From positions 135 to 64,134 of the forward strand of contig JAUXAP010000003.1 of assembly GCA_030619865.1 (NCBI GenBank): DNA of 64,000 nucleotides, read 5' to 3'. The number at the start of each line of letters is the position of its first letter. The stretch's first letter is position 1. The DNA is from Dehalococcoidia bacterium. Lineage in GTDB: Bacteria > Chloroflexota > Dehalococcoidia > Dehalococcoidales > JAUXAP01. The translations under genes were made by a program, and so were the position numbers. The notes under the pieces are model-generated. The model was given only the letters and a program-made list of their open reading frames with translations, was not told where the DNA came from and did not search any database. Of this stretch, positions 1 through 64,000 are shown piece by piece.

Positions 1-215
1 CCTGACCTCACCCCAATGGGTTGGGATTGGGTGTCGAAAAGTTGGGGTGCCACCACTCCGATGTCGATAAGAGTAGTGAAAGAATTATCGACTGGCCTGG
101 CTAAACTAAGTCAGCAGAGGTTAGCCAGGTAAGATAAAAAGAGTTGACTAAGCTTGTAGTATATTCTGGACAGCTTCTTCTGGACGGGGAGTTCAACTCT
201 CCCCCGTCTCCACCA
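1..215 (+). ncRNA. ssrA: tmRNA (ssrA), 3' portion; 5' part lies upstream of the window
   Basis: 181-215 reads GGACGGGGAGTTCAACTCTCCCCCGTCTCCACCA: T-arm (GGGAG/TTCAACT/CTCCC), acceptor 3' strand and encoded CCA. No matching tRNA 5' acceptor strand or D/anticodon arms in the preceding ~80 nt, as expected for the tRNA-like domain of tmRNA. No credible ORF in 1-190. Confidence 0.7.
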
Positions 216-1773
216 GAAACACGGACGAGTCTTGAAAAGGCTCGTTGATGATATAAATCTTAGACCCGGTACGGGCCGCCGCCACCCTGAAGATTGGTCT
301 GAAGAGTGGTTTTGGTTTTATGGCAACAATCGATTTCATCTTCTTCGCATCGACATATACCGCATCCAGCATGGAGAGAAGGAATTTTCTTCTCTCTTCC
401 TGATTAGCCTTGGTCCACAACATTGGCAGGTCAAGAATAAGCTTCCCAGCTTCTTCCGCAGCATCGGCTTGAGGTACTATCAGGGATTCAAGTTCCATTT
501 CCAATAGCTTCTTTTTCCGGTAGTACTCCCCGTCAGGGAAAACTCCGTCAATATATGCCTTTGCCATCCGGCGAAGTTTTTCTTGTGCGTTTTGTCGCTT
601 CCTGCTTATCGTCTCAACTTCATCCTTCAGGCTAATAATAGTCATTACCTCTTCTAACCATCGGGGTCCTAACTCAATAGCTTCAATCAAACCGGTAATC
701 TGATTATCAATGATAGAACAGGTAATTGAACCACCACCAGAGCATATGCCATGACTTCTTGAGGCTTTATGCTCTCGGTAGAAAGGTCTGCCGCTCTTAT
801 AAGTCTGCGCCCACATGGGCATTCCGCAGTAGGCACACCTCACTATTCCTTTGAGCAGGTAATACCTTTCCGGGCGAACCTGAAGGGTCTCAGACCGTCC
901 ACTGTTCTTCTTCAGCGTAATCTGCACAGTCTCATAAATATCCGCACTAACCAGTAGTTCATGAAGTCCAGGGAAAAGCTTCCCCCGATGGGTTATTTTT
1001 CCTGCGTAGAAAGTATTATGTAAAATACCTCTCACGGATGCTGTGGTAAACAATCGCGGACCTGATGTTATATTACCCGCTGCATCTAGAAGCTGATGCA
1101 TGTTTCTCGTCCGGAATCCCTGTCCATTAAGCCAACCGGCAAGTTGACTGAGTGTCGTATTCCCTACGGCATATCTCTGGAATAATTCAACTACTGCACT
1201 ACCCTCTTTCGGGTGTACGTGGATCCCACCAGGATGCTCTGGTTCGCACTCTTGTTTCCGGTTACCTTTTTTACCTGTCCAGCAGGATTCATAACCGAAA
1301 GGAATACCGCCAGTATGTTTACCTTCATGGGCCCTCTGTTCCAATCCCTTACTGACGTGATTAGCCAGAGCGCCAGAGAAATATTCAGCAAATGAGCCGA
1401 TCATCTGGGTAAACAGCTTGCCCTGAGGCGTGGTGTAATCTATCTTTTCGGTGATGGATACCAGCGATACATTGTGTTTAGCCAGGATTGATAAGGATTC
1501 CATAGTTACTTTCATGTTCCGTGACCATCTGTCCAGAGTATGAACGATAACCGCATCAAACCTGTCTTTACTGGCATCATCAAGGAGTTTTTTAAAAACA
1601 GGCCGGCGGGATATGGCCTCGACGTGGGCTGACCTGCCTTCTTCCCGGTAAACTCCAATCGGTTCCCAGTCTCTGTTCTTGCAGAGATTCTGAAATAACC
1701 GTTCCTGTGCATCCAAGGAATGCCCTTCCACCTGAGAGAGACTGGATACCCTGATGTAGGCAACGGCTCTCAT
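193..1773 (-). CDS. large serine recombinase (phage-type serine integrase)
   Basis: 526 aa. N-terminal resolvase catalytic domain (MRAVAYIRVSSLSQ), central recombinase domain, Cys-rich zinc-ribbon segment (CAYCGMPMW...C) and long helical C-terminus. Stop codon lies 23 nt inside the ssrA 3' end. Confidence 0.9.
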   Translation of the reverse strand: MRAVAYIRVSSLSQVEGHSLDAQERLFQNLCKNRDWEPIGVYREEGRSAHVEAISRRPVFKKLLDDASKDRFDAVIVHTLDRWSRNMKVTMESLSILAKHNVSLVSITEKIDYTTPQGKLFTQMIGSFAEYFSGALANHVSKGLEQRAHEGKHTGGIPFGYESCWTGKKGNRKQECEPEHPGGIHVHPKEGSAVVELFQRYAVGNTTLSQLAGWLNGQGFRTRNMHQLLDAAGNITSGPRLFTTASVRGILHNTFYAGKITHRGKLFPGLHELLVSADIYETVQITLKKNSGRSETLQVRPERYYLLKGIVRCAYCGMPMWAQTYKSGRPFYREHKASRSHGICSGGGSITCSIIDNQITGLIEAIELGPRWLEEVMTIISLKDEVETISRKRQNAQEKLRRMAKAYIDGVFPDGEYYRKKKLLEMELESLIVPQADAAEEAGKLILDLPMLWTKANQEERRKFLLSMLDAVYVDAKKMKSIVAIKPKPLFRPIFRVAAARTGSKIYIINEPFQDSSVFLVETGES

Positions 1774-1967
1774 TAATCTATTTCCTTTTCCTTCCTTAAA
1801 GCTATCGATAAGGAGATATCGGCTAGAGTTTCCAGGAATGTCTTTATCATCAGTTTATCTACCTCACTTGGTTCCGTCTCCGTTGTGGCGGACACTGTAT
1901 ACGCTTCGTGTATACCCGTCAACACGTTTTCGTCTGTTTTGGGAGAAATATTTTCCAAACCAGTCAT
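1773..1967 (-). CDS. hypothetical small protein
   Basis: 64-aa ORF whose stop overlaps the recombinase ATG by 1 nt (TAATG), suggesting coupling. No recognisable motif. Confidence 0.4.
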   Translation of the reverse strand: MTGLENISPKTDENVLTGIHEAYTVSATTETEPSEVDKLMIKTFLETLADISLSIALRKEKEID

Positions 1968-2035
1968 TTCTTCCTCTCCGAATCATTGATAAGACGAAGG
2001 AGAGTCGCGTATCCAATGTCCAGTTCCTTTGCGGC

Positions 2036-2584
2036 CTAGCTCCTTGATATATTCCCTAGCTGTAATCGCTCCAAAACTACTCCAAAACGCGGTTTGAAGC
2101 CTCGCCTATCCATTACCCTTGGTCGACCGATTTTGTGCCCCATTTTTCTCGCTCTGTCCATACCCGCCTTTACTCTTTCTCTTAAGATTCCTCTCTCCAG
2201 TTGAGCATAGGCAACGGTAATGTAATAAAGAGCTTCTCCGAAGGGAGAAGTGGTATCAAGCCAAGGTTCGGAGTAAGATCTTAGGCCAACTTTCCATGAT
2301 CTTATTCTCTCTAAGGTAGTCGCGGCATCCAGTACCGACCGAAAGGCCCGGTCCATTCTCCATACCAGAATAAGGTCGAACTTCCTGTGACTGGCGTCGT
2401 TGAGTAAATCCTTCCAGGCATACCGATGAGTAATGTCTGTCGCTGAGACGTAGTCGATATATTCCCGGAAGATTATCCCGCTGTCATGGGCATCGACGAA
2501 CTCTCGCATCGGCATGAGCTGAGTCAAAGGATTTTGCTCCTTATCCGATGTCGATACTCGGGCATAGATGCCAAACTTCGTCAA
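2036..2584 (-). CDS. small serine recombinase (resolvase/invertase family)
   Basis: 182 aa. MTKFGIYARVSTSDKEQ catalytic-Ser motif, resolvase core, GRPRV linker followed by a short C-terminal HTH-like tail. Confidence 0.85.
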   Translation of the reverse strand: MTKFGIYARVSTSDKEQNPLTQLMPMREFVDAHDSGIIFREYIDYVSATDITHRYAWKDLLNDASHRKFDLILVWRMDRAFRSVLDAATTLERIRSWKVGLRSYSEPWLDTTSPFGEALYYITVAYAQLERGILRERVKAGMDRARKMGHKIGRPRVMDRRGFKPRFGVVLERLQLGNISRS

Positions 2585-2603
2585 TTAGTACCACCTTTCA
2601 TAT

Positions 2604-3074
2604 TTATAACTTCCTCTTTTCTTCATTGATCAGTTTTATCAATTCCTGTTCACGTTCACGGCTCTTTACTATCTCTGTCCATTCATTCTGTAATTTACTG
2701 ATACGTTCAGGCAGCTGGTGAAACGTCTTTATCGTTGTCTCCAGCTTATCAATGAGTTCTTTACACGTTGCTTCTGTCTGTTCTCTTATCACTTTCAGCT
2801 GGTCGTATTCCAAAACGAATCGGCTCTTACCATGACTGATCAGTTTTTTTATATTCAGATTAGTGAAGATCAGTCCGGTAAGTGACGGTAATACCTCAAT
2901 GCCGTAATCTTTAATAGCTCTATTTGCTATCTGACCGGCAGTTGCCCGGATAATTCCTTCCAAGGCTAATGCGCAGGCAGCCTGTACTAACACCAGTTGT
3001 ATCTTCAATTCTTTAAGACCCCTGTTGGTTGAATTCCCTATAAAAATATTTAAGATGTCATCTGTTTGCTGCAT
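2604..3074 (-). CDS. hypothetical protein, helical/coiled-coil C-terminus
   Basis: 156-aa ORF in the same-strand gene train. No family recognised. Confidence 0.45.
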   Translation of the reverse strand: MQQTDDILNIFIGNSTNRGLKELKIQLVLVQAACALALEGIIRATAGQIANRAIKDYGIEVLPSLTGLIFTNLNIKKLISHGKSRFVLEYDQLKVIREQTEATCKELIDKLETTIKTFHQLPERISKLQNEWTEIVKSREREQELIKLINEEKRKL

Positions 3075-3152
3075 TTAATGTTGGTCCTCTCTTTTTCTGT
3101 ACTAGTACTACAATATATATGTGCGTTGTCGTCGTTGTTGTTGTATTCACAC

Positions 3153-3353
3153 CTACCCACTACCTATACCCGTACCCTGTAATGGCTGTTCCTCCAGTAT
3201 TTTCCTTACATAGGTCTGATCAGTAATGAATCCCCGGAAATGCCTGCCATCTTTTCCGCATACCAGCATGATGAAGAGTTTATTACTCTTCCTTCCCTTT
3301 GCTATCCTTACCGATAAGGTATTTGCACATATGGGACAGTTAATCTCCTTCAT
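3153..3353 (-). CDS. small zinc-ribbon protein
   Basis: 66 aa with CPIC...CGKDGRH. Its start overlaps the upstream ParB-like stop by 4 nt. Confidence 0.5.
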   Translation of the reverse strand: MKEINCPICANTLSVRIAKGRKSNKLFIMLVCGKDGRHFRGFITDQTYVRKILEEQPLQGTGIGSG

Positions 3354-3985
3354 TCTATTTCCTCCCTCTCTAAATAGAATTTACATAGCAGATACATTGC
3401 TGTACTCCTGGTATTAGGACTCTTAGCTTTATCATCTCTAGCTTTGGGTAGTATCCGGCTTAATGCCTCTTCCACCGTTTCGAGTTGTTTGTTAGTGAAC
3501 TGTAATACCATGTGCTTTAGCTTGGCAGCTTGCGACTGTTCCCACGCCTGCAGGTGCTCGGCCAAATCGGATTGATTGAAAGATGCCAGAGATCTCAGGC
3601 TTTCTGTTGTTTCCGGAAGGAGTGAAAGTACTTTATCTTCCGGAATAGATGCGAGGATATTCCTGAAGAGTGCTCCCTTTTGTGCCTGGTCATCTTCTCC
3701 ATGAATCCCGTTTAATGTTTGTGCCAGCAGCATCGATTCGGCATCGTTTAAATTGACTACTACACATGGAACCACACTGAATCCCATGTTCCTTATTGCC
3801 TTTAACCGGTGGTTACCGGAAAGCACCTCATAGAATGCATCATCTTTTGGCCTTACTACCAGAGGTTCCACCAAACCGTATCGGGAAAGGCTCTCGATGA
3901 GACGACTGAGTGTTATATCGTCCATATGGTTTGGATTCCAGGGGGCTTCGTTAAGTCTCTCGATCGGTAGTTCATTTACTTTCAT
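3350..3985 (-). CDS. ParB N-terminal (ParB/Srx-fold) nuclease-like domain protein
   Basis: 211 aa. N-terminal pattern PIERL...NPN...LVEPLVVRP...YEVLSGNHRLKA typical of ParBc domains. 4-nt overlap with the upstream ORF. Confidence 0.75.
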   Translation of the reverse strand: MKVNELPIERLNEAPWNPNHMDDITLSRLIESLSRYGLVEPLVVRPKDDAFYEVLSGNHRLKAIRNMGFSVVPCVVVNLNDAESMLLAQTLNGIHGEDDQAQKGALFRNILASIPEDKVLSLLPETTESLRSLASFNQSDLAEHLQAWEQSQAAKLKHMVLQFTNKQLETVEEALSRILPKARDDKAKSPNTRSTAMYLLCKFYLEREEIE

Positions 3986-4674
3986 TTCTTCTCCTTCTTC
4001 GGATACGGTAATATCTTTGTGGCCAGTCTCTTTCTGTAAGATGGATCGAGAAAATAAATATATCTGTGTTTACGCATTTGGGGCACGATTCTTACTGTTA
4101 ATCCGTAAGACTCAAGGTGTTTCAAGGAATGAGTTCCATAGGAATGGCTGAGACTCCTTGAGTGCCTTACCTTGCCGTCTCCCAAATCAAACATAGGCAT
4201 AGCTCCCGACAGTCCGGTATAAGTCCAACCGGAGGCCTGGTATATCGTACCCACGTGTCCCAGTGTTGGGTCAGCATAGGAGACGACAAATCTAACCATA
4301 GTGTTTTTCTTTAAAGCTCTTAGACAGATGGCAATTACTCTGGATTCGGAATTGGTCGGCAATTTATCAGAAAGCCAGAACCGGGTCAGTGTCAGACAAT
4401 CACTCTGGAATGCCCCCTCAATCAATCTGTACGCGTTATGCGGTCCGACTCCAAAGGTTATGGCACCCAGCAGTTTTCCATTAGTTAAAGCACCAAAAGT
4501 TAGTTTGGTGCCTCCAGGAATAGAATGCAGATAGTGGTGTTTTTCAATTAACTTTTTGGCTGCAATAAAAGGAATGGGTTGAATACGAATAGATTGGAGC
4601 GCCGTGCTGGGACTCGAACCCGCTCCTGCTTCACGGATTGAAGCTGTGCTTACTCTTACACCGACGGCGCTCAT
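3982..4674 (-). CDS. Mom-family GNAT-fold protein (putative DNA adenine modification enzyme); start uncertain
   Basis: Motif string KHHYLHS..GAITFG..LTRFW..NSESR..VSYADPTLGHVGTIYQASGWTYTG matches my recollection of Mom-like acyltransferases. The ORF is open to 4791. ATG 4674 is chosen as the nearest ATG, although family homology starts only near 4585. Confidence 0.6.
   Translation of the reverse strand: MSAVGVRVSTASIREAGAGSSPSTALQSIRIQPIPFIAAKKLIEKHHYLHSIPGGTKLTFGALTNGKLLGAITFGVGPHNAYRLIEGAFQSDCLTLTRFWLSDKLPTNSESRVIAICLRALKKNTMVRFVVSYADPTLGHVGTIYQASGWTYTGLSGAMPMFDLGDGKVRHSRSLSHSYGTHSLKHLESYGLTVRIVPQMRKHRYIYFLDPSYRKRLATKILPYPKKEKK
4596..4672 (-). ncRNA. tRNA-like element (non-canonical cloverleaf, 9-bp acceptor helix)
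   Basis: Minus strand: GAGCGCCGT CG GTGT AAGAGTAA GCAC A GCTTC AATCCGT GAAGC AGGA GCGGG TTCGAGT CCCAGC ACGGCGCTC C. Canonical T-loop and a perfect 9-bp acceptor. The anticodon loop lacks U33, the T stem has a bulged A, and there is no CCA. Confidence 0.35.
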
Positions 4675-4834
4675 TTTCCCACAACCCATTTTTTTGTTAT
4701 ACTCATTTGCGTATAGTATAAAGGCAGGTTTTTTAGTCGTGTGGGCATGTTTTCGCCATAACATAGACAGAATTACGCAAATTTCTGCCATTCTGGCTTC
4801 AATTTTTATGCGTCAATGCGGAGGGTATTGACAG

Positions 4835-5398
4835 GTGAAAAGAAACCAAGCCATAAAGTTCTGGAATGCTCTTGATGCCAGTACTAACATCAATGAGGTC
4901 ATTAGCAGTTTTGAGAATAAACATGGATATGATGGCAAACGGACGTTACAGCGATATACTCAAGCACATAAAGGATTCAGACAAGGCCTCTCCCTTCAAA
5001 ACATATCCTCTAAGACAGGATGGGGTAAATCATTTGTCGATAAACTTGAAGGATGGTGGAAAGGTGAGTTTACTCCACTAGCTAATACTCCAAGAAAAAC
5101 AAACGGTGAAGTTTTTTCAAATTCTCAAGAAAGATATTCGGAGGAATGGAACCATTACCACAAAATCAAAGAATCTATAATCAGGTTACAACATCCTTCA
5201 GGTATCAAGATAAGAGAACTTTTAGATATTATCGAGAGAGAACGCGTGACTTTAGATGATTCTAAACTTCAGAATGACTTGGATGAATTTATAGCAGCTG
5301 TACAAGAAAGTGTAGACCTCTATATGAGTATTCCACCAATCACGCAAGTAATTAATCGAACAAGTAGACGTATGAACAAGCGGTATCCAAGAAAATAG
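4835..5398 (+). CDS. hypothetical protein (possible HTH segment LSLQNISSKTGWGKSFVDKL)
   Basis: 187-aa ORF with a GTG start 9 nt after GGAGGG. Divergent from the minus-strand operon. Confidence 0.5.
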   Translation: MKRNQAIKFWNALDASTNINEVISSFENKHGYDGKRTLQRYTQAHKGFRQGLSLQNISSKTGWGKSFVDKLEGWWKGEFTPLANTPRKTNGEVFSNSQERYSEEWNHYHKIKESIIRLQHPSGIKIRELLDIIERERVTLDDSKLQNDLDEFIAAVQESVDLYMSIPPITQVINRTSRRMNKRYPRK

Positions 5399-5604
5399 TA
5401 CTCATCTTGATTGAATGTCAAATCCATACTTTTCATTCTTAGCTTTCACTTTCTCCAAAAGGGTTATGTCTTGTTGACATTTAATTATGGGTATATAATC
5501 ACCTTAACTAAAAAGACTTCCTTCTGGAAGTTCCAGTATAATCGTTCCCTTTTTAAGAGCTTGTTAACGATTGTACCTGAAGGTATAATTACTGGTAAGA
5601 CAAC

Positions 5605-6045
5605 ATGATTAAACGTTATGAACACACGCAGGTTGGTTATCTAATCATCGTGGCGATGGCAGCCGTGATGGTGTTGATTGGGGTTGTCCTGGCCAATGTT
5701 GGCATCAATTGGATTGCTATCGGTGTCTTGGTTGTCATTGCGGTAGCCTTAGTATTATTTTGCAGCCTGACCGTGGTTATCTGGGAAGATGAACTTGAAG
5801 TGCGATTCGGTCCTGGGTTAATCCGCAAACGGTTTAAGTTGAACGAGATAGAATCGTGCCAAGTTGTTAAGAATCCTTGGTACTATGGATGGGGCATTCG
5901 CTTGACACCTCACGGTATGCTATTCCGCGTATCCGGCTTTCACGCTGTCCAGATCAAACTTAGAACGGGTAAGAAGTTTCGAATTGGTACGGATGTCCCA
6001 CAAGAGCTTGAGGAAGCCATTAGGCAAGCCATAAATTCTCGCTAA
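5605..6045 (+). CDS. membrane protein, two N-terminal TM helices plus small soluble domain
   Basis: 146 aa. Hydrophobic stretch YLIIVAMAAVMVLIGVVLANVGINWIAIGVLVVIAVALVLF. TTGACA promoter-like box near 5480. Confidence 0.55.
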   Translation: MIKRYEHTQVGYLIIVAMAAVMVLIGVVLANVGINWIAIGVLVVIAVALVLFCSLTVVIWEDELEVRFGPGLIRKRFKLNEIESCQVVKNPWYYGWGIRLTPHGMLFRVSGFHAVQIKLRTGKKFRIGTDVPQELEEAIRQAINSR

Positions 6046-6070
6046 AGTAATTACTTTCCACATAAACCGA

Positions 6071-6100
6071 AGGTCACTGGTTCGAAGCCAGTCTCCACTA
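6071..6100 (+). other. tRNA/tmRNA 3'-end-like fragment (candidate distal att remnant)
   Basis: ACTGG TTCGAAG CCAGT CTCCACTA: T-arm plus acceptor-like strand, no 5' half upstream. Shares GTCTCCAC with the ssrA terminus. Confidence 0.35.
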
Positions 6101-6111
6101 CCCTGATTTGA

Positions 6112-6522
6112 CTAAATATTTAGGGTAGTATTAATGAATCTGATGATAAAGACAAACCCTGAAAATACCCACAAGATACTCTGACTTTTAATCAGGGTGT
6201 CACAGGTTCGAGACCTGTACGGCCTACTCTCAATCCCCTCTAACTCTTCTAACGAATGTCTAACCAATGCTTTCTCGTCCTGTTTTTGTGATGCTTTCTC
6301 TAACATCAAATCCATCGTATCCGCCGGGGCCCGTAGATCGCCCTCCCAGTGATTGTAGACGGTGAGGGTCACCATTTCACTGGCATGTCCAAGCACTCGG
6401 CTGATAACTTCTATCGGCTGTCCGGCTTTACGCTGCAGTGTGGCGTAGGTGTGCCGTAAGTCGTGTAGACGGATAGGCTTTAGCCCTGTATTCTGGACAA
6501 CCCTCTTAAAAACCTTGGCCAT
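6112..6522 (-). pseudogene. tyrosine recombinase/integrase, C-terminal catalytic fragment only
   Basis: Begins ...IRLHDLRHTYATL...VLGHAS...TVYNHW (R, HxxR and Y motifs) but lacks the ~200-aa N-terminal part. The frame runs on through the tRNA-Lys fragment. Confidence 0.7.
6180..6226 (+). other. tRNA-Lys(UUU) 3' fragment (anticodon arm to discriminator)
   Basis: TCTGA CTTTTAA TCAGG GTGTC ACAGG TTCGAGA CCTGT ACGGCCT A. No D arm and no 5' acceptor strand upstream. Confidence 0.6.
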
Positions 6523-6526
6523 ATTA

Positions 6527-6558
6527 GTAGGGGTGGGAAATTAATCTCCCACCCCTAC
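6527..6558. repeat. perfect 12-bp inverted repeat hairpin
   Basis: GTAGGGGTGGGA aattaatc TCCCACCCCTAC, directly at the break point of the truncated integrase. Confidence 0.8.
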
Positions 6559-7060
6559 TTTCGTACCCGGCCCTACCGCTAAGCCCGATTACAGCTGAGG
6601 CTTTCCGCACGGGAGGGGGGAGAGGAACATTTAAGCTGGTGGGCTAGAATAAATCCCCCAACGCCCTGGTTTCCCCCGACAGGACCAGCCTACAGTCTAG
6701 TTTTTACATCTATGCTACCTAGAAAAGCCGAAGGGCTCAAAGACACACCCACACTTTGGCTCTGAGCCCTTTTATTTGACTTATCTTCAGAATTGCTTTA
6801 GAATAGAAACAATTAGAAAATATCGTTACTTTTCACTCCCAGGAAAGGCCTGCCCCAACAGGTCTTTCCTTATTTAACCTTCTTTTGTTCCCTTTCAATC
6901 TTCTCGTCTATTGTCTCCTCAAGCCACTCTCCCAACGTCTTTTTTGAACGCAGGGCTTCTACCCGAGCTTTGTGGGGAGTGTCTGAATTTATCTTCATAT
7001 TGCGGAGCTTTCTAATAGGCTTTTCATTCAGCAGACTTACCACAGTTTATATAGGTACTC

Positions 7061-7090
7061 TTCATATAGAGACTATTCATATAGAGACTA
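7061..7090. repeat. tandem direct repeat 2 x 15 bp
   Basis: TTCATATAGAGACTA TTCATATAGAGACTA, followed by the hairpin TACTACA gcaagag TGTAGTA. Confidence 0.85.
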
Positions 7091-7357
7091 CTACAGCAAG
7101 AGTGTAGTACTAAATAATAGTATTGTCAACCTTCTGTGTAAAAATATTATCTAGTTGACTGCTATGCTGATGCTGGGAAATATGGAGAAGGCCAGGGAAT
7201 ACGGTGAGAGAGCCTACTTGAGCTTCTTTTGTAGCTTGCATTCCTTTCAACCTGGTATTATTATGGCATGAAACAGGGGATTTGCAGGCACCTAGCTTAA
7301 TCCAGTTAGAAATGAAAGGGAATCTAGGAATCGCTGGCGGAGCCGAGGCCATAATCT

Positions 7358-7666
7358 ATGGACGAAGGGAAAGAATTTGAGGGTTACCTCAACGCTGAAT
7401 ACCGCCATATAGCAGAGGCACACTTCCGAACTATTGAGGCAATATCGTCTTTCTTTCGGTATTATCTGCTCATCATGTCTCTCCCCATCACACTATTAGC
7501 CCTAGCAATTGGGATATCGTCTCAATCAGATAAGGTTCTAGAAGCTATATTTAGTCTGGGGCCCCTCCTGTCCGCCGTCCTTTTCGTTATTTCAATGGTT
7601 GGCTTCGGTATGCTTCTCTACATTATCAATTTGAGAATGTACTTCGCCCTTCCCCATGCAACTTAG
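7358..7666 (+). CDS. hypothetical membrane protein, possibly truncated
   Basis: 102-aa ORF with two hydrophobic helices. Ends abruptly and is followed by ~440 nt without ORFs. Confidence 0.35.
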   Translation: MDEGKEFEGYLNAEYRHIAEAHFRTIEAISSFFRYYLLIMSLPITLLALAIGISSQSDKVLEAIFSLGPLLSAVLFVISMVGFGMLLYIINLRMYFALPHAT

Positions 7667-8104
7667 AAGCACTAGCTCGGCAAAGCCAACGCTTCTGCAT
7701 AAACGGGTATCAGTAATTTGGAGCTTGACTAAAGACCTTATCCCGGAGTAAAATTAGAACAGTCAGTTGTTTGGGAGGAGTATTATATTTCTATCAAGCC
7801 GAGAAACTAGAGAATCAATAATCAGGGGACATCCCCTGATAATTTATCGGCTTCAAGAGGATTTTAATACGCCAGAAAATACAGCAGACTTCTGGGGTTA
7901 CCGATCCTTTTGCCAAGTTGAACCCACCGCTACTTTAGCTCTACCCAGAATTAAGAGCAGACAATAAAGACACCTACTCCTCAGACATGTTCCAAAAGAT
8001 TGTTACACCAACTGGTTTATTCCAAGTTTTACAGGACATCAAAGAGGGAGCATATTTCGGCGTGATGCCTGAGAATCCCTCTTAGGATACCGTGAGGGGA
8101 GAAA

Positions 8105-9238
8105 ATGGTAACCTTGGTGGTAACAAAAGGTGCCAGCTCAATGGACCTTTATGTTGAAAAGCTGGCTGCGAAACTGGATGTACCAAAGGTTCACACCAAC
8201 ATATATCAGAAGATCGGTGAGCGCTTTAATGCTTCGTGGTTTTCACTGGATGCTCTAAAGGCTATCCGAGATGACTGGCAATTCGTAAGGATGCTCAATA
8301 AACTGAATGGCATCACCCATTTGCCCAATCAGCATTTGGGACGTTATGGCTTATTCCTGAAGGTTCCTTATATCATTACCGTACATGACATCATAAGATA
8401 TTTCGACCTTGAGGGGGAGAACACTTTTGGCTACCACCCTAATCTTAGGGACAGATTCTACCTATCCCTAGACTACAAAGGGGTAAAGAAAGCTACCAGA
8501 GTAATCGCCGTATCCCAGACAACAAAAGATGATTTGGTCCAGCACCTCGGCATACCAGAGGAACGCATTTCCGTAGTCTACGAGGGTATAGACCACTCGC
8601 TGTTCAAACCGACTTCACGCCGACTCGTAGACCACCCTTACCTCCTCTTTGTCGGTACAGAGCACCCACGAAAGAATTTCGCCGGGCTGCTCAACAGCTT
8701 CAGCAAGTTAAAGAGCCAAGGTAGATTCAAAGACCTCAAAGTGCTGAAGGTAGGCAGAGCCGGAAGGCCGGGGACAGACTTTAGACAGCAGACCCTCCAG
8801 GTCGTTGAGGAATTAGGGCTGTCAAGTGAAGTGGTTTTCACCGATTATGTTGCTCGAGAGGATTTGCCAGCTTACTACTCCGGTGCTGAGTGCTTTATCT
8901 TACCTTCTCTCTATGAAGGCTTTGGCTTCCCTCCCCTTGAGGCAATGGCCTGTGGTTGCCCGGTGATAGTCTCTAATGCAGCTTCATTACCTGAGGTTGT
9001 TGGAAATGCCGCCATCAAGGTCGATCCCGATGACATAGACGGCACGGCAAATGCTCTGCTTAAAATTCTTATCGATGAACACTTGAAACAGGAACTAGTG
9101 TCAAAGGGGTTTAAGCAGGTAAGGCGGTTCTCCTGGCAAAGAGTAGCCAATGAGACCCTGAAAGTATATAAGAGTGTAGAGCTCTCTCTTAGCCACAAGC
9201 ATACACCTAGCAGAGTGACGGAAAGGAAAGGCAAGTGA
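8105..9238 (+). CDS. glycosyltransferase, GT4-like (GT-B fold)
   Basis: 377 aa. C-terminal EGFGFPPLEAMACGCPVIVSNAASLPEVVG motif. SD GAGGGGAG upstream. Confidence 0.85.
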   Translation: MVTLVVTKGASSMDLYVEKLAAKLDVPKVHTNIYQKIGERFNASWFSLDALKAIRDDWQFVRMLNKLNGITHLPNQHLGRYGLFLKVPYIITVHDIIRYFDLEGENTFGYHPNLRDRFYLSLDYKGVKKATRVIAVSQTTKDDLVQHLGIPEERISVVYEGIDHSLFKPTSRRLVDHPYLLFVGTEHPRKNFAGLLNSFSKLKSQGRFKDLKVLKVGRAGRPGTDFRQQTLQVVEELGLSSEVVFTDYVAREDLPAYYSGAECFILPSLYEGFGFPPLEAMACGCPVIVSNAASLPEVVGNAAIKVDPDDIDGTANALLKILIDEHLKQELVSKGFKQVRRFSWQRVANETLKVYKSVELSLSHKHTPSRVTERKGK

Positions 9239-10296
9239 TGGGAGGGTCAAAGACATCGCCAAAAGCAGTTATTCTGGTTGGCGGCGAGGGAACACGGCTG
9301 TACCCACTCACTTATGGCATACCCAAACCTATGGTCCCAGTGCTAAATCGGCCCTTCTTGGAACATACCATTGCTTACCTTAGAAAATACGGGGTTGAGA
9401 ATATCATTTTGGCATCAAGCTACCTTCCTGAGGTCATTCAGGATTATTTTGGGGATGGCAGTAAACTGGGGGCAAGACTGACCTATACCGTGGAGAACAA
9501 TCCACTGGGCACCGCCGGAGCAGTAAAGAACGCTGAACAATACTTAGACAGCACCTTTGTTGTCCTCAATGGGGACATCTTCACTGACCTTAATATCGGT
9601 GCTATGCTTGCCTTCCATCAGCGTAAAGGAGCGAAGGCAACCATAGCCTTGATTCAGGTAGATAATCCCAGTGCCTTCGGATTAGTTGAGACCGATAGTG
9701 ATAGAAGGGTGACAGGCTTCGTTGAAAAACCGAGCCCAGACCAAGTGACCACCAATTGGATAAATGCCGGCATCTACATCCTTGAGCCTGAAGTCTTAGG
9801 CTATGTACCAGTAAATAGCCACTATATGTTTGAGAAGGGACTTTTCCCACTCCTTCTCAAACAGGATGAGCCTGTCTACGGCTATCCCTTTAGCAGTTAC
9901 TGGCTTGATATGGGAACGCCAGAGAAATACCTCTGCTTAAACCACGACCTTTTACTGTTGAAAGTAAAGAGCGCCCTGATTAATGATTTGAGTAGGGATA
10001 AGGTATGCTGTGACAAGGAAGCCGCTATTCATTCTTCAGCCGAAATAACGGGACCAGCAGTAATCGGCAGTAAATGCCAGATAGAGCAAGGGGCACATAT
10101 TAAGGGCCCCGTGGTTATAGGTGCAGATTGCCATGTAGGAGAAAGGGCTAACATAGAGGAGACCGTACTGTGGAGAGGCGTCAACATTGGTGCCGGTGCT
10201 AGTCTTAAACACTGCATCATTGGCAGTAATACCAGTATAGAAGACAATGACCAAATCGTTAACCGTGTGGTGACCCCGGACTCCCGACCACGTTAG
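9238..10296 (+). CDS. NDP-sugar pyrophosphorylase (mannose-1-phosphate guanylyltransferase-like) with C-terminal left-handed beta-helix
   Basis: AVILVGGEGTRLYPLT nucleotide-binding motif plus hexapeptide-repeat tail. ATG 9238 overlaps the upstream TGA; GTG 9235 is an alternative start. Confidence 0.85.
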   Translation: MGGSKTSPKAVILVGGEGTRLYPLTYGIPKPMVPVLNRPFLEHTIAYLRKYGVENIILASSYLPEVIQDYFGDGSKLGARLTYTVENNPLGTAGAVKNAEQYLDSTFVVLNGDIFTDLNIGAMLAFHQRKGAKATIALIQVDNPSAFGLVETDSDRRVTGFVEKPSPDQVTTNWINAGIYILEPEVLGYVPVNSHYMFEKGLFPLLLKQDEPVYGYPFSSYWLDMGTPEKYLCLNHDLLLLKVKSALINDLSRDKVCCDKEAAIHSSAEITGPAVIGSKCQIEQGAHIKGPVVIGADCHVGERANIEETVLWRGVNIGAGASLKHCIIGSNTSIEDNDQIVNRVVTPDSRPR

Positions 10297-10417
10297 TGCC
10301 TAGATAACCCTATCTCTGAAAGAGGGGGAATGTCAGCTCTTTGACATGCCACCCACTTTCTAAAGCCTAAGTGCCTAGGAGAAGAAATGAACAATACCAA
10401 AATGAAAGAGGTGTTTT

Positions 10418-11062
10418 ATGAGCAATGAGATTCTCGAGAGCCTAAAGAAAGCAGTAATAGAATACAATAACGAAGCAGCCACAAGGTGGGCTAGAAAGGC
10501 AGTTGAGGAAGGAGTAGACCCTATTAAGGCAGTAGATGCCCTGACCAAGGGTATCAGGCAAGTCGGTGACGGCTTTAGTCAAGGTGAGCTCTGGCTACCT
10601 GAGCTTGTTGGGGCTGCGGATGCCATGAAGAGTGCTATGCCCATTATAGAAGAAGAGATTAAAAGAAGGGGCAAGAAACGAGAAACAGCGGGTGTCATTG
10701 TGTTAGGAACGGTTAAAGGGGACATCCATGACATAGGCAAAAATCTGGTAGCTACGTTTCTGACCATTGATGGCTTCAACGTAATCGACCTTGGTGTTGA
10801 TGTTGCCGCCGAGAAGTTTATCAAGGCAGTCAAAAAGCATAAAGCTGACATTTTAGCTCTATCTGCCCTCATGACCATGACTGGCCAAGAGCAGAGAAAG
10901 ACGATTGATGCCCTTAAGAAGGAAGGTATAAAAGACAAAGTGAAGGTAATGATAGGTGGAGGAGCTATAACCCAAGGGTTTGCTGACGATATTGGAGCCG
11001 ATGCATATGACCCTACTGCCGTTGGGGCAGTAAAATTAGCCAGAAGGCTGACTAGAAAGTAA
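10418..11062 (+). CDS. cobalamin-binding corrinoid protein (methyltransferase cognate)
   Basis: 214 aa. B12-binding DxHxxG motif as GDIHDIGKNLV, followed by SALMT and GGG segments. Confidence 0.85.
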   Translation: MSNEILESLKKAVIEYNNEAATRWARKAVEEGVDPIKAVDALTKGIRQVGDGFSQGELWLPELVGAADAMKSAMPIIEEEIKRRGKKRETAGVIVLGTVKGDIHDIGKNLVATFLTIDGFNVIDLGVDVAAEKFIKAVKKHKADILALSALMTMTGQEQRKTIDALKKEGIKDKVKVMIGGGAITQGFADDIGADAYDPTAVGAVKLARRLTRK

Positions 11063-11076
11063 AAGGAGGCAATGCC

Positions 11077-12513
11077 ATGGGATTAAAAGGCTATGTAGTT
11101 AAACGCCCACTGGATATATTAACCGAGGAGGAAGTTAAGAGGATTCATTATGGGACTCTGGAGGTCATGGCGAAAACAGGAGTGGTGTTTCATCACAAAA
11201 AGGCGCTAGAGATTTTGGGTGATGCCGGTTGCGATGTGGATAGGGAGAAAGAACTGGTAAGGTTCCCCAACTATTTGGTTGAGGAATCGTTAAGAAAATG
11301 CCCCAGAAGAGTCCTTCTGAAAGGAATGACCCCGGAATATGATGTAGCAGTCGGTGACCCTTATGTGCATTTTGCCAGTTGTATTGCTATGGATACCCTG
11401 GATTTAGAGACTATGGACCGGAAGATACCAACGATGCAAGACCACATTAACATGGCCAAGGTTCTAGACTATTTAGATGAAGTTCATTTGCATTATGGAC
11501 AATATGTGCGTGCAGAAGGTGTTGCTGATATGTGTATACACCCACAGAGGTTCAATATAACAGTTAAACACGCATTGAAGCCCTCCATCACGGCCGGAGT
11601 GTTTGGCAACGAGGTATGGTTGATAAAAATGGCACAAGTCGTTGGTCAAAATCCGGCAGGGCACGCCCAGTGCTCGCCTCCACTGACATGGTCTACAGAC
11701 AAAATCGACTGTATGCTTCATTATATAGACGCCGGCTTCCCTATATTGCCGGGTACAGGTCTGGCAACAGGAATGACCAGTCCGGTGACTCTAGCCGGGG
11801 CATTAGTACAACAACAAGCCGAAATTTTATCTGGGATAGTCCTAGCCCAAACCGTCAAACCCGGGATTGGTGTCATCGTTAAAGGCCGCATAGAGCCAGC
11901 AGATATGAGAACCGGTATGATTGCTGAGGGTGGTGTGGAAAAGGTAATTGCCGATGCCGCCTGGAATCAAATCTGGCGCTGGTACCAAGTCCCCCGATGG
12001 CATACAGTTGTATCGACTGACTCAAAAGTCCCCGATTATCAATGTGGAATGGAAAAAGCACTACATTTCCTCTTGTCGGCTTTGACTGGCTCCAACATAA
12101 TTGCCGGCATTGGCGGAGTATATGATGAAATTACTGTTTCCCCCGTTGTTGCCATAATGGATAACGAACTAGCTCGCCGGATTGGCAAAATGATCGACGG
12201 GGTAAATGTAAACGAGGAAACTTTGGCCGTCGATTTGATTAACAAAGTAGGTCCGATCCCAGGTCAATTTCTCAGCACAGAACACACCAGGAAATTGTGG
12301 AAGTCGGAGCTGCTCATACCTGCTCTTGCTGATAGAATGGGCTATTCTGAATGGGTGGGGGGAGGCAAAAAAACTTCCCTTGATTATGCCAAGGAAAAAT
12401 ACGAGGAGATAATAGCTACCTATAATCCTTCCCCTTTGTCCGAAGATAAAGAGAAGGCAATAGACGAGATTATGGAAGAAGCCAGAAAGTTCTATAAGAG
12501 TAAAGAGTCGTAA
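11077..12513 (+). CDS. MttB-superfamily methyltransferase without pyrrolysine codon
   Basis: 478-aa uninterrupted ORF with trimethylamine-methyltransferase-family length and sequence character. Sits directly downstream of the corrinoid protein. Confidence 0.75.
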   Translation: MGLKGYVVKRPLDILTEEEVKRIHYGTLEVMAKTGVVFHHKKALEILGDAGCDVDREKELVRFPNYLVEESLRKCPRRVLLKGMTPEYDVAVGDPYVHFASCIAMDTLDLETMDRKIPTMQDHINMAKVLDYLDEVHLHYGQYVRAEGVADMCIHPQRFNITVKHALKPSITAGVFGNEVWLIKMAQVVGQNPAGHAQCSPPLTWSTDKIDCMLHYIDAGFPILPGTGLATGMTSPVTLAGALVQQQAEILSGIVLAQTVKPGIGVIVKGRIEPADMRTGMIAEGGVEKVIADAAWNQIWRWYQVPRWHTVVSTDSKVPDYQCGMEKALHFLLSALTGSNIIAGIGGVYDEITVSPVVAIMDNELARRIGKMIDGVNVNEETLAVDLINKVGPIPGQFLSTEHTRKLWKSELLIPALADRMGYSEWVGGGKKTSLDYAKEKYEEIIATYNPSPLSEDKEKAIDEIMEEARKFYKSKES

Positions 12514-12557
12514 TTAGCTAACTCTTCTGGAACCACGGACTAATCACTCTCGTAAGA

Positions 12558-12586
12558 TTGACAATCTCAAGCTATAATGCTAAAAT
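12558..12586 (+). promoter_or_regulatory. sigma70-type promoter TTGACA-17-TAAAAT
   Basis: Exact -35, 17-nt spacer and TAAAAT -10. Leaves a ~190-nt leader before the hydrogenase small subunit. Confidence 0.5.
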
Positions 12587-12783
12587 TTGCTAGGATTAAC
12601 GAATTGGGGAAATATTACGCAAATAGGCAAGCACGGTAAGCAGGTACAAATAAAACTCAATATCTTCCCTATCTTTATATTTTTTGGCGACCAGTTCCAG
12701 CGTTATCCAATCTGACTCAAATTCAGAAGCTTGTGCTAAGAGTGCCGACGGAGCGTGCACACGTTTAAAAAAGAGGAGTAAAG

Positions 12784-13776
12784 ATGGCTAAACCAAAAGT
12801 TGCTTTTTATTGGTGCGCTTCATGTGGCGGCTGTGAGGAGACAGTCGTTGACCTCAATGAAGACTTGCTGAAGGTGGCGGATGCTGTGGATATTGTGCTT
12901 TGGCCGGTGGCGCTAGACTTTAAGAGGAAGGATATCGAAGCTTTAAGCGATAGTGAGATAGCGGTGAGCTTCATAAATGGGGCAGTAAGGCTGGAAGAGC
13001 AGGAGGAGATGGTAAAGCTCTTGAGGGAAAAATCTGGCCTGATAGTCGCTTTTGGTGCCTGTGCTCATATAGGGGGGATACCGGGGCTGGGTAACTTCTG
13101 GACAAGGGATGCAATTTTCCAAAGGGTCTATAAGGAAGCCCCAACTGTTGAAAATCCAGAGGGAATTATCCCCCTTGAAAAAACAGCCACTGATGTTGGT
13201 GACCTTACCCTGCCGGAATTTTATAATACGGTGAAGACATTAGACCAAACCATCCCGGTGGATTACTACCTCCCCGGGTGCCCACCACCGCCTGACCTAA
13301 TATTGAATGCAGTAAATGCCATTCTAACCGGCAAACTACCAGAGAAAGGGGCAGTACTTGCTCCCAATAAAGCCTTGTGTGATACCTGCCCCAGGGCGGA
13401 GACAAAACCAGAAAAAATATCAATACAAGAAATAAAAAGACCGTGGGAAATCAAGATGGACCCGGAGAAATGCTTTCTTGAGCAAGGAATAATCTGTGTC
13501 GGCCCCTCTACTCGTTCGGGGTGCGGGGAAACCTGCATTAAAGCTAATATGCCCTGCCGGGGGTGCTTTGGTCCCGTAGATGGAGTCACAGACCAAGGGG
13601 CAAAAGGGCTTTCGATGATCGCATCTATTTTGGGAATTGACGGCGAAGAGAAGATGTCTGACGAAGATGTTGAAAAATTAATTAATCAGATTGCGGACCC
13701 AGCAGGAACATTCTATAGATTTAGCCTACCTGCTTCTCTCCTTAGAAGAAAGAGAGTGGAGGAAATAGAAGGGTAG
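12784..13776 (+). CDS. [NiFe] hydrogenase small subunit, group 3 (MvhG/VhuG-like)
   Basis: 330 aa. N-terminal FYWCASCGGCEE cluster motif and further Cys clusters (CDTCP, CRGCFGP). No Tat signal. Confidence 0.85.
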   Translation: MAKPKVAFYWCASCGGCEETVVDLNEDLLKVADAVDIVLWPVALDFKRKDIEALSDSEIAVSFINGAVRLEEQEEMVKLLREKSGLIVAFGACAHIGGIPGLGNFWTRDAIFQRVYKEAPTVENPEGIIPLEKTATDVGDLTLPEFYNTVKTLDQTIPVDYYLPGCPPPPDLILNAVNAILTGKLPEKGAVLAPNKALCDTCPRAETKPEKISIQEIKRPWEIKMDPEKCFLEQGIICVGPSTRSGCGETCIKANMPCRGCFGPVDGVTDQGAKGLSMIASILGIDGEEKMSDEDVEKLINQIADPAGTFYRFSLPASLLRRKRVEEIEG

Positions 13777-13777
13777 A

Positions 13778-15241
13778 ATGAAGAAGATAACCATAGACCC
13801 GATAACCAGACTTGAGGGACATGGAAAGATAGAGATATTCCTCAATGATGAAGGCAATTGTGAGCGGGCCTGTCTCCAAATTCCGGAACTTCGCGGGTTC
13901 GAGAAATTCAGCGAGGGAAGACCAGCCGAGGAGATGCCGAGAATAACCACCATGATATGTGGGGTGTGCCCTACTGCTCACCACATGGCATCGACCAAAG
14001 CCCTTGATGACCTCTGGCAGGTTGAGCCAACCCCGACTGCCAAGAAGATAAGAGAGATTATGTACAATGCCTTTCAGGCTGAAGACCATATATTACACTT
14101 CTTCTTCCTAGGCGGTCCCGACTTTGTGGTTGGCCCACAAGCACCGGCCCCAGAAAGGAATATCCTAGGGGTTATTGCTAAGGCTGGGATGGAAACCGGC
14201 GGAAAAGTAATAGAAATGCGGAAAAGGCTCAGGAATGTGCTGAGAATAATCGGAGGCAAGCCGGTTATGCCTACCTGTGGCTTGCCCGGAGGGGTATCAA
14301 AAGCAATTTCTGAGGAGGAAAGAAAGACAATCATCGAGGCAGGGGAATATGCAGTCGATTTCTGCAAAGTCGCCCTTGGGCTTTTCGATGATATAGTGCT
14401 TAAGAATAAAGATTATGTTGACCTCATAACTGGGGATATCTACAAGCATAGGACATATTATATGGGGCTGGTGGATGAGAATAACAAGGTAAACTTCTAT
14501 GATGGACTTATAAGAGTGGTTGACCCGAATGGTAAAGAATTTGCCAAGTTTAAGATTCAGCAATATCTTGACCACATCAGGGAGCATGTTGAGCCGTGGA
14601 CTTATGTTAGGTTCTCCTATCTTAAGAATGTAGGCTGGAAGGGATTTGTTGACGGGGAAGAGAGTGGTGTTTTTAGAGTAGCCCCGCTGGCTCGACTGAA
14701 TGTGTCCGATGGAATGGCAACACCACTGGCTCAGGAAGCCTATGAAAAAATGTATGAAGTATTGGGTGGAAAACCGGTTCATAGTACTTTAGCTTTCCAC
14801 TGGGCTCGGCTCGTTGAGGCACTTTACGCCTCGGAACGAGTCTTAGAGCTTGCCCGCGACCCTGAGCTTACTTCCCCTGATATAGTAAATTTACCTACGG
14901 CAACTCCGAAAGAGGGAATAGGAGTAGTAGAAGCGCCAAGAGGAACTCTTATCCATCACTATCAAACTGACGAAAGGGGAATTCTCACCAAAGTCAACCT
15001 GATTGTAGCCACCCAGAATAACTCGGCTGCCATTAACATGTCGGTTGAGAAAGCAGCCAAGTCACTTATAAAAAATGGCGAGGTTTCCGATGGAATCCTC
15101 AACATGATTGAGATGGCATTTAGAGCCTATGACCCCTGTCATGCCTGTGCTACCCATTCCCTTCCGGGAAGAATGCCACTTGAGGTGAATGTATATGACT
15201 CTAAAGGGAACTCAGTGAGAACATTGAAAAGAAATGAATAA
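13778..15241 (+). CDS. [NiFe] hydrogenase large subunit, group 3 (MvhA/VhuA-like)
   Basis: 487 aa. RLEGHGK, the CGVCPTAHH N-terminal Ni-binding motif and C-terminal DPCHACATH followed by a 27-aa cleavable tail. Confidence 0.9.
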   Translation: MKKITIDPITRLEGHGKIEIFLNDEGNCERACLQIPELRGFEKFSEGRPAEEMPRITTMICGVCPTAHHMASTKALDDLWQVEPTPTAKKIREIMYNAFQAEDHILHFFFLGGPDFVVGPQAPAPERNILGVIAKAGMETGGKVIEMRKRLRNVLRIIGGKPVMPTCGLPGGVSKAISEEERKTIIEAGEYAVDFCKVALGLFDDIVLKNKDYVDLITGDIYKHRTYYMGLVDENNKVNFYDGLIRVVDPNGKEFAKFKIQQYLDHIREHVEPWTYVRFSYLKNVGWKGFVDGEESGVFRVAPLARLNVSDGMATPLAQEAYEKMYEVLGGKPVHSTLAFHWARLVEALYASERVLELARDPELTSPDIVNLPTATPKEGIGVVEAPRGTLIHHYQTDERGILTKVNLIVATQNNSAAINMSVEKAAKSLIKNGEVSDGILNMIEMAFRAYDPCHACATHSLPGRMPLEVNVYDSKGNSVRTLKRNE

Positions 15242-15252
15242 GGAGACAAGTC

Positions 15253-15471
15253 ATGCGCGATAAAGTAGAAGCAGCTTTAGCCAAAATAAAACCGGCTTTG
15301 CAGGTACATGGAGGTGATGTTGAGCTGGTAGATGTGAATGAAGGGGTAGTTAAACTAAAGCTCAAAGGGGCCTGTGCTGGTTGCCCGATGGCAACCATGA
15401 CCTTAAAGATGGGGATTGCGCGAGTGCTGAAAGAGCAAGTGCCCGAGGTTAAGGAAGTGATTGCCGTCTAA
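15253..15471 (+). CDS. NifU C-terminal-domain-like Fe-S scaffold protein
   Basis: 72 aa. GGDVELVDV...GACAGCPMA motif. Confidence 0.75.
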   Translation: MRDKVEAALAKIKPALQVHGGDVELVDVNEGVVKLKLKGACAGCPMATMTLKMGIARVLKEQVPEVKEVIAV

Positions 15472-15510
15472 CCAGAGCCTTTATAGGAAAGGGAAGATAG
15501 AAAGCAAAGG

Positions 15511-15960
15511 ATGAATACACTCATCTTAGGAATCGGGAACCTAATTCTTACCGATGATGGAGTTGGCATCAAAATTGCTCAGTGGCTCAAGGAGGAAAAT
15601 CCTAAATTAGAAGTGCTGGAAACAAGCGAAGCTGGAATAAACTTCCTCGATCTTGTAATAGGCTACGATAAGCTCATCATTATCGACTCTATAAAAACTA
15701 AGCAGGGTAAACCAGGGGAACTCTACAAGCTAGAATTAGAAGATTTGAAGCCCACTATGGACTTCCTCCCTTCCCACGGCATAGATATTGCCACTGCCTT
15801 CGAAGTGGGACGAAAACTGGGATTTAAGATGCCAAAATATATTAGCATCTATGCTATAGAAATAAAGTCTAATTTAACCTTTGGAGAAGAGTGCACAGAA
15901 GAAGTAAGGGAAAGGATACCATTCATTGCAGGTCAAATAATGGAAGAGGAGAAGCTATAA
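15511..15960 (+). CDS. hydrogenase maturation endopeptidase (HycI/HoxW family)
   Basis: 149 aa. ILGIGNLILTDDGVG N-terminal motif and a conserved H near SHGIDI. Confidence 0.85.
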   Translation: MNTLILGIGNLILTDDGVGIKIAQWLKEENPKLEVLETSEAGINFLDLVIGYDKLIIIDSIKTKQGKPGELYKLELEDLKPTMDFLPSHGIDIATAFEVGRKLGFKMPKYISIYAIEIKSNLTFGEECTEEVRERIPFIAGQIMEEEKL

Positions 15961-16364
15961 CGGATTTCAAGCCTAAAGTCGTAGTCTTTTGCTGCAACTG
16001 GTGTTCTTACGCCGGGGCAGACCTTGCTGGCACTTCAAGAATGAAGATTAAGCCCTATTTCAGAGTAATTAGAACCATGTGTTCAGGAAGGATAGAACCC
16101 ACTTTTGTCTTACACGCCTTTGCTCAAGGTGCCGATGGAGTAATGTTAGCTGGGTGCCATCCGGGAGACTGTCACTACAATAGCGGTAATTATAAGACAA
16201 GGCGAAGGGTGATGCTGCTCAAAAATACACTTCCACAGCTTGGGATAGAATCTGATAGATTAAGATTAGAATGGATTTCAGCATCCGAGGCGCCAAAATT
16301 CCGGTCCACAGTGAACGAGTTTATTGATAAAGTTATAAAGCTCGGTCCTCTTAACATTAAATAA
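15957..16364 (+). CDS. mvhD: MvhD-like hydrogenase iron-sulfur subunit; start codon uncertain (ATA 15957 or GTG 15891)
   Basis: KPKVVVFCCNWCSYAGADLAG...CSGR...AGCHPGDCHY. Family homology begins at 15960. The only canonical start in frame is GTG 15891, which would overlap the upstream gene by 70 nt. Confidence 0.75.
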   Translation: MTDFKPKVVVFCCNWCSYAGADLAGTSRMKIKPYFRVIRTMCSGRIEPTFVLHAFAQGADGVMLAGCHPGDCHYNSGNYKTRRRVMLLKNTLPQLGIESDRLRLEWISASEAPKFRSTVNEFIDKVIKLGPLNIK

Positions 16365-16387
16365 GAAAGTTTGGTAGCAGGAAATAT

Positions 16388-16416
16388 CATTGCGAGAAGC
16401 GTAAGCGATGAAGCAA
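16388..16416. repeat. solitary copy of CATTGCGAG...GAAGCAA palindromic repeat family
   Basis: TCATTGCGAGAAGCGTAAGCGATGAAGCAA. Same family as the cluster at 28874-29052. Confidence 0.6.
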
Positions 16417-16472
16417 ATTTATTATGTCTTAATTTATGCAAGATGTTATGGTAAGGGAGGCTGAAAGAAGAG

Positions 16473-18659
16473 ATGAATAAAATGGCTTCTCAAAAAGACC
16501 CAGCACAGGTTGAAGAGGTAATTGATGAAGCTAGTGGGAAGGTATACCTGTCCCCTTGCCAGATAGCCTGTCCCCTGGGAGAAGACATCCAGCGCAATCA
16601 TGCGATGATTGCCCTGCTTCCTCTGGATGGTCAGGAGACCATCAACCAGATTATAAAGATAGGTGACGAAATTTACGAGAAAAATCCTCTATTCCCAGTA
16701 TGCTCATATATTTGTGGGCTTTGTGAGAAAGAGTGCAATTACAAAGACCAGACCGGTGCAGTGAGAAGAAGAATGCTCGTGCGATTTCTCAACAATTATT
16801 ATCTTCCATATCTGGAGACCAAACCCCCGCTCCCTCCTCCAACCAGAGAAAAGGTTGCTTTGATTGGAGGAGGACCGGGGAGCCTAATGTGTGCTTACGA
16901 GCTAAGTAAAAAGGGCTACCAAGTGACCATCCTAGAAAGGGGCTCCCAGTTAGGAGGTGCCCTGAGATATATCCCCCACTATCGTCTGCCTACCAATATA
17001 ATTGATACTACTTTGAATAACTTGGTAAGGATTGCCCACATAGAAGTTAAGCTTGGAGTAAGGATGAGCAATGGTGGAAAAACGCTGGACGACATTAAAA
17101 ATGAAGGCTACCGAGCTGTATTCATTGCTACTGGTACCCCTAACCCCAGACCGCTTACCATTGAAAGAGAAAGAGTCACCGGGGAAGACCTAGAAGGAGT
17201 CATGTTCGGGTTGAACCTCCTCTGGGATATAAACCAGGGAAATGTTTCTCCTCACCTTTTTCAGGGCAAGAGAGTGATAGTAGTGGGAGGCGGTAATGTA
17301 GCCTTTGATGTGGCCAGGACTGCCCGACGGCTCGGTGGAGATGTTTCCATTGTCTGTCTTGAGTGTGAGGATAAATCCTCAAAAGATGGAATTCCGGCTG
17401 ATATAGAAGAAATAGAGGGCAGTAGCGAAGAGGGAATAAGGATAATTTACTCCCGAGGTGTAGAGGAGATAATCGGGGAGGATGGGAAATTCAAAAAAAT
17501 AAAGTGCCCCCGATGCACATCAGTCTTTGATGAGGCCGGAGCATTTAATCCTAAGAGTGACCGAAGTGATGTGATATATCTTGAGAGTGATGTGCTGCTA
17601 ATCACCATAGGGCAGGCCCCAGAGCGGGCATTTTTCCAGCAGGAGGGCTTGCTGGATGAGAAAGGCAAGCTTGACATTGAGCAGCTTAGCCTCATGAGCA
17701 ATCGCAAAGAAGGCATTTTCATCGGAGGCGATGTAAGACGAGTAGGCTTTGTCGCCGAAGCAATGAGAGACGGGATGATAGCAGCAGAGTCTATAGACCG
17801 CTACCTGAGGGGCAAGGACCTTAGGATAGGGAGGGAAAAGGAATATGAAAGTGCGACTATCCCGAAGCGTATAGACTACAAACCTCAGCCTGAATTGGTA
17901 TGGGCACCAGTAGAAGAAAGATTAAATTTCGAACCCTTTGAGAAGGGATTTGCACTGGAAGAAGCAGTGGAGGAGGCCAGAAGGTGTCTCTATTGCGGCC
18001 CATGTAAAAGCTGTAAAGGCTGTGTGGTACTGGGACTTCAGCCTAAGATACCAGAAATCGAATTTAATGAAGACTTGTGCATTAGCTGTGGCAACTGCGT
18101 CTATTATTGTCCTTATGATGCGGCTAAGATGGAGAGTCCAGGGGGAGTCCATTTTGATTTGGCTGCCTGTCGAGGCTGCGGCTTGTGTGTCGCCATGTGT
18201 CCGTCTCTAGCCCTGGAACTAGAAAATTGGGAAGGAGAACGCATTTCAACTTTAATCTCCCAGCTATCATCGGAAACAAAGCCACCCAAAATTTTGGTAT
18301 TCCGCTGTCAGTGGGCTGCTTCCCCACCACTGAATGAGGAACCCGCACCAAATATTCGCGTCATAGATTTGCCTTGTGCCGCCAGGGTTGATACCTTTCA
18401 CATCTTAGAGGCTTTCCAAAAAGGTGTAGGTGGTGTTTTGGTAGCGGCTTGTTCTGAAGAGGATTGTCATCGGGGGATGGGGAGCAGAGAGGCACAACGC
18501 TCAGTAGTAGCACTAAGGGAAAGGCTAGGCCAACTAGGCCTTCAGGAGAGGCTTCATTTCTGTACAGTAGCTCCAAGATACCCCGAGGAGTTCGATAAAG
18601 AATTAGAGCAGTTTAGTCAAAAAATAGAAGCTATTTGTTCAAAGGAAGGGCAAAAATGA
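16473..18659 (+). CDS. fusion protein: GltD/NfnB-like FAD/NAD(P)-binding oxidoreductase + 2x[4Fe-4S] ferredoxin + MvhD-like domain
   Basis: 728 aa. N-terminal Cys cluster, GGGPGSLMCAYELSKKGYQVTILE and VVGGGNVAFD dinucleotide folds, CxxCxxCxxxCP ferredoxin motifs, and a C-terminal ILVFRCQWAA...ACSEEDCH MvhD-like region. Confidence 0.8.
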   Translation: MNKMASQKDPAQVEEVIDEASGKVYLSPCQIACPLGEDIQRNHAMIALLPLDGQETINQIIKIGDEIYEKNPLFPVCSYICGLCEKECNYKDQTGAVRRRMLVRFLNNYYLPYLETKPPLPPPTREKVALIGGGPGSLMCAYELSKKGYQVTILERGSQLGGALRYIPHYRLPTNIIDTTLNNLVRIAHIEVKLGVRMSNGGKTLDDIKNEGYRAVFIATGTPNPRPLTIERERVTGEDLEGVMFGLNLLWDINQGNVSPHLFQGKRVIVVGGGNVAFDVARTARRLGGDVSIVCLECEDKSSKDGIPADIEEIEGSSEEGIRIIYSRGVEEIIGEDGKFKKIKCPRCTSVFDEAGAFNPKSDRSDVIYLESDVLLITIGQAPERAFFQQEGLLDEKGKLDIEQLSLMSNRKEGIFIGGDVRRVGFVAEAMRDGMIAAESIDRYLRGKDLRIGREKEYESATIPKRIDYKPQPELVWAPVEERLNFEPFEKGFALEEAVEEARRCLYCGPCKSCKGCVVLGLQPKIPEIEFNEDLCISCGNCVYYCPYDAAKMESPGGVHFDLAACRGCGLCVAMCPSLALELENWEGERISTLISQLSSETKPPKILVFRCQWAASPPLNEEPAPNIRVIDLPCAARVDTFHILEAFQKGVGGVLVAACSEEDCHRGMGSREAQRSVVALRERLGQLGLQERLHFCTVAPRYPEEFDKELEQFSQKIEAICSKEGQK

Positions 18660-19297
18660 TAGTAACAACGCAGAAGCCGTTAGATGAGATTCTAGATTTT
18701 ATCTCTCCTTATACCAATGTCTTGATAGCCGGTTGTGATGGCTGCACCCAGCCGCCAAGGGGCTTAAGAGAGGCTAAGACCTTAAGTCAACTGCTCGAGC
18801 TGGGTGGAAAGCTGAGAAATAAAGACTTCAACTTTAAAACAACCACAACGGCAAAACAGTGCGATTATTATTTGACCACCTCGGCACTTAAGCCTCAAAT
18901 AGAGGAGATGGAGGCAGTGCTATCCTTGGCTTGTGGGATAGGAGTGCAAACATTAGCTGAACTCTTCACTGAGATTCCTGCCTTCCCGGTGCAGAATACC
19001 CATTTCATGGGAGCCGAGGAAAGAGAAGCAGGTATCTTAGAAGAAAGGTGTGTTGGCTGTGGAGATTGCCTCATAGCCCTGACCGGAGGTATCTGCCCTG
19101 TTGCTAGGTGTAGCAAAGGATTACTTAATGGTGCTTGTGGGGGAAGTAAAGATGGCAAATGTGAACTAAACTCGGAGAGGGACTGTGGCTGGATTCTGAT
19201 ATATGAGCAACTGAAGAAACAGGGTAAGCTACAGAACCTTAAGGAATTTCGCCCTCCCAGGGATTACCAGCTAAGTGCTTGGAGGGTCACCACATAA
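18656..19297 (+). CDS. MetV-like protein (methylene-THF reductase C-terminal zinc/Fe-S domain)
   Basis: 213 aa from an ATG that overlaps the upstream TGA (ATGA). CVGCGDC...CPVARCSKGLLNGACGGS..GKCE motif string. Confidence 0.65.
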   Translation: MIVTTQKPLDEILDFISPYTNVLIAGCDGCTQPPRGLREAKTLSQLLELGGKLRNKDFNFKTTTTAKQCDYYLTTSALKPQIEEMEAVLSLACGIGVQTLAELFTEIPAFPVQNTHFMGAEEREAGILEERCVGCGDCLIALTGGICPVARCSKGLLNGACGGSKDGKCELNSERDCGWILIYEQLKKQGKLQNLKEFRPPRDYQLSAWRVTT

Positions 19298-19322
19298 CCA
19301 AACCAGTCTAAGGGAAAGGCAA

Positions 19323-21626
19323 ATGGTGCTGGCGGGAGTAAAGAAATTAGCCAAAGTAAGCGTGCGAGGGGTGGTGCAGGGGGTTGGCTTTAGACCCTTC
19401 GTCTATCGGTTAGCTCACGAGCACAACTTAATGGGTTGGGTGCGTAACACTTCAGGGAATGTAGAGATTGAGGTAGAGGGAGATAAAGAAACCCTGGAGA
19501 ATTTCTTGAGCGACCTTAAAGCAAAAACCCCTCCGATGGCACGCATTGAAAAGATTGAAACCACTTTCCATTCTCCAAAGGGTTATGTCAAGTTCCAAAT
19601 CTGGGAAAGTCTGAGCCAAGAGGGGAAATACCAGTTAGTGTCACCGGATATCGCTACCTGTGAAGATTGCCAGAAAGAGATCCTATCCCCTACTGACCGC
19701 CGCTTTCACTACCCTTTCACCAATTGCACTAACTGCGGTCCTCGATTTACTATTATCGAGGACATCCCATACGACCGCCCCAAGACTACCATGCACAAGT
19801 TCCAAATGTGCCCTGATTGCCAGCAGGAATATGAAGACCCCCTAGACCGGCGTTTTCATGCCCAACCCAATGCCTGCCCCAAGTGTGGCCCTCGCTTAGA
19901 GATAGTCGATGGTGATAGTAACCCTATCAAGAGCGATGATGCCATCAAGACGGCCAGCGAGCTCCTAAAAGCAGGAAAAATCCTGGCTCTTAGGGGTTTA
20001 GGCGGATTTCAGCTTGTTTGTGATGCCACCAATGAGGAAGCGATAAATCTTTTAAGGAGCAGGAAAAGGCGCCCCTCCAAACCCTTAGCCATTATGATGG
20101 TCACTCTTAAAGAAATTGAAAAACACTGCCTAGTATCTGCTGAGGAGAGAAAGCTCCTTCAATCTCTTGAGTGCCCCATTGTGCTCCTGAAGTGGAAGCG
20201 CAGCTCATCCAATATCTCCCCGGCAGTAGCTCCAAATCTAAGGTACCTCGGGGTCATGCTCCCTTACACTCCTTTGCATCACCTTTTATTAAAGGAGACC
20301 GGCCTGCCGCTGGTCATGACTAGCGGCAACCTCAGTGAAGAACCTATCGCCAAAGATAATGATGAAGCTTTAGTAAGGCTGGGGGGCATTGCTGATTATT
20401 TCCTGCGGCACAACCGGGATATTTTTGCTCGATATGATGATAGCGTCTATATGGTGGAAGGCATACCTCAGGCTATAAGACGGGCGCGTGGCTATGCCCC
20501 ATACCCCATCTTTCTTCCCTTTAGAGCGAAGCAAATCCTCGCTTGCGGGGCGGAGCTAAAGAATACATTTTGTCTTACCAAAGATGCGCATGCTTTCTTA
20601 AGTCAGCACATCGGTGATATGGAGAACGAGGAAACCCTGGAGCACTTTGAAAATACTATTGAACTTTATAAAAAGCTATTTCGCATCGAACCTGAAATCA
20701 TGGCTTATGATATGCACCCTGAATATCTCGCCACAAAATATGCCCTTCAGGTTGGCCCAGAACAAGATTTAAGCCTTATCCCTGTTCAGCACCATCATGC
20801 CCATATTGTAAGTTGCCTGGTAGAGAATGGGGTTGAAGAACCTGTTATCGGGGTAGCTTTCGATGGTACGGGGTATGGCACCGATGGCACAATCTGGGGA
20901 GGGGAATTTCTGGTCGCTGATTGGCGTAGTTTCCAAAGGGTGGGACACCTGGAATATGTTCCTCTACCCGGAGGTGCCGCTGCTATAAAGAAGCCCTATC
21001 GTATGACTTTGAGCTATCTCTATACTTTGCTGGGAGAAGACTTCGCCTTAGAAGGTCTTCCTATCAGTAAACTTGACTCAACTGAACTTGAGGTAATAAA
21101 ACAGCAACTAAAGCGGGGGATAAACTCTCTCCCGACCTCAAGTGCGGGGCGACTTTTTGATGCCGTTTCCGCCTTGCTGGGAGTGAGAGAAGAAATAGAC
21201 TATGAGGCTCAGGCAGCCATCGAGCTGGAGATGCTAACTCCGAATGAAGTGGATAAGCCTAAATTGAAAGCCTATCCTTTCTCCATTGCTAAGCATCAAG
21301 GAATGAGAGTGGTAAGGTTAACAGAACTATTCTCAGCAATCGTTCAAGATATGAAAAATCAAACTTCTATTCCCATAATATCCCTCAAGTTCCATAACAC
21401 TGTGGCTCAAATAATCGCCAGGATGTGTAAATTAATTGACGAAGACACCGGGCTAACCAAGGTAGCGTTAAGCGGCGGTGTTTTTCAAAATCGGCTACTC
21501 TTGAAGTTAGTCACCTCTGCCTTACAGAAAGAGGGCTTTAGCGTAATTACTCACCATCTGGTGCCCTGTAATGATGGCGGGATTTCCTTAGGACAAGCAG
21601 TGGTTGCCCACTTTGCCAGTATTTAG
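19323..21626 (+). CDS. hypF: carbamoyltransferase HypF
   Basis: Acylphosphatase domain VRGVVQGVGFRPFVY, four CxxC zinc-finger pairs, and YrdC-like and Kae1-like domains. ATG 19323 follows AGGGAAAGG. Confidence 0.95.
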   Translation: MVLAGVKKLAKVSVRGVVQGVGFRPFVYRLAHEHNLMGWVRNTSGNVEIEVEGDKETLENFLSDLKAKTPPMARIEKIETTFHSPKGYVKFQIWESLSQEGKYQLVSPDIATCEDCQKEILSPTDRRFHYPFTNCTNCGPRFTIIEDIPYDRPKTTMHKFQMCPDCQQEYEDPLDRRFHAQPNACPKCGPRLEIVDGDSNPIKSDDAIKTASELLKAGKILALRGLGGFQLVCDATNEEAINLLRSRKRRPSKPLAIMMVTLKEIEKHCLVSAEERKLLQSLECPIVLLKWKRSSSNISPAVAPNLRYLGVMLPYTPLHHLLLKETGLPLVMTSGNLSEEPIAKDNDEALVRLGGIADYFLRHNRDIFARYDDSVYMVEGIPQAIRRARGYAPYPIFLPFRAKQILACGAELKNTFCLTKDAHAFLSQHIGDMENEETLEHFENTIELYKKLFRIEPEIMAYDMHPEYLATKYALQVGPEQDLSLIPVQHHHAHIVSCLVENGVEEPVIGVAFDGTGYGTDGTIWGGEFLVADWRSFQRVGHLEYVPLPGGAAAIKKPYRMTLSYLYTLLGEDFALEGLPISKLDSTELEVIKQQLKRGINSLPTSSAGRLFDAVSALLGVREEIDYEAQAAIELEMLTPNEVDKPKLKAYPFSIAKHQGMRVVRLTELFSAIVQDMKNQTSIPIISLKFHNTVAQIIARMCKLIDEDTGLTKVALSGGVFQNRLLLKLVTSALQKEGFSVITHHLVPCNDGGISLGQAVVAHFASI

Positions 21627-21643
21627 CTAGGAGGCACAAAACT

Positions 21644-21874
21644 ATGTGTCTGGCTATTCCAGCACTAATCAAACGAATAGAAGATAAGGAAGCTGAGGTT
21701 GAGATAGGCGGCATAACCCGTCGGATTAGCCTTTGGCTCACCCCGGAAGCTAAAGTGGGTGATTACGTACTGCTTCACACTGGCTATGCCATAAATATCC
21801 TGGACCAAGAAGAGGCTGAAGAAACCCTAAAACTCTTGCAGGAAGTAGCCGAGGCGGCTGAGGAGAAAGGTTGA
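21644..21874 (+). CDS. hypC: hydrogenase assembly chaperone HypC
   Basis: 76 aa starting MCLAIPA. Confidence 0.9.
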   Translation: MCLAIPALIKRIEDKEAEVEIGGITRRISLWLTPEAKVGDYVLLHTGYAINILDQEEAEETLKLLQEVAEAAEEKG

Positions 21875-22965
21875 AATTTATTACTGAATTTCGGCGCTCT
21901 GAGCTGGCTGAGGGATTAATTGCCCAAATTCATCGCCGGTCCCAGACGCCGGTGCGTTTCATGGAGTTCTGCGGCGGCCATACGGTAACCATCTTTAAAT
22001 ACGGCATCCGCCAAGTTCTGCCCGAGACCATTGAAATGGTCTCGGGCCCCGGTTGTCCCGTTTGCGTTACCGCCAACGCTGACCTTGATAAGGCGATTGC
22101 CCTATCCAAAATCCCAGATGTAATCATCACCACTTTTGGTGATATGCTCAAAGTCCCTGGGAGCCGCTCCAGCTTACAGAAGGTTAAGGCTGACGGTGCC
22201 GATGTGCACACGGTATATTCCACTATGGATGCTCTTAAAATAGCCGGGATGAACCCAACTAAATCGGTGGTCTTCCTCGGTATTGGGTTTGAGACCACCG
22301 CCCCAACCATTGCCGCTTCTATCCTTCAGGCAAGAGAGAAAAGGGTAAAGAATTATTATGTTCTTTCCTTACACAAGCTCTGCCCTCCGGTGATTCGAGC
22401 TATTCTTGACTCAGGCGAGGTCAAACTCCAGGGACTTATATGTCCCGGACATGTAAGCGCCATCATTGGTTCCCACCCTTGGGAATTTATTGCTCAAGAT
22501 TACGGCATTCCCTGTGTGGTTTCTGGTTTTGAACCCTTAGATATCCTACGGTGCGTCGATATGCTAGTAGCTCAAATTGAAAATGGCGAGTCCAAGGTTG
22601 AAATTGCTTACCGACGAGGAGTGCGTCCTGAAGGCAACCAACAGGCTCTAAAGCTTATGGAACAGATATTTGAACCTTGCCCCGCTCAATGGCGAGGGAT
22701 AGGAGAGGTTCCTAGTAGCGGCTTAAAGCTGAGGAAAGAATATCAGCATTTTGATGCTGAACTTGCCTTTGATATTGACCCCGGACCCACTTACGAGCCT
22801 GAGGGTTGCATCTGCGGTGACATCTTACGAGGGGTTAAAACACCTGCTGATTGCCGACTCTTTGGTAAAGCCTGCACCCCACAATATCCAGTAGGACCGT
22901 GCATGGTCTCTTCAGAGGGCAGTTGCTCTGCCTACTACCTTTACGGAGAAGGAATTGGAGGATAA
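21871..22965 (+). CDS. hypD: hydrogenase formation protein HypD
   Basis: 364 aa with GPGCPVCV and a C-terminal Cys-rich motif. TTG start overlapping the hypC stop. Confidence 0.9.
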   Translation: MKFITEFRRSELAEGLIAQIHRRSQTPVRFMEFCGGHTVTIFKYGIRQVLPETIEMVSGPGCPVCVTANADLDKAIALSKIPDVIITTFGDMLKVPGSRSSLQKVKADGADVHTVYSTMDALKIAGMNPTKSVVFLGIGFETTAPTIAASILQAREKRVKNYYVLSLHKLCPPVIRAILDSGEVKLQGLICPGHVSAIIGSHPWEFIAQDYGIPCVVSGFEPLDILRCVDMLVAQIENGESKVEIAYRRGVRPEGNQQALKLMEQIFEPCPAQWRGIGEVPSSGLKLRKEYQHFDAELAFDIDPGPTYEPEGCICGDILRGVKTPADCRLFGKACTPQYPVGPCMVSSEGSCSAYYLYGEGIGG

Positions 22966-23959
22966 AATCCTACTAGCCCACGGTAGTGGAGGAAAACTAG
23001 CCCACGAACTGGTAGAGAAGGGCTTTCTCAAAGCTTTTGATAATCCTCTTTTAGCTAAATTGGATGACTCAGCCGTTTTTAACCTCAGCGGTAGGCTGGC
23101 TTTCACCACCGATAGCTACGTAGTGAGCCCTATCTTCTTCCCCGGTGGGGATATTGGCAAGCTGGCTGTCTGCGGCACGGTGAATGACCTGGCTATGTCC
23201 GGTGCTAAACCACTTTATTTATCTCTTTCCTTCATCATCGAGGAAGGGCTTCCCCAAGGTGAACTGAGTCAGATTGTGGATTCTATTTATAAAGCAGCCC
23301 AAGAAGCAAATGTGGAAATCGTCGCCGGGGATACTAAGGTAGTAAATCGAGGTAGCGCCGATAAACTCTTTATCAATACTGCCGGTGTAGGCATAATAGC
23401 GGAGGGGATTGACATCTCTGGCAGCAACGCCAGCCCGGGGGATAAGGTGCTTTTAAGTGGACCTATAGGTGATCATGGCATAGCTGTGGTTAGCCAGCGG
23501 GAAGGGTTAAGCTTTTCTACACAGCTTAAGAGCGACTGCGCTCCACTTGGGAGCTTAGTGGCTGAAATGCTAGAAGCCAGCTCAAATATCCACTGCTTAC
23601 GAGACCCCACCAGAGGAGGGCTAGCTACTACCCTAAATGAACTGGCAAAGCAATCAAAGGTAAGTATAAGGATTGAAGAGGAAAAAATCCCAGTGCGAGA
23701 AGAGGTTCTGGCTGCTTGCGAGATGTTAGGCTTTGACCCCCTTTATGTAGCTAATGAAGGCAAGCTGGTAGCTATAGTCCCGACTAAAGACGCCAACAAA
23801 GTTCTCAAAGCGATGCAACAAAACCACTACGCAAAAGATGCAGCTATCATCGGTGAGGTGCAAGCTGAACGCCCCGGCCGGGTAGTAATGAAAACCTGCT
23901 TGGGAGCCTCCCGAATAGTTGATATGTTAGTTGGAGACCTGCTGCCGAGGATCTGCTAA
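22955..23959 (+). CDS. hypE: hydrogenase expression/formation protein HypE
   Basis: 334 aa, PurM-like fold, ends PRIC. Confidence 0.9.
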   Translation: MEDKILLAHGSGGKLAHELVEKGFLKAFDNPLLAKLDDSAVFNLSGRLAFTTDSYVVSPIFFPGGDIGKLAVCGTVNDLAMSGAKPLYLSLSFIIEEGLPQGELSQIVDSIYKAAQEANVEIVAGDTKVVNRGSADKLFINTAGVGIIAEGIDISGSNASPGDKVLLSGPIGDHGIAVVSQREGLSFSTQLKSDCAPLGSLVAEMLEASSNIHCLRDPTRGGLATTLNELAKQSKVSIRIEEEKIPVREEVLAACEMLGFDPLYVANEGKLVAIVPTKDANKVLKAMQQNHYAKDAAIIGEVQAERPGRVVMKTCLGASRIVDMLVGDLLPRIC

Positions 23960-23960
23960 A

Positions 23961-24302
23961 ATGCATGAACTGGCCATCACTCAGAGTATGTTCGAGCTTG
24001 TTCTGGAACAAGCCGAGAAGGCTAAAGCTAAGAAAGTGGACAAAATCAACTTGGTTATCGGAGAAATGACCGGGGTTGTTGGCGACTGTGTACAGTTCTA
24101 CTTCAATTTTCTTAGCCAGGGAACCCTCGCTGAGGGGGCTACTATCTCCTTTGCCATGGTTCCACCAAAGGCTCAGTGTCAGAACTGTGACGAGACCTTT
24201 GAACTCAAAGAATTCGATTGGACCTGTCCCAAATGTGGAGATAATAAATTGCAAATCGTAGCCGGTCAAGAATTATTTGTAGAAAGTATTGAGGTGGAAT
24301 AG
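23961..24302 (+). CDS. hypA: hydrogenase nickel incorporation protein HypA
   Basis: MHELAITQSM start. CQNC...CPKCG zinc site. Confidence 0.9.
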   Translation: MHELAITQSMFELVLEQAEKAKAKKVDKINLVIGEMTGVVGDCVQFYFNFLSQGTLAEGATISFAMVPPKAQCQNCDETFELKEFDWTCPKCGDNKLQIVAGQELFVESIEVE

Positions 24303-24953
24303 ATGAAAATAAAGGTCCTGAAAGATATTCTTAGCGCTAATGAGCAGATAGCGCAGGCAAACCGCCATTTACTTAATAGTAAAGGTGTATTTGCTGTGAA
24401 CTTGATGTCCTCACCGGGCGCTGGCAAAACAAGCCTTATTCTGGAAACAATAAAGGCATTGAAAAGCAAAGTTAAGATTGGTGTTATCGAGGGTGATGTG
24501 AGTTCAAGCTTGGATGCCGCGCTAATAGGCAAAGAGGATGTGCCAGTGGTCCAAATAAACACCGGCGGAGAATGTCACCTCGATGCCAACATGGTTTCAA
24601 ATGCCATCAGCAACATGCCCCTACAGGATATTGAACTGCTCTTTATCGAGAATGTGGGCAATTTGATCTGTCCCGCAGAGTTTACTCTCGGTGAGCATAA
24701 AAAGATTTTGATTTCAAGCATCCCTGAAGGTGATGACAAGCCATTTAAGTATCCTTTAATGTTCAATAAAGCAGATGCCGTGCTAATAAATAAAATCGAC
24801 CTTCTACCATATCTAAAGTTTGATATTCAGGCCTTTTCTCAGGCAGTCAAAGGGATAAACGGAAAGGCAGAAATATTCCAAATCTCCTGTGTTACCAAGC
24901 AAGGAATTCAAGAATGGACCTCCTGGCTGCTAACCAAGATGAGCAGGAAATAA
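24303..24953 (+). CDS. hypB: hydrogenase nickel incorporation GTPase HypB
   Basis: 216 aa. P-loop SSPGAGKTS and the ENVGNLICP motif. Confidence 0.9.
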   Translation: MKIKVLKDILSANEQIAQANRHLLNSKGVFAVNLMSSPGAGKTSLILETIKALKSKVKIGVIEGDVSSSLDAALIGKEDVPVVQINTGGECHLDANMVSNAISNMPLQDIELLFIENVGNLICPAEFTLGEHKKILISSIPEGDDKPFKYPLMFNKADAVLINKIDLLPYLKFDIQAFSQAVKGINGKAEIFQISCVTKQGIQEWTSWLLTKMSRK

Positions 24954-25009
24954 GACCCATCATATGGTCAAAGAAGCCAGCAGGCTATATCTAGAATTCT
25001 ACCTCGGGG

Positions 25010-25038
25010 TTGACACCAAGGTATCATCGTAGTAATAT
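25010..25038 (+). promoter_or_regulatory. sigma70-type promoter TTGACA-17-TAATAT
   Basis: Exact -35 and good -10, 46 nt upstream of ATG 25084. Confidence 0.5.
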
Positions 25039-25083
25039 CTATGCACTATCATGACAACTGGCATGTTGGAGGATGTTATCTAA

Positions 25084-26280
25084 ATGAAAGTTCTTAAGGG
25101 TTTCGCTCTCACTATATTAAGCTTACTTCTTGGTCTGTCTCTGTCCATTTTCGGTTTATTATTTATGCTAAATAGCACTATCCTCAATCCAAACTTCATC
25201 ACCCGCGAACTAGACAGGATTGATGTAGCTGCAATAGTGGAAGAAACCCTTAGTGAGCAAGCGCCTGGAGAAGAGTTCCCAGAAGAGTTTAGAACCGCCC
25301 TAGTTAATACTATCGCCAAATTTGAACCCATAGTAAAAGAACAAATAGGCGCTGCCATCGACCCTGTCTATGATTACCTACTAGGGAGAAGCGAAAGCAT
25401 AGACTTGGCGCTCACACTAAAAAATACTTTCCTTAGTCCCGATTTCATTGCCTCCCTAATGGAGGAACTAGACATATCCGCCTTAGCCGGGGAGCTTCTT
25501 GGTGAGCAGTTCGCCGAGCAAATCCCTGAAGGCATGGAGTTTCTGACTGAGTACCTAGACGAAGCCATTGCTGAACTTGAACCGGCGATAAAAGCAGAAC
25601 TAATCGCTGCCGCCGGCCCCATATCGGATTACCTGCTGGGAGAAAGCCAGAGTTTAGATGTAGTAATATCCCTGGAACCAGTAATAGAAAGCCTGATAGA
25701 AAGCCTGAGAGAGCCTCTGAAAGAAGCCTTCATAGAATCGCTACCTCCAGAGGCAGATCAACTACCTCAGAGTGTGATTGACCAGTATTTTGAGCAGGAG
25801 TTCGCAAAATTCACCGAAGGAATACCAGAAACCTTTGCCCTTGATGAAGCCATATTCCCACCGGGGATGCCAGCCCGGATTGCTGAGGCACTAGCCGAGG
25901 CTGAAGAGAGTCTTGAGCAGGTAAGGCAGTATGTCAGCTACTTCCAGCTCACATACAAACTCCTGATTGTCTTTATGGTACTGCTAATCGTAGGTATCGT
26001 CTTCATAAATCGGCTCCAGATAAGGAGCATTACCCGTCAGCTAGGCAGCACCTTCTTGCCTATTGGAGCTCTATCGTTTGCCGGCGTTCTTGTAGCTAAA
26101 TACTTCGGTGGGGTACAGCTAGCAAAAACGGATATCCCCTCCTTCCTACAGGGGTGGCTGCCACAGGTCGCTAATGACTTCTTGGCTCCGCTACAATGGT
26201 TCAGCCTTGGTATTTTGATTGCTGGGGTAGCCCTAATCGTAACCTCTTTCGTCTATAAGCCGCGCGAACCTTCACTCTAA
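25084..26280 (+). CDS. hypothetical membrane protein with acidic internally repeated ectodomain
   Basis: 398 aa. N-terminal TM and C-terminal TM bundle. Internal repeat IGAAIDPVYDYLLGRSESIDLAL / IAAAGPISDYLLGESQSLDVVI. Confidence 0.6.
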   Translation: MKVLKGFALTILSLLLGLSLSIFGLLFMLNSTILNPNFITRELDRIDVAAIVEETLSEQAPGEEFPEEFRTALVNTIAKFEPIVKEQIGAAIDPVYDYLLGRSESIDLALTLKNTFLSPDFIASLMEELDISALAGELLGEQFAEQIPEGMEFLTEYLDEAIAELEPAIKAELIAAAGPISDYLLGESQSLDVVISLEPVIESLIESLREPLKEAFIESLPPEADQLPQSVIDQYFEQEFAKFTEGIPETFALDEAIFPPGMPARIAEALAEAEESLEQVRQYVSYFQLTYKLLIVFMVLLIVGIVFINRLQIRSITRQLGSTFLPIGALSFAGVLVAKYFGGVQLAKTDIPSFLQGWLPQVANDFLAPLQWFSLGILIAGVALIVTSFVYKPREPSL

Positions 26281-26290
26281 ACCATACCGG

Positions 26291-26719
26291 CTATTCAGTT
26301 TTCTCTAAATCGCTAGCGCTACTCTTACGCACGATGAGCTTAAGTCTGTCTTGTTCCACCACAATAACCTCCTCACCGGGGTTCATCCTCCCACTCGCCG
26401 ACTTTGCCTCCCAGAGCTCACCCTTTATCTTAATCATACCCTCCGGAGCTAGTTGGCTTACTACTTCGCCCCTGCCACCAATCATACCTGGCAGACCGAC
26501 TACCGGCTTCAGTTTAAGGGCTCGGCTACCCTTCCGATAAAAAATAATCGTAATAGTGCCCCATGCTATCATTACGATAATAAGCAAAGCAAGACCCCAC
26601 TGAGGGAGCTGAACGCCTAGTCTGGGCAAACCCACAAGCACAATTAACACCAGGGCTGCCTCCTCTAGCAAGGTGCTCAAAACAGCCCATACAAGCCTAG
26701 GCGTTATCTTTCTACTCAT
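26291..26719 (-). CDS. NfeD-family membrane protein
   Basis: 142 aa. Two TM helices followed by an OB-fold-like tail (GRGEVVSQLAPEGMIKIKGELWEAKS). Confidence 0.75.
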   Translation of the reverse strand: MSRKITPRLVWAVLSTLLEEAALVLIVLVGLPRLGVQLPQWGLALLIIVMIAWGTITIIFYRKGSRALKLKPVVGLPGMIGGRGEVVSQLAPEGMIKIKGELWEAKSASGRMNPGEEVIVVEQDRLKLIVRKSSASDLEKTE

Positions 26720-26777
26720 CTATTTCCCACGCTTTATTATAGCAGGATTGCTCCTGTTGCCGATACTCGAATATGAA

Positions 26778-26786
26778 TGCTATAAT
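26778..26786 (+). promoter_or_regulatory. extended -10 element TGCTATAAT, 9 nt before gatC ATG (leaderless candidate)
   Basis: TGCTATAAT at 26778-26786. TTGCCG lies 18 nt upstream. No SD between the -10 and ATG 26796. Confidence 0.45.
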
Positions 26787-26795
26787 TGGTAAGCA

Positions 26796-27083
26796 ATGAA
26801 GTTATCCCGTGAAGAAGTGTTACATATTGCCCTGCTGGCTCGACTGGGTCTGACCGAGACTGAAGTAGCTAGACTCGGTGAGCAACTATCTAATATTCTG
26901 GAGAACTTTGAGGCGTTACAGCAGGTAGACACCGAAGACATCCCACCTACCGCCCAATCTATTGCTCTCCAAAACGTAACCAAGGACGATGAAGTAACCG
27001 CTTCTCTCCCTCCGAGCCAGATTCTGGCTAATGCCCCTAAAAAGGAAAAAAACTTCTTCAGGGTGCGAGCAGTACTAGAATGA
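26796..27083 (+). CDS. gatC: Asp/Glu-tRNA amidotransferase subunit C
   Basis: 95 aa. [24 protein letters not shown] is a typical GatC N-terminus. Confidence 0.9.
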
Positions 27084-28537
27084 CAATGCACCAGCTGACT
27101 ATTCACGAAGCACACGAGCTGCTTAAAGCTAAACAACTGTCCTCAGTTGAATTAACCAAAGCCAGCCTGGGGCGTATCCATCAGGTGGAGCCAGAGGTTC
27201 GCGCCCTGGTTACCATTACCGATGAGCTAGCGCTAAAGCAAGCCCAAAAGGCTGATGAGCTTATTGCCGCTGGCGATATTAGCCCCCTTACCGGCATCCC
27301 GGTGCTTATCAAGGACAATATGTGCACTAAAGGAACAAAAACCACCTGCTCGTCGAAGATGCTAGAAAATTTCGTGCCTCCCTATAATGCTACCGTGGTA
27401 GAAAAATTGAATGCCTGTAGTGTAGTAATTATCGGTAAGGCAAATATGGATGAATTTGCTATGGGCTCTTCTACTGAGAACTCCGCCCTGTTTACCACTC
27501 ATAACCCCTGGGATTTAAGTCGCGTCCCCGGCGGCAGTAGTGGCGGCTCAGCAGCAGCGGTAGCTGCCAGCGAGACTATCTACGCCCTGGGTTCAGATAC
27601 CGGGGGGAGTATCCGTCAGCCGGCTGGTTTCTGCAGCGTAACCGGTCTAAAGCCTACCTACGGCAGGGTAAGTCGATACGGTCTGGTTGCCTTTGCCAGC
27701 TCTCTTGACCAGATTGGACCTTTAACCCAGGATGTTACTGATTGTGCCCTGGTGTTGAATGCCATCGCCGGTTACGACCCCAGAGATTCTACCTCAGTTC
27801 CCTACCCCACCCCTGATTATACCCAATGCCTGACTGCCAACATTAAAGGACTACATATCGGTGTTCCCAAGGAGTATTTCGTTGAGGGAATGCAAACTGA
27901 GGTGGCAACAGCTATGAGAGCGGCTATCAATAAGCTTGAAGAGCTGGGAGCGACGATAGACTGGGAAGTATCACTACCCCATACCCCTTATGCTCTAGCG
28001 GTATATTATATTATTGCCCCCTCCGAGGCTTCGGCTAACCTGGCTCGCTATGATGGAGTAAAGTATGGCTACTCCTGCCAAGACGCCGATAGTATGTGGG
28101 AGGCTATGGAAAAGACCCGCCAGCACGGCTTTGGCGCCGAGGTAAAAAGACGTATCATGCTGGGAACCTATGCCCTGTCTGCCGGTTATTATGATGCTTA
28201 TTACCTCAAAGCCCAGAAGGTACGCACTCTGATAAGGCAAGAATTTGACCAAGCATTTGAAAAATTTGACGCCCTGGTAACGCCAACCTCACCCACTGTG
28301 CCGTTCAAGATTGGGGAAAGGGTGGATGACCCCTTACAGATGTACCTGAGTGATGTCTGCACCCTGCCGATAAACATTGCCGGAGTGCCGGCTATCTCCA
28401 TTCCGGCCGGCTTTGCCAATGGACTGCCGATAGGTATGCAGATTATCGGCAAGCCCTTTAGTGAGGAAACCATCCTCAAAATCGCCCACGCCTACCAGCA
28501 GGCGACTGACTGGCATAAGAAGAAGCCGGAAATCTAA
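27080..28537 (+). CDS. gatA: Asp/Glu-tRNA amidotransferase subunit A
   Basis: 485 aa. Amidase signature [12 protein letters not shown]. 4-nt overlap with gatC. Confidence 0.95.
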
Positions 28538-28556
28538 AAAGAAAAGGGGGGCGAAA

Positions 28557-28781
28557 ATGAGCACTTACAATATCGGTGACGCAGACGAATGGGGTTATAT
28601 TCTTAAGAACCGCAGGGGGCCAGTGGCACTGTGGGAGACGCCAAACGGAAACTATGTTGTATATCTTTCGGCAACAAATGAGCATGTCCTATACGGATTC
28701 CGAAAGTATCGTGAAGATGCCGACGCACTCTTTGACAGCGTCTGCAATATGTTCCCAAATTTGGAACCTGAAGTGAGTTGA
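28557..28781 (+). CDS. hypothetical small protein
   Basis: 74 aa from ATG 28557, preceded by AAAAGGGGGG. The longer 28461 start would overlap gatA. Confidence 0.45.
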   Translation: MSTYNIGDADEWGYILKNRRGPVALWETPNGNYVVYLSATNEHVLYGFRKYREDADALFDSVCNMFPNLEPEVS

Positions 28782-28811
28782 AGAGAGGAAGCCTCTCTTA
28801 TATAACTACTT

Positions 28812-28837
28812 CCCCCTCCCTTTGATAAGGGAGGGGG
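28812..28837 (+). terminator. strong GC hairpin (11-bp stem, 4-nt loop)
   Basis: CCCCCTCCCTT tgat AAGGGAGGGGG, 30 nt after the stop at 28781. No clear T-tract follows. Confidence 0.5.
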
Positions 28838-28873
28838 ATAAAGGGGGAGGGTTGCCTAATTGTTATCTCTTAA

Positions 28874-29052
28874 GATTGCTTCATTACATTCGCAATGACG
28901 AAAGGGGAGTGTCATTGCGAGCCGAAGGCGTGGCAATCCTGGTGGTAGGGTATTTATTGTGATTGCGGAGCCTGTTCCGAGCCTGTCCAGAGATTGCTTC
29001 GGGACTCTGTCCCTCGCAATGACAGGCGAGGAATCACGCTTCTCGCAAAGAC
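28874..29052. repeat. cluster of CATTGCGAG...GCAATC palindromic repeat units in alternating orientation
   Basis: GATTGCTTCATTACATTCGCAATGAC (28874-28899), GTCATTGCGAGCCGAAGGCGTGGCAATC (28911-28938), GATTGCTTCGGGACTCTGTCCCTCGCAATGAC (28992-29022), and a degenerate unit to 29052. Confidence 0.8.
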
Positions 29053-29077
29053 ATGAGGCTGGTCTAAAGGGGATGAG

Positions 29078-29302
29078 TTGAATAACCTTAAAGTTAATTG
29101 CTATTCAGGGCATACTTATGCCGAAAGACCTAAGTCTTTCCTCTGGCAAGGCGTGAAATATGAGGTGGGGAAGATAGAAAGAGCCTGGCAGGAGCCAAGG
29201 GAGAGGTATTTTCAGGTCAGAACCAAGGATAACAAACTATTCCAACTCTGCTATAATGAGACGGAAAAACAGTGGTCGCTTACCGAACTGGTTAAGGAGT
29301 AA
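29078..29302 (+). CDS. hypothetical small protein
   Basis: 74-aa ORF with a TTG start after AAAGGGGATGAG. No motif recognised. Confidence 0.4.
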   Translation: MNNLKVNCYSGHTYAERPKSFLWQGVKYEVGKIERAWQEPRERYFQVRTKDNKLFQLCYNETEKQWSLTELVKE

Positions 29303-29307
29303 GGACA

Positions 29308-29790
29308 ATGCTAAAAGACATTCTTAAAATACTGGAAAATGATGCCCATGCTACCACCAAACAAATATCAACTATGACCGGCGCCCCCAGCGATGAGGTC
29401 GCCAAGGCTATTAAGCAAGCTGAGAAAGACCGAACTATCCTAAAATACAAAACCATAATCAACTGGGAAAAGGTTGGGGATGAGCAGGTATGGGCGTTAA
29501 TAGAGGTCAGGGTTACTCCCCAGAGAGACGTTGGCTTTGATTCCATAGCTGAGCGTATCTACCGCTTCCCTCAAGCTCGCACCGTTTACCTCGTCTCAGG
29601 AACCTACGACCTACTGGTTCTAATAACCGGCAAAACCATGCACGAAGTAGCTGATTTCGTGGCTCAAAAGCTGGCCCCTATTGAAGGGGTTCAGGGAACG
29701 GTTACTCACTTCGTGCTTAAGCGGTATAAAGAGGACGGTGAAATTCTAGAGGGAAAGGAAGAGGTTAAACGGCAGCCGGTAACACTCTAA
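29308..29790 (+). CDS. Lrp/AsnC-family transcriptional regulator
   Basis: 160 aa. N-terminal HTH (ILENDAHATTKQISTMTGAPSDEVAKAIK) and a C-terminal RAM-like domain. Confidence 0.85.
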   Translation: MLKDILKILENDAHATTKQISTMTGAPSDEVAKAIKQAEKDRTILKYKTIINWEKVGDEQVWALIEVRVTPQRDVGFDSIAERIYRFPQARTVYLVSGTYDLLVLITGKTMHEVADFVAQKLAPIEGVQGTVTHFVLKRYKEDGEILEGKEEVKRQPVTL

Positions 29791-29808
29791 TTGCCCTCAG
29801 GAGTTTTT

Positions 29809-31002
29809 ATGTCAACTAAACCCACAATTAAACAGCAAAGCCTTACCTCACACCGGGTAAACCGAATAGTCCCTTCAGGGATAAGAAAGTTCTTCGACCT
29901 CCTCGCTTCTATTGAAGGGGTAATCTCACTCGGGGTTGGCGAGCCTGATTTTACCACCCCTTGGCATATTCGCGAGGCAGCTATCTACTCGCTGGAAAAG
30001 GGCTACACGATGTATACCTCAAACTTGGGCATGCCTGAGCTACGCCAAGAACTGTCACGCTACCTGAAGGATAACTATAACCTGGAATATAACCCAGATG
30101 GTGAACTTCTGATTACAGTTGGGGTTAGTGAAGCATTAGACCTGGCGATGAGAGCTATTCTTGACCCCGGTGATGAGGTCATTATGCCCGATCCTCACTA
30201 TGTCTCCTATGATGCCTGTGTCATTCTGGCTGGAGGGACACCAATTATGGTGCCCACTAACGAGGAAAATAACTTCGAGATTAGTGCCGCCGATATTGAG
30301 GCAAGGATTACCGACAAAACCAAGGCAATACTCATCGGTTATCCCGCCAATCCTACGGGGGCGGTAATGAGCCGAGATAAACTAATACAAATAGCTGAGG
30401 TAGCCCGGCGACATAAGCTATTAGTAATCTCTGACGAGATTTACGCCAAGCTGGTCTATGGTGTGGAGCATACTTGCTTGGCGGCACTACCTGAAATGAA
30501 AGAAAGCACCATCCTTCTCGGTGGATTCTCCAAGACTTTCGCCATGACCGGATGGCGCATTGGCTACACGGCAGCTCCTAGAGAGATTACCGCCGCCATG
30601 ACCAAGATTCACCAATATACTTTGCTTTGCGCCCCTATAATGGGACAGGTAGCCGCTATTGAGGCACTGAAATCAGGTGAAGCCAGCACCGCCGAGATGG
30701 TTGAAGAATACAACAGGCGACGCCTGGTTATAGTCAAAGGATTAAACGATATTGGCTTACCTTGCTTTGAGCCACGCGGTGCATTCTATGCCTTCCCATC
30801 AATAAAGGGCACCGGTATGAACTCAGAGGAATTTGCCGAAAGGCTCCTCATTGAGGAAAAAGTAGCCGTAGTTCCCGGAGTAGCCTTTGGACAATGTGGT
30901 GAAGGATACGTCCGTTGCTGTTATGCCACCTCTTTAGTTGATATTGAGGAAGCACTATCCAGAATGAAGCGGTTCGTGAATAAACATAAAAAGGAGAGTT
31001 AA
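29809..31002 (+). CDS. class I/II PLP-dependent aminotransferase (aspartate aminotransferase-like)
   Basis: About 397 aa from ATG 29809, preceded by AGGAG. SFSKTFAMTGWRIGY contains the PLP lysine. Confidence 0.9.
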   Translation: MSTKPTIKQQSLTSHRVNRIVPSGIRKFFDLLASIEGVISLGVGEPDFTTPWHIREAAIYSLEKGYTMYTSNLGMPELRQELSRYLKDNYNLEYNPDGELLITVGVSEALDLAMRAILDPGDEVIMPDPHYVSYDACVILAGGTPIMVPTNEENNFEISAADIEARITDKTKAILIGYPANPTGAVMSRDKLIQIAEVARRHKLLVISDEIYAKLVYGVEHTCLAALPEMKESTILLGGFSKTFAMTGWRIGYTAAPREITAAMTKIHQYTLLCAPIMGQVAAIEALKSGEASTAEMVEEYNRRRLVIVKGLNDIGLPCFEPRGAFYAFPSIKGTGMNSEEFAERLLIEEKVAVVPGVAFGQCGEGYVRCCYATSLVDIEEALSRMKRFVNKHKKES

Positions 31003-31006
31003 TACA

Positions 31007-31195
31007 ATGGGTTACTTTAGAATAATGGCGGCAATACCGGGTTTCTTCCTAAGTTCATTCTTTTTTATGCTCCTCTGGGGCGTTATTGCCCCGAAACTCG
31101 GTATCGTGGATATCAACTATGTAACGTCCATGCTGATAACAATCACACTCTGGATAGCGATAGCACCTTTGGCAGCGGCCCGCAAGAAGAAATAA
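31007..31195 (+). CDS. small membrane protein
   Basis: 62 aa with two hydrophobic helices. Starts 5 nt after the aminotransferase stop. Confidence 0.45.
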   Translation: MGYFRIMAAIPGFFLSSFFFMLLWGVIAPKLGIVDINYVTSMLITITLWIAIAPLAAARKKK

Positions 31196-31243
31196 GCGAT
31201 ATAGCTTTTAGAAAAGTGATTTTCACCACAGGAGGCAAGGTAG

Positions 31244-32251
31244 ATTAAAGAGACCTATGCTAAAGCCGGCGTCAATATTGATGTTGCCGCCAAAGTAAAA
31301 GAGCTGATTAAGAAACATGCCCGGTCTACCCTTCGTTCTGAGGTCTTGAGTGGCGTTGGCTTCTTTGGCGGGCTCTTTGAGTTTAAGGGATATAAGAAGC
31401 CAGTATTGGTATCCAGTACCGACTCGGTAGGTACCAAGCTAAAGATTGCCAACGCTTTGGCCAAGCACGATACCATTGGTATTGATATAGTCAATCACTG
31501 TATTAATGACATACTAACCTGTGGCGCTGAGCCGCTCTTCTTCCTGGACTACATCGGCATCGGCAAGCTGACACCAAAAAAAGTAGAAGCTATTGCCAAG
31601 GGGTTAGCCCAGGCCTGCCGTGAGGTTGGTTGTGCTCTGATCGGTGGTGAAACAGCCGAGATGCCCGGGATATATGCTGGGGAGGATTATGACCTGGTAG
31701 GTTTTATCATCGGGGTGGTGGAGAAAGAAAAGATTATCATGGGAAAGACAATTGCTGTTGGTGATACCATTATCGGCTTGCCCTCCAGTGGGTTGCATAC
31801 CAATGGTTATTCTCTGGTGCGTAAGATTTTTGGTGAAACTAAACCAGCACTAGATACTTATTACCCTGAGTTGAACCGAACCCTGGGTGAAGAGCTGCTG
31901 GAACCTCATCGCTGCTACTATAACCAGTTAAAGCCTCTGCTACCGATTACCAAGGGTATGGCTCACATTACTGGCGGTGGTTTAGTTGATAATGTACCCA
32001 GGATTTTACCTCAGGGTATGACGGCAAAGTTTCACAGCCAAGCATGGACAGTCCCCCCTATTTTCCAGCTTATTCAACAGCGAGGTAATGTTGACCGAAA
32101 CGAGATGTACCGTGTGTTTAATATGGGTATCGGTATGGCGCTCATTTGTTCACCTGAGGTTGTTAACCAACTCACAGGGCAATTGCCCAAGGCAAAGGTT
32201 ATCGGTGAGGTGGTGAAGCAAGCAGGGAAGGCAAGGGTAGTTATTAAATAA
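31244..32251 (+). CDS. purM: phosphoribosylformylglycinamidine cyclo-ligase (AIR synthase), apparent ATT start
   Basis: PurM homology (KETYAKAGVNIDVAAK...GVGFFGGLFEF) starts right after the in-frame TAG at 31241-31243. There is no ATG/GTG/TTG before 31346. AGGAGG at 31230-31235 lies 8 nt before ATT 31244. Confidence 0.85.
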   Translation: MKETYAKAGVNIDVAAKVKELIKKHARSTLRSEVLSGVGFFGGLFEFKGYKKPVLVSSTDSVGTKLKIANALAKHDTIGIDIVNHCINDILTCGAEPLFFLDYIGIGKLTPKKVEAIAKGLAQACREVGCALIGGETAEMPGIYAGEDYDLVGFIIGVVEKEKIIMGKTIAVGDTIIGLPSSGLHTNGYSLVRKIFGETKPALDTYYPELNRTLGEELLEPHRCYYNQLKPLLPITKGMAHITGGGLVDNVPRILPQGMTAKFHSQAWTVPPIFQLIQQRGNVDRNEMYRVFNMGIGMALICSPEVVNQLTGQLPKAKVIGEVVKQAGKARVVIK

Positions 32252-32275
32252 ACAATTAATGGGAGGAGATTTTTC

Positions 32276-33820
32276 ATGCGAGCTATTATTAGCGTCTCTG
32301 ACAAAGGTGGGATAACTGACTTTGCCCAAGGGCTGAATCAGCTAGGATTCGAGATATTCTCAACCGGTGGCACTAAAAAGGCACTGACAGAGGCTAAAGT
32401 CCCAGTAAAAAGTGTCTCTGAGATTACTGGCTTCCCTGAGATTCTTGATGGCAGGGTAAAGACGCTGCACCCGGCGGTTCATGGTGGCATTTTGGCCAGG
32501 CGTAACCTGCCCAGTCACATGGAAGAGCTAGCCAAGAACAACATTGAGGTAATTGACCTGGTAGCTATTAACCTCTACCCTTTCGTCCAGACAGTAACCA
32601 AGGAAGGGGTTACTCTTGATGAAGCACTAGAAAATATTGATATCGGTGGTCCAACCATGATTCGGGCGGCAGCCAAGAATTTCCCCAGTGTCATTGTGGT
32701 CGTAGACCCAGCCGACTATCAGCCAGTCTTGGAGAGGCTGAAGCAAGGAGAATTGCCTCTAGCTGAACGGAAACGATTAGCTCAGAAGGCTTTCCAGCAT
32801 GTAGCTGTTTATGATACCGCTATCTCTCAGTATCTGAGACAGGATATGGAAGGCTTTCCTGAGGAGATGACCGTAGCTCTGAAGAAGCGATATGGGCTTC
32901 GTTATGGAGAGAACCCTCATCAGCAGGCTGCCTTCTACTCTGAACAGGTAGTTGGCAGCGGGCAGGAGACCGGTATTACCTGGGCAAAACAGGTATGGGG
33001 TAAGGAGCTTTCGTTTAACAATATTCTAGATGCTGATGCTGCCTGGGGTGTGACAACTGACTTCGCCGCACCAACGGTAGCTGTTATCAAGCATACTAAT
33101 CCCTGCGGTCTGGCTAGCCATGATAATATTACCGAGGCTTATCGACAGGCACTCAGTGGCGACCCTGTAGCTGCCTTCGGCGGCATTGTCGCTGTAAATA
33201 GAGCTATTGACCTAGCTACTGCCGAAGAAATCAGAAAGACCTTCTATGAGATAGTGATTGCGCCGGAATATGAAGCTAAGGCGCTAGAGGTACTAAAAGG
33301 CAAGAAAAATCTTCGTATCCTGGTTGCCGAATTACCCCCGAATTACGGGGCTGCTCCGACTGGCTACCTTGATTTCCGCCGAGTAAAGGGTGGATTTCTC
33401 ATCCAGGACTCGGATTCTCTACCCGAAGGTAGCGTCAACCTCAAGGCAGTAACCAAGCGCAAACCAACCAAAGCTGAGATAGAAGACCTCCTTTTTGCCT
33501 GGCGAGCGGTTAAGCATGTAAAGTCAAACGCCATTTTGTTGGTCAAGGATAAGACACTTCTGGGAATGGGAGCAGGACAACCCAGTCGGATTGTCAGCGC
33601 CCAGGTAGCCAAGGAGAAGGCTGGAGAGAAGACTAAGGGCAGTGTTCTGGCTTCTGATGCTATGTTTCCATTTCCTGATGTGGTTGAGGCAGCTGCCGCT
33701 GGCGGGGTAACTGCTATCATCCAGCCCGGCGGCTCAATAAGGGATGAAGACTCAATCAAGGCAGCTGATAAGCACAATATAGCCATGGTCTTTACTGGAG
33801 TGAGGCACTTTAGACACTAA
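32276..33820 (+). CDS. purH: bifunctional AICAR transformylase / IMP cyclohydrolase
   Basis: 514 aa. N-terminal MGS-like domain (MRAIISVSDKGG) and a C-terminal AICARFT domain. Confidence 0.95.
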   Translation: MRAIISVSDKGGITDFAQGLNQLGFEIFSTGGTKKALTEAKVPVKSVSEITGFPEILDGRVKTLHPAVHGGILARRNLPSHMEELAKNNIEVIDLVAINLYPFVQTVTKEGVTLDEALENIDIGGPTMIRAAAKNFPSVIVVVDPADYQPVLERLKQGELPLAERKRLAQKAFQHVAVYDTAISQYLRQDMEGFPEEMTVALKKRYGLRYGENPHQQAAFYSEQVVGSGQETGITWAKQVWGKELSFNNILDADAAWGVTTDFAAPTVAVIKHTNPCGLASHDNITEAYRQALSGDPVAAFGGIVAVNRAIDLATAEEIRKTFYEIVIAPEYEAKALEVLKGKKNLRILVAELPPNYGAAPTGYLDFRRVKGGFLIQDSDSLPEGSVNLKAVTKRKPTKAEIEDLLFAWRAVKHVKSNAILLVKDKTLLGMGAGQPSRIVSAQVAKEKAGEKTKGSVLASDAMFPFPDVVEAAAAGGVTAIIQPGGSIRDEDSIKAADKHNIAMVFTGVRHFRH

Positions 33821-33892
33821 GCCCAGAGTGGAGGAGAGCTATCCCCGGTATTACCCCTAACCCAAGGCTTAAATGGGTAATGCAGGGCTAAT

Positions 33893-35341
33893 TCAGTCCC
33901 GCTCAAACTTCAGACATAAAACCTGCTTGGTACCCTTGGTAACCTTTACCCTATCATCTATACGCCAACCGACTACCCAAAGAATATGTTCAGGTGAGCA
34001 AACAACAGGGATTCGCTGCCGCCAGGCAGAAGGGATTTTGCTGTCAATCATAAACTCCCCTAATTTCTTGGGCTGGCTCATCCCCAGCGGCTGAAATCGG
34101 TCACCGGGCTGGCGAGAGCGCACTACCAATCTGTCACCAGTCTTATCAAAGTCAAGGTAGGCGGTAAAATCCTCATCTTTCTCTGCCATCTGTTCTCGGC
34201 TTATTATGGTTGCCACTACACACCAGCCAGAGAGGTGAGTTTCACCGGGTAGTTTCAGTGGGAATTTGCCTCCCAGAACAGGGAATGGAGATAAAGCGGC
34301 TGCATCTGGACCTATCAGGTATTTATCATAGTCTATGAAGAAGTTTAGACCCCCAGGCAGACTGAGCCTTTTTCCCGCCGGCTTGGTTAAGGCATCCATT
34401 ATTTCTTCAATATGGCGTGTCTCAATATCCTTAAGATTACCTAGCAACTTTTCTATGGACATTCGAAGCAGGTATCGCTGTAGGGCAGAAGGCAGCTCAA
34501 GAAACCTTCCCTTATCTAAAACAATCGTGTTTTCTTGCCTTTGGACAAGTTCATCCCATAACCGAGCGCTCTCACTATCAAGAAAGGCAAGGTCATCACC
34601 AGCAATGCGGGCTGTTCGAAGCAAAGCTTCATCCACCCGCGGGTTATAGCTCCGCAGTAGGGGCAGTAGTTGGTGGCGGATCCTATTTCTTAGCGGTGAT
34701 AATGACAGGTTAGAGGCATCTGTACGAGGCATAAGCTGGTGGTGGTGACAATAATCGGCTGTCCCCTGTCGGCTTAGCAGCAATATAGGTCTTATTATAG
34801 TGAGGCTATTCCCTGAAGACTGCCACCGGCTACTTGGTTGCAAGCCGCGAAGCCCTCTGGTTCCTGTTCCCCGGATTAGATGCATCAGTATGGTCTCTAT
34901 ATGGTCATCAGAGGTATGTCCTACCGCCACTTGATTAGTTCCAATAGACTTTGCCACCTGAGCCAGGAAGGTATATCGCACCTCACGGCCTGCCTCTTCT
35001 AACGAAATGCGCTGCTGGGCTTGATAAGCCTTTACATCACGCTTCTCTATAGTAGCTGGAATACCCAGTTGACGAGCTAGATCAGCAACATACTCAGCGT
35101 CAGCCTCAGCATCAACACCTCGCAGTTGGTGGTTAAGGTGAGCCACGTGCAGCCTTATACCTAATTCCTCCTGGAGCTTAGCCAGGATATGGAGCAAGCA
35201 GACTGAATCTGGTCCGCCGGATACTGCCACCAGAAGTTCGTGCTGACTTGATACCAGTCTATGCTCCCGGATGAATTGCAGCACCCTCTGCTCTAATGGT
35301 GGTTGTTTCGCAGTTACCAATTTCTTTCCTTTTAGGGACAT
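33893..35341 (-). CDS. tilS: tRNA(Ile)-lysidine synthetase
   Basis: 482 aa. PP-loop LVAVSGGPDSVCLL. Confidence 0.9.
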   Translation of the reverse strand: MSLKGKKLVTAKQPPLEQRVLQFIREHRLVSSQHELLVAVSGGPDSVCLLHILAKLQEELGIRLHVAHLNHQLRGVDAEADAEYVADLARQLGIPATIEKRDVKAYQAQQRISLEEAGREVRYTFLAQVAKSIGTNQVAVGHTSDDHIETILMHLIRGTGTRGLRGLQPSSRWQSSGNSLTIIRPILLLSRQGTADYCHHHQLMPRTDASNLSLSPLRNRIRHQLLPLLRSYNPRVDEALLRTARIAGDDLAFLDSESARLWDELVQRQENTIVLDKGRFLELPSALQRYLLRMSIEKLLGNLKDIETRHIEEIMDALTKPAGKRLSLPGGLNFFIDYDKYLIGPDAAALSPFPVLGGKFPLKLPGETHLSGWCVVATIISREQMAEKDEDFTAYLDFDKTGDRLVVRSRQPGDRFQPLGMSQPKKLGEFMIDSKIPSAWRQRIPVVCSPEHILWVVGWRIDDRVKVTKGTKQVLCLKFERD

Positions 35342-35350
35342 GTTAAATGT

Positions 35351-35992
35351 TTACCATATAATCTGGATTTCAACTATAGCCTCACTGTAATCCGTTAGCC
35401 GGCCTGTAACAGCCCACTGCCATGGGTAAGGTTTGCCTACAATCAGCTCTACCCCTTTATCTGATTGCGGCTCGATAAAAATAAGTCCCCTATCCACCGT
35501 CTCAAAGGCAACTACGGCATGTGCCCATTCTTTAAAGCGAATACGCACATACGCGGCTCGGATGCCGTTGGCTTCGGCATTATTATTAAGCTCAGCAGCG
35601 AAATCAAAGCAGACATATTCACCCTCGATAAACAAATTGGAATCTGTCTTATCATGAGCCAGGAACTCCCTTAGCTCTTCATCTGTAGGGTTACGAAGTT
35701 CGACCCGGGTAGCCACTTCTTCTTTGGGAGCAATCTCCAGTCCGATTTCGTATCCCTTGTCATACCCTTTATTGTATGCCCCACTGTAAGCTTCTTGGTA
35801 ACCACCATTATAGGTCTGGGCATAACCTTGGTCATAGCCATCGTCGTAAGCAGCAACGATTTCCTTACTAAAAGTGCTACCTGTGGTACCTATGTAAATA
35901 ATGATGTCTAAGACAATAATCCCTTCTACCAGGATAACTATCCCAAGGATAATTCTGGCTATGGCAATACCAAATTCTCTTAAACCACCCAC
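35351..35992 (-). CDS. membrane-anchored protein: Gly/Tyr-rich repeats plus C-terminal Cys-His-Asp (transglutaminase/papain-like?) domain
   Basis: 213 aa with a GTG start. TM helix, then GYDQGYAQTYNGGYQEAYSGAYNKGYDKGYEIG, then YVCFDFA...HAVVAFET...IEPQSD. Confidence 0.6.
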   Translation of the reverse strand: MGGLREFGIAIARIILGIVILVEGIIVLDIIIYIGTTGSTFSKEIVAAYDDGYDQGYAQTYNGGYQEAYSGAYNKGYDKGYEIGLEIAPKEEVATRVELRNPTDEELREFLAHDKTDSNLFIEGEYVCFDFAAELNNNAEANGIRAAYVRIRFKEWAHAVVAFETVDRGLIFIEPQSDKGVELIVGKPYPWQWAVTGRLTDYSEAIVEIQIIW

Positions 35993-36018
35993 TTAGCTAT
36001 CCTTATTCTTTAATTCAC

Positions 36019-36603
36019 CTACCAGACGATTGTTATTTCGGTAATTGTATCGTCATAGGTTGGGGTAGGTAAGCCGTTCAACTCCCTGTAGCCTTTGCCT
36101 ACCTCCACCTTTACCTCTTTATACGACCACGGCTCAATAATAATAATTCCGTTATCTACAGTTTCAAAAGCAACCAGCTCCAAAACGTAAACCATTCCGG
36201 CAGCAGCCTCACGAGCAATTTGACACCGAACATATGCCGTTCGGATGCCATTGGTTTCAGCATAGTCATGGATTCCCCCAGCAGAATCCATCTCACCCTC
36301 AGCTAATACTTCCTGCACCTCGTCATAGGTAGGATTGTAGAGAAAATAAAAGCCTGCTTCATAGCTGCTACCATAGCCTCCACCCTCAGCCTTCTCGTAG
36401 CCAATCTTACTGCCTTCTTGGTAACCAATCCTGCTCCCTTCCCTAAAGCCCACCATATGACCTTGGGCATACCCTTCCTCAAAGCCATGCTCATGAGCAG
36501 CGGCTAATCTGCTCGCAAGGTAACTTGTGACAATAACACTAGTGGCAATGCCAACGACAATAAGTACAGCAATTATGATGCTAGTTTTGATTAGTCCCTT
36601 CAT
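36019..36603 (-). CDS. paralog of 35351-35992 lacking the Cys and His positions
   Basis: 194 aa with the same layout (TM, GFEEGYAQGHMVGFREGSRIGYQEGSKIGYEK, NGIRTAYVR...VAFETVDNGIIIIEP). The YVCFDFA and HAV segments are absent. Confidence 0.6.
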   Translation of the reverse strand: MKGLIKTSIIIAVLIVVGIATSVIVTSYLASRLAAAHEHGFEEGYAQGHMVGFREGSRIGYQEGSKIGYEKAEGGGYGSSYEAGFYFLYNPTYDEVQEVLAEGEMDSAGGIHDYAETNGIRTAYVRCQIAREAAAGMVYVLELVAFETVDNGIIIIEPWSYKEVKVEVGKGYRELNGLPTPTYDDTITEITIVW

Positions 36604-37250
36604 TATCTTCCTGCCAGGATAAGCTTGGTGCGGTGTATTAATTGTGGGTGTTGAGTAAAACCCAGGGCTGAAGCAACCTGCTCTGGTCTGCCCGAACCGC
36701 TGTTATCACAACGTAACCTCATGCCTACGGTACAACATGGATGATGGCACTCAATAAGCCACAGGTCATCAATTAAAGTCCTCAGGTCATAGCTTCGCGT
36801 GCCGGTATCCCTCTGATGTTGCCACGGTAGATGTTCTACTGAGAGCAAATCGTTAAGAGCTGATTCTATATCCCTTTGTCCCTTCTCCGTTGGCACTTCA
36901 ACCTTATATTCGGCATAGCGAACCTGTGCTTGCAGAGATGGCATACTTAGGGCTATTTGATACACTTGTAGTATTTCAATGCCAGGAGGTAGTTGCTGGC
37001 TTACGGCAGCAGCAAACCAATGAGGGGAAACCTGCTTATTGCCAAGGATGTCCATTAGCTCAGCTTCACTAGTTACCCCCACAGGAAGAGGAGCAGCTAG
37101 TGATATGCGGGGGTGGGGGCTAAATCCTTCTGAGTAGGCTAGAGGTATGCCAGCACGGTGAAGTGCTCTTTGCCACAGGCGCACTATATCAAGGTGGGAA
37201 ATGAATTTTACTTCTTGGCCACGGCAAAACCTAATGCGCAGACGCTGCAT
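36603..37250 (-). CDS. DUF2344 / TIGR03936-like radical-SAM-associated protein
   Basis: 215 aa. RIRFCRGQEVKFISHLDIVRLWQRALHRAGIPLAYSEGFSPHPRISLA. Confidence 0.7.
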   Translation of the reverse strand: MQRLRIRFCRGQEVKFISHLDIVRLWQRALHRAGIPLAYSEGFSPHPRISLAAPLPVGVTSEAELMDILGNKQVSPHWFAAAVSQQLPPGIEILQVYQIALSMPSLQAQVRYAEYKVEVPTEKGQRDIESALNDLLSVEHLPWQHQRDTGTRSYDLRTLIDDLWLIECHHPCCTVGMRLRCDNSGSGRPEQVASALGFTQHPQLIHRTKLILAGR

Positions 37251-38523
37251 CGCTTCCCTTACGATGTCTTTCCTTGGTCAGGAGAATTTCCTCGATTTTG
37301 AGCTCCCGCATTCTGGTTATTACCAGCTTCAAATCCTTATACCTTAGCTGCTCACCAGTTTTAGGTATATGCCCTAAAAGGTGGAGCACGAAGCCAGCCA
37401 CTGTTTCATAGTCACCCTCAGGCAATTCCAAGTCCATCTCTTCATTGGCTTCCTCGATACGCATACCACCATCGACTTGGAAGGTATACTCATTGATTGC
37501 TTCATACTCCTTTTCGGCAGCTGCCAGCTCGTCCCCTACTGGCCCCACAATCTCCTCAACCAATCGACTGAGGCTAACTATACCAGCGGTACCACCATAC
37601 TCATCAACAACCACACACATCCGATAGTTTTTATCTCTCATCTCAGCAAAGAGTTCGCTAATACGCTTGGTCTCAGGAGTAAAATAAGCGGGACGAATCA
37701 GGTCATCAATGGGAGCCTGGTTATTGATAGTGCCCTTAGCCTGAGCCATGAGCACATCCTTTATGGAGAGAATGCCGACTACATTATCCATATTCTCCTG
37801 ATACACCGGGAAACGAGATATGGGGGATTCAGCATAAAGGGCAAGAAAGTCAATCAGTTTAGAGCCTTGCTCAATACATACCACTTCAGGGCGTGGCACC
37901 ATGACCTCACGGACCGGTCGGTCGCCAAAGTCAAAAACCTTATGCAGCATCTCGGCCTCAGCTTCTTCCACTTCTCCCTCTCTATGTCCCACTGATATCA
38001 TAGTCTGAATCTCTTCCGCACTGACTAGAGACCTAGACACCGGCGCCCCTCTAGCTATCTTACTGAACCCTGAGGCTATCCAGCTCAGCACTACTACGAA
38101 GGGAGTAAACAACCACGATATTAGCTCTATCGGCCTAGCAAATATAAAGGAAAGCCTTTCAGCATGCCGAATAGCTATGGTTTTGGGGGTAGTTTCACAA
38201 AATATCAAGAGAATGATGGTTAGGCCTATGGTAGCAATAAGGATGCCCCACCGCTCCCCCAAAAGAGAGAAGGCTAGGGCGGTAGCTAGAGCAACAGCAG
38301 CAGTGTTAACTAAGGTGTTACCCAGCAAGACCGTTGAGAGGAACCTCTCCGGCTGCTGAATCATCCTGGCTATCCGTTTTGCTCCCTTTACCTCGGTGCT
38401 AACCAGATGTTCCACCCTTAACCTAGGGAGGGCAGTAAAGGCTGTCTCCGCGCTAGAAAAGAAGGCTGATAATACTAAGCAAATAAAGAGAAACACCAAG
38501 TACAGTGTTTCGGTGCTATCCAT
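37231..38523 (-). CDS. CNNM/hemolysin-family transporter (DUF21 + CBS pair + CorC_HlyC)
   Basis: 430 aa. Four N-terminal TM helices, CBS-pair region and a C-terminal transporter-associated domain. Confidence 0.85.
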   Translation of the reverse strand: MDSTETLYLVFLFICLVLSAFFSSAETAFTALPRLRVEHLVSTEVKGAKRIARMIQQPERFLSTVLLGNTLVNTAAVALATALAFSLLGERWGILIATIGLTIILLIFCETTPKTIAIRHAERLSFIFARPIELISWLFTPFVVVLSWIASGFSKIARGAPVSRSLVSAEEIQTMISVGHREGEVEEAEAEMLHKVFDFGDRPVREVMVPRPEVVCIEQGSKLIDFLALYAESPISRFPVYQENMDNVVGILSIKDVLMAQAKGTINNQAPIDDLIRPAYFTPETKRISELFAEMRDKNYRMCVVVDEYGGTAGIVSLSRLVEEIVGPVGDELAAAEKEYEAINEYTFQVDGGMRIEEANEEMDLELPEGDYETVAGFVLHLLGHIPKTGEQLRYKDLKLVITRMRELKIEEILLTKERHRKGSDAASAH

Positions 38524-38635
38524 ATAGGATTATTCCCCTTTTACTAAACAAACCCCCGACTAATCACCTTAATATCATCATACCATTAGCTAATAGGCGT
38601 GTCAAAAGAGCGTGCTGCTTGCACTCTAGTGTCTA

Positions 38636-38644
38636 TGCTATAAT
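38636..38644 (+). promoter_or_regulatory. extended -10 element TGCTATAAT, 8 nt before tsaD ATG (leaderless candidate)
   Basis: TGCTATAAT at 38636-38644, ATG at 38653, no SD in between. Confidence 0.45.
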
Positions 38645-38652
38645 CGGGATAT

Positions 38653-39642
38653 ATGAAAATTCTGGGTATCGAGACCTCTTGTGATGAAACAGCAGCGGCG
38701 GTGGTGAAGGATGGGCTTAGAATCCTATCCAACCAGATTGCCTCACAGGTAGAAATCCATGCTCGCTATGGAGGGATTGTTCCTGAGGTCGCCTCTAGAC
38801 AGCACATTCTAGCTATCATCCCTATTATTGAGCAGGCGATGACCCAGGCTAAGGCTACATGGAGTGAGCTGGATGGCATTGCCGTCACTATTGGACCAGG
38901 TCTGGCTGGCTCACTACTGGTTGGAGTAAACGTAGCTAAGGCCATCGCCTCAGCTCATGGGTTACCTATTACCGGAGTTAACCACCTTGAGGGTCATATC
39001 TACGCTAACTGGCTGATTGGTCAAAATCCTGAGCTTATTCCCCGCTTTCCTTCGATATGTCTCATTGTTTCCGGAGGGCATAGTGATTTGGTGTTAATGA
39101 GAGGGCACGGGGATTATGTGTTATTGGGTCGGACACGGGATGATGCTGCCGGTGAAGCCTTTGATAAAGCAGCCAGAATACTGGGATTAGGCTATCCCGG
39201 CGGTCCCGCCATTGAGCAGACGGCAAGAAATGGCACTGCTTCTCTCAAGCTACCTCGTGCCTGGCTTAAAGGGACTAACGACTTTAGCTTCAGTGGTGTC
39301 AAGACAGCCCTGCTCCGTTTGGTGGAGGAGGATAAGGTCTCAAGCAGAGCTGATGCTGCTGCCAGCTTTCAGGAAGCAGTGGTTGATGTCCTGGTTACCA
39401 AAACGGTAACTGTAACCAAGGAGCACCGGGTAAAGCAGATTTTACTGGCCGGTGGAGTGGCATCAAATAAGCTGCTTCGAAGTCGGCTGGTGGAAAATTC
39501 ACCTATCCCGGTTCTGGTTCCTGAACCTATACTATGCACCGATAATGCCGCTATGATTGCTGCCTGCAGCTATTATCACTTCCAAGCCGGTAAGATAGAC
39601 AGTTTAGATTTAGATGTCATTCCCAGCCTTAAGCTGGCTTAA
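38653..39642 (+). CDS. tsaD: tRNA N6-adenosine threonylcarbamoyltransferase
   Basis: 329 aa. [17 protein letters not shown] is a Kae1/TsaD N-terminus. Confidence 0.95.
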
Positions 39643-40986
39643 GGGGCAGTAGTGGCATCTACCTTGAGTGCACAGGGTATTATAGATATAAATTAGCCCT
39701 TGTTGCCTCCGGGCTGAGTTGACCAAACTGGTGCTTAGCTCAAGCTGATACCTCATATGCCTTTCCACAGAGTTTACTGCCAGCTTAGGGTAGTGACAGT
39801 AAAGGTCAAAGGCCTTCTTCTTAAGTCTTGGCCGGGAGGCGAGTTGGCTCCAGGCAAATATAAAGGGCAGAAGCACATTCACTATAATATCAGCCGCCCG
39901 CCTATCACCTAGAAGGGTTGGGGTTCTTACCCTGCTACCTAAGCAAAAATCAAAGTGGTTTGCCCAATAACCATTGGTGGTAACTAATAACCCCTCTTCT
40001 AATCTATGGTGACCTTGACTGACCGGCACCTCCTTTACCATGTTGACTAATGCTTCAAACATCCCCTTCTCCTTATAACGGAGTATAAGATAACTCATTG
40101 CTACTATACGCCGAACCGGGAAGTTACTTGGTCTAACCTTAAATAGATGCCAGTCATTCCGGGACATCACCTCAGTGTGGCGAGAAACAGCCCATAACCT
40201 CTCTAACCTGTCTATCCACCTACCGTCTAATTTGTTTTCCCGGAGTCCATCATGGCATTGTGAGGGAAGTAGCCCAGCGGTACCCAATAGTAGAGCCTGT
40301 TGTTGGGCAAGACACTCTTCGTCTGATATTCTACCTCGGGTCATCGACTCCAGGATCTGAAGTGGTAGTCGGCGGGCTAGCTCTAGACAGGGAAGCTTAT
40401 TCTTAGAGTAACCCAAGGCACCCATTATCCCCCTATAAAGGGATTGGCTCGCCCCTATTTCAGCTAAATCCACTTGAAACCGAGAAACCTTAGCCAAAAA
40501 CCGCTCTTCCCCAGCGCTGTCTAGAAATCCAGCTATAGTACTCGCAGTTAGGCGCTGAGCCACTTTGAGGCAAGGCATATTCAAGGTAACGGAGGGATAT
40601 ACCTCGTCAGACTGCTGGCTAACCGGGTTTTCTATGTATTTATGTAAAGCAAGAATAGGAATATTCTTTCCATTCTGAAGAATAGTAGCTGCCCCAGTAT
40701 CATGCCACATTACCACATGCAGGATTACCCGGTTATAGGCAGGGTCCAGGTGGTGTCGGTGAACTCGCCAACTACTGGACTTAACATGAAGTTCTATATC
40801 TCCCATTATTAACCCTCGGCTGGTAGCAATAACTGCATCACAGAAATCAGCCCCCCGGTCATCATTGAGCCTCCCCGGATAGATTACCTTTACCGGCTCA
40901 CCACCCTCAGTGACCAGCTCTGACCTGCTTAGTAATTGCTGCTGCCAGAGCTTAACAATTTGTTTCTCGGAGAGATTACTGGTCAC
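39610..40986 (-). CDS. DUF2851-family protein
   Basis: 458 aa with a GTG start after AGGTGGTGAG. N-terminal pattern [14 protein letters not shown]...[31 protein letters not shown]. Confidence 0.7.
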
Positions 40987-41031
40987 CTCACCACCTTTAG
41001 GTTGCTACAGATAACCCTGTACCCTTTGTTT

Positions 41032-41047
41032 TACACGATATCGTGTA
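41032..41047. promoter_or_regulatory. operator-like palindrome TACACG-ATAT-CGTGTA
   Basis: Perfect 16-bp palindrome, 46 nt upstream of the DUF2851 start. Confidence 0.5.
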
Positions 41048-41098
41048 TCACCAAGCTAAAAAAAGCGATTTTTGCCTAAACCCAATTAATTAGCCCCT

Positions 41099-41617
41099 TT
41101 ACCCTAACTGTTTATCAAGCTCTTGTTTAAATACCTGGCAAGCTGGTTGATCAAACAAGGCAAAGACTACCCGGTTAAGTCCTGTTTCCTCGGCTGAGTA
41201 CTGGCGTACCTCGCTAATCATTATCCTAGCACACTCATCCAGAGGAAAGCCACCAACACCAGTGCCCAGAGCCGGGAAAGCAAGGCTCTTGATACCAAGC
41301 TCGTCACCTCTAAGCAAGCTATTTCTCGTTGCCTGCCTAATTTTTTCAGCATCAGTCTTAAGGTCTTGCCCCATCACCGCGGCATGTATAATATACTTTG
41401 TTTCTAGCTTACCGGCTCCAGTTACTACCGCTTCCCCGACAGGAATAGGCCCCTTTTTAACCGCCTCATCCTCTATTTCCTTACCCCCGACTCTCTTCAG
41501 GGCGCCAGCTACCCCACCACCCATCCATAATCGATTATTAGCTGCGTTTACCAAGGCATCAAGTTCAAGCTGAGTAATGCCTCCCTGGTAGACCTCAATT
41601 TTAATCATTGCCTTCAC
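41099..41617 (-). CDS. macro-domain protein (ADP-ribose binding/hydrolase)
   Basis: 172 aa. LVNAANNRLWMGGGVAGAL...HAAV...PALGTGVGG. Confidence 0.85.
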   Translation of the reverse strand: MKAMIKIEVYQGGITQLELDALVNAANNRLWMGGGVAGALKRVGGKEIEDEAVKKGPIPVGEAVVTGAGKLETKYIIHAAVMGQDLKTDAEKIRQATRNSLLRGDELGIKSLAFPALGTGVGGFPLDECARIMISEVRQYSAEETGLNRVVFALFDQPACQVFKQELDKQLG

Positions 41618-41630
41618 CTAGGCTATGCTT

Positions 41631-41654
41631 ATTATACACGGAACCGTGTATAAT
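41631..41654. promoter_or_regulatory. operator-like palindrome ATTATACACGG-AA-CCGTGTATAAT (core TACACG-GAAC-CGTGTA) overlapping a TATAAT box
   Basis: 11-bp perfect arms. Lies between the HTH stop and the macro start. On the minus strand TATAAT sits ~14 nt before the macro ATG region, which has SD AGGTGAAGG. Confidence 0.5.
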
Positions 41655-41655
41655 G

Positions 41656-41907
41656 TCAAGGCCTTTCGGTTTCTGAGGAAGTGGCTTCATACTTAAATTT
41701 GGCGCGTTCAGCAATAATAGACAGAAGGGTAGATGAGGCACCGCGGGGTTTATACATTCCTAGTTCCCATTCGCTTATTGTCTGCTGGCGTGTGCCCAGT
41801 CTATCTGCCAGCTCACGCTGGGTTAAACCTAGATGGCGCCTTAAGGCACGGATATACTCACTATCCCATTGCGGTCGGTCCACTTTGTACTGGCTACTCA
41901 TAGCCAA
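41656..41907 (-). CDS. XRE-family helix-turn-helix transcriptional regulator
   Basis: 83 aa. LGLTQRELADRLGTRQQTISEWELG. TTG 41907 or ATG 41901 as start. Confidence 0.8.
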   Translation of the reverse strand: MAMSSQYKVDRPQWDSEYIRALRRHLGLTQRELADRLGTRQQTISEWELGMYKPRGASSTLLSIIAERAKFKYEATSSETERP

Positions 41908-41911
41908 ATAC

Positions 41912-41927
41912 TACACGATTTAGTGTA
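41912..41927. promoter_or_regulatory. operator-like imperfect palindrome TACACG-ATTT-AGTGTA
   Basis: Same half-site and spacing as the other two, with one arm mismatch. Immediately upstream of the HTH gene and adjacent to a TAGTAT -10-like box. Confidence 0.45.
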
Positions 41928-42013
41928 AACCGTCAACAACCTCAATCTTTGGCCCGGATGAGACTCATAAATGGGCATTATGATGAAGGCAGAGGCATAC
42001 TTTAGCCAAAAAC

Positions 42014-43282
42014 CTATGTATCAGTACTGAGTATGCGGATAATTCTCGTCTTAGCCCTCGCCACCTCCAGCTTATCGACCTTCTCTATCGCCGCCTGGAG
42101 GTTTCCCTCCCTGGCTAAATGAGTAGTCACAATCACGTGGACAAATTCTTTGGAAACTGCTTCCTTCTGGATTACAGCGGCGATACTAATACTGTATTCC
42201 CAGAAGATGTTACAAATCTGAGCCAGGACACCCGCTTGGTCCACTACACCAAATCTCAGGTAGTAGCGTCTCTCAACAGCTTCAGTAGAACCTAAGACCA
42301 AAGCCTCTGGCGAATCTGGCATGGGCAGTGTCCTGCCCTCAGCTATATCCAGCAAGTCTTTAATAACTGCGTCCGCTGTGGGGTAAGTCCCGGCTCCTGG
42401 AGCAACTAAGCCGGATATTACTCCATATTCATCCTCAAGCTCAATGCCATTATATGCTCCCTCAAGAGAGCCTAAAAGGGACACCTGAGGAACTAATGCC
42501 GGATGCACGCTAACATTAAAAACGCGTTCTTTTTGCTCAATCACCCCAACCAGCTTAACGGAATATCCCAGTTCAGTGGCATACTGGATATCCTGCGCAG
42601 CGAAATCTCTAATTCCCTCAACGGGAAAAGGAGCAACAGCATGATACGAATTGCTAATAAGACCCAATATAATGCGAATCTTGTTAGCCGTATCTATCCC
42701 GTCTATATCCTCTGACGGGTCACTCTCAGCATAGCCTCTTCCCTGGGCTTCTTTAAGCGCCTCCTCAAATCCCTTTCCCTCCCTTGACATGGTAGACAGT
42801 ATGTAGTTACAGGTACCGTTCAGAATGGCATAAATTCTTCGGAATTTTTTGGCAGCGGTTCCGGCCTGGCGCAACTCGTGAATGAGTGAATGACAGCCAA
42901 CAAAGCTGGCTCTGAAGCCAACACGACGGTGCAAAGTTGAAGCCAGTTGAAAAATACTTTCCCCCTCCTGAGCTAGTAGCATCTTGTTGGCAGTAACTAC
43001 ATCTTTACCATTCTGCAGGGCTGTTAAGAGAACACTTTTGGCTGGTTCAATACCGCCTATCAACTCAACCACAATATCAATTTCAGGGTCACTGATGGCC
43101 TGTTTCCAATCTGTGGTAAGATATTCCGCCGGTATGGTAACGGAGCGCTTTCTTTCCAGGTCAATATCAACCACTTTTGCCAGCTCTAAGCCAGCAACCC
43201 CTTTTTGATAAAGAATCTCCACCACACCGGTGCCAATATTACCAAAACCTATTACGGCTACTTTCTTTGGTTTTACCATCAT
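42014..43282 (-). CDS. hom: homoserine dehydrogenase
   Basis: 422 aa. VAVIGFGNIGTG NAD fold, catalytic domain and C-terminal ACT domain. Confidence 0.9.
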   Translation of the reverse strand: MMVKPKKVAVIGFGNIGTGVVEILYQKGVAGLELAKVVDIDLERKRSVTIPAEYLTTDWKQAISDPEIDIVVELIGGIEPAKSVLLTALQNGKDVVTANKMLLAQEGESIFQLASTLHRRVGFRASFVGCHSLIHELRQAGTAAKKFRRIYAILNGTCNYILSTMSREGKGFEEALKEAQGRGYAESDPSEDIDGIDTANKIRIILGLISNSYHAVAPFPVEGIRDFAAQDIQYATELGYSVKLVGVIEQKERVFNVSVHPALVPQVSLLGSLEGAYNGIELEDEYGVISGLVAPGAGTYPTADAVIKDLLDIAEGRTLPMPDSPEALVLGSTEAVERRYYLRFGVVDQAGVLAQICNIFWEYSISIAAVIQKEAVSKEFVHVIVTTHLAREGNLQAAIEKVDKLEVARAKTRIIRILSTDT

Positions 43283-43288
43283 ATAGGG

Positions 43289-43318
43289 ATATTACCGCCG
43301 TAAACAGGCTGGTGTCAA
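43289..43318 (-). promoter_or_regulatory. promoter TTGACA-18-TAATAT ending 6 nt before hom ATG (leaderless candidate)
   Basis: Minus strand reads TTGACA ccagcctgtttacggcgg TAATAT ccctat ATGATG. Confidence 0.5.
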
Positions 43319-43336
43319 ATAATACAATGCCTTATT

Positions 43337-44806
43337 TCACATCAGTTCCGTCTGCTTGAGGCTCCCCCTAGCTGCCCGCGGTGAATACTGGTTGGCGGCT
43401 TCAACCAGCAGAGCCAGGCTCATCAGGAAATCGTCATGCCCCTGTGACGGGTCAACATAGAAATTCATCGTCTGGCTGGGACGGTACTGGCTCTTCGCCT
43501 TCTCCATCTCAAACCAGAACTCTTGATACTCGGTTGAGCCATCCCCGGCATACATTTTCAACCGGCCTGAGTTAATGCTGGCTAACAGGCTAAAGCCTAA
43601 CTCCGACTTTGACCGCTGAGTGAAGGTGAAAGGAATAACCCGTGAGCCTAATGACTGCCTGAGGAACGAGCTCACCGGCTGACCAACTCCGGTAGCATCA
43701 ACCACTACCCTACGGCAGCGCCATACGTTCCTGAGGATGTCAACTAATTGAGGGTAGAGGTCGGTATGCTTCCTGCCTGTCCACCAGTAATGCTCAACAA
43801 CCTTAATCTTAGACTGCTTTTGAACATCATCACTAATAGTAAAGTCTAACTCGCCAATAGTAACCACAGTAGAGTCCTGACGTGGTTTAAGGGCTCTTAA
43901 ATGGGCTCCTTCCTCTTCCTCAGCCTCCCCAGCCAGGTCAATACCGGCGACATAGACCTTACTGCGGTCAGGTTGATGCTTCCTTACATGTTCGCCGCTT
44001 AGCTGAGCCCTCTGCTGAGGTGATAGGTATCCCCCACCGCCATGGATGGGTAAAAGTCGGTACTGAGAAAGGAATAGGGGATGGTTCTCACCAAGGCGCT
44101 CCCTCTCCGCTTCAACATAGGCTAAATAGTCGGGATTATACTTGGCCACTTCCTGCCAATCATAGCGGAAGTGGCGTTTGATACCATCCCTTCTCTCCAG
44201 TTCGCAATTAGTCTGCTTTATCTCCTCAAGCAGAGTAGCATCATCCCAGGTAGTGCCATAGTGAACGGTAGTAACATTGGTCGTTGCCCCCATAGGCTTG
44301 AATTCTTTGGTATACTTTTCCTTGCTGACATCCTGCGATTCATCTATTTCCAGGAGAATATGAGCGGTGTTACCCACCACATTAGCTGACTCATCAGCCG
44401 ATAGGAATATTGCCCTGGCATTCCCCAGCCTAATGATATAACCCAGCTCAGCCACCCAGATACCAGCAAAGCCAGCATCATTCAGCCTGTCCTTCAACCG
44501 TATCATAGAGATAACCGTCTGCGGTTTAAAGGTAGGCGCACACTTAACCAGGTTCTGTGGCTCAGCCATATAAAGGGTCAAAAGCAAGAGCTCAAGTTGA
44601 GCTGACAGTTCATTCTTACCCCCCTGCCTAGCCATTTCAACAGAAAAGGTGAGACCTTTTCTTCCAAAAATGCTGTCCAAGATAGCCAGCGCCACTTCTC
44701 GCTGGTAGGGCCGTAGCTTACGCAAGGTAAGCTGGCTAGGCGATTTATTTGCTGACGGCGGCCCCGATGCTGATTCCGAGGGGGAGGGCGACATCTCTAA
44801 GGACAT
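43337..44806 (-). CDS. phage terminase large subunit-like protein
   Basis: 489 aa. Walker A-like ARQGGKNE, Walker B-like ILLEIDES, and a C-terminal nuclease-like VVVDATGVG...GHDDFLMSLAL. Confidence 0.7.
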   Translation of the reverse strand: MSLEMSPSPSESASGPPSANKSPSQLTLRKLRPYQREVALAILDSIFGRKGLTFSVEMARQGGKNELSAQLELLLLTLYMAEPQNLVKCAPTFKPQTVISMIRLKDRLNDAGFAGIWVAELGYIIRLGNARAIFLSADESANVVGNTAHILLEIDESQDVSKEKYTKEFKPMGATTNVTTVHYGTTWDDATLLEEIKQTNCELERRDGIKRHFRYDWQEVAKYNPDYLAYVEAERERLGENHPLFLSQYRLLPIHGGGGYLSPQQRAQLSGEHVRKHQPDRSKVYVAGIDLAGEAEEEEGAHLRALKPRQDSTVVTIGELDFTISDDVQKQSKIKVVEHYWWTGRKHTDLYPQLVDILRNVWRCRRVVVDATGVGQPVSSFLRQSLGSRVIPFTFTQRSKSELGFSLLASINSGRLKMYAGDGSTEYQEFWFEMEKAKSQYRPSQTMNFYVDPSQGHDDFLMSLALLVEAANQYSPRAARGSLKQTELM

Positions 44807-45107
44807 TACCTATTGCCTCCTTCAGTCCTTTCTTCTGTTCCTTGGTGATGTTATATCTGGTCTTAACCAGCCTCGCCAGGGTATTGGCAGCTTGCATAAT
44901 AAGCTTGATGTTCTCCGGGTCATGTTCAAGGAGGGATTTTATCTTAACCCGTAGCAGGGCAATCTCATCATCAATACCCTCAACGCCAGTGGCTAGCTCA
45001 AAATCGAGCCGCTCTGCCTCATCAAGCACCTTAGAGTAGAAGCCGTGCTTCCTAGCGTTTTGATTGCCCTTGGGTGCCCCTCTTTTTCTTTCCATCTTTG
45101 CTGGCAT
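44745..45107 (-). CDS. terminase small subunit-like / phage DNA-binding protein
   Basis: 120 aa. N-terminal RGAPKGNQNARKHGFYS motif, as seen in phage small terminase-type proteins. Overlaps the large subunit ORF by ~60 nt. Confidence 0.5.
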   Translation of the reverse strand: MPAKMERKRGAPKGNQNARKHGFYSKVLDEAERLDFELATGVEGIDDEIALLRVKIKSLLEHDPENIKLIMQAANTLARLVKTRYNITKEQKKGLKEAIGNVLRDVALPLGISIGAAVSK

Positions 45108-45210
45108 GTAGCTTGTCTCCGTTCTTAAGCATTCTAGCCGTGACCAAGATAATGGTATGGGCTGCCAAGTCCCACCTCTGGTTTTCCACAGCCAATCTTA
45201 ATAACCTCAT
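45052..45210 (-). CDS. hypothetical small protein
   Basis: 52 aa from ATG 45210 (MRLLRLAVENQRWDLAAH...), preceded by AAAGGGGGGAG. Overlaps the next ORF start. Confidence 0.3.
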   Translation of the reverse strand: MRLLRLAVENQRWDLAAHTIILVTARMLKNGDKLHASKDGKKKRGTQGQSKR

Positions 45211-45338
45211 GACTCCCCCCTTTCCTACGAATAATAGCACATATGTTCTATTATGGCTACAAAGTTTTGTCACCTTCTGAGCCTCATTTAAATTGATATT
45301 AGGGCATAAGTGGTATAGAATAGACTGGAATTTGAAAA

Positions 45339-46034
45339 ATGAATGTTGCCAAGCAACTTCACCAACTACAAGAGATTGACCTGGAACTTGAGTCTACTGA
45401 GCAGGCTCTTAAGCAAATTTCCAGCCAGCTTGGAGAAAGCCAGCCAGTAGTCAGTACCCGAGCTAAACTAGAATCAGAGCAACAGCATCTAGATGATTTG
45501 AAACGCCAGCAACACTCAGCCGAATGGGAAATAGATGACCTCACAGTCAAGATAACCACTGCCGAGGAAAAGCTCTACGGTGGCAAGATGACCAACCCTA
45601 AAGAGCTGGCTGACCTCCAGCATGATGTCGATAGCCTGAAAGCCAGACGTAACCAACTGGAAGATAAGACACTAGAGATAATGGACCAGGTTGAGCTTGC
45701 CACGGCAAGCGTAGCTAAGGTAAGCAGTAAGTTTGAGGCGTTGGAGACTGAATGGCACAGCCAGCAACAGAAGCTATCGGCTGAGATGGAACAACTTAAA
45801 AATAAACTATCTGACCTTAAACAGAAACGACAACCACTATCGGCTGAGATTGACCCTCAGACACTTGAGCTCTACGATGACCTCAAAAAACAAAAGGGGA
45901 CAGCCGTTGCCAAGATAGAACAGGGAATATGCCGCGGCTGCTCAATATCACTACCCATCAGCGAGTTGCAGCAGGCGAGGAGTGGCAACCCAGTACGCTG
46001 TAGTAGCTGCAGGCGTATTTTGTTCCTGGCCTGA
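45339..46034 (+). CDS. COG1579-type coiled-coil protein with C-terminal C4 zinc ribbon
   Basis: 231 aa. Long heptad region, then CRGCSISL...CSSCRRIL. Confidence 0.75.
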   Translation: MNVAKQLHQLQEIDLELESTEQALKQISSQLGESQPVVSTRAKLESEQQHLDDLKRQQHSAEWEIDDLTVKITTAEEKLYGGKMTNPKELADLQHDVDSLKARRNQLEDKTLEIMDQVELATASVAKVSSKFEALETEWHSQQQKLSAEMEQLKNKLSDLKQKRQPLSAEIDPQTLELYDDLKKQKGTAVAKIEQGICRGCSISLPISELQQARSGNPVRCSSCRRILFLA

Positions 46035-46447
46035 TGAAGAAAGTAATAATAAATACTGACGGTACCGCTGAGCCTAACCCGGGGCCAGCGGCTATTGGCG
46101 CCATCATAAGGGATGAGCAAGGCAAGGTCATTGCTACTATTTCTCAATCCATTGGTCGAGCAACCAGTAACCAAGCAGAATACAGGGCTGTCATTACCGC
46201 TCTGGAAACAGCCATCAGGTTAGGTGCCAGGCAAGTTACCCTTCGTTCAGACTCAGAGTTGGTGGTCAGACAGCTCAATAGACGATACCGGGTAAAGGCG
46301 GCAGCTCTTAAACCCTTATACCAACAAGTAAAGCAACTGTTAGGTCAACTCAGGGGCTTCACTATCACTCATATCCCACGTCAGCAAAACAGAGAGGCTG
46401 ATAACCTGGCTAATATAGCCCTGAAGCAATCTGGCACTACTCCCTAA
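46034..46447 (+). CDS. rnhA: ribonuclease H (type 1-like)
   Basis: 137 aa. INTDGTAEPNPGPAAIG...NQAEYRAVITALE...SDSELVV...READNLAN (DEDD residues). Confidence 0.8.
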   Translation: MKKVIINTDGTAEPNPGPAAIGAIIRDEQGKVIATISQSIGRATSNQAEYRAVITALETAIRLGARQVTLRSDSELVVRQLNRRYRVKAAALKPLYQQVKQLLGQLRGFTITHIPRQQNREADNLANIALKQSGTTP

Positions 46448-47696
46448 TAAGCGCCATCATGCCCAGCATTGCCATAAAGGCAAGGCCAGCCCCAAAGTAA
46501 AAGGGAGCCGCCGGGCTGACAGTCTGCCATAGCCAGCCAGCAATAAGACTAGCCGGCAAAAGGGTAAGCCCAACTACGCCATGATACAGACCATAAGCCG
46601 TGCCTCTCTTCTCTTCAGTTACCAAATCAGCCACAAAAGCCCGAGCTACCCCCTCGGCTATCCCATAATAAATTCCATAACCGGCAAAAAGCAGCCATAC
46701 CTGCCACACCTCTGATGCCAAGGCAAACCCCAGGTAAACCAGCACATAAATAAACCAGCCGAGGGTAATAACCCGCCGTCTACCCAGTTTGTCTGATAGC
46801 ATCCCGGCCGGCAAAGAAGTAATGGCATAGGTAACATTAAACACGACAAGCATTACTGCTACATAAATCACAGATACATCCAGATTCCAAGCCCGCAGGA
46901 TGACAAAGAAATCGCTGGAGTTGCCCAGGGTAAATACAGCCATAATCGCCAGAAACACCTTGAACCGAGCATCAAAGCCAGATGTTAAACGATTCCAAGC
47001 AGACCCCTGGTGAGAACTAGTAATTGGTGAGGGTTTCCTTTCTCGCTCACGAACGAAAATTAATAACACCAAGACCGCCAGCACTGCTGGAATGACACCA
47101 ACCAGCACCAGCCATTGATAGGTTCCCCGACTGAGTGCCAGTTCTCCACCCTGAACCAAATATATGATGATGGCGGCTATCGCCAGTCCGAGGACAGCAC
47201 CAGAGGTATCCATAGCCCGATGTAACCCAAAACCCTTGCCCCTTTCTTTAGCCAAGACAGAATCAGCAATCAGGGCATCACGTGATGAAGTGCGGATGCC
47301 CTTCCCCACCCTGTCGCTAAACCTGACCCCCAGCACAGCACCCCAGGTTGCAGCCAGATACATAAAGGGCTTAGCTATAGTGGAAATACTGTAGCCCAGC
47401 ACTGCCAGAAACTTGCGCTTGCCCACCTTATCGCTAAGCCAGCCGCTGAATATCCTGAAGATAGCATCAGTACTTTCCGACAAGCCCCCGATAAGACCGA
47501 CGATAGTGGTTGGTGTCTTCAGCACTTGTGCCAAAAAGAGGGGGACAAAGGTAAATATCATCTCGCTGCTGATGTCATTCAGCAGGCTGACCACACCCAG
47601 AAAGAATACATTAGGATGAAGGCTGAGAATCTTGCGCCGTCCCGGGTAGTCTCTATCATTAACCGATGGCTTCATAATTGTTACCCAGTATATCAC
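46437..47696 (-). CDS. MFS transporter
   Basis: 419 aa, about 12 TM helices, with the GWLSDKVGKRK loop motif. Confidence 0.85.
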   Translation of the reverse strand: MIYWVTIMKPSVNDRDYPGRRKILSLHPNVFFLGVVSLLNDISSEMIFTFVPLFLAQVLKTPTTIVGLIGGLSESTDAIFRIFSGWLSDKVGKRKFLAVLGYSISTIAKPFMYLAATWGAVLGVRFSDRVGKGIRTSSRDALIADSVLAKERGKGFGLHRAMDTSGAVLGLAIAAIIIYLVQGGELALSRGTYQWLVLVGVIPAVLAVLVLLIFVRERERKPSPITSSHQGSAWNRLTSGFDARFKVFLAIMAVFTLGNSSDFFVILRAWNLDVSVIYVAVMLVVFNVTYAITSLPAGMLSDKLGRRRVITLGWFIYVLVYLGFALASEVWQVWLLFAGYGIYYGIAEGVARAFVADLVTEEKRGTAYGLYHGVVGLTLLPASLIAGWLWQTVSPAAPFYFGAGLAFMAMLGMMALIRE

Positions 47697-47841
47697 CCCT
47701 CTGTCCGAGAGGATAGCGTATATATCAAAAGGCTATGATAGGTAAGAATCTGTGATTATGGTAGAAAAATACTCTATTCACACACAAAAATAGACTCCTT
47801 ATTTGACACCCTCTATTACTAACAGCTACAATATTTTCTGT

Positions 47842-47901
47842 GCCGAAGTAGCTCAGTTGGTAGAGCAGTAGACTGAAAATCGGCGTGTCCCCAGTTTGAT
47901 T
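47842..47901 (+). pseudogene. truncated, degenerate copy of tRNA-Phe (first ~60 nt) with its own promoter copy
   Basis: GCCGAAGTAGCTCAGTTGGTAGAGCAGTAGACTGAAAATCGGCGTGTCCCCAGTTTGATT aligns to tRNA-Phe 48754-48813 with 6 mismatches and lacks the 3' T-stem and acceptor. The upstream TTGACA-18-TACAAT (47803-47832) parallels 48716-48744. Confidence 0.8.
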
Positions 47902-47911
47902 AGGTTATGAA

Positions 47912-48664
47912 ATGGAACTAGACGTAATTTTGACCCACCAATCGCTCCCCAAGAATTTCGAAGGTGCCGTCTGTGCCGTGGTTGACGTTCTTCGTGCTAC
48001 CACTACCATAATAACGGCATTAGCCAATGGCGCCAGTGAGGTACAACCATGCATTGATGCCGAGGAGGCCAGGCAGAAAGCAAGAGGTACAAGCGATAAA
48101 CCATTCTTGCTTGGTGGTGAAATAAAAGGGTTGCGTGTACCCGGATTTGACCTAGGAAATTCTCCCGTCGAATACCTTGATTCGAGTCTTATTTCAGGCA
48201 AGGTAATTTACTTTTCGACAACTAATGGCACCTCAGCTATTCGCAGAGCTTATATCGGTAGTCATAATCCCGTATATATAGCCGCACTGGTCAATTTGTC
48301 TGCGGTATCATCGGCACTGCTCAAGGCAACTACTGATAATTCAGCCAGTACAATTCTTCTTCTATGCGCCGGGCGTCGCGGAGGACCGTCATTAGAAGAC
48401 CTCTTCTGTAATGGATTAATTCTGCAGAAATTAATACAGGAACTAAATCAAGCTGGTATCCCCCATAAATTACATGACGGCGCTGCAATAGCTATGGAAT
48501 TCTCGTCACTGAAAAAAGGGCAACCACTGGACGTGCTTAAGGCAACTGAACCCGGCCAGGGTTTACAAGAGCTGGGTTTCGCTGATGATTTAGAACTTGC
48601 CAGTCAAATAGATAAGTATCAAACTGTTCCTATCTTTGATGGCACAAAAATAACAGCCGCATAA
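47912..48664 (+). CDS. comB: 2-phosphosulfolactate phosphatase family protein
   Basis: 250 aa. VVDVLRATTTIITALANGA motif. Confidence 0.75.
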   Translation: MELDVILTHQSLPKNFEGAVCAVVDVLRATTTIITALANGASEVQPCIDAEEARQKARGTSDKPFLLGGEIKGLRVPGFDLGNSPVEYLDSSLISGKVIYFSTTNGTSAIRRAYIGSHNPVYIAALVNLSAVSSALLKATTDNSASTILLLCAGRRGGPSLEDLFCNGLILQKLIQELNQAGIPHKLHDGAAIAMEFSSLKKGQPLDVLKATEPGQGLQELGFADDLELASQIDKYQTVPIFDGTKITAA

Positions 48665-48753
48665 AAATCACGAATATATTCCACGAAATTTAGCCTTACT
48701 TAAAAACTCAGTTGCTTGACACAAATCTCACTAATAGCTACACTAATTCTTGT

Positions 48754-48829
<76 letters not shown>

Positions 48830-48838
48830 ATAAAATAG

Positions 48839-48913
48839 GCGGAAGTGGCTCAGCGGTAGAGCATCTCCTTGCCAAGGAGAGGGTCACGAGTTCGAATCTC
48901 GTCTTCCGCTCCA
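48839..48913 (+). tRNA. tRNA-Gly(GCC)
   Basis: GCGGAAG..TCTCC TTGCCAA GGAGA..ACGAG TTCGAAT CTCGT CTTCCGC T CCA. Confidence 0.95.
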
Positions 48914-49001
48914 GCCGAAGTGGCGGAATGGTAGACGCGGCAGTCTCAAAAACTGTTGGAGGGCAACCTCCATGTCGGTTCGAGTCCGACCTTCGGCACC
49001 A
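48914..49001 (+). tRNA. tRNA-Leu(CAA)
   Basis: Class II tRNA with the long variable arm TGGAGGGCAACCTCCAT and anticodon loop CTCAAAA. Starts directly after the CCA of tRNA-Gly. Confidence 0.95.
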
Positions 49002-49010
49002 AGACTAAAA

Positions 49011-49084
49011 TGCCGAGTTGTGTAGTGGTAGCACGGGGGACTTTGGATCCCTTAGCCCTGGTTCGAATCCAGGCTCGGCAGCCA
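49011..49084 (+). tRNA. tRNA-Gln(UUG)
   Basis: TGCCGAG..GGGGA CTTTGGA TCCCT..CCTGG TTCGAAT CCAGG CTCGGCA G CCA. Confidence 0.9.
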
Positions 49085-49128
49085 GCAAACTACATAGCAG
49101 TTGCTATCGGCAAATAAGGAGGTAGCCG

Positions 49129-50241
49129 ATGACCCCACAACAGTTTCCGCTAATTTCGGTCAAGGGCAAGCCCTTTGAGTGTGGTCGGCAGCACGGTTCC
49201 CAAGCTCGGAAGCAAATACGCCAAAATGTAGACCTTTACTTTGACCTCTGGCAACAACTGTGGGGAGCCAAGCGCCCCCAAGTTTTAGAGCAATGCCAAG
49301 GTTTTATCACTGCCATCGGGGAATATGACGCCGATATCCTGGAGGAGCTGGAAGGGATAGCCAAAGGGGCGGATTTATCCCTCGAGGAAATCATAGCTCT
49401 GAACACCAGATATGAGCTAAGCCGGGTAAGAAGCTCAACTTCTCAGTCGACAAGTGATGGCTGCACCGCTATGGCTGCCCTGCCCCAGGTTACCAAAGAC
49501 GGTCATACCATCATGGGGCAGAACTGGGATTTCAAGCCCAGGTTCTATGAGACGGGCATAATCCTGGAGGTAGAACAAGAAGCCAAGCCGAACCTGATTG
49601 TCCACACCGAAGCCGGCACTATATGCCACAAGGGTATGAATTCAGCAGGGGTGGGGGTATGCCTCAATGGCCTGGCATCAAATTTGGATAGATTCGAGCC
49701 GAGGACGCCCATTCTTATTATGATGCGGGGTATCCTCAATGCAAACAGCTTTGACCAAGCACTAAAGGCAGTCCTTGGTACCAGAGCCACCGTTTCCGCA
49801 AACCTCCTCATCGCCCACCGGGATGGCGAAGCTGTTAACCTGGAGATTATCCCAGAGGATGTAGACTGCCTGTATCCGGATAACGGCATCATTACTCATA
49901 GCAATCACTTTCTGGGCTTCACCAACCGGAAAGACTTGATAGATATCGTCAAGTCATCTTCCCCCGATACCCTATTCCGTGCCAACCGGGCACGACAACT
50001 TCTAGAGTTGGACCGTGGTCACATTGATGTTGGCAGCTTCCAGCGGGTGTTTAAGGACCACTTCAGCTATCCAAATTCCATTTGCCGTCATGTAGATGTT
50101 CAGAGAAAGGAACCACAGCAGGGAGCTACTTTGGCCTCAGCAATAATAGACATGACGGAGCAAACCTTCTATTTCACTAAGGGTCCTCCCTGCCAGAATG
50201 AGTACTACAAGCTGCTGCCGCCGTGCCTGCTCAAAGACTGA
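49129..50241 (+). CDS. peptidase C45 / acyl-CoA:6-APA acyltransferase-like Ntn hydrolase
   Basis: 370 aa. Self-processing-type DGCTAMAAL motif and family-typical length. Confidence 0.7.
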   Translation: MTPQQFPLISVKGKPFECGRQHGSQARKQIRQNVDLYFDLWQQLWGAKRPQVLEQCQGFITAIGEYDADILEELEGIAKGADLSLEEIIALNTRYELSRVRSSTSQSTSDGCTAMAALPQVTKDGHTIMGQNWDFKPRFYETGIILEVEQEAKPNLIVHTEAGTICHKGMNSAGVGVCLNGLASNLDRFEPRTPILIMMRGILNANSFDQALKAVLGTRATVSANLLIAHRDGEAVNLEIIPEDVDCLYPDNGIITHSNHFLGFTNRKDLIDIVKSSSPDTLFRANRARQLLELDRGHIDVGSFQRVFKDHFSYPNSICRHVDVQRKEPQQGATLASAIIDMTEQTFYFTKGPPCQNEYYKLLPPCLLKD

Positions 50242-50305
50242 TACAGGCCATTACTTCCCTTGTCATTCAACAGAGGAGAGGTTATAATTTCTGATGGTTG
50301 CCTCA

Positions 50306-50381
50306 TTCCTCGGTAGCTCAATGGTAGAGCGGGCGGCTGTTAACCGCTAGGTTGTAGGTTCGAGCCCTACCCGGGGAGCCA
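50306..50381 (+). tRNA. tRNA-Asn(GUU)-like with 8-nt anticodon loop CTGTTTAA
   Basis: All four arms are canonical and CCA is encoded, but the stem GGCGG/CCGCT encloses 8 nt. The gene is 76 nt where this architecture predicts 75. Confidence 0.8.
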
Positions 50382-50404
50382 GTTCTTTATAACTAGAGAG
50401 CTAA

Positions 50405-50974
50405 ATGAGAAAACGAAAGCTTTCGGTGTCAAGTGAACGTAGCGTTTATACCTATGGTTATCTTCGCAGCGCCGCTGATTTTACGCTAGAGCAGGCAGAA
50501 GAAACCGAAGATGGCAGTTTCCTCAACTGTATGGCCTCTATAATACTCTCGGCGTTCTGTATTGAGGCGTATCTCAACCACATTGGTAGCGAACTCCTTC
50601 CATATTGGGATAAAGAAATTAAGAAAGGACTCAGCGTACATAACAAACTCAAAATCATTTGCCATCATCTTAATTTGGTTCCCGATTACTCACGTGCTCC
50701 ATTCCAATCCTTCAAAAGCATTGTAAAGTACCGAAATCTATTGGCCCACGCAGAAACTGAAAAAATTACAGACCGAGGGACTCAAATAGTTCGTGATGGT
50801 GAGCGAGCGATATACCCCAAAACTTGGTGGGAAAAACACACTAATATCAAGACTGCCAAGCAATGGCTAGCCCATACCGAGTCCATAATTACTCAAATCC
50901 ATGGGGCTGCGGGGCGAGATATCCCCTTTGGGATACTGTCCGTAGGCGGCCACTTCGGTACGTTAGTCAAGTAA
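50405..50974 (+). CDS. HEPN-domain protein (putative RNase)
   Basis: 189 aa, helical. Rx4H motif in IVKYRNLLAHAE. N-terminal AFCIEAYLNHIG helix. Confidence 0.55.
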   Translation: MRKRKLSVSSERSVYTYGYLRSAADFTLEQAEETEDGSFLNCMASIILSAFCIEAYLNHIGSELLPYWDKEIKKGLSVHNKLKIICHHLNLVPDYSRAPFQSFKSIVKYRNLLAHAETEKITDRGTQIVRDGERAIYPKTWWEKHTNIKTAKQWLAHTESIITQIHGAAGRDIPFGILSVGGHFGTLVK

Positions 50975-50996
50975 TTCAGCTTAGCAGAGTAGCTCT

Positions 50997-51020
50997 CACA
51001 AGCCCCACGCCGCGAAACGG
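50997..51020 (+). repeat. core-motif copy A (degenerate 3' half)
   Basis: CACAAGCCCCACGCCGCGAAACGG, then diverges. Confidence 0.7.
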
Positions 51021-51083
51021 AATCCGCCCAAGTTCTAGGGAGCGCCACACACTGTATAGGTTTGCTGCTACTAACTTCCCCTT

Positions 51084-51449
51084 CTAATGTCTAACAAATG
51101 CTCTGGCTATTCCTTCAATAGTAGCGACACAAATATCTCTAAAGTACCTGATTATAAGCGGGGATGACAGCCTTTCAGCCTCTTTTATGCCTTCTTCGGT
51201 AAGCTGAATACTATCCGATGAAAGTAGCCTTTTCGTTCGGCTGGGCAAACGTCTTTTTATTATCTTCACCCATCCCCCGTCTATCATCCTTTCAACGGCA
51301 GCTAGTTGTGCTCCCCCATCTCCAATGTAAATACCGGAGCTACCTATTAGTTCCCAAGGTGTTATACCATATTGCTGTATTACTTCTTCCTCTTGAAATC
51401 GCCTGTAAAAATGCTTTAGAAGATGCTCAATAGTTTGACTTGCATTCAT
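51084..51449 (-). CDS. hypothetical protein
   Basis: 121-aa ORF. On the minus strand GGTGGTATAAT lies 6 nt before the ATG (leaderless candidate). No family recognised. Confidence 0.5.
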   Translation of the reverse strand: MNASQTIEHLLKHFYRRFQEEEVIQQYGITPWELIGSSGIYIGDGGAQLAAVERMIDGGWVKIIKRRLPSRTKRLLSSDSIQLTEEGIKEAERLSSPLIIRYFRDICVATIEGIARAFVRH

Positions 51450-51484
51450 ACCTTAATTATACCACCAATTAAATGTCTATTGAC

Positions 51485-51515
51485 CACAAACCCCACGCCG
51501 CGAAACGGGGCTTGC
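51485..51515 (+). repeat. core-motif copy B
   Basis: CACAAACCCCACGCCGCGAAACGGGGCTTGC. Confidence 0.8.
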
Positions 51516-51634
51516 TCAGTCTCAGATGAGTGCCATACGCCTCATAAGTGCACCTTCTCACATTTCACTATTGGGCGGAGCTCCACATTGATTGCTTTTA
51601 CCTGTCCTACTTCTTTGATGGCGGGTTGTTTCCT

Positions 51635-51751
51635 CTACCCCCCCGATGGATTACCGGTTCTACTCGGCCAGTTACCACCACCTTTTCCACCGCCTTTACC
51701 ACCGCTTGCGCCTCCACTGCTGCCTTTGCCTCCACTACTACCTTTACTCAT
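51635..51751 (-). CDS. 38-aa glycine-rich peptide MSKGSSGGKGSSGGASGGKGGGKGGGNWPSRTGNPSGG
   Basis: Not in the ORF track (shorter than 60 aa). ATG is preceded by AAAGGAGGTAGCA. A canonical minus-strand promoter lies ~45 nt upstream of the ATG. Confidence 0.45.
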   Translation of the reverse strand: MSKGSSGGKGSSGGASGGKGGGKGGGNWPSRTGNPSGG

Positions 51752-51793
51752 TGCTACCTCCTTTCAATGGCTTATTTCACATCATTACGCATG

Positions 51794-51896
51794 TGGGAGC
51801 TTGAGTTTAGTCCTCTTGTGAGGGCTTGTCAATACATAGATGGGCGATGCTTATCTGGTTTCATCCACAAGCCCCACGCCGTGAACTGGGGCTCGC
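51794..51896 (+). repeat. core-motif copy C with ~70-nt extended homology to copy D
   Basis: Core CACAAGCCCCACGCCGTGAACTGGGGCTCGC at 51866-51896. 51794-51865 aligns with 54430-54500. Confidence 0.8.
51804..51832 (-). promoter_or_regulatory. promoter TTGACA-17-TAAACT (minus strand) for the glycine-rich peptide
   Basis: Minus strand reads TTGACA agccctcacaagaggac TAAACT. Confidence 0.5.
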
Positions 51897-51934
51897 CCCG
51901 AGCTTTCCAGCGCTTACACTCCCTACCAACCCAA

Positions 51935-53140
51935 TTATCTCTGTTTCTGCACTGTCTCCTTCACAAAGTAAAAGCCAAATAAACTCGCAGCGGCCCAACC
52001 TGCCCAGAAAATAAAAGGCAAGCCTAGATTAATACCGGCTAAACTGTTACCCAGGGGAGGAGAAACAATACCACCTACCCGGGAAAAGGTCATAGCCAGC
52101 CCAAGGGCGGTTCCAGCATACATTGCTCCAACTCCCTCTTTCTCCGTAATCATGGTAATAATTACAGCCATAAACCCATCACGAGTGATGTTCGCCATTA
52201 TTACTAAGACCCACAGCATTGCGCCACCAACTACTGATAACAGAGCCACACTAATAGCAGTCACTAGCATAGCTCCAAAAAGAACTACTTTCCTTGAACC
52301 AAGCCTATCAGATAATAAGACCATTGGAATAGCGACCATCATGCTAGCTGAATTGGAGGCAGCTAATGCACCATCAGCACTGGCTGCCGTCCATCCAATC
52401 TCCCGCAGATAGAGTGGTAAGTAACCAATCATTCCTGTACTACAGGCCATTCGACCCAGAAGGATGAGTCCAAGCAACCACACACCTCTAATGCGAACTA
52501 CCCGCGATAGTGCCCGGCGAAACGGTACTGTGCTCACATAACCAGTCGGTGACTCAACCCGACTAGGTTCGCTTCGGGTTAGAAGCCAGAGGACGCTGAT
52601 TCCAATAGATACGGCACCATACAGGAACAAGACATTCCTCCATCCACCAAGTAAAGGTGACAGTATCGTGGCACTAATCATTGCCCCTACCGTAAATCCG
52701 AGTCCCATACCCAGTGATAGGATGCCGTTTGCTAACCCCAGTCGCCGTCCTGGGAACCATATGCCAGCGACCTTGTGAACATTGATAGGCGTACTCGCAT
52801 TCAAAAGGCCAAACAGGAACATGGTTACTGCCAAGCTAGTAAAGTTGTCTGATAACCCCCTCAGGGCACCAGCCAGTCCTGCCAAGAAACAGATTGTGCT
52901 AAGAGTACGTTTCACCCCAAACCGGTCACCCAGTAAACCACCAAGCAAGACAACAAACATACCAGCCAAGGGAATCATCGACCAGACCGTGCCTATCTGG
53001 ACCAGACTCAAGTCCAAATCCTCGGATATCTCCTTGAAGAGGACTGGCATGGACATCATTGGCATGGCGACAACGAATGTATGGGTTAATGCCGCCAAGG
53101 TAAGTATATACCACCTGTAATTTGACCTATTACTTTTCAA
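51935..53140 (-). CDS. MFS transporter
   Basis: 401 aa, about 12 TM helices, with the GGLLGDRFGVKR loop motif. Confidence 0.85.
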   Translation of the reverse strand: MKSNRSNYRWYILTLAALTHTFVVAMPMMSMPVLFKEISEDLDLSLVQIGTVWSMIPLAGMFVVLLGGLLGDRFGVKRTLSTICFLAGLAGALRGLSDNFTSLAVTMFLFGLLNASTPINVHKVAGIWFPGRRLGLANGILSLGMGLGFTVGAMISATILSPLLGGWRNVLFLYGAVSIGISVLWLLTRSEPSRVESPTGYVSTVPFRRALSRVVRIRGVWLLGLILLGRMACSTGMIGYLPLYLREIGWTAASADGALAASNSASMMVAIPMVLLSDRLGSRKVVLFGAMLVTAISVALLSVVGGAMLWVLVIMANITRDGFMAVIITMITEKEGVGAMYAGTALGLAMTFSRVGGIVSPPLGNSLAGINLGLPFIFWAGWAAASLFGFYFVKETVQKQR

Positions 53141-53218
53141 TATTAGTAATGCTCACTGCTGAAAATAATCCTCAGAAATGACAGACGAGGGGTCAGACAA
53201 TATCTCCTTCCCCTAGTG

Positions 53219-53264
53219 AACCGCAGTCACTAGGCTGCAGGTTCGAGTCCTACTCGGGGAGCCA
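53219..53264 (+). other. degenerate tRNA-Asn 3' half (att-like remnant)
   Basis: See the islet entry. One T-stem mismatch and a 6-nt insertion relative to 50342-50381. Confidence 0.6.
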
Positions 53265-53443
53265 ACTACTCTATTTCGGTCCCACTTTCACATTTCGGAT
53301 TGAGCTTGTGGTCTTCGGGCCGTAGGAATTAGGCTGTCTTCGTTCGTCATCTACAACATATTGCTGCTTAGGCTTAGGTATCTTTTGAGTGGTTGTTGAT
53401 GCCTTGGTAAACTAACCCGTGCTCCTACGCAGACCTGGGAATT

Positions 53444-54274
53444 TTACTTGGCTACTATTACGATAACATCATCCACATATACAACAGAATTCTCTGGCGA
53501 TTCAAACCCGATGGTACCGCTTAGCAGAGGTTCACTGTCTGTGTAGTGAAGTATCGGATTACCGTCAATATAAAGCACTATTCTATCTCTCTTGATTTCT
53601 ATCTTAAGGTCAATCCATTGGTTCTCCTGAAGACTCACTCCGCTCTTTGCAAGCAAAGCTTCATCTAAAAGCTTTTTGTTCAGTATTGGCCCTTCCGGTA
53701 CGATATTTAGAAAATACATTCCCAATTCTGCTGTAAGTCTAAAGTTCACCTTAGCTGACTGACTGAATTTGATTCTGGCCTCAAGTGTATAATCCGTCCA
53801 TTCTTGTGGACCGACATCAGCAGAACAAGACCCGACTCCCTGCAAAATGTAATTGCCATCTTCCTGGATGACAGACCAACCTCCCTCAAGATTCCATCCC
53901 GTCGCATCACCATCTTCAAAATCGTCCAAAAATAAGAGTATTGCCTCCATTTTGATAATTTGTGCTTCCACTGCAGCCAGATTATCCTTCGCATCGTTCA
54001 AGTCGCTCTGCAAGGATGAGATTTGACTTTGCGCCGTAGTAAGGTCACTTTCAACTTCTGAGCGGTCATTCTCAATGCTCTCTATCTGCCCCTGTGCCTT
54101 ATCGAGTTCGCCCTGCAAGGACTCTACCTTAGTCTGTAAGGATTCTACCTTGGCCTGTGTAGCATCCTGCTCAGCTAATACAGCATCATACTCTTCTTGA
54201 GGTATGCCACAACTTACCACCAGCAAGGATACTAACAACACCATTGCGCCAAGTAGAAATTGCTTCCTTCTCAT
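53444..54274 (-). CDS. lipoprotein: coiled-coil plus C-terminal DUF1080/LamG-like domain
   Basis: 276 aa. Lipobox LLVVSC, heptad region, C-terminal WSVIQEDGNYILQG...GTIGFES...VYVDDVIV. Confidence 0.7.
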   Translation of the reverse strand: MRRKQFLLGAMVLLVSLLVVSCGIPQEEYDAVLAEQDATQAKVESLQTKVESLQGELDKAQGQIESIENDRSEVESDLTTAQSQISSLQSDLNDAKDNLAAVEAQIIKMEAILLFLDDFEDGDATGWNLEGGWSVIQEDGNYILQGVGSCSADVGPQEWTDYTLEARIKFSQSAKVNFRLTAELGMYFLNIVPEGPILNKKLLDEALLAKSGVSLQENQWIDLKIEIKRDRIVLYIDGNPILHYTDSEPLLSGTIGFESPENSVVYVDDVIVIVAK

Positions 54275-54429
54275 TTTATACCTCCTTCTTGTTTATTGAA
54301 CTAAATAGGGCACCATCAATCGCCTGCCAAATTACCTGACGATTCTAGTACCCTTCCCTTTCATCTAACCTCACCTCCTAAACTAATACTACAGTCTATA
54401 TTCAATTGTTTCAAGGTTATTTTACCTAA

Positions 54430-54529
54430 TGGGATTTGAGTTTAGTTCTCTCCTGGGGGTTTGTCAATACACAAATGGGTAATACTTTTCTGGACTCGCC
54501 CAGGAGTCTCACACCGCGAAACGGGGCTT
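54430..54529 (+). repeat. core-motif copy D with extended homology to copy C
   Basis: Core CAGGAGTCTCACACCGCGAAACGGGGCTT at 54501-54529. Confidence 0.75.
54439..54467 (-). promoter_or_regulatory. promoter TTGACA-17-TAAACT (minus strand) upstream of the lipoprotein gene
   Basis: Minus strand reads TTGACA aacccccaggagagaac TAAACT, about 160 nt before ATG 54274. Confidence 0.45.
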
Positions 54530-54641
54530 TAGTTCCTTCAATTCCTCTTTTGACGGGTCTGAGGCATATGGCAACCTTGACAGCCACCACGGCAGATAGT
54601 AGCATTTCACAAATGGAGATGAAAGGAGGTCCAGAAGAACG

Positions 54642-55082
54642 ATGAAAGCAGATACAAAGACAGAAGCCGAGGTAATGGCGGTTTTGAACCAACTCACTGA
54701 AGCTTATAAAAAGCAGGACTTGGATGGTATCTTGGCTCTCTACACGCCAGACCCTGATGTAGTTACTATCGGTACAGGGGTAGATGAGAAGCGCATCGGA
54801 CTGGCCGAGAGAAAAGTCCAATTAGAACGCGATTTTGCTCAGGTCAAGGAAATATCTGTTCAGATGGGCTGGTACTCGGTATCAGCGGCGGGTTCAGTAG
54901 CGTGGGTGGCATCTGATGTTATCGCCCGAGGTAAGGTCAGCGGGCAAGAAACAAGCGTGCCTATGCGAGCAACCTTTGTGTTGGAGCAGCGCGGGGGCAA
55001 GTGGCTTATCGCACAATCACACACGTCATTACCGGCTGCCGGGCAAAAAGAGGGTGAGTCATTCCCAACAGAGTCGTCGTAG
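54642..55082 (+). CDS. SnoaL-like / NTF2-fold protein (DUF4440-like)
   Basis: 146 aa. VMAVLNQLTEAYKKQDLDGILALYTPD...GGKWLIAQSH. Confidence 0.7.
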   Translation: MKADTKTEAEVMAVLNQLTEAYKKQDLDGILALYTPDPDVVTIGTGVDEKRIGLAERKVQLERDFAQVKEISVQMGWYSVSAAGSVAWVASDVIARGKVSGQETSVPMRATFVLEQRGGKWLIAQSHTSLPAAGQKEGESFPTESS

Positions 55083-55231
55083 CGCAATACGCGTAACTTG
55101 AAAGCCCCAGGACTTACCCTAGAAGCGCCACATCGAGGATCCGGGCTGATATTACTTCTAAGTTGGATACTATATGATACAATAATGTAAGCAGCTATCC
55201 TATGACTACAGCGCCTTACAAGGGGTTTAAT

Positions 55232-56155
55232 ATGAGTGTCATCGTTAAATGTGAGCATCTTACCAAAAGCTACGGGGATTTAATTGCGGTAAACGATGTC
55301 AGTTTCAGGGTGGAGGAAGGGGAGATATTTGGGCTGGTAGGGCCAAACGGAGCGGGCAAGACAACATTGATAGAAATGATTGAAGGTTTAAGGACGCCTG
55401 ATAGTGGCTTGATTAAAGCTCTTGGTCTAGACCCAACCAAACAGGGCGATGAGTTGAAAGAGAGAATAGGGGTATTACTCCAAACCACCTCTATCCAGCC
55501 TGATATAAAGGTTAAAGAGGCACTAAGACTTTTTGCTAGTTTTTATCAGCGTGCCCCCGATAATGCTGAAGAACTGCTCCACACACTCTCCTTAGAGGAC
55601 AAGGCAGATAGCCGCTTCAAGAAGCTCTCTGGAGGACTAAAACAAAGGGTGGCTATAGCCCTGGCTCTGGTGAACGACCCGGAGATACTTTTCCTCGATG
55701 AGCTAACTACCGGGTTAGACCCCCAAGCAAGAAGAAACATGTGGGACCTTGTAGAAACCATGAGGACTCAAGGCAAAACGATCTTCCTCACCACGCACTA
55801 CATGGAAGAAGCTGAGAAACTCTGTGATAGGGTGGGCATTATTGATTACGGAAAAATCATCGCCCTGGACACTCCCAGAAACCTCGTCAATAACCTGAGT
55901 GCTGAGTCCAAGGTAACCTTCAATATAGAGGATAAAGACGTAGCTACCTCAAAATTTGAGTTAGTAGGGGCAGTGAGCCGGGTGGAGAAAGTCGAGGACG
56001 GTATTATCCTGTATACCAGGGACGGGAATGTTACTCTCCAGGAATTGGTCAGGTTGGCAGATAAGCAAAAATTCAGGTTAAGCAACCTGCGTACGGAAAG
56101 CCCGAGTCTGGACGATGTCTTCCTTACTCTTACGGGGAGGGAGATGAGGGAATGA
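55232..56155 (+). CDS. ABC transporter ATP-binding protein (ABC-2/DrrA-like)
   Basis: Walker A GPNGAGKTT, signature LSGGLKQR, Walker B ILFLDE. ATG 55232 follows AAGGGG. Confidence 0.9.
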   Translation: MSVIVKCEHLTKSYGDLIAVNDVSFRVEEGEIFGLVGPNGAGKTTLIEMIEGLRTPDSGLIKALGLDPTKQGDELKERIGVLLQTTSIQPDIKVKEALRLFASFYQRAPDNAEELLHTLSLEDKADSRFKKLSGGLKQRVAIALALVNDPEILFLDELTTGLDPQARRNMWDLVETMRTQGKTIFLTTHYMEEAEKLCDRVGIIDYGKIIALDTPRNLVNNLSAESKVTFNIEDKDVATSKFELVGAVSRVEKVEDGIILYTRDGNVTLQELVRLADKQKFRLSNLRTESPSLDDVFLTLTGREMRE

Positions 56156-56901
56156 AACTTAGAGGTTTGTGGCAGCTTGCCTGGAGCGAGTTCAAGCTAA
56201 ACCTGAGAAACCCGGCTATGGTCTTCTGGTCGATTACTTTTCCCGCACTTTGGATGAGTCTATTCGGAGCAATTGCTAGTGAGCCTATACCTGGTTTCGA
56301 ATATGAGGGACTTAACCTTGCCAATTTCCTTCTCCCCGGAGGCATTGGACTGGTAATTGTCGCCTCGGCTTTCATTGGCACGCCCATCAACCTGACAACC
56401 TACAGGGAGGCCGGTGTGCTCAAGAGATTGCGGGTAACTCCTCTTAGGACTTCAACACTGGCTTTTGGTTTTACTCTCAGTCAGTTTATTTTCATGGTTC
56501 TGGGAATACTGGTCCTTTTTATCATTGGTAAAATCTTCTTCAATGTCCAAGTTCTCGGCTCGTGGGCAGCCTTAATCGGCATGATAGTTTTTGGAATGAT
56601 TACTTTCCTCGCCCTGGGTAGTGCCATCGGTAGTGTGGTTGGGTCGTGGCGTACCGCCGCGGTCGTTACACAGATATTCTTTATACCCATGCTATTCCTC
56701 TCCGACCTGTTTATGCCCATATCTATGTTTCCTGATTGGCTCCAGCCGATATGTAAGGCCCTCCCCCTCACCCCTCTCAATATTTTTTTAAGGGATATTG
56801 TATATGGAGTACCTCTGGAAGGGCTGTGGCAGCTGGGGATAATGGCTGGCTGGCTAGTTTTAGGCAGCATTGTTACCCTGCGGTTCTTCAAGTGGGAGTA
56901 G
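56152..56901 (+). CDS. ABC-2 type transporter permease
   Basis: 249 aa with six TM helices. 4-nt overlap with the ATPase gene. Confidence 0.85.
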   Translation: MKLRGLWQLAWSEFKLNLRNPAMVFWSITFPALWMSLFGAIASEPIPGFEYEGLNLANFLLPGGIGLVIVASAFIGTPINLTTYREAGVLKRLRVTPLRTSTLAFGFTLSQFIFMVLGILVLFIIGKIFFNVQVLGSWAALIGMIVFGMITFLALGSAIGSVVGSWRTAAVVTQIFFIPMLFLSDLFMPISMFPDWLQPICKALPLTPLNIFLRDIVYGVPLEGLWQLGIMAGWLVLGSIVTLRFFKWE

Positions 56902-57164
56902 GCCCCTAAGGCGCAACAAAAGCCTGTTGAAGGTCAGCGCATTCGATTTTATACTACTTATCTTATTAGTCGCCACCACCTAGAGAATAGGAATCTCAAG
57001 GCTAAATGTTCTAGGAAAATGGGAGCATCAGGTTTATAACTTGGCGGTTATGAGCCTAAATATATGAGACACTGACTTAGGTTCAAGGTATCCTGCAAAT
57101 AGTATATAATGGTAAGCGGAGAAATAACCAACTTTTAAACACAACCGTCCAGTAGGAGGAGGCA

Positions 57165-58619
57165 ATGAAAGATAAACAAGAATACCAAGGGTACCGTGGG
57201 GCTGGAGTCCGCTTGAGCGAGCCTCTGGCTCCTGAAGTAATAGATGCCAAGTGGGACTCACGGTCCACTCCTACTCTGTACAGAGGCTTACACATGTTCG
57301 ACAAAGCGCATCTGGTTATGCTGGCGGAAACAGGGATTATTCGGAGAGAAGATACTGCAGTATGCCTGAGCGCCCTTTTGCAGATGGAGGAGGAGGGTCT
57401 AGAACATACTCGGGAAGAGATGCAGAGTGGTATTCATTCGGGAGAGGTCTATTTGGTACGCAAGCTGGGTCTTGAGGTAGGGGGTAGAATCCACGCAGGG
57501 CGGAGCTCTGGAGACCTAATCTGGGTTTCCACCCGCATTAGGATGCGGGAGGATCTCCTGACCGTAATGGATGCACTTAACGCGTATCGGGAGGCTCTGC
57601 TGAACTTAGCAAGAAAGCACACGAGGACTGTTATGCCTTTCTACACCCACGGTCAGCATGCCATGCCCAGCACCCTAGCCCTTTACCTCCACGCCTGGGC
57701 TTGCTCTGCAGAACGAGACTTCGTCAGACTAGACGCAGCATATGCCAATACCAATATAAGCGTCGCTGGGGTCGCAGCCGGAAATGCCTCTCGGTTCCGC
57801 CTCAACCGTGAGCGCACAGCAGAGCTTATGGGGTTTGATTCCGCGTCCACCAACACTAGAGATGCAAGAAACTATGACCATCTGGCAGAGATGGGGAGTG
57901 CCTTGGCGATTCTAAACGGTAACCTCGGGTCATTGGCTGATACGTTAGTATTGTGGTGTGGCCAGGAATACCAACTCGTCCAGATCGCTGACCGATACTG
58001 CGACACGAGCAGTATCTTTGCCCATAAGCGGAATCCCGATAGCGCTGAGTCTGTGCAAGGAGTGAGAAACAAGGTTACGGGTCGGACTGTCACTTCCTAC
58101 ACCATACACGAGCTCGTATCGGTGGCCGAATCCACCTCGAGAGGCCTGAAGATTATGGCAGGGGTAATCAATACTCTGAAGGTGAACAAGGAGCGGATGC
58201 TCGATCTCGTGTCTTCTTTCTGGGCCCAGATTCCGGATCTGGGGGCAGTCCTGGTGCTGGAGAAGGGTCTATCGTGGCGAATGGCACACCAGATCGTCGG
58301 AACGCTGGTACGTTTGTCGGAAGAGGAAGGGAAGGGTCCGGCTGATATCACCCCAGAGATGCTGGATCGCGCAGCCAGGTTGTATGCAAACAAGCCCGTG
58401 AAGCTGAGCGCCGATGTTATCGCCAAAGCCATGGATCCAATAGATTGTGTAAACAACCGATGGGTTACCGGAGCGGCTCGTCCGCAGGAGATGGCAAGGC
58501 AAGTTGGCTGCTCGTTGGACCGTTTAGCCAAGGATGGCAAGAAGTTAGAGGATAGGAGGCACAAGCTGGAAGAGGCTGAACACAAGTTGCGCCAAGCGGT
58601 CAAGGCTATTGCAGGATGA
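57165..58619 (+). CDS. fumarate-lyase-superfamily enzyme (argininosuccinate-lyase-like, divergent signature loop)
   Basis: 484 aa with overall ASL-like layout. The signature region reads TSSIFAHKRNPDSAE instead of the usual GSSxMPxKxNP. Confidence 0.7.
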   Translation: MKDKQEYQGYRGAGVRLSEPLAPEVIDAKWDSRSTPTLYRGLHMFDKAHLVMLAETGIIRREDTAVCLSALLQMEEEGLEHTREEMQSGIHSGEVYLVRKLGLEVGGRIHAGRSSGDLIWVSTRIRMREDLLTVMDALNAYREALLNLARKHTRTVMPFYTHGQHAMPSTLALYLHAWACSAERDFVRLDAAYANTNISVAGVAAGNASRFRLNRERTAELMGFDSASTNTRDARNYDHLAEMGSALAILNGNLGSLADTLVLWCGQEYQLVQIADRYCDTSSIFAHKRNPDSAESVQGVRNKVTGRTVTSYTIHELVSVAESTSRGLKIMAGVINTLKVNKERMLDLVSSFWAQIPDLGAVLVLEKGLSWRMAHQIVGTLVRLSEEEGKGPADITPEMLDRAARLYANKPVKLSADVIAKAMDPIDCVNNRWVTGAARPQEMARQVGCSLDRLAKDGKKLEDRRHKLEEAEHKLRQAVKAIAG

Positions 58620-58695
58620 ATAGCGTTAGGACTCTACGATTTGGTTGCTAGCATGCCATTCCTCTGGCAACTGCAGGTGTCTCCTTATATTGCAT

Positions 58696-58724
58696 TTGAC
58701 ACAGCACGCGTTGGCAGTTAAACT
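58696..58724 (+). promoter_or_regulatory. promoter TTGACA-17-TAAACT with ~120-nt leader before the cold-shock gene
   Basis: Exact -35 and 17-nt spacer. The leader contains the hairpin CCACAA...TTGTGG. Confidence 0.45.
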
Positions 58725-58847
58725 TATATAATAGAAAAAAATAGCTGGCTTTCAGTTTAAACAAAAATCATTTATTTAGAGGGTGTGGTTCCACAAGCCT
58801 CTAAAAAGGGTTTTGTGGGATTTCTATTTAAAAGGAGGTGAAGACAC

Positions 58848-59051
58848 TTGAAAGGAAAGATAAAGAGACTTATCCGGGACCGGGGTTTCGGTTTCATCAG
58901 TGCCGAAAATGAAGCTGAGGTCTTCTTCCATCGCACCGCTTTGAAGAGTATAGAGTTTGATACCCTGAACGAGGGCGACGAGGTGGAGTTTGACTTAGAG
59001 AAAGACCGTAGGGGTGACCGAGCAGCGAATGTAACTGTGATAACAGCCTAA
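58848..59051 (+). CDS. cold-shock domain protein
   Basis: 67 aa. RGFGFI RNP1-like motif. TTG start 8 nt after AGGAGGTG. Confidence 0.85.
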   Translation: MKGKIKRLIRDRGFGFISAENEAEVFFHRTALKSIEFDTLNEGDEVEFDLEKDRRGDRAANVTVITA

Positions 59052-59074
59052 AGAAAAGAGACAACATAGTAATA

Positions 59075-59314
59075 GTGACGTCACCAACAGCAGAGAGGAT
59101 CAGTAAAGATCTGCAAGCTGCGGCGACAGAGCCTGAAGTAACCATTAGACTTACTCCCTCCCCTTCGATGTCAAATCGGATAGAGATGGTATTGGACAAG
59201 GAAAAAGAAGGAGAGCAAGTAGTGGAAAGCGAGCGGGTAAAGATATTATTACTTGGCCCCGAAATAGCCAAAGCGCTGGGGGGAATGGTTATTGATTACG
59301 AGCAAATGCCCTAA
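59075..59314 (+). CDS. hypothetical protein, HesB/IscA-like layout without cysteines
   Basis: 79 aa with a GTG start. C-terminal LGGMVIDY resembles the IscA-fold tail. No Cys present. Confidence 0.4.
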   Translation: MTSPTAERISKDLQAAATEPEVTIRLTPSPSMSNRIEMVLDKEKEGEQVVESERVKILLLGPEIAKALGGMVIDYEQMP

Positions 59315-59490
59315 GGAGGAAGGTTCACCATATCGAAGCTTGCTCCTGGTACATAATGCTAAAGTAATTCCCGAATTTTCAGCAGAGATGTAGCTGCATT
59401 CAACTTCAATGAAACTTCTGTTAGTTAATCTACGTGCCGGATTTTCCCCATGCAGGGAGCCAGTTTTTAATATCCCAATGAATAATGTAG

Positions 59491-59970
59491 CTATCTCTTT
59501 CGGATAGGGAATCTGATTTCGGTGACTGGCTCTTCACCCGCTATTGTGGGATCATTATAATACAACTCCTCTACGGGACCGTTTACTTCATAATCGTTGG
59601 TTGCGATCCAAGTATTGAGAGCGACATAAATAGGCTCAATATTCTCATACGGACCTTTGTATATAGTAGTGGCCATCTTAACAGCATCTGATTTCTTTAC
59701 CCCAAGACCTTCTACGTCTGGCCCTACTTCAGCTATATCACCAGAGAGCTGACTCCTGAGTTCCCACCTTAGCTGTTCGTCTGGAACCTCCCCTGGTATA
59801 TTGTAGTATACAGCAATAGATGGCCCAATAGGTTTATAACCTTTCTGGGTAATCCAGCCGTATAACTTTTGAAAGGTCATCGGAATCTGGCTAAAATCAC
59901 CTTTTACACTAATAAAGGCAACCGTCACCGGATTGATATCTTTTATCTTTACGTCAATTGAAGAATTCAT
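59491..59970 (-). CDS. GyrI-like small-molecule-binding domain protein
   Basis: 159 aa. Duplicated beta-alpha-beta-beta pattern (VAFISVKGDFSQIPMTFQKLYGWI...YKGPYENIEPIYVALNTWI). Confidence 0.7.
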   Translation of the reverse strand: MNSSIDVKIKDINPVTVAFISVKGDFSQIPMTFQKLYGWITQKGYKPIGPSIAVYYNIPGEVPDEQLRWELRSQLSGDIAEVGPDVEGLGVKKSDAVKMATTIYKGPYENIEPIYVALNTWIATNDYEVNGPVEELYYNDPTIAGEEPVTEIRFPIRKR

Positions 59971-60035
59971 GCTAACCTCCTTTATGATGTGTCGGGTATA
60001 CGCCCATAGTATACCACCTTAACCCTAGCTTACCC

Positions 60036-60066
60036 CACAAGTCCCACGCCGTGAAATAGGGCTTGC
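60036..60066 (+). repeat. core-motif copy E
   Basis: CACAAGTCCCACGCCGTGAAATAGGGCTTGC. Confidence 0.8.
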
Positions 60067-60211
60067 CAAACCTCTCGCGAGTAACAAGAAGCCCTCGGGA
60101 GGTAGTTTTTGCACTTTTCCCTGATGTTCCACTTGATGTTGGATAATGTCAGTGCTAACATTTAAACTATATCCAGAGTTTGAATCTTAGTCCTTGGCAT
60201 CAAGGTGTAGA

Positions 60212-61630
60212 ATGCAGAGAAAAACTAAGTTAGTCTGCACAATCGGGCCAGCGAGCAGCTCAAGCCTGATGATAGAAAAAATGGTGCGAGCTGGGATGAG
60301 CGTGGCCCGTCTTAATTTCTCGTATGGTACGCAAGAAGAACACGCTGAGGTCATTAGGACTATCCGTCAGGTTTCAACTGCATTAGACATACCGGTGGCT
60401 ATTTTAGTAGACCTGCTCGGTCCAAAATTAAGGACGGGCAGACTGGAAAAACAAGAAGTATACCTGAAGGAAGATGACGACTTTTCTCTCACTAGTGAGC
60501 AGGTCTTAGGTGATGAACACAGAGTATCAGTAGGCTTCCCTGCATTTTTCAATGCTATTAAAGTTGGTGACACCATCTTTCTAAATGATGGGGCTATTAG
60601 ACTAAAGGTGCTGTCCACTACAAAAAGTGAAGCTAAATGTAAAGTGATAGTTGGTGGACCACTCACTGCCAATAAGGGTATAAATGTACCGGGAGTTGAA
60701 CTTAATGTCCCTTCTGTTACCAGCGAAGACCTAAAACACCTTGCTTTTGGAGTAGCACAGGGTGTGGACTTCGTTGCTGTCTCCTTCGTTCGTTCAGCGA
60801 CTGATATAGCTGGAATAAGACAACTCCTACAGGAAAAGCGAGCCAATGTTCCGCTTATTGCCAAGATTGAGAGGCGTGAAGCAGTAAATGACATCGAGAG
60901 GATTATTACGGAAGCTGATGGCATAATGGTAGCTCGAGGTGATCTGGGGATAGAAATACCTTTAAGAAAAGTGCCGATAGTGCAGAAGGAGATTATACGT
61001 AGATGCAATCAGGTTGGTAAGCCCGTTATTGTAGCTACGCAGATGCTGGAATCAATGGTAGACGCGCCACGACCTACTCGTGCTGAGGTTAGTGATGTCG
61101 CCAATGCCATCTTTGACGGTGCCGATGCCGTCATGCTATCAGGTGAAACAGCTATTGGTAAATATCCCGTGCGAACCGTTAAGACAATGGCAAATATTGT
61201 TGCTGAAACTGAGAAAGTATTGCCTTACGAACGCGCCTTACTCGAAAAGAGCGAACAGATTATAGCTCAAACAGATGATGCTATAAGCTATGCTGCCTGC
61301 CATATGTCTCAGCGACTCGGGGCAAAATGTATCGTAGCTTACACAACTTCAGGAAGTACTGCTCTACGCGTATCTAAATATCGACCAAAAGTGCCCATCA
61401 TAGCCATTACACCCAATGACAATGTAGTCAGGAGGCTTGTCCTTAGCTGGGGCATAGAACCTCATCTTGCCACTGAGCCGGCAAACGTGGATACGATGTT
61501 TGAAGAGGCAGCAAAATTAGCAAGCAGAATTGGGATTGTCAAAAAGGGTGAACTTATAGTTATCACTGCCGGTATTCCAATGGGAGTGCCTGGTAGCACT
61601 AACGTGGTTAAGGTTCATCGCGTTGAGTAA
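60212..61630 (+). CDS. pyk: pyruvate kinase
   Basis: MQRKTKLVCTIGPAS N-terminus and the MVARGDLGIEIP motif. About 472 aa from ATG 60212 (TTG 60194 possible). Confidence 0.95.
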   Translation: MQRKTKLVCTIGPASSSSLMIEKMVRAGMSVARLNFSYGTQEEHAEVIRTIRQVSTALDIPVAILVDLLGPKLRTGRLEKQEVYLKEDDDFSLTSEQVLGDEHRVSVGFPAFFNAIKVGDTIFLNDGAIRLKVLSTTKSEAKCKVIVGGPLTANKGINVPGVELNVPSVTSEDLKHLAFGVAQGVDFVAVSFVRSATDIAGIRQLLQEKRANVPLIAKIERREAVNDIERIITEADGIMVARGDLGIEIPLRKVPIVQKEIIRRCNQVGKPVIVATQMLESMVDAPRPTRAEVSDVANAIFDGADAVMLSGETAIGKYPVRTVKTMANIVAETEKVLPYERALLEKSEQIIAQTDDAISYAACHMSQRLGAKCIVAYTTSGSTALRVSKYRPKVPIIAITPNDNVVRRLVLSWGIEPHLATEPANVDTMFEEAAKLASRIGIVKKGELIVITAGIPMGVPGSTNVVKVHRVE

Positions 61631-61700
61631 ACGAGCTATGCAAAAGCTGGGGATTGGAAAGAAACTCACTGTAAAGGACTTTGAAAGAGCAGGCAGGCTA

Positions 61701-64000
61701 TTATTTGGCATAGAAACTTGCTATCCAGTCAGGTCTTTCAGGGACATTCCCACTCTCCAGCATCTCCTGCCACTTCTCATCGGTAAGCCTGTCATCCATA
61801 GGGTGCTTGAATTCATAGTAACTAAAGACGGGCCCACTCCCAATGAGGATTCTGCCATCGGGGAGCTTGTACGCTACCAAGATAAGGTCAACATAACCAA
61901 TTCCCTCTTCTAAAACCTGCCTCGGTGGGTTGGTATCAGTATGGACATCGGCAACTATGGTTGTTTCTTTCCCCTCTGCCTCGACACCAGCGACTATAGA
62001 CTCAAGTTCTTCACCAAAGTTCCTGATGAACCTGTAATCGGCTTCGTCCAATTCCTTGTTCGCTAGTTCATCTTTAGAGATATCAATCAGCCTGCCGAGA
62101 ATGTCCTCCAGATTCTCCAGTCGGGCTTTTTCCTCATCGCTCAGGGCATTAAGTTGAGCCAGACCCTCCTTAGTCATACTGGTCAACGCCAGCATGCGGG
62201 CATAAAACTGAGGGACCGGTTCTACATAGCCGACTACCGGCTTGGGCGGTGGTGGTGCCATCGCAATAGTAGGGGTATAGCTCTGCTTGGCATACAGGAT
62301 GGTATCATGCCGCAGTTCAGCCCAGGATGCCAGAGTTGTTTGCAACTCCTTATCCTGCCAGGCTTGAGTCTGCATAAAGGTGGGATAGCCTTCACCGAAC
62401 TCCTCAAGCAACGGCTGCAACGCATACAGCCAGGCCCAGTAGAGATTACGGTTCCAATCGGCGACATCAAATGCACCAAATTGGCTCTTTAGCTCGTCTA
62501 GTTGCTTATCATAGCTAGTATCTTTACCTGCGTATTCAGTGTCTCCTTCTTCTTTTAGTATTTCATAAGCCCGCTTCGAGCCGAAAACCGCCATTACGTC
62601 TAAGCCTCTAGGAAAGGCTCTGGCTGGCCCAGCCATAGTCATCTTCATGGTAAAAGGCTCGTTATCGCCAACATACATGCCCACTGCCGGGGAGACCAAG
62701 TTCTGGAACATGTAGGAATCGGGAATAAATCTTTGTCCCATGAACCGCATCCCCTTTGTCTTAGCCAGGCACTCGTAAAGCTTTTCCTTGGTTATTGGAG
62801 GATATACCACGCAAATGCCCGACCCACCATAAATTTCTGGGTTTCTCATTTGGGCTAGCTCAGCCTTAAGGGCAAGTAGCTTCTCATCATCAGTCAATAC
62901 ACTAGCCTCAAACTCGGTGCCAAAAACCTTCTCTAGGGCACTAAGGTATTCATAAGGAGTCAGGTCATCAGCGGTGCCCACGAAGAATGAGGTGACTGAA
63001 TAGATACGATCCCATATCTCCCGGACAGTGCCATCGCCCGCCTGAACATTGGGTAGCTCAGCTGAGATTAAGGAGGCCTGGATAGTAGCCAGCGTAGCAT
63101 CCTTTTCAGCAATTAACGGTCCTTCAAAGGCAACACAGTCACTTCCCTCTCCACCCTTCAACAGGAAAGCCATCCTGCCATACCACATCATCGCCTTGAA
63201 GTATCTCTTTAAAGTTTCGCTCCGGGTATAGTGCCCCCGGGGGATATACTGTGTGTAATCTTCGCAGTAGAGGCAAGGATAGTCACAGGCACCATCTGTA
63301 TTTGAATTGAAGATAGCGCTTGGTTTAAAGTCTTCGTGCTCTTCAATGTTCTTGATTTCTTCGGTCACTTCGCTCTTCACGTAGCTGGGTATTTTGAAAC
63401 TTACCTTTCTTATCGGCTTGAATTCTTTTTTGTCATAGGGCTGTTCCCGGTTCCATTGCTCAATCTCTGCCTTCAGCTTTGCCTCGTCGTAGCCTTCGGT
63501 TGGCGTCTGGAGAAGCTTAAGCCCAACGGCAAAGTAAGCCACATTTCTCCTCGCTGCTTCCTTGAGGTCTGCATCGGTAAACGCTTTATAGTCCTGGATA
63601 GACCTTTCCAGCATAGCCTGGCTCATATCGATGAGCTGGTCGAAAAATTCCTCTTCTTCAATCCGTTTCAGTATCTCATTGAACTGAATATGGTAGAGGT
63701 GAAGAAGGGTATCAGAGGTTACGAAGATGGGCACTTCCCTTTCCTTCATAGTCTTATAGGGTTCTATAATATCATCACCGTGCCAGGGAATAACCACAAA
63801 CCCGTTTTTCTGAAGGAGCCCTTTCTGATTTTCTTTGAGTTGAAATTTCGAATCTATATCCTGCTGGTTTTCAATATTTTTCAATGCCAGCGGCAAAGAA
63901 TAAGAGGGTGAAGCCAAAGTGACCGAGAACCCCTCCATCTCGTAGCAGGAGGCTAGTGCCAGCTTGGGATTGGATATATCACCGACGGCCACCGATGGTA
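61701..64000 (-). CDS. DUF3160-like large secreted protein, N-terminus beyond window
   Basis: Frame is open to the window edge. More than 763 aa. The family call rests on my recollection of N-terminal region similarity (VPIFVTSDTLLHLYHIQFNEILK). Confidence 0.6.
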   Translation of the reverse strand, partial: PSVAVGDISNPKLALASCYEMEGFSVTLASPSYSLPLALKNIENQQDIDSKFQLKENQKGLLQKNGFVVIPWHGDDIIEPYKTMKEREVPIFVTSDTLLHLYHIQFNEILKRIEEEEFFDQLIDMSQAMLERSIQDYKAFTDADLKEAARRNVAYFAVGLKLLQTPTEGYDEAKLKAEIEQWNREQPYDKKEFKPIRKVSFKIPSYVKSEVTEEIKNIEEHEDFKPSAIFNSNTDGACDYPCLYCEDYTQYIPRGHYTRSETLKRYFKAMMWYGRMAFLLKGGEGSDCVAFEGPLIAEKDATLATIQASLISAELPNVQAGDGTVREIWDRIYSVTSFFVGTADDLTPYEYLSALEKVFGTEFEASVLTDDEKLLALKAELAQMRNPEIYGGSGICVVYPPITKEKLYECLAKTKGMRFMGQRFIPDSYMFQNLVSPAVGMYVGDNEPFTMKMTMAGPARAFPRGLDVMAVFGSKRAYEILKEEGDTEYAGKDTSYDKQLDELKSQFGAFDVADWNRNLYWAWLYALQPLLEEFGEGYPTFMQTQAWQDKELQTTLASWAELRHDTILYAKQSYTPTIAMAPPPPKPVVGYVEPVPQFYARMLALTSMTKEGLAQLNALSDEEKARLENLEDILGRLIDISKDELANKELDEADYRFIRNFGEELESIVAGVEAEGKETTIVADVHTDTNPPRQVLEEGIGYVDLILVAYKLPDGRILIGSGPVFSYYEFKHPMDDRLTDEKWQEMLESGNVPERPDWIASFYAK

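Follow-up and report, generated by a model that had tools for sequence, protein, structure and literature searches.

Three adjacent minus-strand genes of a Dehalococcoidia genome, which encode an XRE-family helix-turn-helix (HTH) protein, a macro-domain protein and a large protein of the DUF2851 family, each have one copy of the palindrome TACACG-N4-CGTGTA upstream in the window, by which we mean the whole 64-kb stretch of DNA that was analysed (64,000 nt). This raises the question of whether the three genes answer to a single regulator and, if so, what their company says about DUF2851, on which the searchable literature holds essentially nothing. The initial annotation had proposed one regulon under the HTH protein and, from the presence of the macro gene, a link between DUF2851 and ADP-ribose metabolism.

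Three genes and three operators in the window

The locus comprises the following features.

39610..40986, minus strand: DUF2851 gene (458 aa, GTG start; Pfam DUF2851, E 3.2e-71)
41032..41047, no strand: operator O3, TACACGATATCGTGTA, a perfect dyad with 0 mismatches
41048..41098, minus strand: macro-DUF2851 spacer with a T-run, counterpart of the terminator hairpin of relatives, degenerate here
41099..41608, minus strand: macro-domain gene (169 aa from ATG 41608; Pfam Macro, E 5.6e-35)
41631..41636, minus strand: -10 element TATAAT of the output promoter P2 (promoter scan)
41635..41650, no strand: operator O2, TACACGGAACCGTGTA, a perfect dyad with 0 mismatches (minus-strand reading TACACGGTTCCGTGTA)
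41654..41659, minus strand: -35 element TTGACA of P2, which contains the HTH stop codon
41656..41901, minus strand: XRE-family HTH gene (81 aa from ATG 41901; Pfam HTH_3, E 1.8e-11)
41908..41913, minus strand: -10 element TAGTAT of the HTH promoter P1 (promoter scan and sequence)
41912..41927, no strand: operator O1, TACACGATTTAGTGTA, one mismatch away from a perfect dyad (minus-strand reading TACACTAAATCGTGTA)
41931..41936, minus strand: -35 element TTGACG of P1 (promoter scan; relatives have TTGACA or TTGACG at the same position)

Pfam confirmed the three gene identities, all on the minus strand: the HTH protein passes HTH_3 (PF01381) over residues 19-56 with 44.3 bits (cut-off 23), the macro protein passes Macro (PF01661) with 120.3 bits (cut-off 22) and DUF2851 passes PF11013 with 240.8 bits (cut-off 25) over model positions 1-368 of 375. 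The three palindromes were also found where they had been described, including the perfect 11-bp arms (41631-41654) inside which O2 sits. At one mismatch or fewer, TACACG-N4-CGTGTA has three matches in the window against 0.01 expected, a number reached in none of 100 shuffles. Allowing two mismatches adds just two matches, at 46279 and 58105, which both lie within long open reading frames and fit chance (0.82 expected); the earlier remark that no other intergenic region of the window shows the motif is borne out. The scan covered 64 kb of this genome, and the regulon may have further members elsewhere in it. The GTG start of DUF2851 is 45 nt downstream of O3, and the 3' end of the gene overlaps the convergent tsaD by 33 nt.

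The TATAAT and TAGTAT boxes noticed previously proved in the promoter scan to be real -10 elements of promoter-like minus-strand sites. With a spacer of 16-18 nt allowed for sigma-70, P1 reads TTGACG-17-TAGTAT and agrees with the consensus at 9 of 12 positions, and P2 reads TTGACA-17-TATAAT and agrees at all 12. Their geometry is identical: TTGACA or TTGACG, 3 nt, the operator, and then a -10 that uses the last TA of the operator; O1 thus occupies the spacer of P1, its final TA being common to operator and -10. The HTH stop codon (TGA, 41656-41658) falls inside the -35 of P2. At O3, the hexamers of a third promoter, P3, are weak in the window (gcttgg ... TAAAAC), poor in either geometry and short of a sigma-70 promoter. 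The spacer between macro and DUF2851 corresponds to a terminator hairpin of relatives (GCGGUUU...AAACCGC, then a U-run); in the window, the fold z of this spacer is about 0 and a terminator scan found none.

Conservation of the locus across Dehalococcoidia

A species-level set of 80 Dehalococcoidia loci (80 species, 599 kb) was compared, 60 of which were informative for gene content. Frequent occurrence of the motif at random positions, which the initial annotation had named as evidence against a regulon, is not what was found: this set contains 148 dyad sites against about 1.2 expected in shuffles, of which 146 lie no more than 2.4 kb upstream of DUF2851, two just past it and none elsewhere. 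The HTH gene is upstream of DUF2851 in 52 of the 60 informative loci. All 52 have HTH and sites together, three loci have neither, five have sites without HTH, and HTH without sites occurs in none.

In the five species-level loci with operators and no HTH gene inside 2.4 kb, the sites may be served by a trans-acting regulator or by another dyad-binding factor.

A wider set holds 273 sites in 161 related loci. Here the -35 stands at a fixed 3-nt offset from the site (TTGACA 144, TTGACG 22, TTGACT 11), and the -10 that overlaps the operator is TATAAT, TAAAAT or TAGAAT. Each operator class keeps a context of its own. Of 77 distinct HTH genes, 61 have their start codon 10 nt past O1, and the left half-site TACACT of O1 is itself a conserved variant (89 O1 contexts). 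O2 is kept immediately 3' of the HTH gene (112 O2 contexts), the stop codon of which falls within the -35 in 60 of 74 genes. In related loci O3 is accompanied by a -35, TTGATA, that overlaps the left edge of the operator. Relatives whose DUF2851 is 87% and 70% identical retain all three operators next to different upstream neighbours (hom, groES). Over the 80 species, operators, promoter placement and HTH gene are conserved jointly amid intergenic DNA and neighbouring genes that diverge. Upstream of DUF2851 orthologues that are 45-87% identical, the HTH gene and operators are retained, and the arrangement is still present in relatives as distant as loci L175 and L177. The synteny of the locus (hom ... 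HTH-DUF2851-tsaD-CNNM-DUF2344-tilS), together with this range of identity across 80 species-level genomes, suggests that the module has been inherited vertically across Dehalococcoidia, with DUF2851 as its constant target.

A predicted autoregulating repressor

The recognition-helix region of the HTH protein, LGTRQQTISEWE, is invariant across 77 distinct orthologues. Since the sites cluster upstream of DUF2851, the HTH gene co-occurs with them and this helix does not vary, a regulon under the HTH protein is strongly supported, and the proposal that the three genes belong to it gains from the joint conservation over 80 species. On this comparative evidence, we consider a repressor-operator module, in which the HTH protein would regulate its own gene and control DUF2851 and a variable cargo, to be the best explanation of the locus, with a probability of roughly 0.8.

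We propose that the 81-aa HTH protein acts as a dimeric repressor of the 16-bp dyad TACACG-N4-CGTGTA; such binding is inferred from the adjacency of gene and sites, their autoregulatory position and their co-occurrence. With the dyad lying in the spacer of a near-consensus sigma-70 promoter, bound repressor would exclude RNA polymerase (promoter occlusion). At O1, the conserved imperfect dyad, this would result in negative autoregulation of the HTH mRNA; at the sequence level, the operator overlaps the gene's own promoter and its position is conserved, as expected of autoregulation. This mRNA is probably leaderless, because ATG 41901 is the seventh nucleotide after the P1 -10. The perfect dyad O2 would control the output promoter P2, which shares sequence with the end of the HTH gene, and O3 may be a second operator directly upstream of DUF2851, acting on a weak promoter or as a roadblock. 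In the window, P2 is predicted to transcribe macro and probably also DUF2851, with no good terminator in between. The HTH protein carries no sensor domain.

The closest natural solved relatives of this small HTH_3 domain are the 434 repressor (E 5e-4) and P22 C2. As in 434, P22 and lambda Cro/CI, dyad operators overlap sigma-70 promoters and the repressor is negatively autoregulated (here a prediction). The lambda cI mRNA made from P_RM is leaderless, as that of our HTH gene probably is. Unlike these phage repressors, the HTH gene is located outside any prophage, with neither a divergent lytic promoter nor a tripartite operator; its product, conserved at the level of a bacterial class, lacks a C-terminal oligomerisation or peptidase domain and is predicted to control chromosomal DUF2851 plus cargo. 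We judge this proposed XRE repressor regulon to be previously undescribed and ordinary in mechanism.

The cargo slot and the macro gene

Many genomes have no gene between O2 and O3. In others this slot contains macro, a gene resembling ADP-forming acyl-CoA synthetases, or DUF72, and some relatives have the terminator hairpin alone there. The macro protein is TTHA0132/MacroD-like (PDB: TTHA0132 E 9.4e-40; YmdB and MacroD1/2 about 1e-21) and reaches no NCBIfam equivalog cut-off. Judged from gene content, macro is an optional, interchangeable passenger of the module. DarG, the macro antitoxin of DarTG, reverses DNA ADP-ribosylation. The macro protein shares with it a macro domain and a weak match (E 8.5e-8 with NCBIfam, 5.7e-10 with PADLOC), but is a stand-alone protein of 169 aa without the C-terminal DarT-binding domain. 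We rejected its assignment as DarG: its 31.8 bits fall far short of the cut-off of 250, and its neighbours are HTH and DUF2851, not DarT.

A further reading treats the locus as a compact regulated expression slot that recurs across the class. An autoregulated repressor would be followed by a consensus promoter with the stop codon in its -35, a cargo position and a terminator, into which unrelated genes (macro, acyl-CoA-synthetase-like, DUF72) would have been repeatedly inserted, swapped or decayed, with three kinds of restriction-modification (R-M) methyltransferase served by a duplicate promoter; DUF2851 would be a previously unrecognised, tightly repressed nuclease or hydrolase of the PD-(D/E)xK type with a metal cluster. 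That this cassette and the repressed DUF2851 together give Dehalococcoidia a conserved and inducible means of responding to DNA or foreign DNA is a doubtful proposition, which we offer as speculation.

Alternative explanations

Could macro and DUF2851 instead share a pathway of ADP-ribose or nucleic-acid ADP-ribosylation, in the manner of DarTG-like reversal or defence, both being co-regulated by the HTH protein? In the window the same operator precedes both genes, and their adjacency recurs in scattered lineages (loci L176, L124, L151, L163, L122 and L152), down to about 36% DUF2851 identity. However, the linkage of macro, DUF2851 and HTH that the initial annotation expected in other genomes holds for HTH and DUF2851 (52 of 60) and fails for macro, which is present in only 9 of the 60 informative species-level loci while DUF2851 and HTH persist and the slot is elsewhere empty or filled by unrelated genes. 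This count, the failed DarG model, the lack of a DarT-like neighbour and the closer kinship with stand-alone TTHA0132/MacroD-like domains make a shared pathway quite unlikely, and the link of DUF2851 to ADP-ribose metabolism is not upheld. An even less probable reading, to which we give very little weight, is that some other regulator, unlinked to the locus, reads the dyads, or that these are simply a lineage-specific element of promoter spacers, the adjacent HTH gene being incidental. The five loci with operators and no nearby HTH gene would fit it, as would the O2-type site before macro in locus L176, which has no HTH gene close by, and similar promoter-operator strings in 9 viral contigs without a homologue of the HTH protein. 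It is opposed by the tight coupling of gene and sites (O1 10 nt before the HTH start, the HTH stop fused to the O2 promoter), by the lack of any locus with HTH and no sites, by their joint loss in locus L174 and in 3 of 60 species-level loci, and by the rest of the 599 kb of flanks, which is free of the dyad.

Another alternative is a toxin-antitoxin-like or restriction-controller-like module, in which the HTH protein would be an antitoxin or C protein and DUF2851 a silenced toxic nuclease in defence. Like the C proteins C.AhdI, C.Esp1396I and C.PvuII, the HTH protein is an XRE protein of roughly 80 aa with palindromic operators in promoters, and R-M methyltransferase genes of three different kinds, downstream of DUF2851 in six relatives, bear the same promoter-operator. 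Its similarity to C proteins is weak (PDB entry 4yba, 'Regulatory protein C', E 5e-3, which phage repressors equal or surpass; PADLOC Control_protein, 1.6e-4, amid many generic HTH matches). The usual target of C proteins is the C-R operon, whereas here the module operator sits at the methyltransferase promoter, the constant target is DUF2851 and not a restriction enzyme, and the HTH gene has one dyad upstream instead of a tandem C-box pair. R-M genes are absent from the locus in the window and in most relatives and, where present, are 3' of DUF2851 and apart from the HTH gene; by its location, outside any R-M operon, the HTH gene does not qualify as that of an R-M controller. As in type II antitoxins, the HTH protein weakly matches the C-terminal HTH of MqsA (MqsA_antitoxin, 4e-6), HipB and HigA-2, and its gene is upstream of the effector and predicted to be autoregulated through a palindrome that overlaps the promoter. 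Unlike in type II systems, the partner is a conserved 458-aa DUF2851, often with its own promoter and sometimes separated from HTH by terminator and cargo, and there is no small toxin; unlike in the MqsA/HigA/HipB type, the HTH protein has no zinc ribbon or toxin-binding domain and inheritance appears vertical and syntenic. The locus does not look like a type II toxin-antitoxin system either, as neither a tight small bicistron nor the patchy distribution of mobile defence genes was seen. The best matches of the DUF2851 N-domain, all sub-significant, are PD-(D/E)xK/RecB-like, which would suit a toxic nuclease; DUF2851 itself matches no PADLOC-DB 2.0 family at E <= 1 and no PHROG family, and every similarity of the HTH protein is at the generic XRE level. 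For the stress or defence role floated in the initial annotation, the shared operator of the R-M methyltransferase genes speaks in favour, and the apparently vertical, syntenic inheritance of DUF2851 and its lack of a PADLOC match speak against. We regard a toxin-antitoxin-like or restriction-controller-like module as unlikely and retain the autoregulating repressor with DUF2851 as its constant target.

What kind of protein is DUF2851?

The family comprises 6,574 clusters at 50% identity (E <= 1e-3), and structure searches returned no significant structural neighbour. The N-domain is modelled with a pLDDT of 91.7 and has the alpha-beta-beta-beta-alpha-beta element order of the PD-(D/E)xK fold; its PDB matches, all sub-significant, include Bax1 at rank 1 (E 0.38, TM 0.31) and SfsA at rank 5 (E 1.1), and its best BFVD match, also sub-significant, is a RecB-family nuclease (E 0.028, probability 0.84, TM 0.42). 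E7, D47, E65 and H67 are invariant in this domain: D47 starts beta2 and E65-x-H67 is on beta3, while K69 is conserved solely in the close clade. If the fold is PD-(D/E)xK, the catalytic motif would therefore be non-canonical. Four further invariant residues are cysteines in a 1+3 arrangement (C139 ... C439-x4-C444-x2-C447), between which lies a helical domain of ~300 residues without structural neighbour. Both the element order of the N-domain and the four cysteines recall the RecB/Cas4/AddB nucleases with a 4-Cys 'iron staple', the pattern of which is CX2CX5C. DUF2851 departs from this spacing, and a histidine replaces the canonical (D/E)xK lysine, or the lysine is shifted. The nuclease-like N-terminus suggested in the initial annotation is plausible, the modelled topology and the invariant acidic and histidine residues being consistent with it. 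DUF2851 may be an enzyme that depends on metal, its N-terminal domain being PD-(D/E)xK-like and its four cysteines forming a metal site; this is a tentative suggestion, to which we would give odds clearly below even.

Significance

The tempting inference of a macro-DUF2851 partnership from gene neighbourhood is corrected by these comparisons. They also define a promoter-operator pair of consensus strength for a group of organisms poor in tools, and place R-M methyltransferase genes under a predicted resident chromosomal repressor. For the large and unstudied DUF2851 family, they provide a first functional handle and a regulatory context, as the constant target of a dedicated module in Dehalococcoidia.

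Putative operators and promoters of the locus

The initial annotation had recognized genes for an XRE-family HTH protein, a macro domain protein and a DUF2851 protein, each preceded by the 16-bp dyad TACACG-N4-CGTGTA; domain matches confirmed the gene identities and the positions of the three dyads (O1-O3) proved exact.

Features of the locus in the window
41912-41927: dyad O1, TACACGATTTAGTGTA, upstream of the HTH gene
41656-41901, minus strand: XRE HTH gene (HTH_3, E 1.8e-11); likely start ATG 41901
41635-41650: dyad O2, TACACGGAACCGTGTA, enclosed by perfect 11-bp arms (41631-41654)
41099-41608, minus strand: macro gene (macro domain, E 5.6e-35); likely start ATG 41608
41032-41047: dyad O3, TACACGATATCGTGTA, upstream of the DUF2851 gene
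39610-40986, minus strand: DUF2851 gene (DUF2851 domain, E 3.2e-71); likely start GTG 40986

The HTH and macro start codons were chosen from the sequence and from orthologue alignment, and the DUF2851 GTG is the first start of its ORF. A scan of the 64-kb window with at most one mismatch yielded these three sites alone (0.01 expected; none of 100 shuffles gave three), in agreement with the earlier remark that the motif was not seen in other intergenic regions of the window. Two further matches obtained with two mismatches, both within long ORFs, are consistent with chance (0.82 expected).

The promoter-like elements P1 and P2, upstream of the HTH and macro genes, share an identical geometry around the dyad, reading on the coding strand TTGACG-gtt-TACACTAAATCGTG-TAGTAT and TTGACA-tta-TACACGGTTCCGTG-TATAAT, respectively; P2, whose spacer is 17 nt long, agrees with the sigma-70 consensus at 12/12 positions. 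The dyad occupies the spacer of each promoter, and its last TA opens the -10. The HTH ATG starts 7 nt past the P1 -10 and has no Shine-Dalgarno sequence, and the HTH mRNA is therefore probably leaderless; the stop codon of the same gene (TGA, 41658-41656) lies inside the P2 -35 hexamer (T-TGA-CA). Between O3 and the downstream DUF2851 start are 45 nt, and the hexamers flanking this site are weak (gcttgg / TAAAAC). No convincing terminator was found between the macro and DUF2851 genes of the window, the fold being no better than in shuffles, and P2 transcription therefore likely reads through into DUF2851 in this genome. An Rfam search over the locus returned no credible RNA family.

Two neighbouring genes deserve mention. 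The DUF2851 gene shares the last 33 nt of its 3' end with the convergent tsaD (39610-39642), the overlap being about 39 nt in the related loci L003 and L175, and strong derepressed transcription of DUF2851 could run antisense into tsaD. A 489-aa protein (43337-44806, minus strand) has a below-cut-off match to Terminase_6C, the C-terminal nuclease domain of the terminase large subunit (Pfam E 3.5e-4), and a match to phrog_5909 (E 2e-6); L001 and L175 have a gene of 489-490 aa at the equivalent position, beside that for homoserine dehydrogenase. The gene is apparently a conserved one of the chromosome and does not seem to belong to an obvious prophage.

Conservation across Dehalococcoidia

The window derives from a MAG of Dehalococcoidia (Chloroflexota). 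We compared 80 metagenomic loci, 80 loci from species-representative genomes and several single contexts, covering 36-87% DUF2851 identity. The genome scan for DUF2851 retained Dehalococcoidia only; the top 150 DUF2851 representatives and two profile searches led to the same clade or, where named, to Chloroflexota/Dehalococcoidales, and macro/HTH linkage was assessed within Chloroflexota. In relatives at 87% and 70% DUF2851 identity, where the upstream neighbour is homoserine dehydrogenase in one and groES in the other, the three operators are kept with unchanged geometry while the remaining intergenic DNA has diverged. In 161 loci we counted 273 dyad sites, of which 144 have TTGACA 3 nt upstream, 22 have TTGACG and 11 have TTGACT; TATAAT, TAAAAT and TAGAAT predominate among the overlapping -10 hexamers. 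In the species-dereplicated set (80 loci, 599 kb) the count is 148, whereas shuffles give about 1.2; 146 of these sites lie at most 2.4 kb upstream of DUF2851, two just past its stop and none elsewhere.

Sixty species-level loci had enough upstream sequence to be scored. The HTH gene is present in 52 of them and at least one site in 57; no locus has the HTH gene without sites, and three have neither, as is also the case for the distant locus L174. The HTH segment LGTRQQTISEWE is invariant among 77 distinct HTH proteins, the start codon lies 10 nt past O1 in 61/77 and the stop codon falls within the P2 -35 in 60/74. As a phylogenetic footprint, this pattern strongly indicates that the dyad serves as the operator of the adjacent HTH gene and that the arrangement is under selection; from sequence, we infer that the HTH protein binds the dyad.

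Tandem O2-O3 spacings cluster at 66-68, 76-80 and 97-99 nt, about one helical turn apart, in 26 distinct but phylogenetically related loci. Helical phasing was not retained as an explanation: periods of 9 to 12 score alike, without specificity for 10.5 nt, and the sequences are non-independent.

A variable slot between O2 and O3

The macro gene occupies the position between O2 and O3 in only 9/60 species-level loci. DUF2851 immediately follows the HTH gene in 26, where O2 either would drive DUF2851 directly or precedes nothing but a hairpin of terminator type (GCGGUUU...AAACCGC with a U-run) followed by O3, and another insert is found in 20. Among all loci collected, 17 carry a 476-aa CoA_binding_2 / Succ_CoA_lig / Ligase_CoA_2 protein resembling ADP-forming acyl-CoA synthetases, and DUF72 proteins also occur directly behind an O2-type promoter. 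With the macro gene so rare and the slot so variable, the constant members of the predicted regulon are the HTH and DUF2851 genes, and the macro gene is optional cargo. The comparison supports the single regulon first proposed for the locus, of which the macro gene is not a constant part. Adjacency of the macro gene to DUF2851 recurs sporadically, down to about 36% identity (locus L176), and the two may be loosely associated.

Macro-less loci can show a consensus O2 promoter, a hairpin about 20-40 nt on and then O3; the slot between promoter and terminator seems to be empty, unless a very short RNA is made from it. Some 71-aa ORFs behind O2 join an N-terminal DUF72 motif (VKVGCCGF...QQTF) to a C-terminal one (NITMYDDALRF), as if a DUF72 cargo gene had lost its interior; L161 and L107 have intact versions (237 and 198 aa, respectively). 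In L176, the macro-DUF2851 pair has an O2-type operator and no adjacent HTH gene; some 3-4 kb downstream of it, a Peptidase_M78 (ImmA/IrrE-like) gene and another HTH_3 gene lie together (8057-9210, minus strand), and these could be a repressor/protease pair.

Slot variants and restriction-modification (R-M) cassettes in related loci (locus handle:coordinates; the hairpin slots are examples)
L039:1338-1430, hairpin slot
L117:690-780, hairpin slot
L045:2530-2625, hairpin slot
L094:3740-3835, hairpin slot
L052:2718-2960, 71-aa DUF72 remnant
L057:2720-2990, 71-aa DUF72 remnant
L084:2718-2960, 71-aa DUF72 remnant
L096:3718-3960, 71-aa DUF72 remnant
L016:2700-3648, R-M cassette
L017:1430-2935, R-M cassette
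L024:2540-4823, R-M cassette
L077:1720-2900, R-M cassette
L097:5400-6474, R-M cassette
L101:5300-7694, R-M cassette

R-M cassettes and viral contigs

Six loci carry an inserted R-M cassette between DUF2851 and tsaD, with methyltransferases of three families in all: two kinds of N6_N4_Mtase, one paired with a His-Me/EndoVII nuclease, and an Eco57I-like N6_Mtase. Every methyltransferase gene lies behind a cccTTGACAattTACACG-N4-CGTGTATAAT promoter (TTGACA-N3-operator-TATAAT), within about 90 nt of near-identical upstream sequence in 5/6 loci. R-M modules of different kinds seem to have been exchanged downstream of a single regulated promoter.

Nine IMG/VR contigs also carry TTGACA-N3-TACACG-N4-CGTGTA-NNNT (L165:1527-1555, L169:4999-5027 and seven others among L166-L173), the L165 and L169 sites (TTGACAAATTACACGATTTCGTGTAA) closely resembling the R-M promoter variant. 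No HTH, macro or DUF2851 homologues were found in these nine contigs, and viral relatives of the HTH protein match its generic core alone (at most 53%); a phage origin is thus not supported. The viral sites may belong to other repressors using the same half-site.

The DUF2851 protein

The DUF2851 family comprises 6,574 clusters at 50% identity, and searchable publications make essentially no mention of it; no protein on record matched the DUF2851 protein of the window exactly. Across 65 diverse members, W14, G38, D47, G62, E65, W73, H76, H78, R162, N196, W279, N288, P290, R293, N370, Q429 and G430 are invariant, as are three C-terminal cysteines (C439-x4-C444-x2-C447); H67 and C139 are nearly so. 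Cas4 and AddB carry iron-staple cysteine clusters, which this 1+3 pattern recalls, although the spacing differs. The full-length model (pLDDT 79, pTM 0.81) had no significant neighbour in the PDB (helical noise, best E 0.086), the family profile matched no PDB sequence and no PADLOC or PHROG model was matched; weak Pfam matches across the 65 members were not recurrent.

The N-terminal domain (residues 1-118, pLDDT 91.7) was modelled with an alpha-beta-beta-beta-alpha-beta order, that of the restriction-endonuclease fold. Its PDB matches include Bax1 at rank 1 (E 0.38) and SfsA at rank 5 (E 1.1), both nucleases of this fold; in BFVD a RecB-family nuclease ranks first (E 0.028, probability 0.84, TM 0.42), with further PD-(D/E)xK and Mrr-like entries at lower ranks. 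No match here reaches significance, and the lysine of the (D/E)xK motif varies; the nuclease-like character initially proposed for this region is a tentative suggestion.

Discussion

The most probable reading of the locus (roughly 0.8 for its regulatory part) is an autoregulated XRE repressor that would occlude near-consensus promoters and govern a locus-restricted regulon with DUF2851 as its fixed output. Placed in the spacer and overlapping the -10, the dyad would bring the HTH protein into competition with RNA polymerase at P1 and P2; as the protein has no sensor domain, induction would have to come about by proteolysis, by titration or through an anti-repressor. That some other factor binds the dyads is highly improbable, the HTH gene being physically fused to both promoters and present or absent jointly with the sites.

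A defence module of TA or C-protein type, in which DUF2851 would be a silenced nuclease, is favoured by the R-M promoters and the nuclease-like structure matches; it is nevertheless unlikely, given how large DUF2851 is, that the promoters are separate and that the locus is syntenic and apparently inherited vertically. Slightly more doubtful is a dedicated macro-DUF2851 ADP-ribose pathway: the facultative nature of the macro gene removes the main support for the proposal that DUF2851 acts in ADP-ribose metabolism. The macro protein consists of one compact domain resembling TTHA0132/MacroD (PDB E 9.4e-40); its identification as DarG was rejected (31.8 bits against a cut-off of 250; no DarT), which places the module outside DarTG.

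The favoured repressor circuit would employ the same textbook mechanism as Cro/CI-type and C-protein circuits. By membership the HTH protein is an XRE-family regulator; its gene is not in an R-M unit, unlike those of R-M C proteins, and the module does not qualify as a type II TA system. Literature searches on DUF72 and on Dehalococcoidia XRE operators found nothing relevant, and the regulon is new, no description of it having been found. What is novel is its conservation across the Dehalococcoidia genomes sampled, its organization as a compact fused unit of repressor and output promoter with an exchangeable cargo slot, and the first functional context that it provides for DUF2851.

Follow-up and report, generated by a model that had tools for sequence, protein, structure and literature searches.

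Several kinds of bacterial and phage sequences resemble the one described here. CALINs are clusters of attC sites without an integrase. Islands can also accrete at tRNA genes, with tandem islands lying between copies of tRNA or tmRNA 3' ends, as in the ssrA islands of Dehalococcoides. BOX elements (Streptococcus pneumoniae), ERIC and RUP are intergenic, non-coding and modular repeats, numerous within a lineage and able to affect the genes beside them. The Correia/NEMIS elements of Neisseria and the PeSLs of T4-type phages are short repeats with outward promoters flanking small variable genes, and PeSLs are thought to shuffle cassettes through recombination between repeats. The motif studied here is the conserved core of a hitherto undescribed family of non-coding, modular DNA repeats widespread in uncultured Dehalococcoidia. 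We tentatively favour the explanation that this repeat is a DNA-level recombination junction delimiting gene cassettes.

The repeat family and its copies in the window

The full repeat is about 135–250 bp long and consists of a core with an optional arm on either side. The left arm (~70–100 bp) ends in an outward sigma-70-type promoter (TTGACA-17-TAAACT), the core (~35 bp) has the sequence CCCCAC[A/G]AG-CCCCACGCCGCGAAACGGGGCT-YGCC, with a weak 6-bp dyad, and the right arm (~110 bp) contains two further conserved blocks (B2 and B3), the last of which repeats the core imperfectly and in direct orientation. A pattern scan identified 14 loci in genomes, nine of them in Dehalococcoidia MAGs, and at least 120 contigs in metagenomes; among the matches listed, a profile search found 191 copies in 134 loci on public contigs, almost all from Dehalococcoidia. 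Similarity does not reach beyond about −100 and +240 relative to the core and, in 66 copies not selected with the pattern, takes the form of three blocks at least 85% conserved with variable spacers between them.

The window, by which we mean the whole 64-kb stretch of DNA analysed, contains five copies (A to E) of the motif, all on the plus strand, at 50997, 51485, 51866, 54501 and 60036, and none elsewhere. These copies had been picked out in a sequence-only reading, and they were borne out by pattern, profile and shuffles: a degenerate pattern matched four of the five with 0 mismatches and elsewhere in the 64 kb gave a single unrelated match, with three mismatches; five matches were reached in 0/100 shuffles, the result for the 28-mer being the same (0/100); and a whole-element profile search of the window returned only these five copies, again all on the plus strand. 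The motif is, as had been proposed, a genuine shared element, conserved in sequence, and repeat comparison and the profile showed its copies in the window to be longer than 28 nt. The array begins after a tRNA-Asn gene, in a region with the following features:

50307–50381, plus strand: tRNA-Asn (GTT), last gene of a Phe-Gly-Leu-Gln-Asn cluster and anchor of the variable region
50382–59454, no strand: 9.07 kb absent in the related locus L072, holding copies A–D and the cassettes they separate
50997–51050, plus strand: copy A (profile positions 106–159, E = 1.8e-5)
51084–51449, minus strand: 121-aa orphan ORF, the cassette between copies A and B
51484–51611, plus strand: copy B (profile E = 1.2e-27; alignments)
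51635–51751, minus strand: 38-aa Gly-rich peptide gene, a cassette with the right arm of B on one side and the left arm of C on the other
51801–51897, plus strand: copy C (repeat comparison with D, promoter scan, profile)
51804–51832, minus strand: sigma-70-like promoter TTGACA-17-TAAACT in the left arm of C, facing the Gly-rich peptide gene
51898–53265, no strand: MFS-transporter block, placed between 59462 and 59455 in L139 and L140
53230–53264, plus strand: 35-nt copy of the tRNA-Asn 3' end (89%), an att-type direct repeat at the right edge of the MFS block
54436–54532, plus strand: copy D (repeat comparison with C, promoter scan, profile)
54439–54467, minus strand: sigma-70-like promoter TTGACA-17-TAAACT in the left arm of D, facing the DUF1080-like lipoprotein gene
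59446–59463, plus strand: tRNA-Asn 3'-end remnant (~18 nt), marking the junction with the GyrI-like cassette
59491–59970, minus strand: GyrI-like gene, a cassette whose left-hand contexts differ in L072, L034, L123/L047, L139 and L141
60017–60123, plus strand: copy E (profile E = 1.4e-17)

Copy A, described earlier as degenerate and facing no gene, indeed lies between two convergent ORFs and is internally deleted, its core being cut at the 3' half and followed by a remnant of the distal right arm. Copy B has a core (51491–51512) and a full right arm with both B2 and B3, and separates the 3' end of the Gly-rich peptide gene from the start of the 121-aa ORF. Copies C and D each combine a left-arm promoter module of about 65 nt with a core (51801–51865 and 51866–51897, respectively, in C), and the homology of about 100 nt attributed to them measured 93 nt at 75% identity; D occupies the intergenic region from which the DUF1080-like gene and a SnoaL-like gene diverge. 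Copy E, a core with a diverged right arm between the GyrI-like and pyruvate kinase genes, is orthologous in L072, L139, L140, L034 and L123, but 2/22 of its core positions differ between 97%-identical strains, so at least this copy is under no visible constraint.

Promoters, neighbouring genes and secondary structure

The sequence-only reading took the motif for a shared upstream cis-element of a small regulon of accessory genes; on this view the core, together with B2 and B3, would be the site of a transcription factor or nucleoid protein controlling their promoters. Its observations on the window are accurate: in four of the five cases the copy precedes a minus-strand gene, at distances that recur, TTGACA-17-TAAACT is found 33 nt from the motif in C and D (51832–51804 and 54467–54439, minus strand), and extended −10 boxes lie 22–23 nt from B and E, as measured to the −10 hexamer (GGTGGTATAAT at 51456–51466 and GGTGGTATACT at 60008–60018). 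Conservation in blocks without base-pair covariation is also as in protein-binding DNA, each element contains two related sites about 90 bp apart, the left arm carries a conserved promoter with genes after it, and some right ends overlap plus-strand TTGACA boxes. Nevertheless, although the core may bind a protein, control of adjacent promoters by it seems improbable given that, family-wide, the repeat has no fixed orientation or distance relative to gene starts. A minus-strand gene begins in the 350 nt to the left of only 19/116 copies, 46 of the 75 copies with both flanks available (61%) have no outward-facing gene start on either side, and the genes between neighbouring copies are divided 29 vs 26 by strand; the small regulon with an orientation and promoter-distance rule cannot be upheld in the absence of any such bias. 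All four gene configurations occur around copies, including the convergent one, as at copy A. The co-orientation of neighbouring copies regardless of gene strand has no regulatory rationale, and the centres of the dyad half-sites are separated by 18 bp, a spacing unusual for helix-turn-helix dimers. The 121-aa protein put forward as the regulator is a rare orphan in which no domain was found, with just five homologues among 5.8 billion proteins, and it cannot therefore regulate an element present in hundreds of copies across a class.

We infer that promoter proximity in the window is secondary, the promoter of C and D being the element's own left-arm promoter, whereas B and E adjoin extended −10 promoters of neighbouring genes. 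The C/D promoter is a conserved module present in 12 copies, and in most of those with sufficient flank a Shine-Dalgarno sequence, start codon and ORF come after it. The Gly-rich peptide gene occurs with the same flanks in L058 and L078.

The element varies very little in length (most of 53 copies measure 131 nt), the consensus contains a small hairpin, several copies lie close behind stop codons or tRNA genes, and one predicted stem displays G-U-compatible variation on the plus strand. These features would suit an element that acts as RNA once transcribed, whether as a small RNA, as a 5' leader or as a REP-like 3' hairpin stabilizing or terminating transcripts, but this is very improbable, given that no Watson-Crick covarying column pair was found among 116 distinct copies, the alifold covariation term was positive and the folding energy of the whole element, on either strand, was no better than that of shuffles. 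In addition, an Rfam search gave no match even at E up to 10, no U-tract follows the hairpin, and the strand relation to neighbouring genes is inconsistent. The predicted folding of the core as GCCCC-N12-GGGGC is exact in copy C, but mismatched in B, D and E and without its 3' half in A; single-strand folding yielded a 7-bp hairpin in C only (z = −1.7), the other copies behaving like shuffles. Similarly, the compensatory inverted repeat noted in C and D does exist (CTTGTG/CACAAG in C, CTCCTGGG/CCCAGGAG in D), but it is not general: arm complementarity of at least 6 nt was found in only 2/29 copies with the TTGTCAA module, C and D themselves, and the stem is lost beyond them.

Arrays and breaks in synteny

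More than one copy is present in 44 loci among the matches listed. Adjacent copies, 320–2300 nt apart, are co-oriented in 60/66 pairs, independently of the strand of the intervening genes and of all flanking ORFs (201 vs 193 relative to the element). Copies are intergenic, with one to three genes of either orientation between them in arrays. A favoured array site is the variable region 3' of the tRNA Phe-Gly-Leu-Gln-Asn cluster, where the window array also lies; the window apart, at least 15/120 loci have tRNA-Asn no more than about 2 kb upstream of the element, nearly always pointing in the same direction.

Synteny between related contigs breaks at the core, although most comparisons involve short contigs from metagenomes, in which repeats are just where chimeras can arise. 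An NfeD-like cassette has five different left contexts, joined exactly at the core, the 3' flank of one gene is joined at the core to three different partners, and the neighbours of a given cassette change from contig to contig. L010 has the order core, right arm, gene, left arm, core, and L043 has a single core in its place; every cassette with a left arm at its right edge also has a right arm on its left (6/6 vs 21/47, p = 0.02). In L072, tRNA-Asn directly adjoins the GyrI-like cassette. L139 and L140 are 96–97% identical to the window, yet the MFS block, the left edge of which lies 4 nt past core C, is re-ordered in them.

If the repeat is a recombination junction, the core would act as double-stranded DNA, and recombination between co-oriented cores would delete, excise and re-insert the intervening cassettes, with a tRNA-Asn 3'-end att system also operating in this hot spot. 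The agent may be a putative dedicated sequence-specific recombinase or, failing that, RecA. Several observations count against this explanation, besides the chimera-prone contigs: the arrays have no associated recombinase or transposase, the only ones in the window being 44–50 kb away, beside tmRNA, and the protein families flanking arrays are diverse. In the clearest recent re-ordering, between the window and L139, one edge corresponds to the tRNA-Asn 3'-end repeats and not to a core. Copies within a contig are as diverged as copies between contigs (66% vs 63% identity), so recent core-to-core exchange or homogenization is not evident; the lack of visible constraint on copy E is a further point against the junction. 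Most of the neighbour changes could also be explained without cassette insertion, if homologous recombination between direct repeats had removed different parts of a single large ancestral array.

The repeat may instead be a selfish, non-autonomous MITE- or REP-like mobile element, which we consider unlikely. The core hairpin would be recognized by a trans-acting single-strand transposase (IS200/IS605 or RAYT type), co-oriented clusters would arise through strand-specific insertion and local hopping, and homologous recombination between copies would break synteny only incidentally. Copies do occur in every intergenic context, many are truncated or modular, with one tandem copy (in L031), and the conserved blocks could be parts required for mobilization. 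Moreover, the core-like sequence at the far end of the right arm is a direct, not an inverted, repeat, and the left- and right-end hairpins of IS200/IS605 elements are likewise arranged as direct repeats. However, a search for terminal inverted repeats in the element found none, the hairpin is a weak one, and shuffled sequences fold as stably as the whole element. Nor does the element have a sharp left boundary or an evident conserved target sequence. Within-contig identities of 53–82% indicate no recent bursts, no Y1 transposase was seen in the window, and element and gene orientations are uncorrelated, where some correlation would be expected were element orientation set by replication.

Comparison with described systems

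REP/BIME sequences, which go with RAYT transposases, are also short, GC-rich extragenic dyads, highly conserved in a lineage and often located just after stop codons, but the dyad here is only 6 bp with a 12-nt spacer, copies are direct rather than in inverted pairs, the core is joined to conserved arms of at least 100 bp, and no RAYT was seen. The Correia/NEMIS and PeSL repeats share the outward promoter beside small variable genes. Unlike Correia elements, this repeat has no terminal inverted repeats or TA duplication; unlike in PeSLs, the genes are not co-oriented with the repeat. Its copies are chromosomal and belong to Dehalococcoidia, and no match in phages or plasmids was found. With BOX, ERIC and RUP, it has in common many intergenic, non-coding copies with left, core and right modules in varied combinations; it differs in having no predicted stable secondary structure, in the strong co-orientation of neighbours in local arrays and in the coincidence of copies with synteny breakpoints.

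Integron arrays, including CALINs, similarly have co-oriented repeats of about 60–140 bp at each junction of one-gene cassettes, strain-variable cassette content and order, and can lack an adjacent integrase. This repeat, however, has neither RYYYAAC...GTTRRRY inverse core sites nor a long imperfect hairpin, and is conserved in sequence, not structure; its cassette genes, found on either strand, have promoters of their own, the array is anchored at a tRNA gene, and no integrase of the IntI type was seen. As in tRNA-linked islands, tRNA-Asn 3'-end copies (35 nt and ~18 nt) bound two blocks of the window, the order of blocks varying between 97%-identical strains. These blocks contain no integrase, in contrast to such islands, most internal junctions are formed by the core motif rather than by tRNA fragments, and core-motif arrays also occur far from any tRNA.

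A modular repeat family and its copies in the window

The five motif copies that a sequence-only reading had picked out were recovered by repeat finding in the window as a single family, at 50996, 51484, 51865, 54500 and 60035, all on the plus strand. A degenerate 19-mer matches four of the five with no mismatch and has one other match in the window, unrelated and with 3 mismatches; five matches were reached in none of 100 shuffles, and the 28-mer likewise gave 0 of 100. A profile built from full copies of the element (an optional left arm with an outward promoter, a core of about 35 bp and an optional right arm of about 110 bp) recovers exactly the five known copies in the window and distinguishes their forms.

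Form of each window copy against the profile of full copies
Copy A, 50996, plus strand: internally deleted
Copy B, 51484, plus strand: full right arm
Copy C, 51865, plus strand: left arm and core only
Copy D, 54500, plus strand: left arm and core only
Copy E, 60035, plus strand: right arm diverged

A search covering a single genome for each species found the motif pattern at 14 loci, of which nine are in Dehalococcoidia metagenome-assembled genomes (MAGs); among metagenome contigs it occurs in at least 120, with sediments predominating. The profile gave 191 copies in 134 loci among the matches listed. There was no match to the motif pattern in viral contigs, and none to the consensus in plasmids and phages. 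Full or partial copies also occur in two contigs binned as Deltaproteobacteria and Desulfobacterales (L002 and L013); mis-binning is more likely here than cross-phylum transfer, given that L002 is 83% identical over 179 nt to a Dehalococcoidia contig (L014).

The anatomy of the family is modular. Similarity is limited to about -100 to +240 around the motif, with a conserved stretch of about 110 nt to the right in most loci (copy B has it) and a continuation to the left in about a third. In a set of 66 copies chosen independently of the search pattern, conservation reaches 85% or more in three blocks with variable spacers between them; the second and third (B2 and B3) lie in the right arm.

Conserved blocks of the element
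Block 1: the core
Block 2: GAGT.CCATACGCCTCA
Block 3: TTCCCTAT.GGGCGG.GCGCCACGT.GAGAATC

The core recurs as an imperfect direct repeat where the third block ends, and one locus (L031) carries two element units in tandem. The core with its left flank (GAGCCCCAC-GCCGCGAAA-CGGGGCTTGCC) also looks like the T-arm plus 3' acceptor portion of tRNA-Asn (GAGCCCTAC-CCGGGGAGCCA; tRNA-Asn 50355-50381) with 9-10 nt inserted, a resemblance that could be a coincidence or reflect a derived att-like site.

Promoters, neighbouring genes and folding

The promoter-like sequences described beside the window copies are present: two TTGACA-17-TAAACT sites on the minus strand (51832-51804 and 54467-54439), each 33 nt from the motif (copies C and D), and the extended -10 boxes GGTGGTATAAT (copy B) and GGTGGTATACT (copy E), 22-23 nt away from it. 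Copies C and D are homologous over 93 nt at 75% identity. The left arm contains a promoter module, GAGTTTAGTCC-N-TTGTCAA on the plus strand, which is conserved in 12 copies and, in most of those with enough flank, followed by a gene, so that copies C and D probably do drive their adjoining genes. One of these genes (51635-51751) encodes a 38-aa Gly-rich peptide (MSKGSSGGKGSSGG...NWPSRTGNPSGG) and is preceded by a strong Shine-Dalgarno sequence; two other loci (L058 and L078) conserve the gene along with its promoter and 5' UTR.

From such positions, the motif had been proposed as a shared upstream cis-element defining a small regulon. A fixed orientation and distance relative to promoters fits four of the five window copies but does not extend to the family. 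When gene starts were counted strictly, as a Shine-Dalgarno sequence plus start codon and ORF, a minus-strand start lay within 350 nt leftward of 19 of 116 copies and a plus-strand start to the right of 18 of 92; 46 of the 75 copies with both flanks had neither outward start, and a start on the relevant side accompanies just 16-20% of copies family-wide. All four gene configurations occur, convergent included (on crude ORF calls), and element orientation is independent of gene orientation, with no relation to that of all flanking ORFs (201 vs 193). A site for a transcription factor controlling a regulon was rejected on this variation in orientation and distance to promoters and gene starts across copies, and a protein-binding regulatory site, although compatible with the four window copies, is quite improbable in the light of the same counts. 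The 121-aa protein suggested as the regulator has no domain and only five homologues among 5.8 billion proteins, and the suggestion was not borne out. A distant homologue stands alone in L135 (380-1010; also in L136-L138) with an intact tRNA-Met on one side and 23 nt repeated from the 3' end of that tRNA on the other, just after the 23S rRNA gene, as a single-gene, att-flanked insert with neither an integrase nor a copy of the element.

Folding gave a similar picture. The hairpin GCCCC-N12-GGGGC is perfect in copy C but absent in that form from A, B, D and E; as a single strand, only copy C forms a 7-bp hairpin (z = -1.7), the other four behaving like their shuffles. The inverted repeats described for copies C and D exist in both sequences, but the compensatory stem read from them does not generalize, complementarity of at least 6 nt being found in only these two of 29 module-bearing copies. 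A mutual-information scan of 116 distinct copies detected no Watson-Crick covarying pair, consensus folding gave no compensatory support on either strand, and DNA folding showed no excess stability over shuffles on either strand. Rfam searches of the window and two other loci (L009 and L048), at gathering and permissive thresholds up to E 10, returned tRNAs only, the element being unmatched by any family. A riboswitch, sRNA or ribozyme was rejected on the lack of an Rfam match, of covariation and of alifold compensatory support, and an RNA element in general appears very improbable. Likenesses to a hammerhead, group II intron domain V, attC and CRISPR were each dropped on the consensus; a CRISPR array requires regular spacers of 25-50 nt, whereas the window copies are spaced by 488, 381, 2635 and 5535 nt with genes between them. 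The element is not coding either: none of the frames stays open across the copies, and the indels do not come in threes.

Cassette arrays and the tRNA-Asn hot spot

Among the matches listed in the profile search, 44 loci have more than one copy. Neighbouring copies form co-oriented arrays (60 of 66 pairs, at spacings of 320-2300 nt; the other six are inverted), and the intervening genes are divided between the two strands (29 vs 26). These arrays comprise 2-6 copies over 1-9 kb, the remainder of longer contigs being copy-free. Replication strand was rejected as the cause of co-orientation on the lack of correlation with gene orientation, used as the sole proxy.

Synteny breaks at the core. Several cassettes, the small gene units between copies, recur with changing neighbours, including those for a cold-shock protein, NfeD-like, GyrI-like and 88-aa proteins and a PAP2-like membrane protein. 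The NfeD-like cassette is found in five different left-hand contexts, one of them tRNA-Asn, and homology begins about 7 nt before the motif; the 3' flank of one gene has three different partners across the core. One locus (L010) has the order core, right arm, gene, left arm, core, where another (L043) has a single core. When a left arm stands at the right edge of a cassette, a right arm stands at the left edge in all six cases, as compared with 21 of 47 otherwise (p = 0.02), the outcome expected from the splitting of a contiguous left arm-core-right arm site. The window's Gly-rich gene, between copies B and C, has the same arm layout and recurs with these flanks in L058 and L078. In comparisons of filled and empty sites, every presence/absence difference found involves genes too, and the left boundary of the element is not sharp.

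A hot spot for these arrays lies beside tRNA-Asn. In at least 15 of 120 loci this gene is found upstream of an element and, with few exceptions, points the same way. It usually closes a Phe-(Gly/Ser)-Leu-Gln-Asn cluster, and does so in the window. The tRNA-Asn 3' end (50347-50381) is repeated in the window at 53230-53264 (89%) and 59446-59463. Because the GyrI-like cassette directly abuts tRNA-Asn in the relative L072, the window's 50382-59454 (9.07 kb, with copies A-D) is extra DNA, and it is subdivided by these two tRNA-Asn 3'-end copies. In two contigs 96-97% identical to the window (L139 and L140), the block 51898-53265 (an MFS gene and a tRNA fragment) sits between 59462 and 59455, so the order of the two att-flanked blocks is reversed. 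The block that moved has its left edge 4 nt beyond core C. This shows that re-ordering in the window's variable region is recent, and the swapped order of integrase-less blocks in contigs so similar points to recent site-specific accretion at tRNA-Asn. The comparison further shows tRNA-Asn 3'-end repeats and cores at work as two kinds of junction in one region. A supposed sixth copy at 59441-59470 proved, on comparison with L072 and L139, to be a tRNA-Asn 3'-end remnant.

Other irregularities were seen around tRNA genes. A gene of the acyl-CoA:6-APA acyltransferase family (49129-50241) splits tRNA-Gln from tRNA-Asn in the window, and L072 has the same insertion; the gap is only about 6 nt in eight other loci. 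An 84-nt copy (47818-47901), 87% identical, of the tRNA-Phe upstream region and 5' two-thirds (48730-48813) may be another insertion scar in the cluster, and a 2-phosphosulfolactate-phosphatase-like gene (47912-48664) lies between it and the real tRNA-Phe. In L044, L063 and L112, a core is located about 40-45 nt from a reversed tRNA-Met 3' half that ARAGORN does not call as a gene, followed in L063 by a tyrosine integrase.

No recombinase domain was found among the ORFs of 50382-59454, and recombinases occur in the window only beside the tmRNA gene (0.2-6.5 kb), in a region that looks like an integrated element at ssrA (1-6522); such elements are known in Dehalococcoides.

Features of the tmRNA region
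1-215: tmRNA 3' part, followed by a run of minus-strand genes
193-1773, minus strand: large serine recombinase
2036-2584, minus strand: small resolvase
3350-3985, minus strand: ParB-N protein
3982-4791, minus strand: Mom-family protein
6112-6522, minus strand: truncated tyrosine integrase

Beyond this region, an Rfam match to PYLIS_3 (pyrrolysine insertion sequence; 12013-12112) lies inside an MTTB-family ORF (11077-12513) that is listed as open throughout and adjoins a B12-binding corrinoid protein (region 10418-12513).

A proposed recombination junction and its relation to known systems

The core is quite possibly a DNA-level recombination junction that delimits cassettes, a tentative reading and the one we prefer. 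Recombination at the core would be due to a sequence-specific enzyme rather than to RecA acting on a 35-45 bp repeat, and cassettes would be inserted as well as deleted. Several observations weigh against this: the search for a recombination enzyme gave none; repeats are places where metagenome contigs can be chimeric (the window makes up 64,000 nt of a 65,515-nt MAG-derived NCBI contig); most changes of neighbour are also accounted for if a large ancestral array underwent deletions alone; divergence is as great among copies within one contig as between contigs; and in strains that are 97% identical, copy E shows differences at 2 of 22 core positions.

The Dehalococcoidia, small-genomed bacteria of the subsurface, are abundant but for the most part uncultured, and outside the tmRNA-linked islands of Dehalococcoides little is known of how they exchange accessory genes. 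A broader and rather unlikely proposal is that they possess a cassette-capture platform, integron-like but mechanistically distinct. In this scheme a dedicated recombinase would act in trans on the core (about 35 bp) to excise and insert cassettes that lack an integrase, hold one to three genes facing either way and bring their own promoters; as in res/cer sites, the right arm (about 110 bp) would be an accessory sequence conferring directionality, and the primary landing pad would be immediately downstream of tRNA-Asn. If a dedicated recombinase exists, this would be a second kind of cassette-array system beside integrons. A lineage-wide cassette-boundary repeat would provide a sequence handle on the variable gene pool in metagenomes and draw attention to a probable cause of errors in assembly and binning. 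It is also a caution that a locally convincing "regulon motif" can be a scar of recombination or mobile DNA.

Both the repeat family and the way it forms arrays are new and open to testing; in kind, these are interspersed repeats bounding variable gene cassettes. Literature searches found neither the sequence string nor any description of the element or of integron-like arrays in Dehalococcoidia. Of the mobile elements compared, a classical MITE has terminal inverted repeats, which full copies lack. IS200/IS605 elements carry the same hairpin in direct orientation at both ends, and the direct repeat of a core-like sequence at the right-arm end recalls them, but the hairpins of the element are weak and the 64-kb window has no Y1 transposase. 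REPINs are inverted pairs, whereas the pairs here are direct, with inversion rare. No transposase or integrase family recurs beside the element, its flanks yielding just five tyrosine integrases next to tRNA fragments and one rve-type ORF. A MITE- or REP-like element moved by a single-strand transposase is somewhat unlikely. Islands targeting tRNA genes offer a parallel that applies to the window blocks and not to the motif: tRNA 3'-end direct repeats flank the DNA in both, but such an island carries its integrase inside, and the blocks have no recombinase domain.

Closest in working are attC-bounded cassette arrays and the promoter-stem-loop repeats of T4-type phages. An attC site is bounded by two inverse core sites, R'' (RYYYAAC) on one side and R' (GTTRRRY) on the other, which are missing from the element; its sole GTT-like triplet (GTTGAGA, in block B3) keeps its third base in just 63% of copies and has no inverted partner, and the two core-like sequences of each element are direct repeats. 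Single-stranded attC, an imperfect palindrome, folds as a long hairpin, whereas folding the core together with the right arm on each of the two strands yields z scores from -0.65 to +0.73, with no long-range pairs in the consensus fold. Integrons have an IntI integrase and attI at one end, and no integrase was seen in or adjoining the window array; integron cassette ORFs are mostly co-oriented and promoterless, whereas the genes of these cassettes, lying on both strands, have their own promoters. What the two arrangements share is the placing of co-oriented sites between single-gene cassettes.
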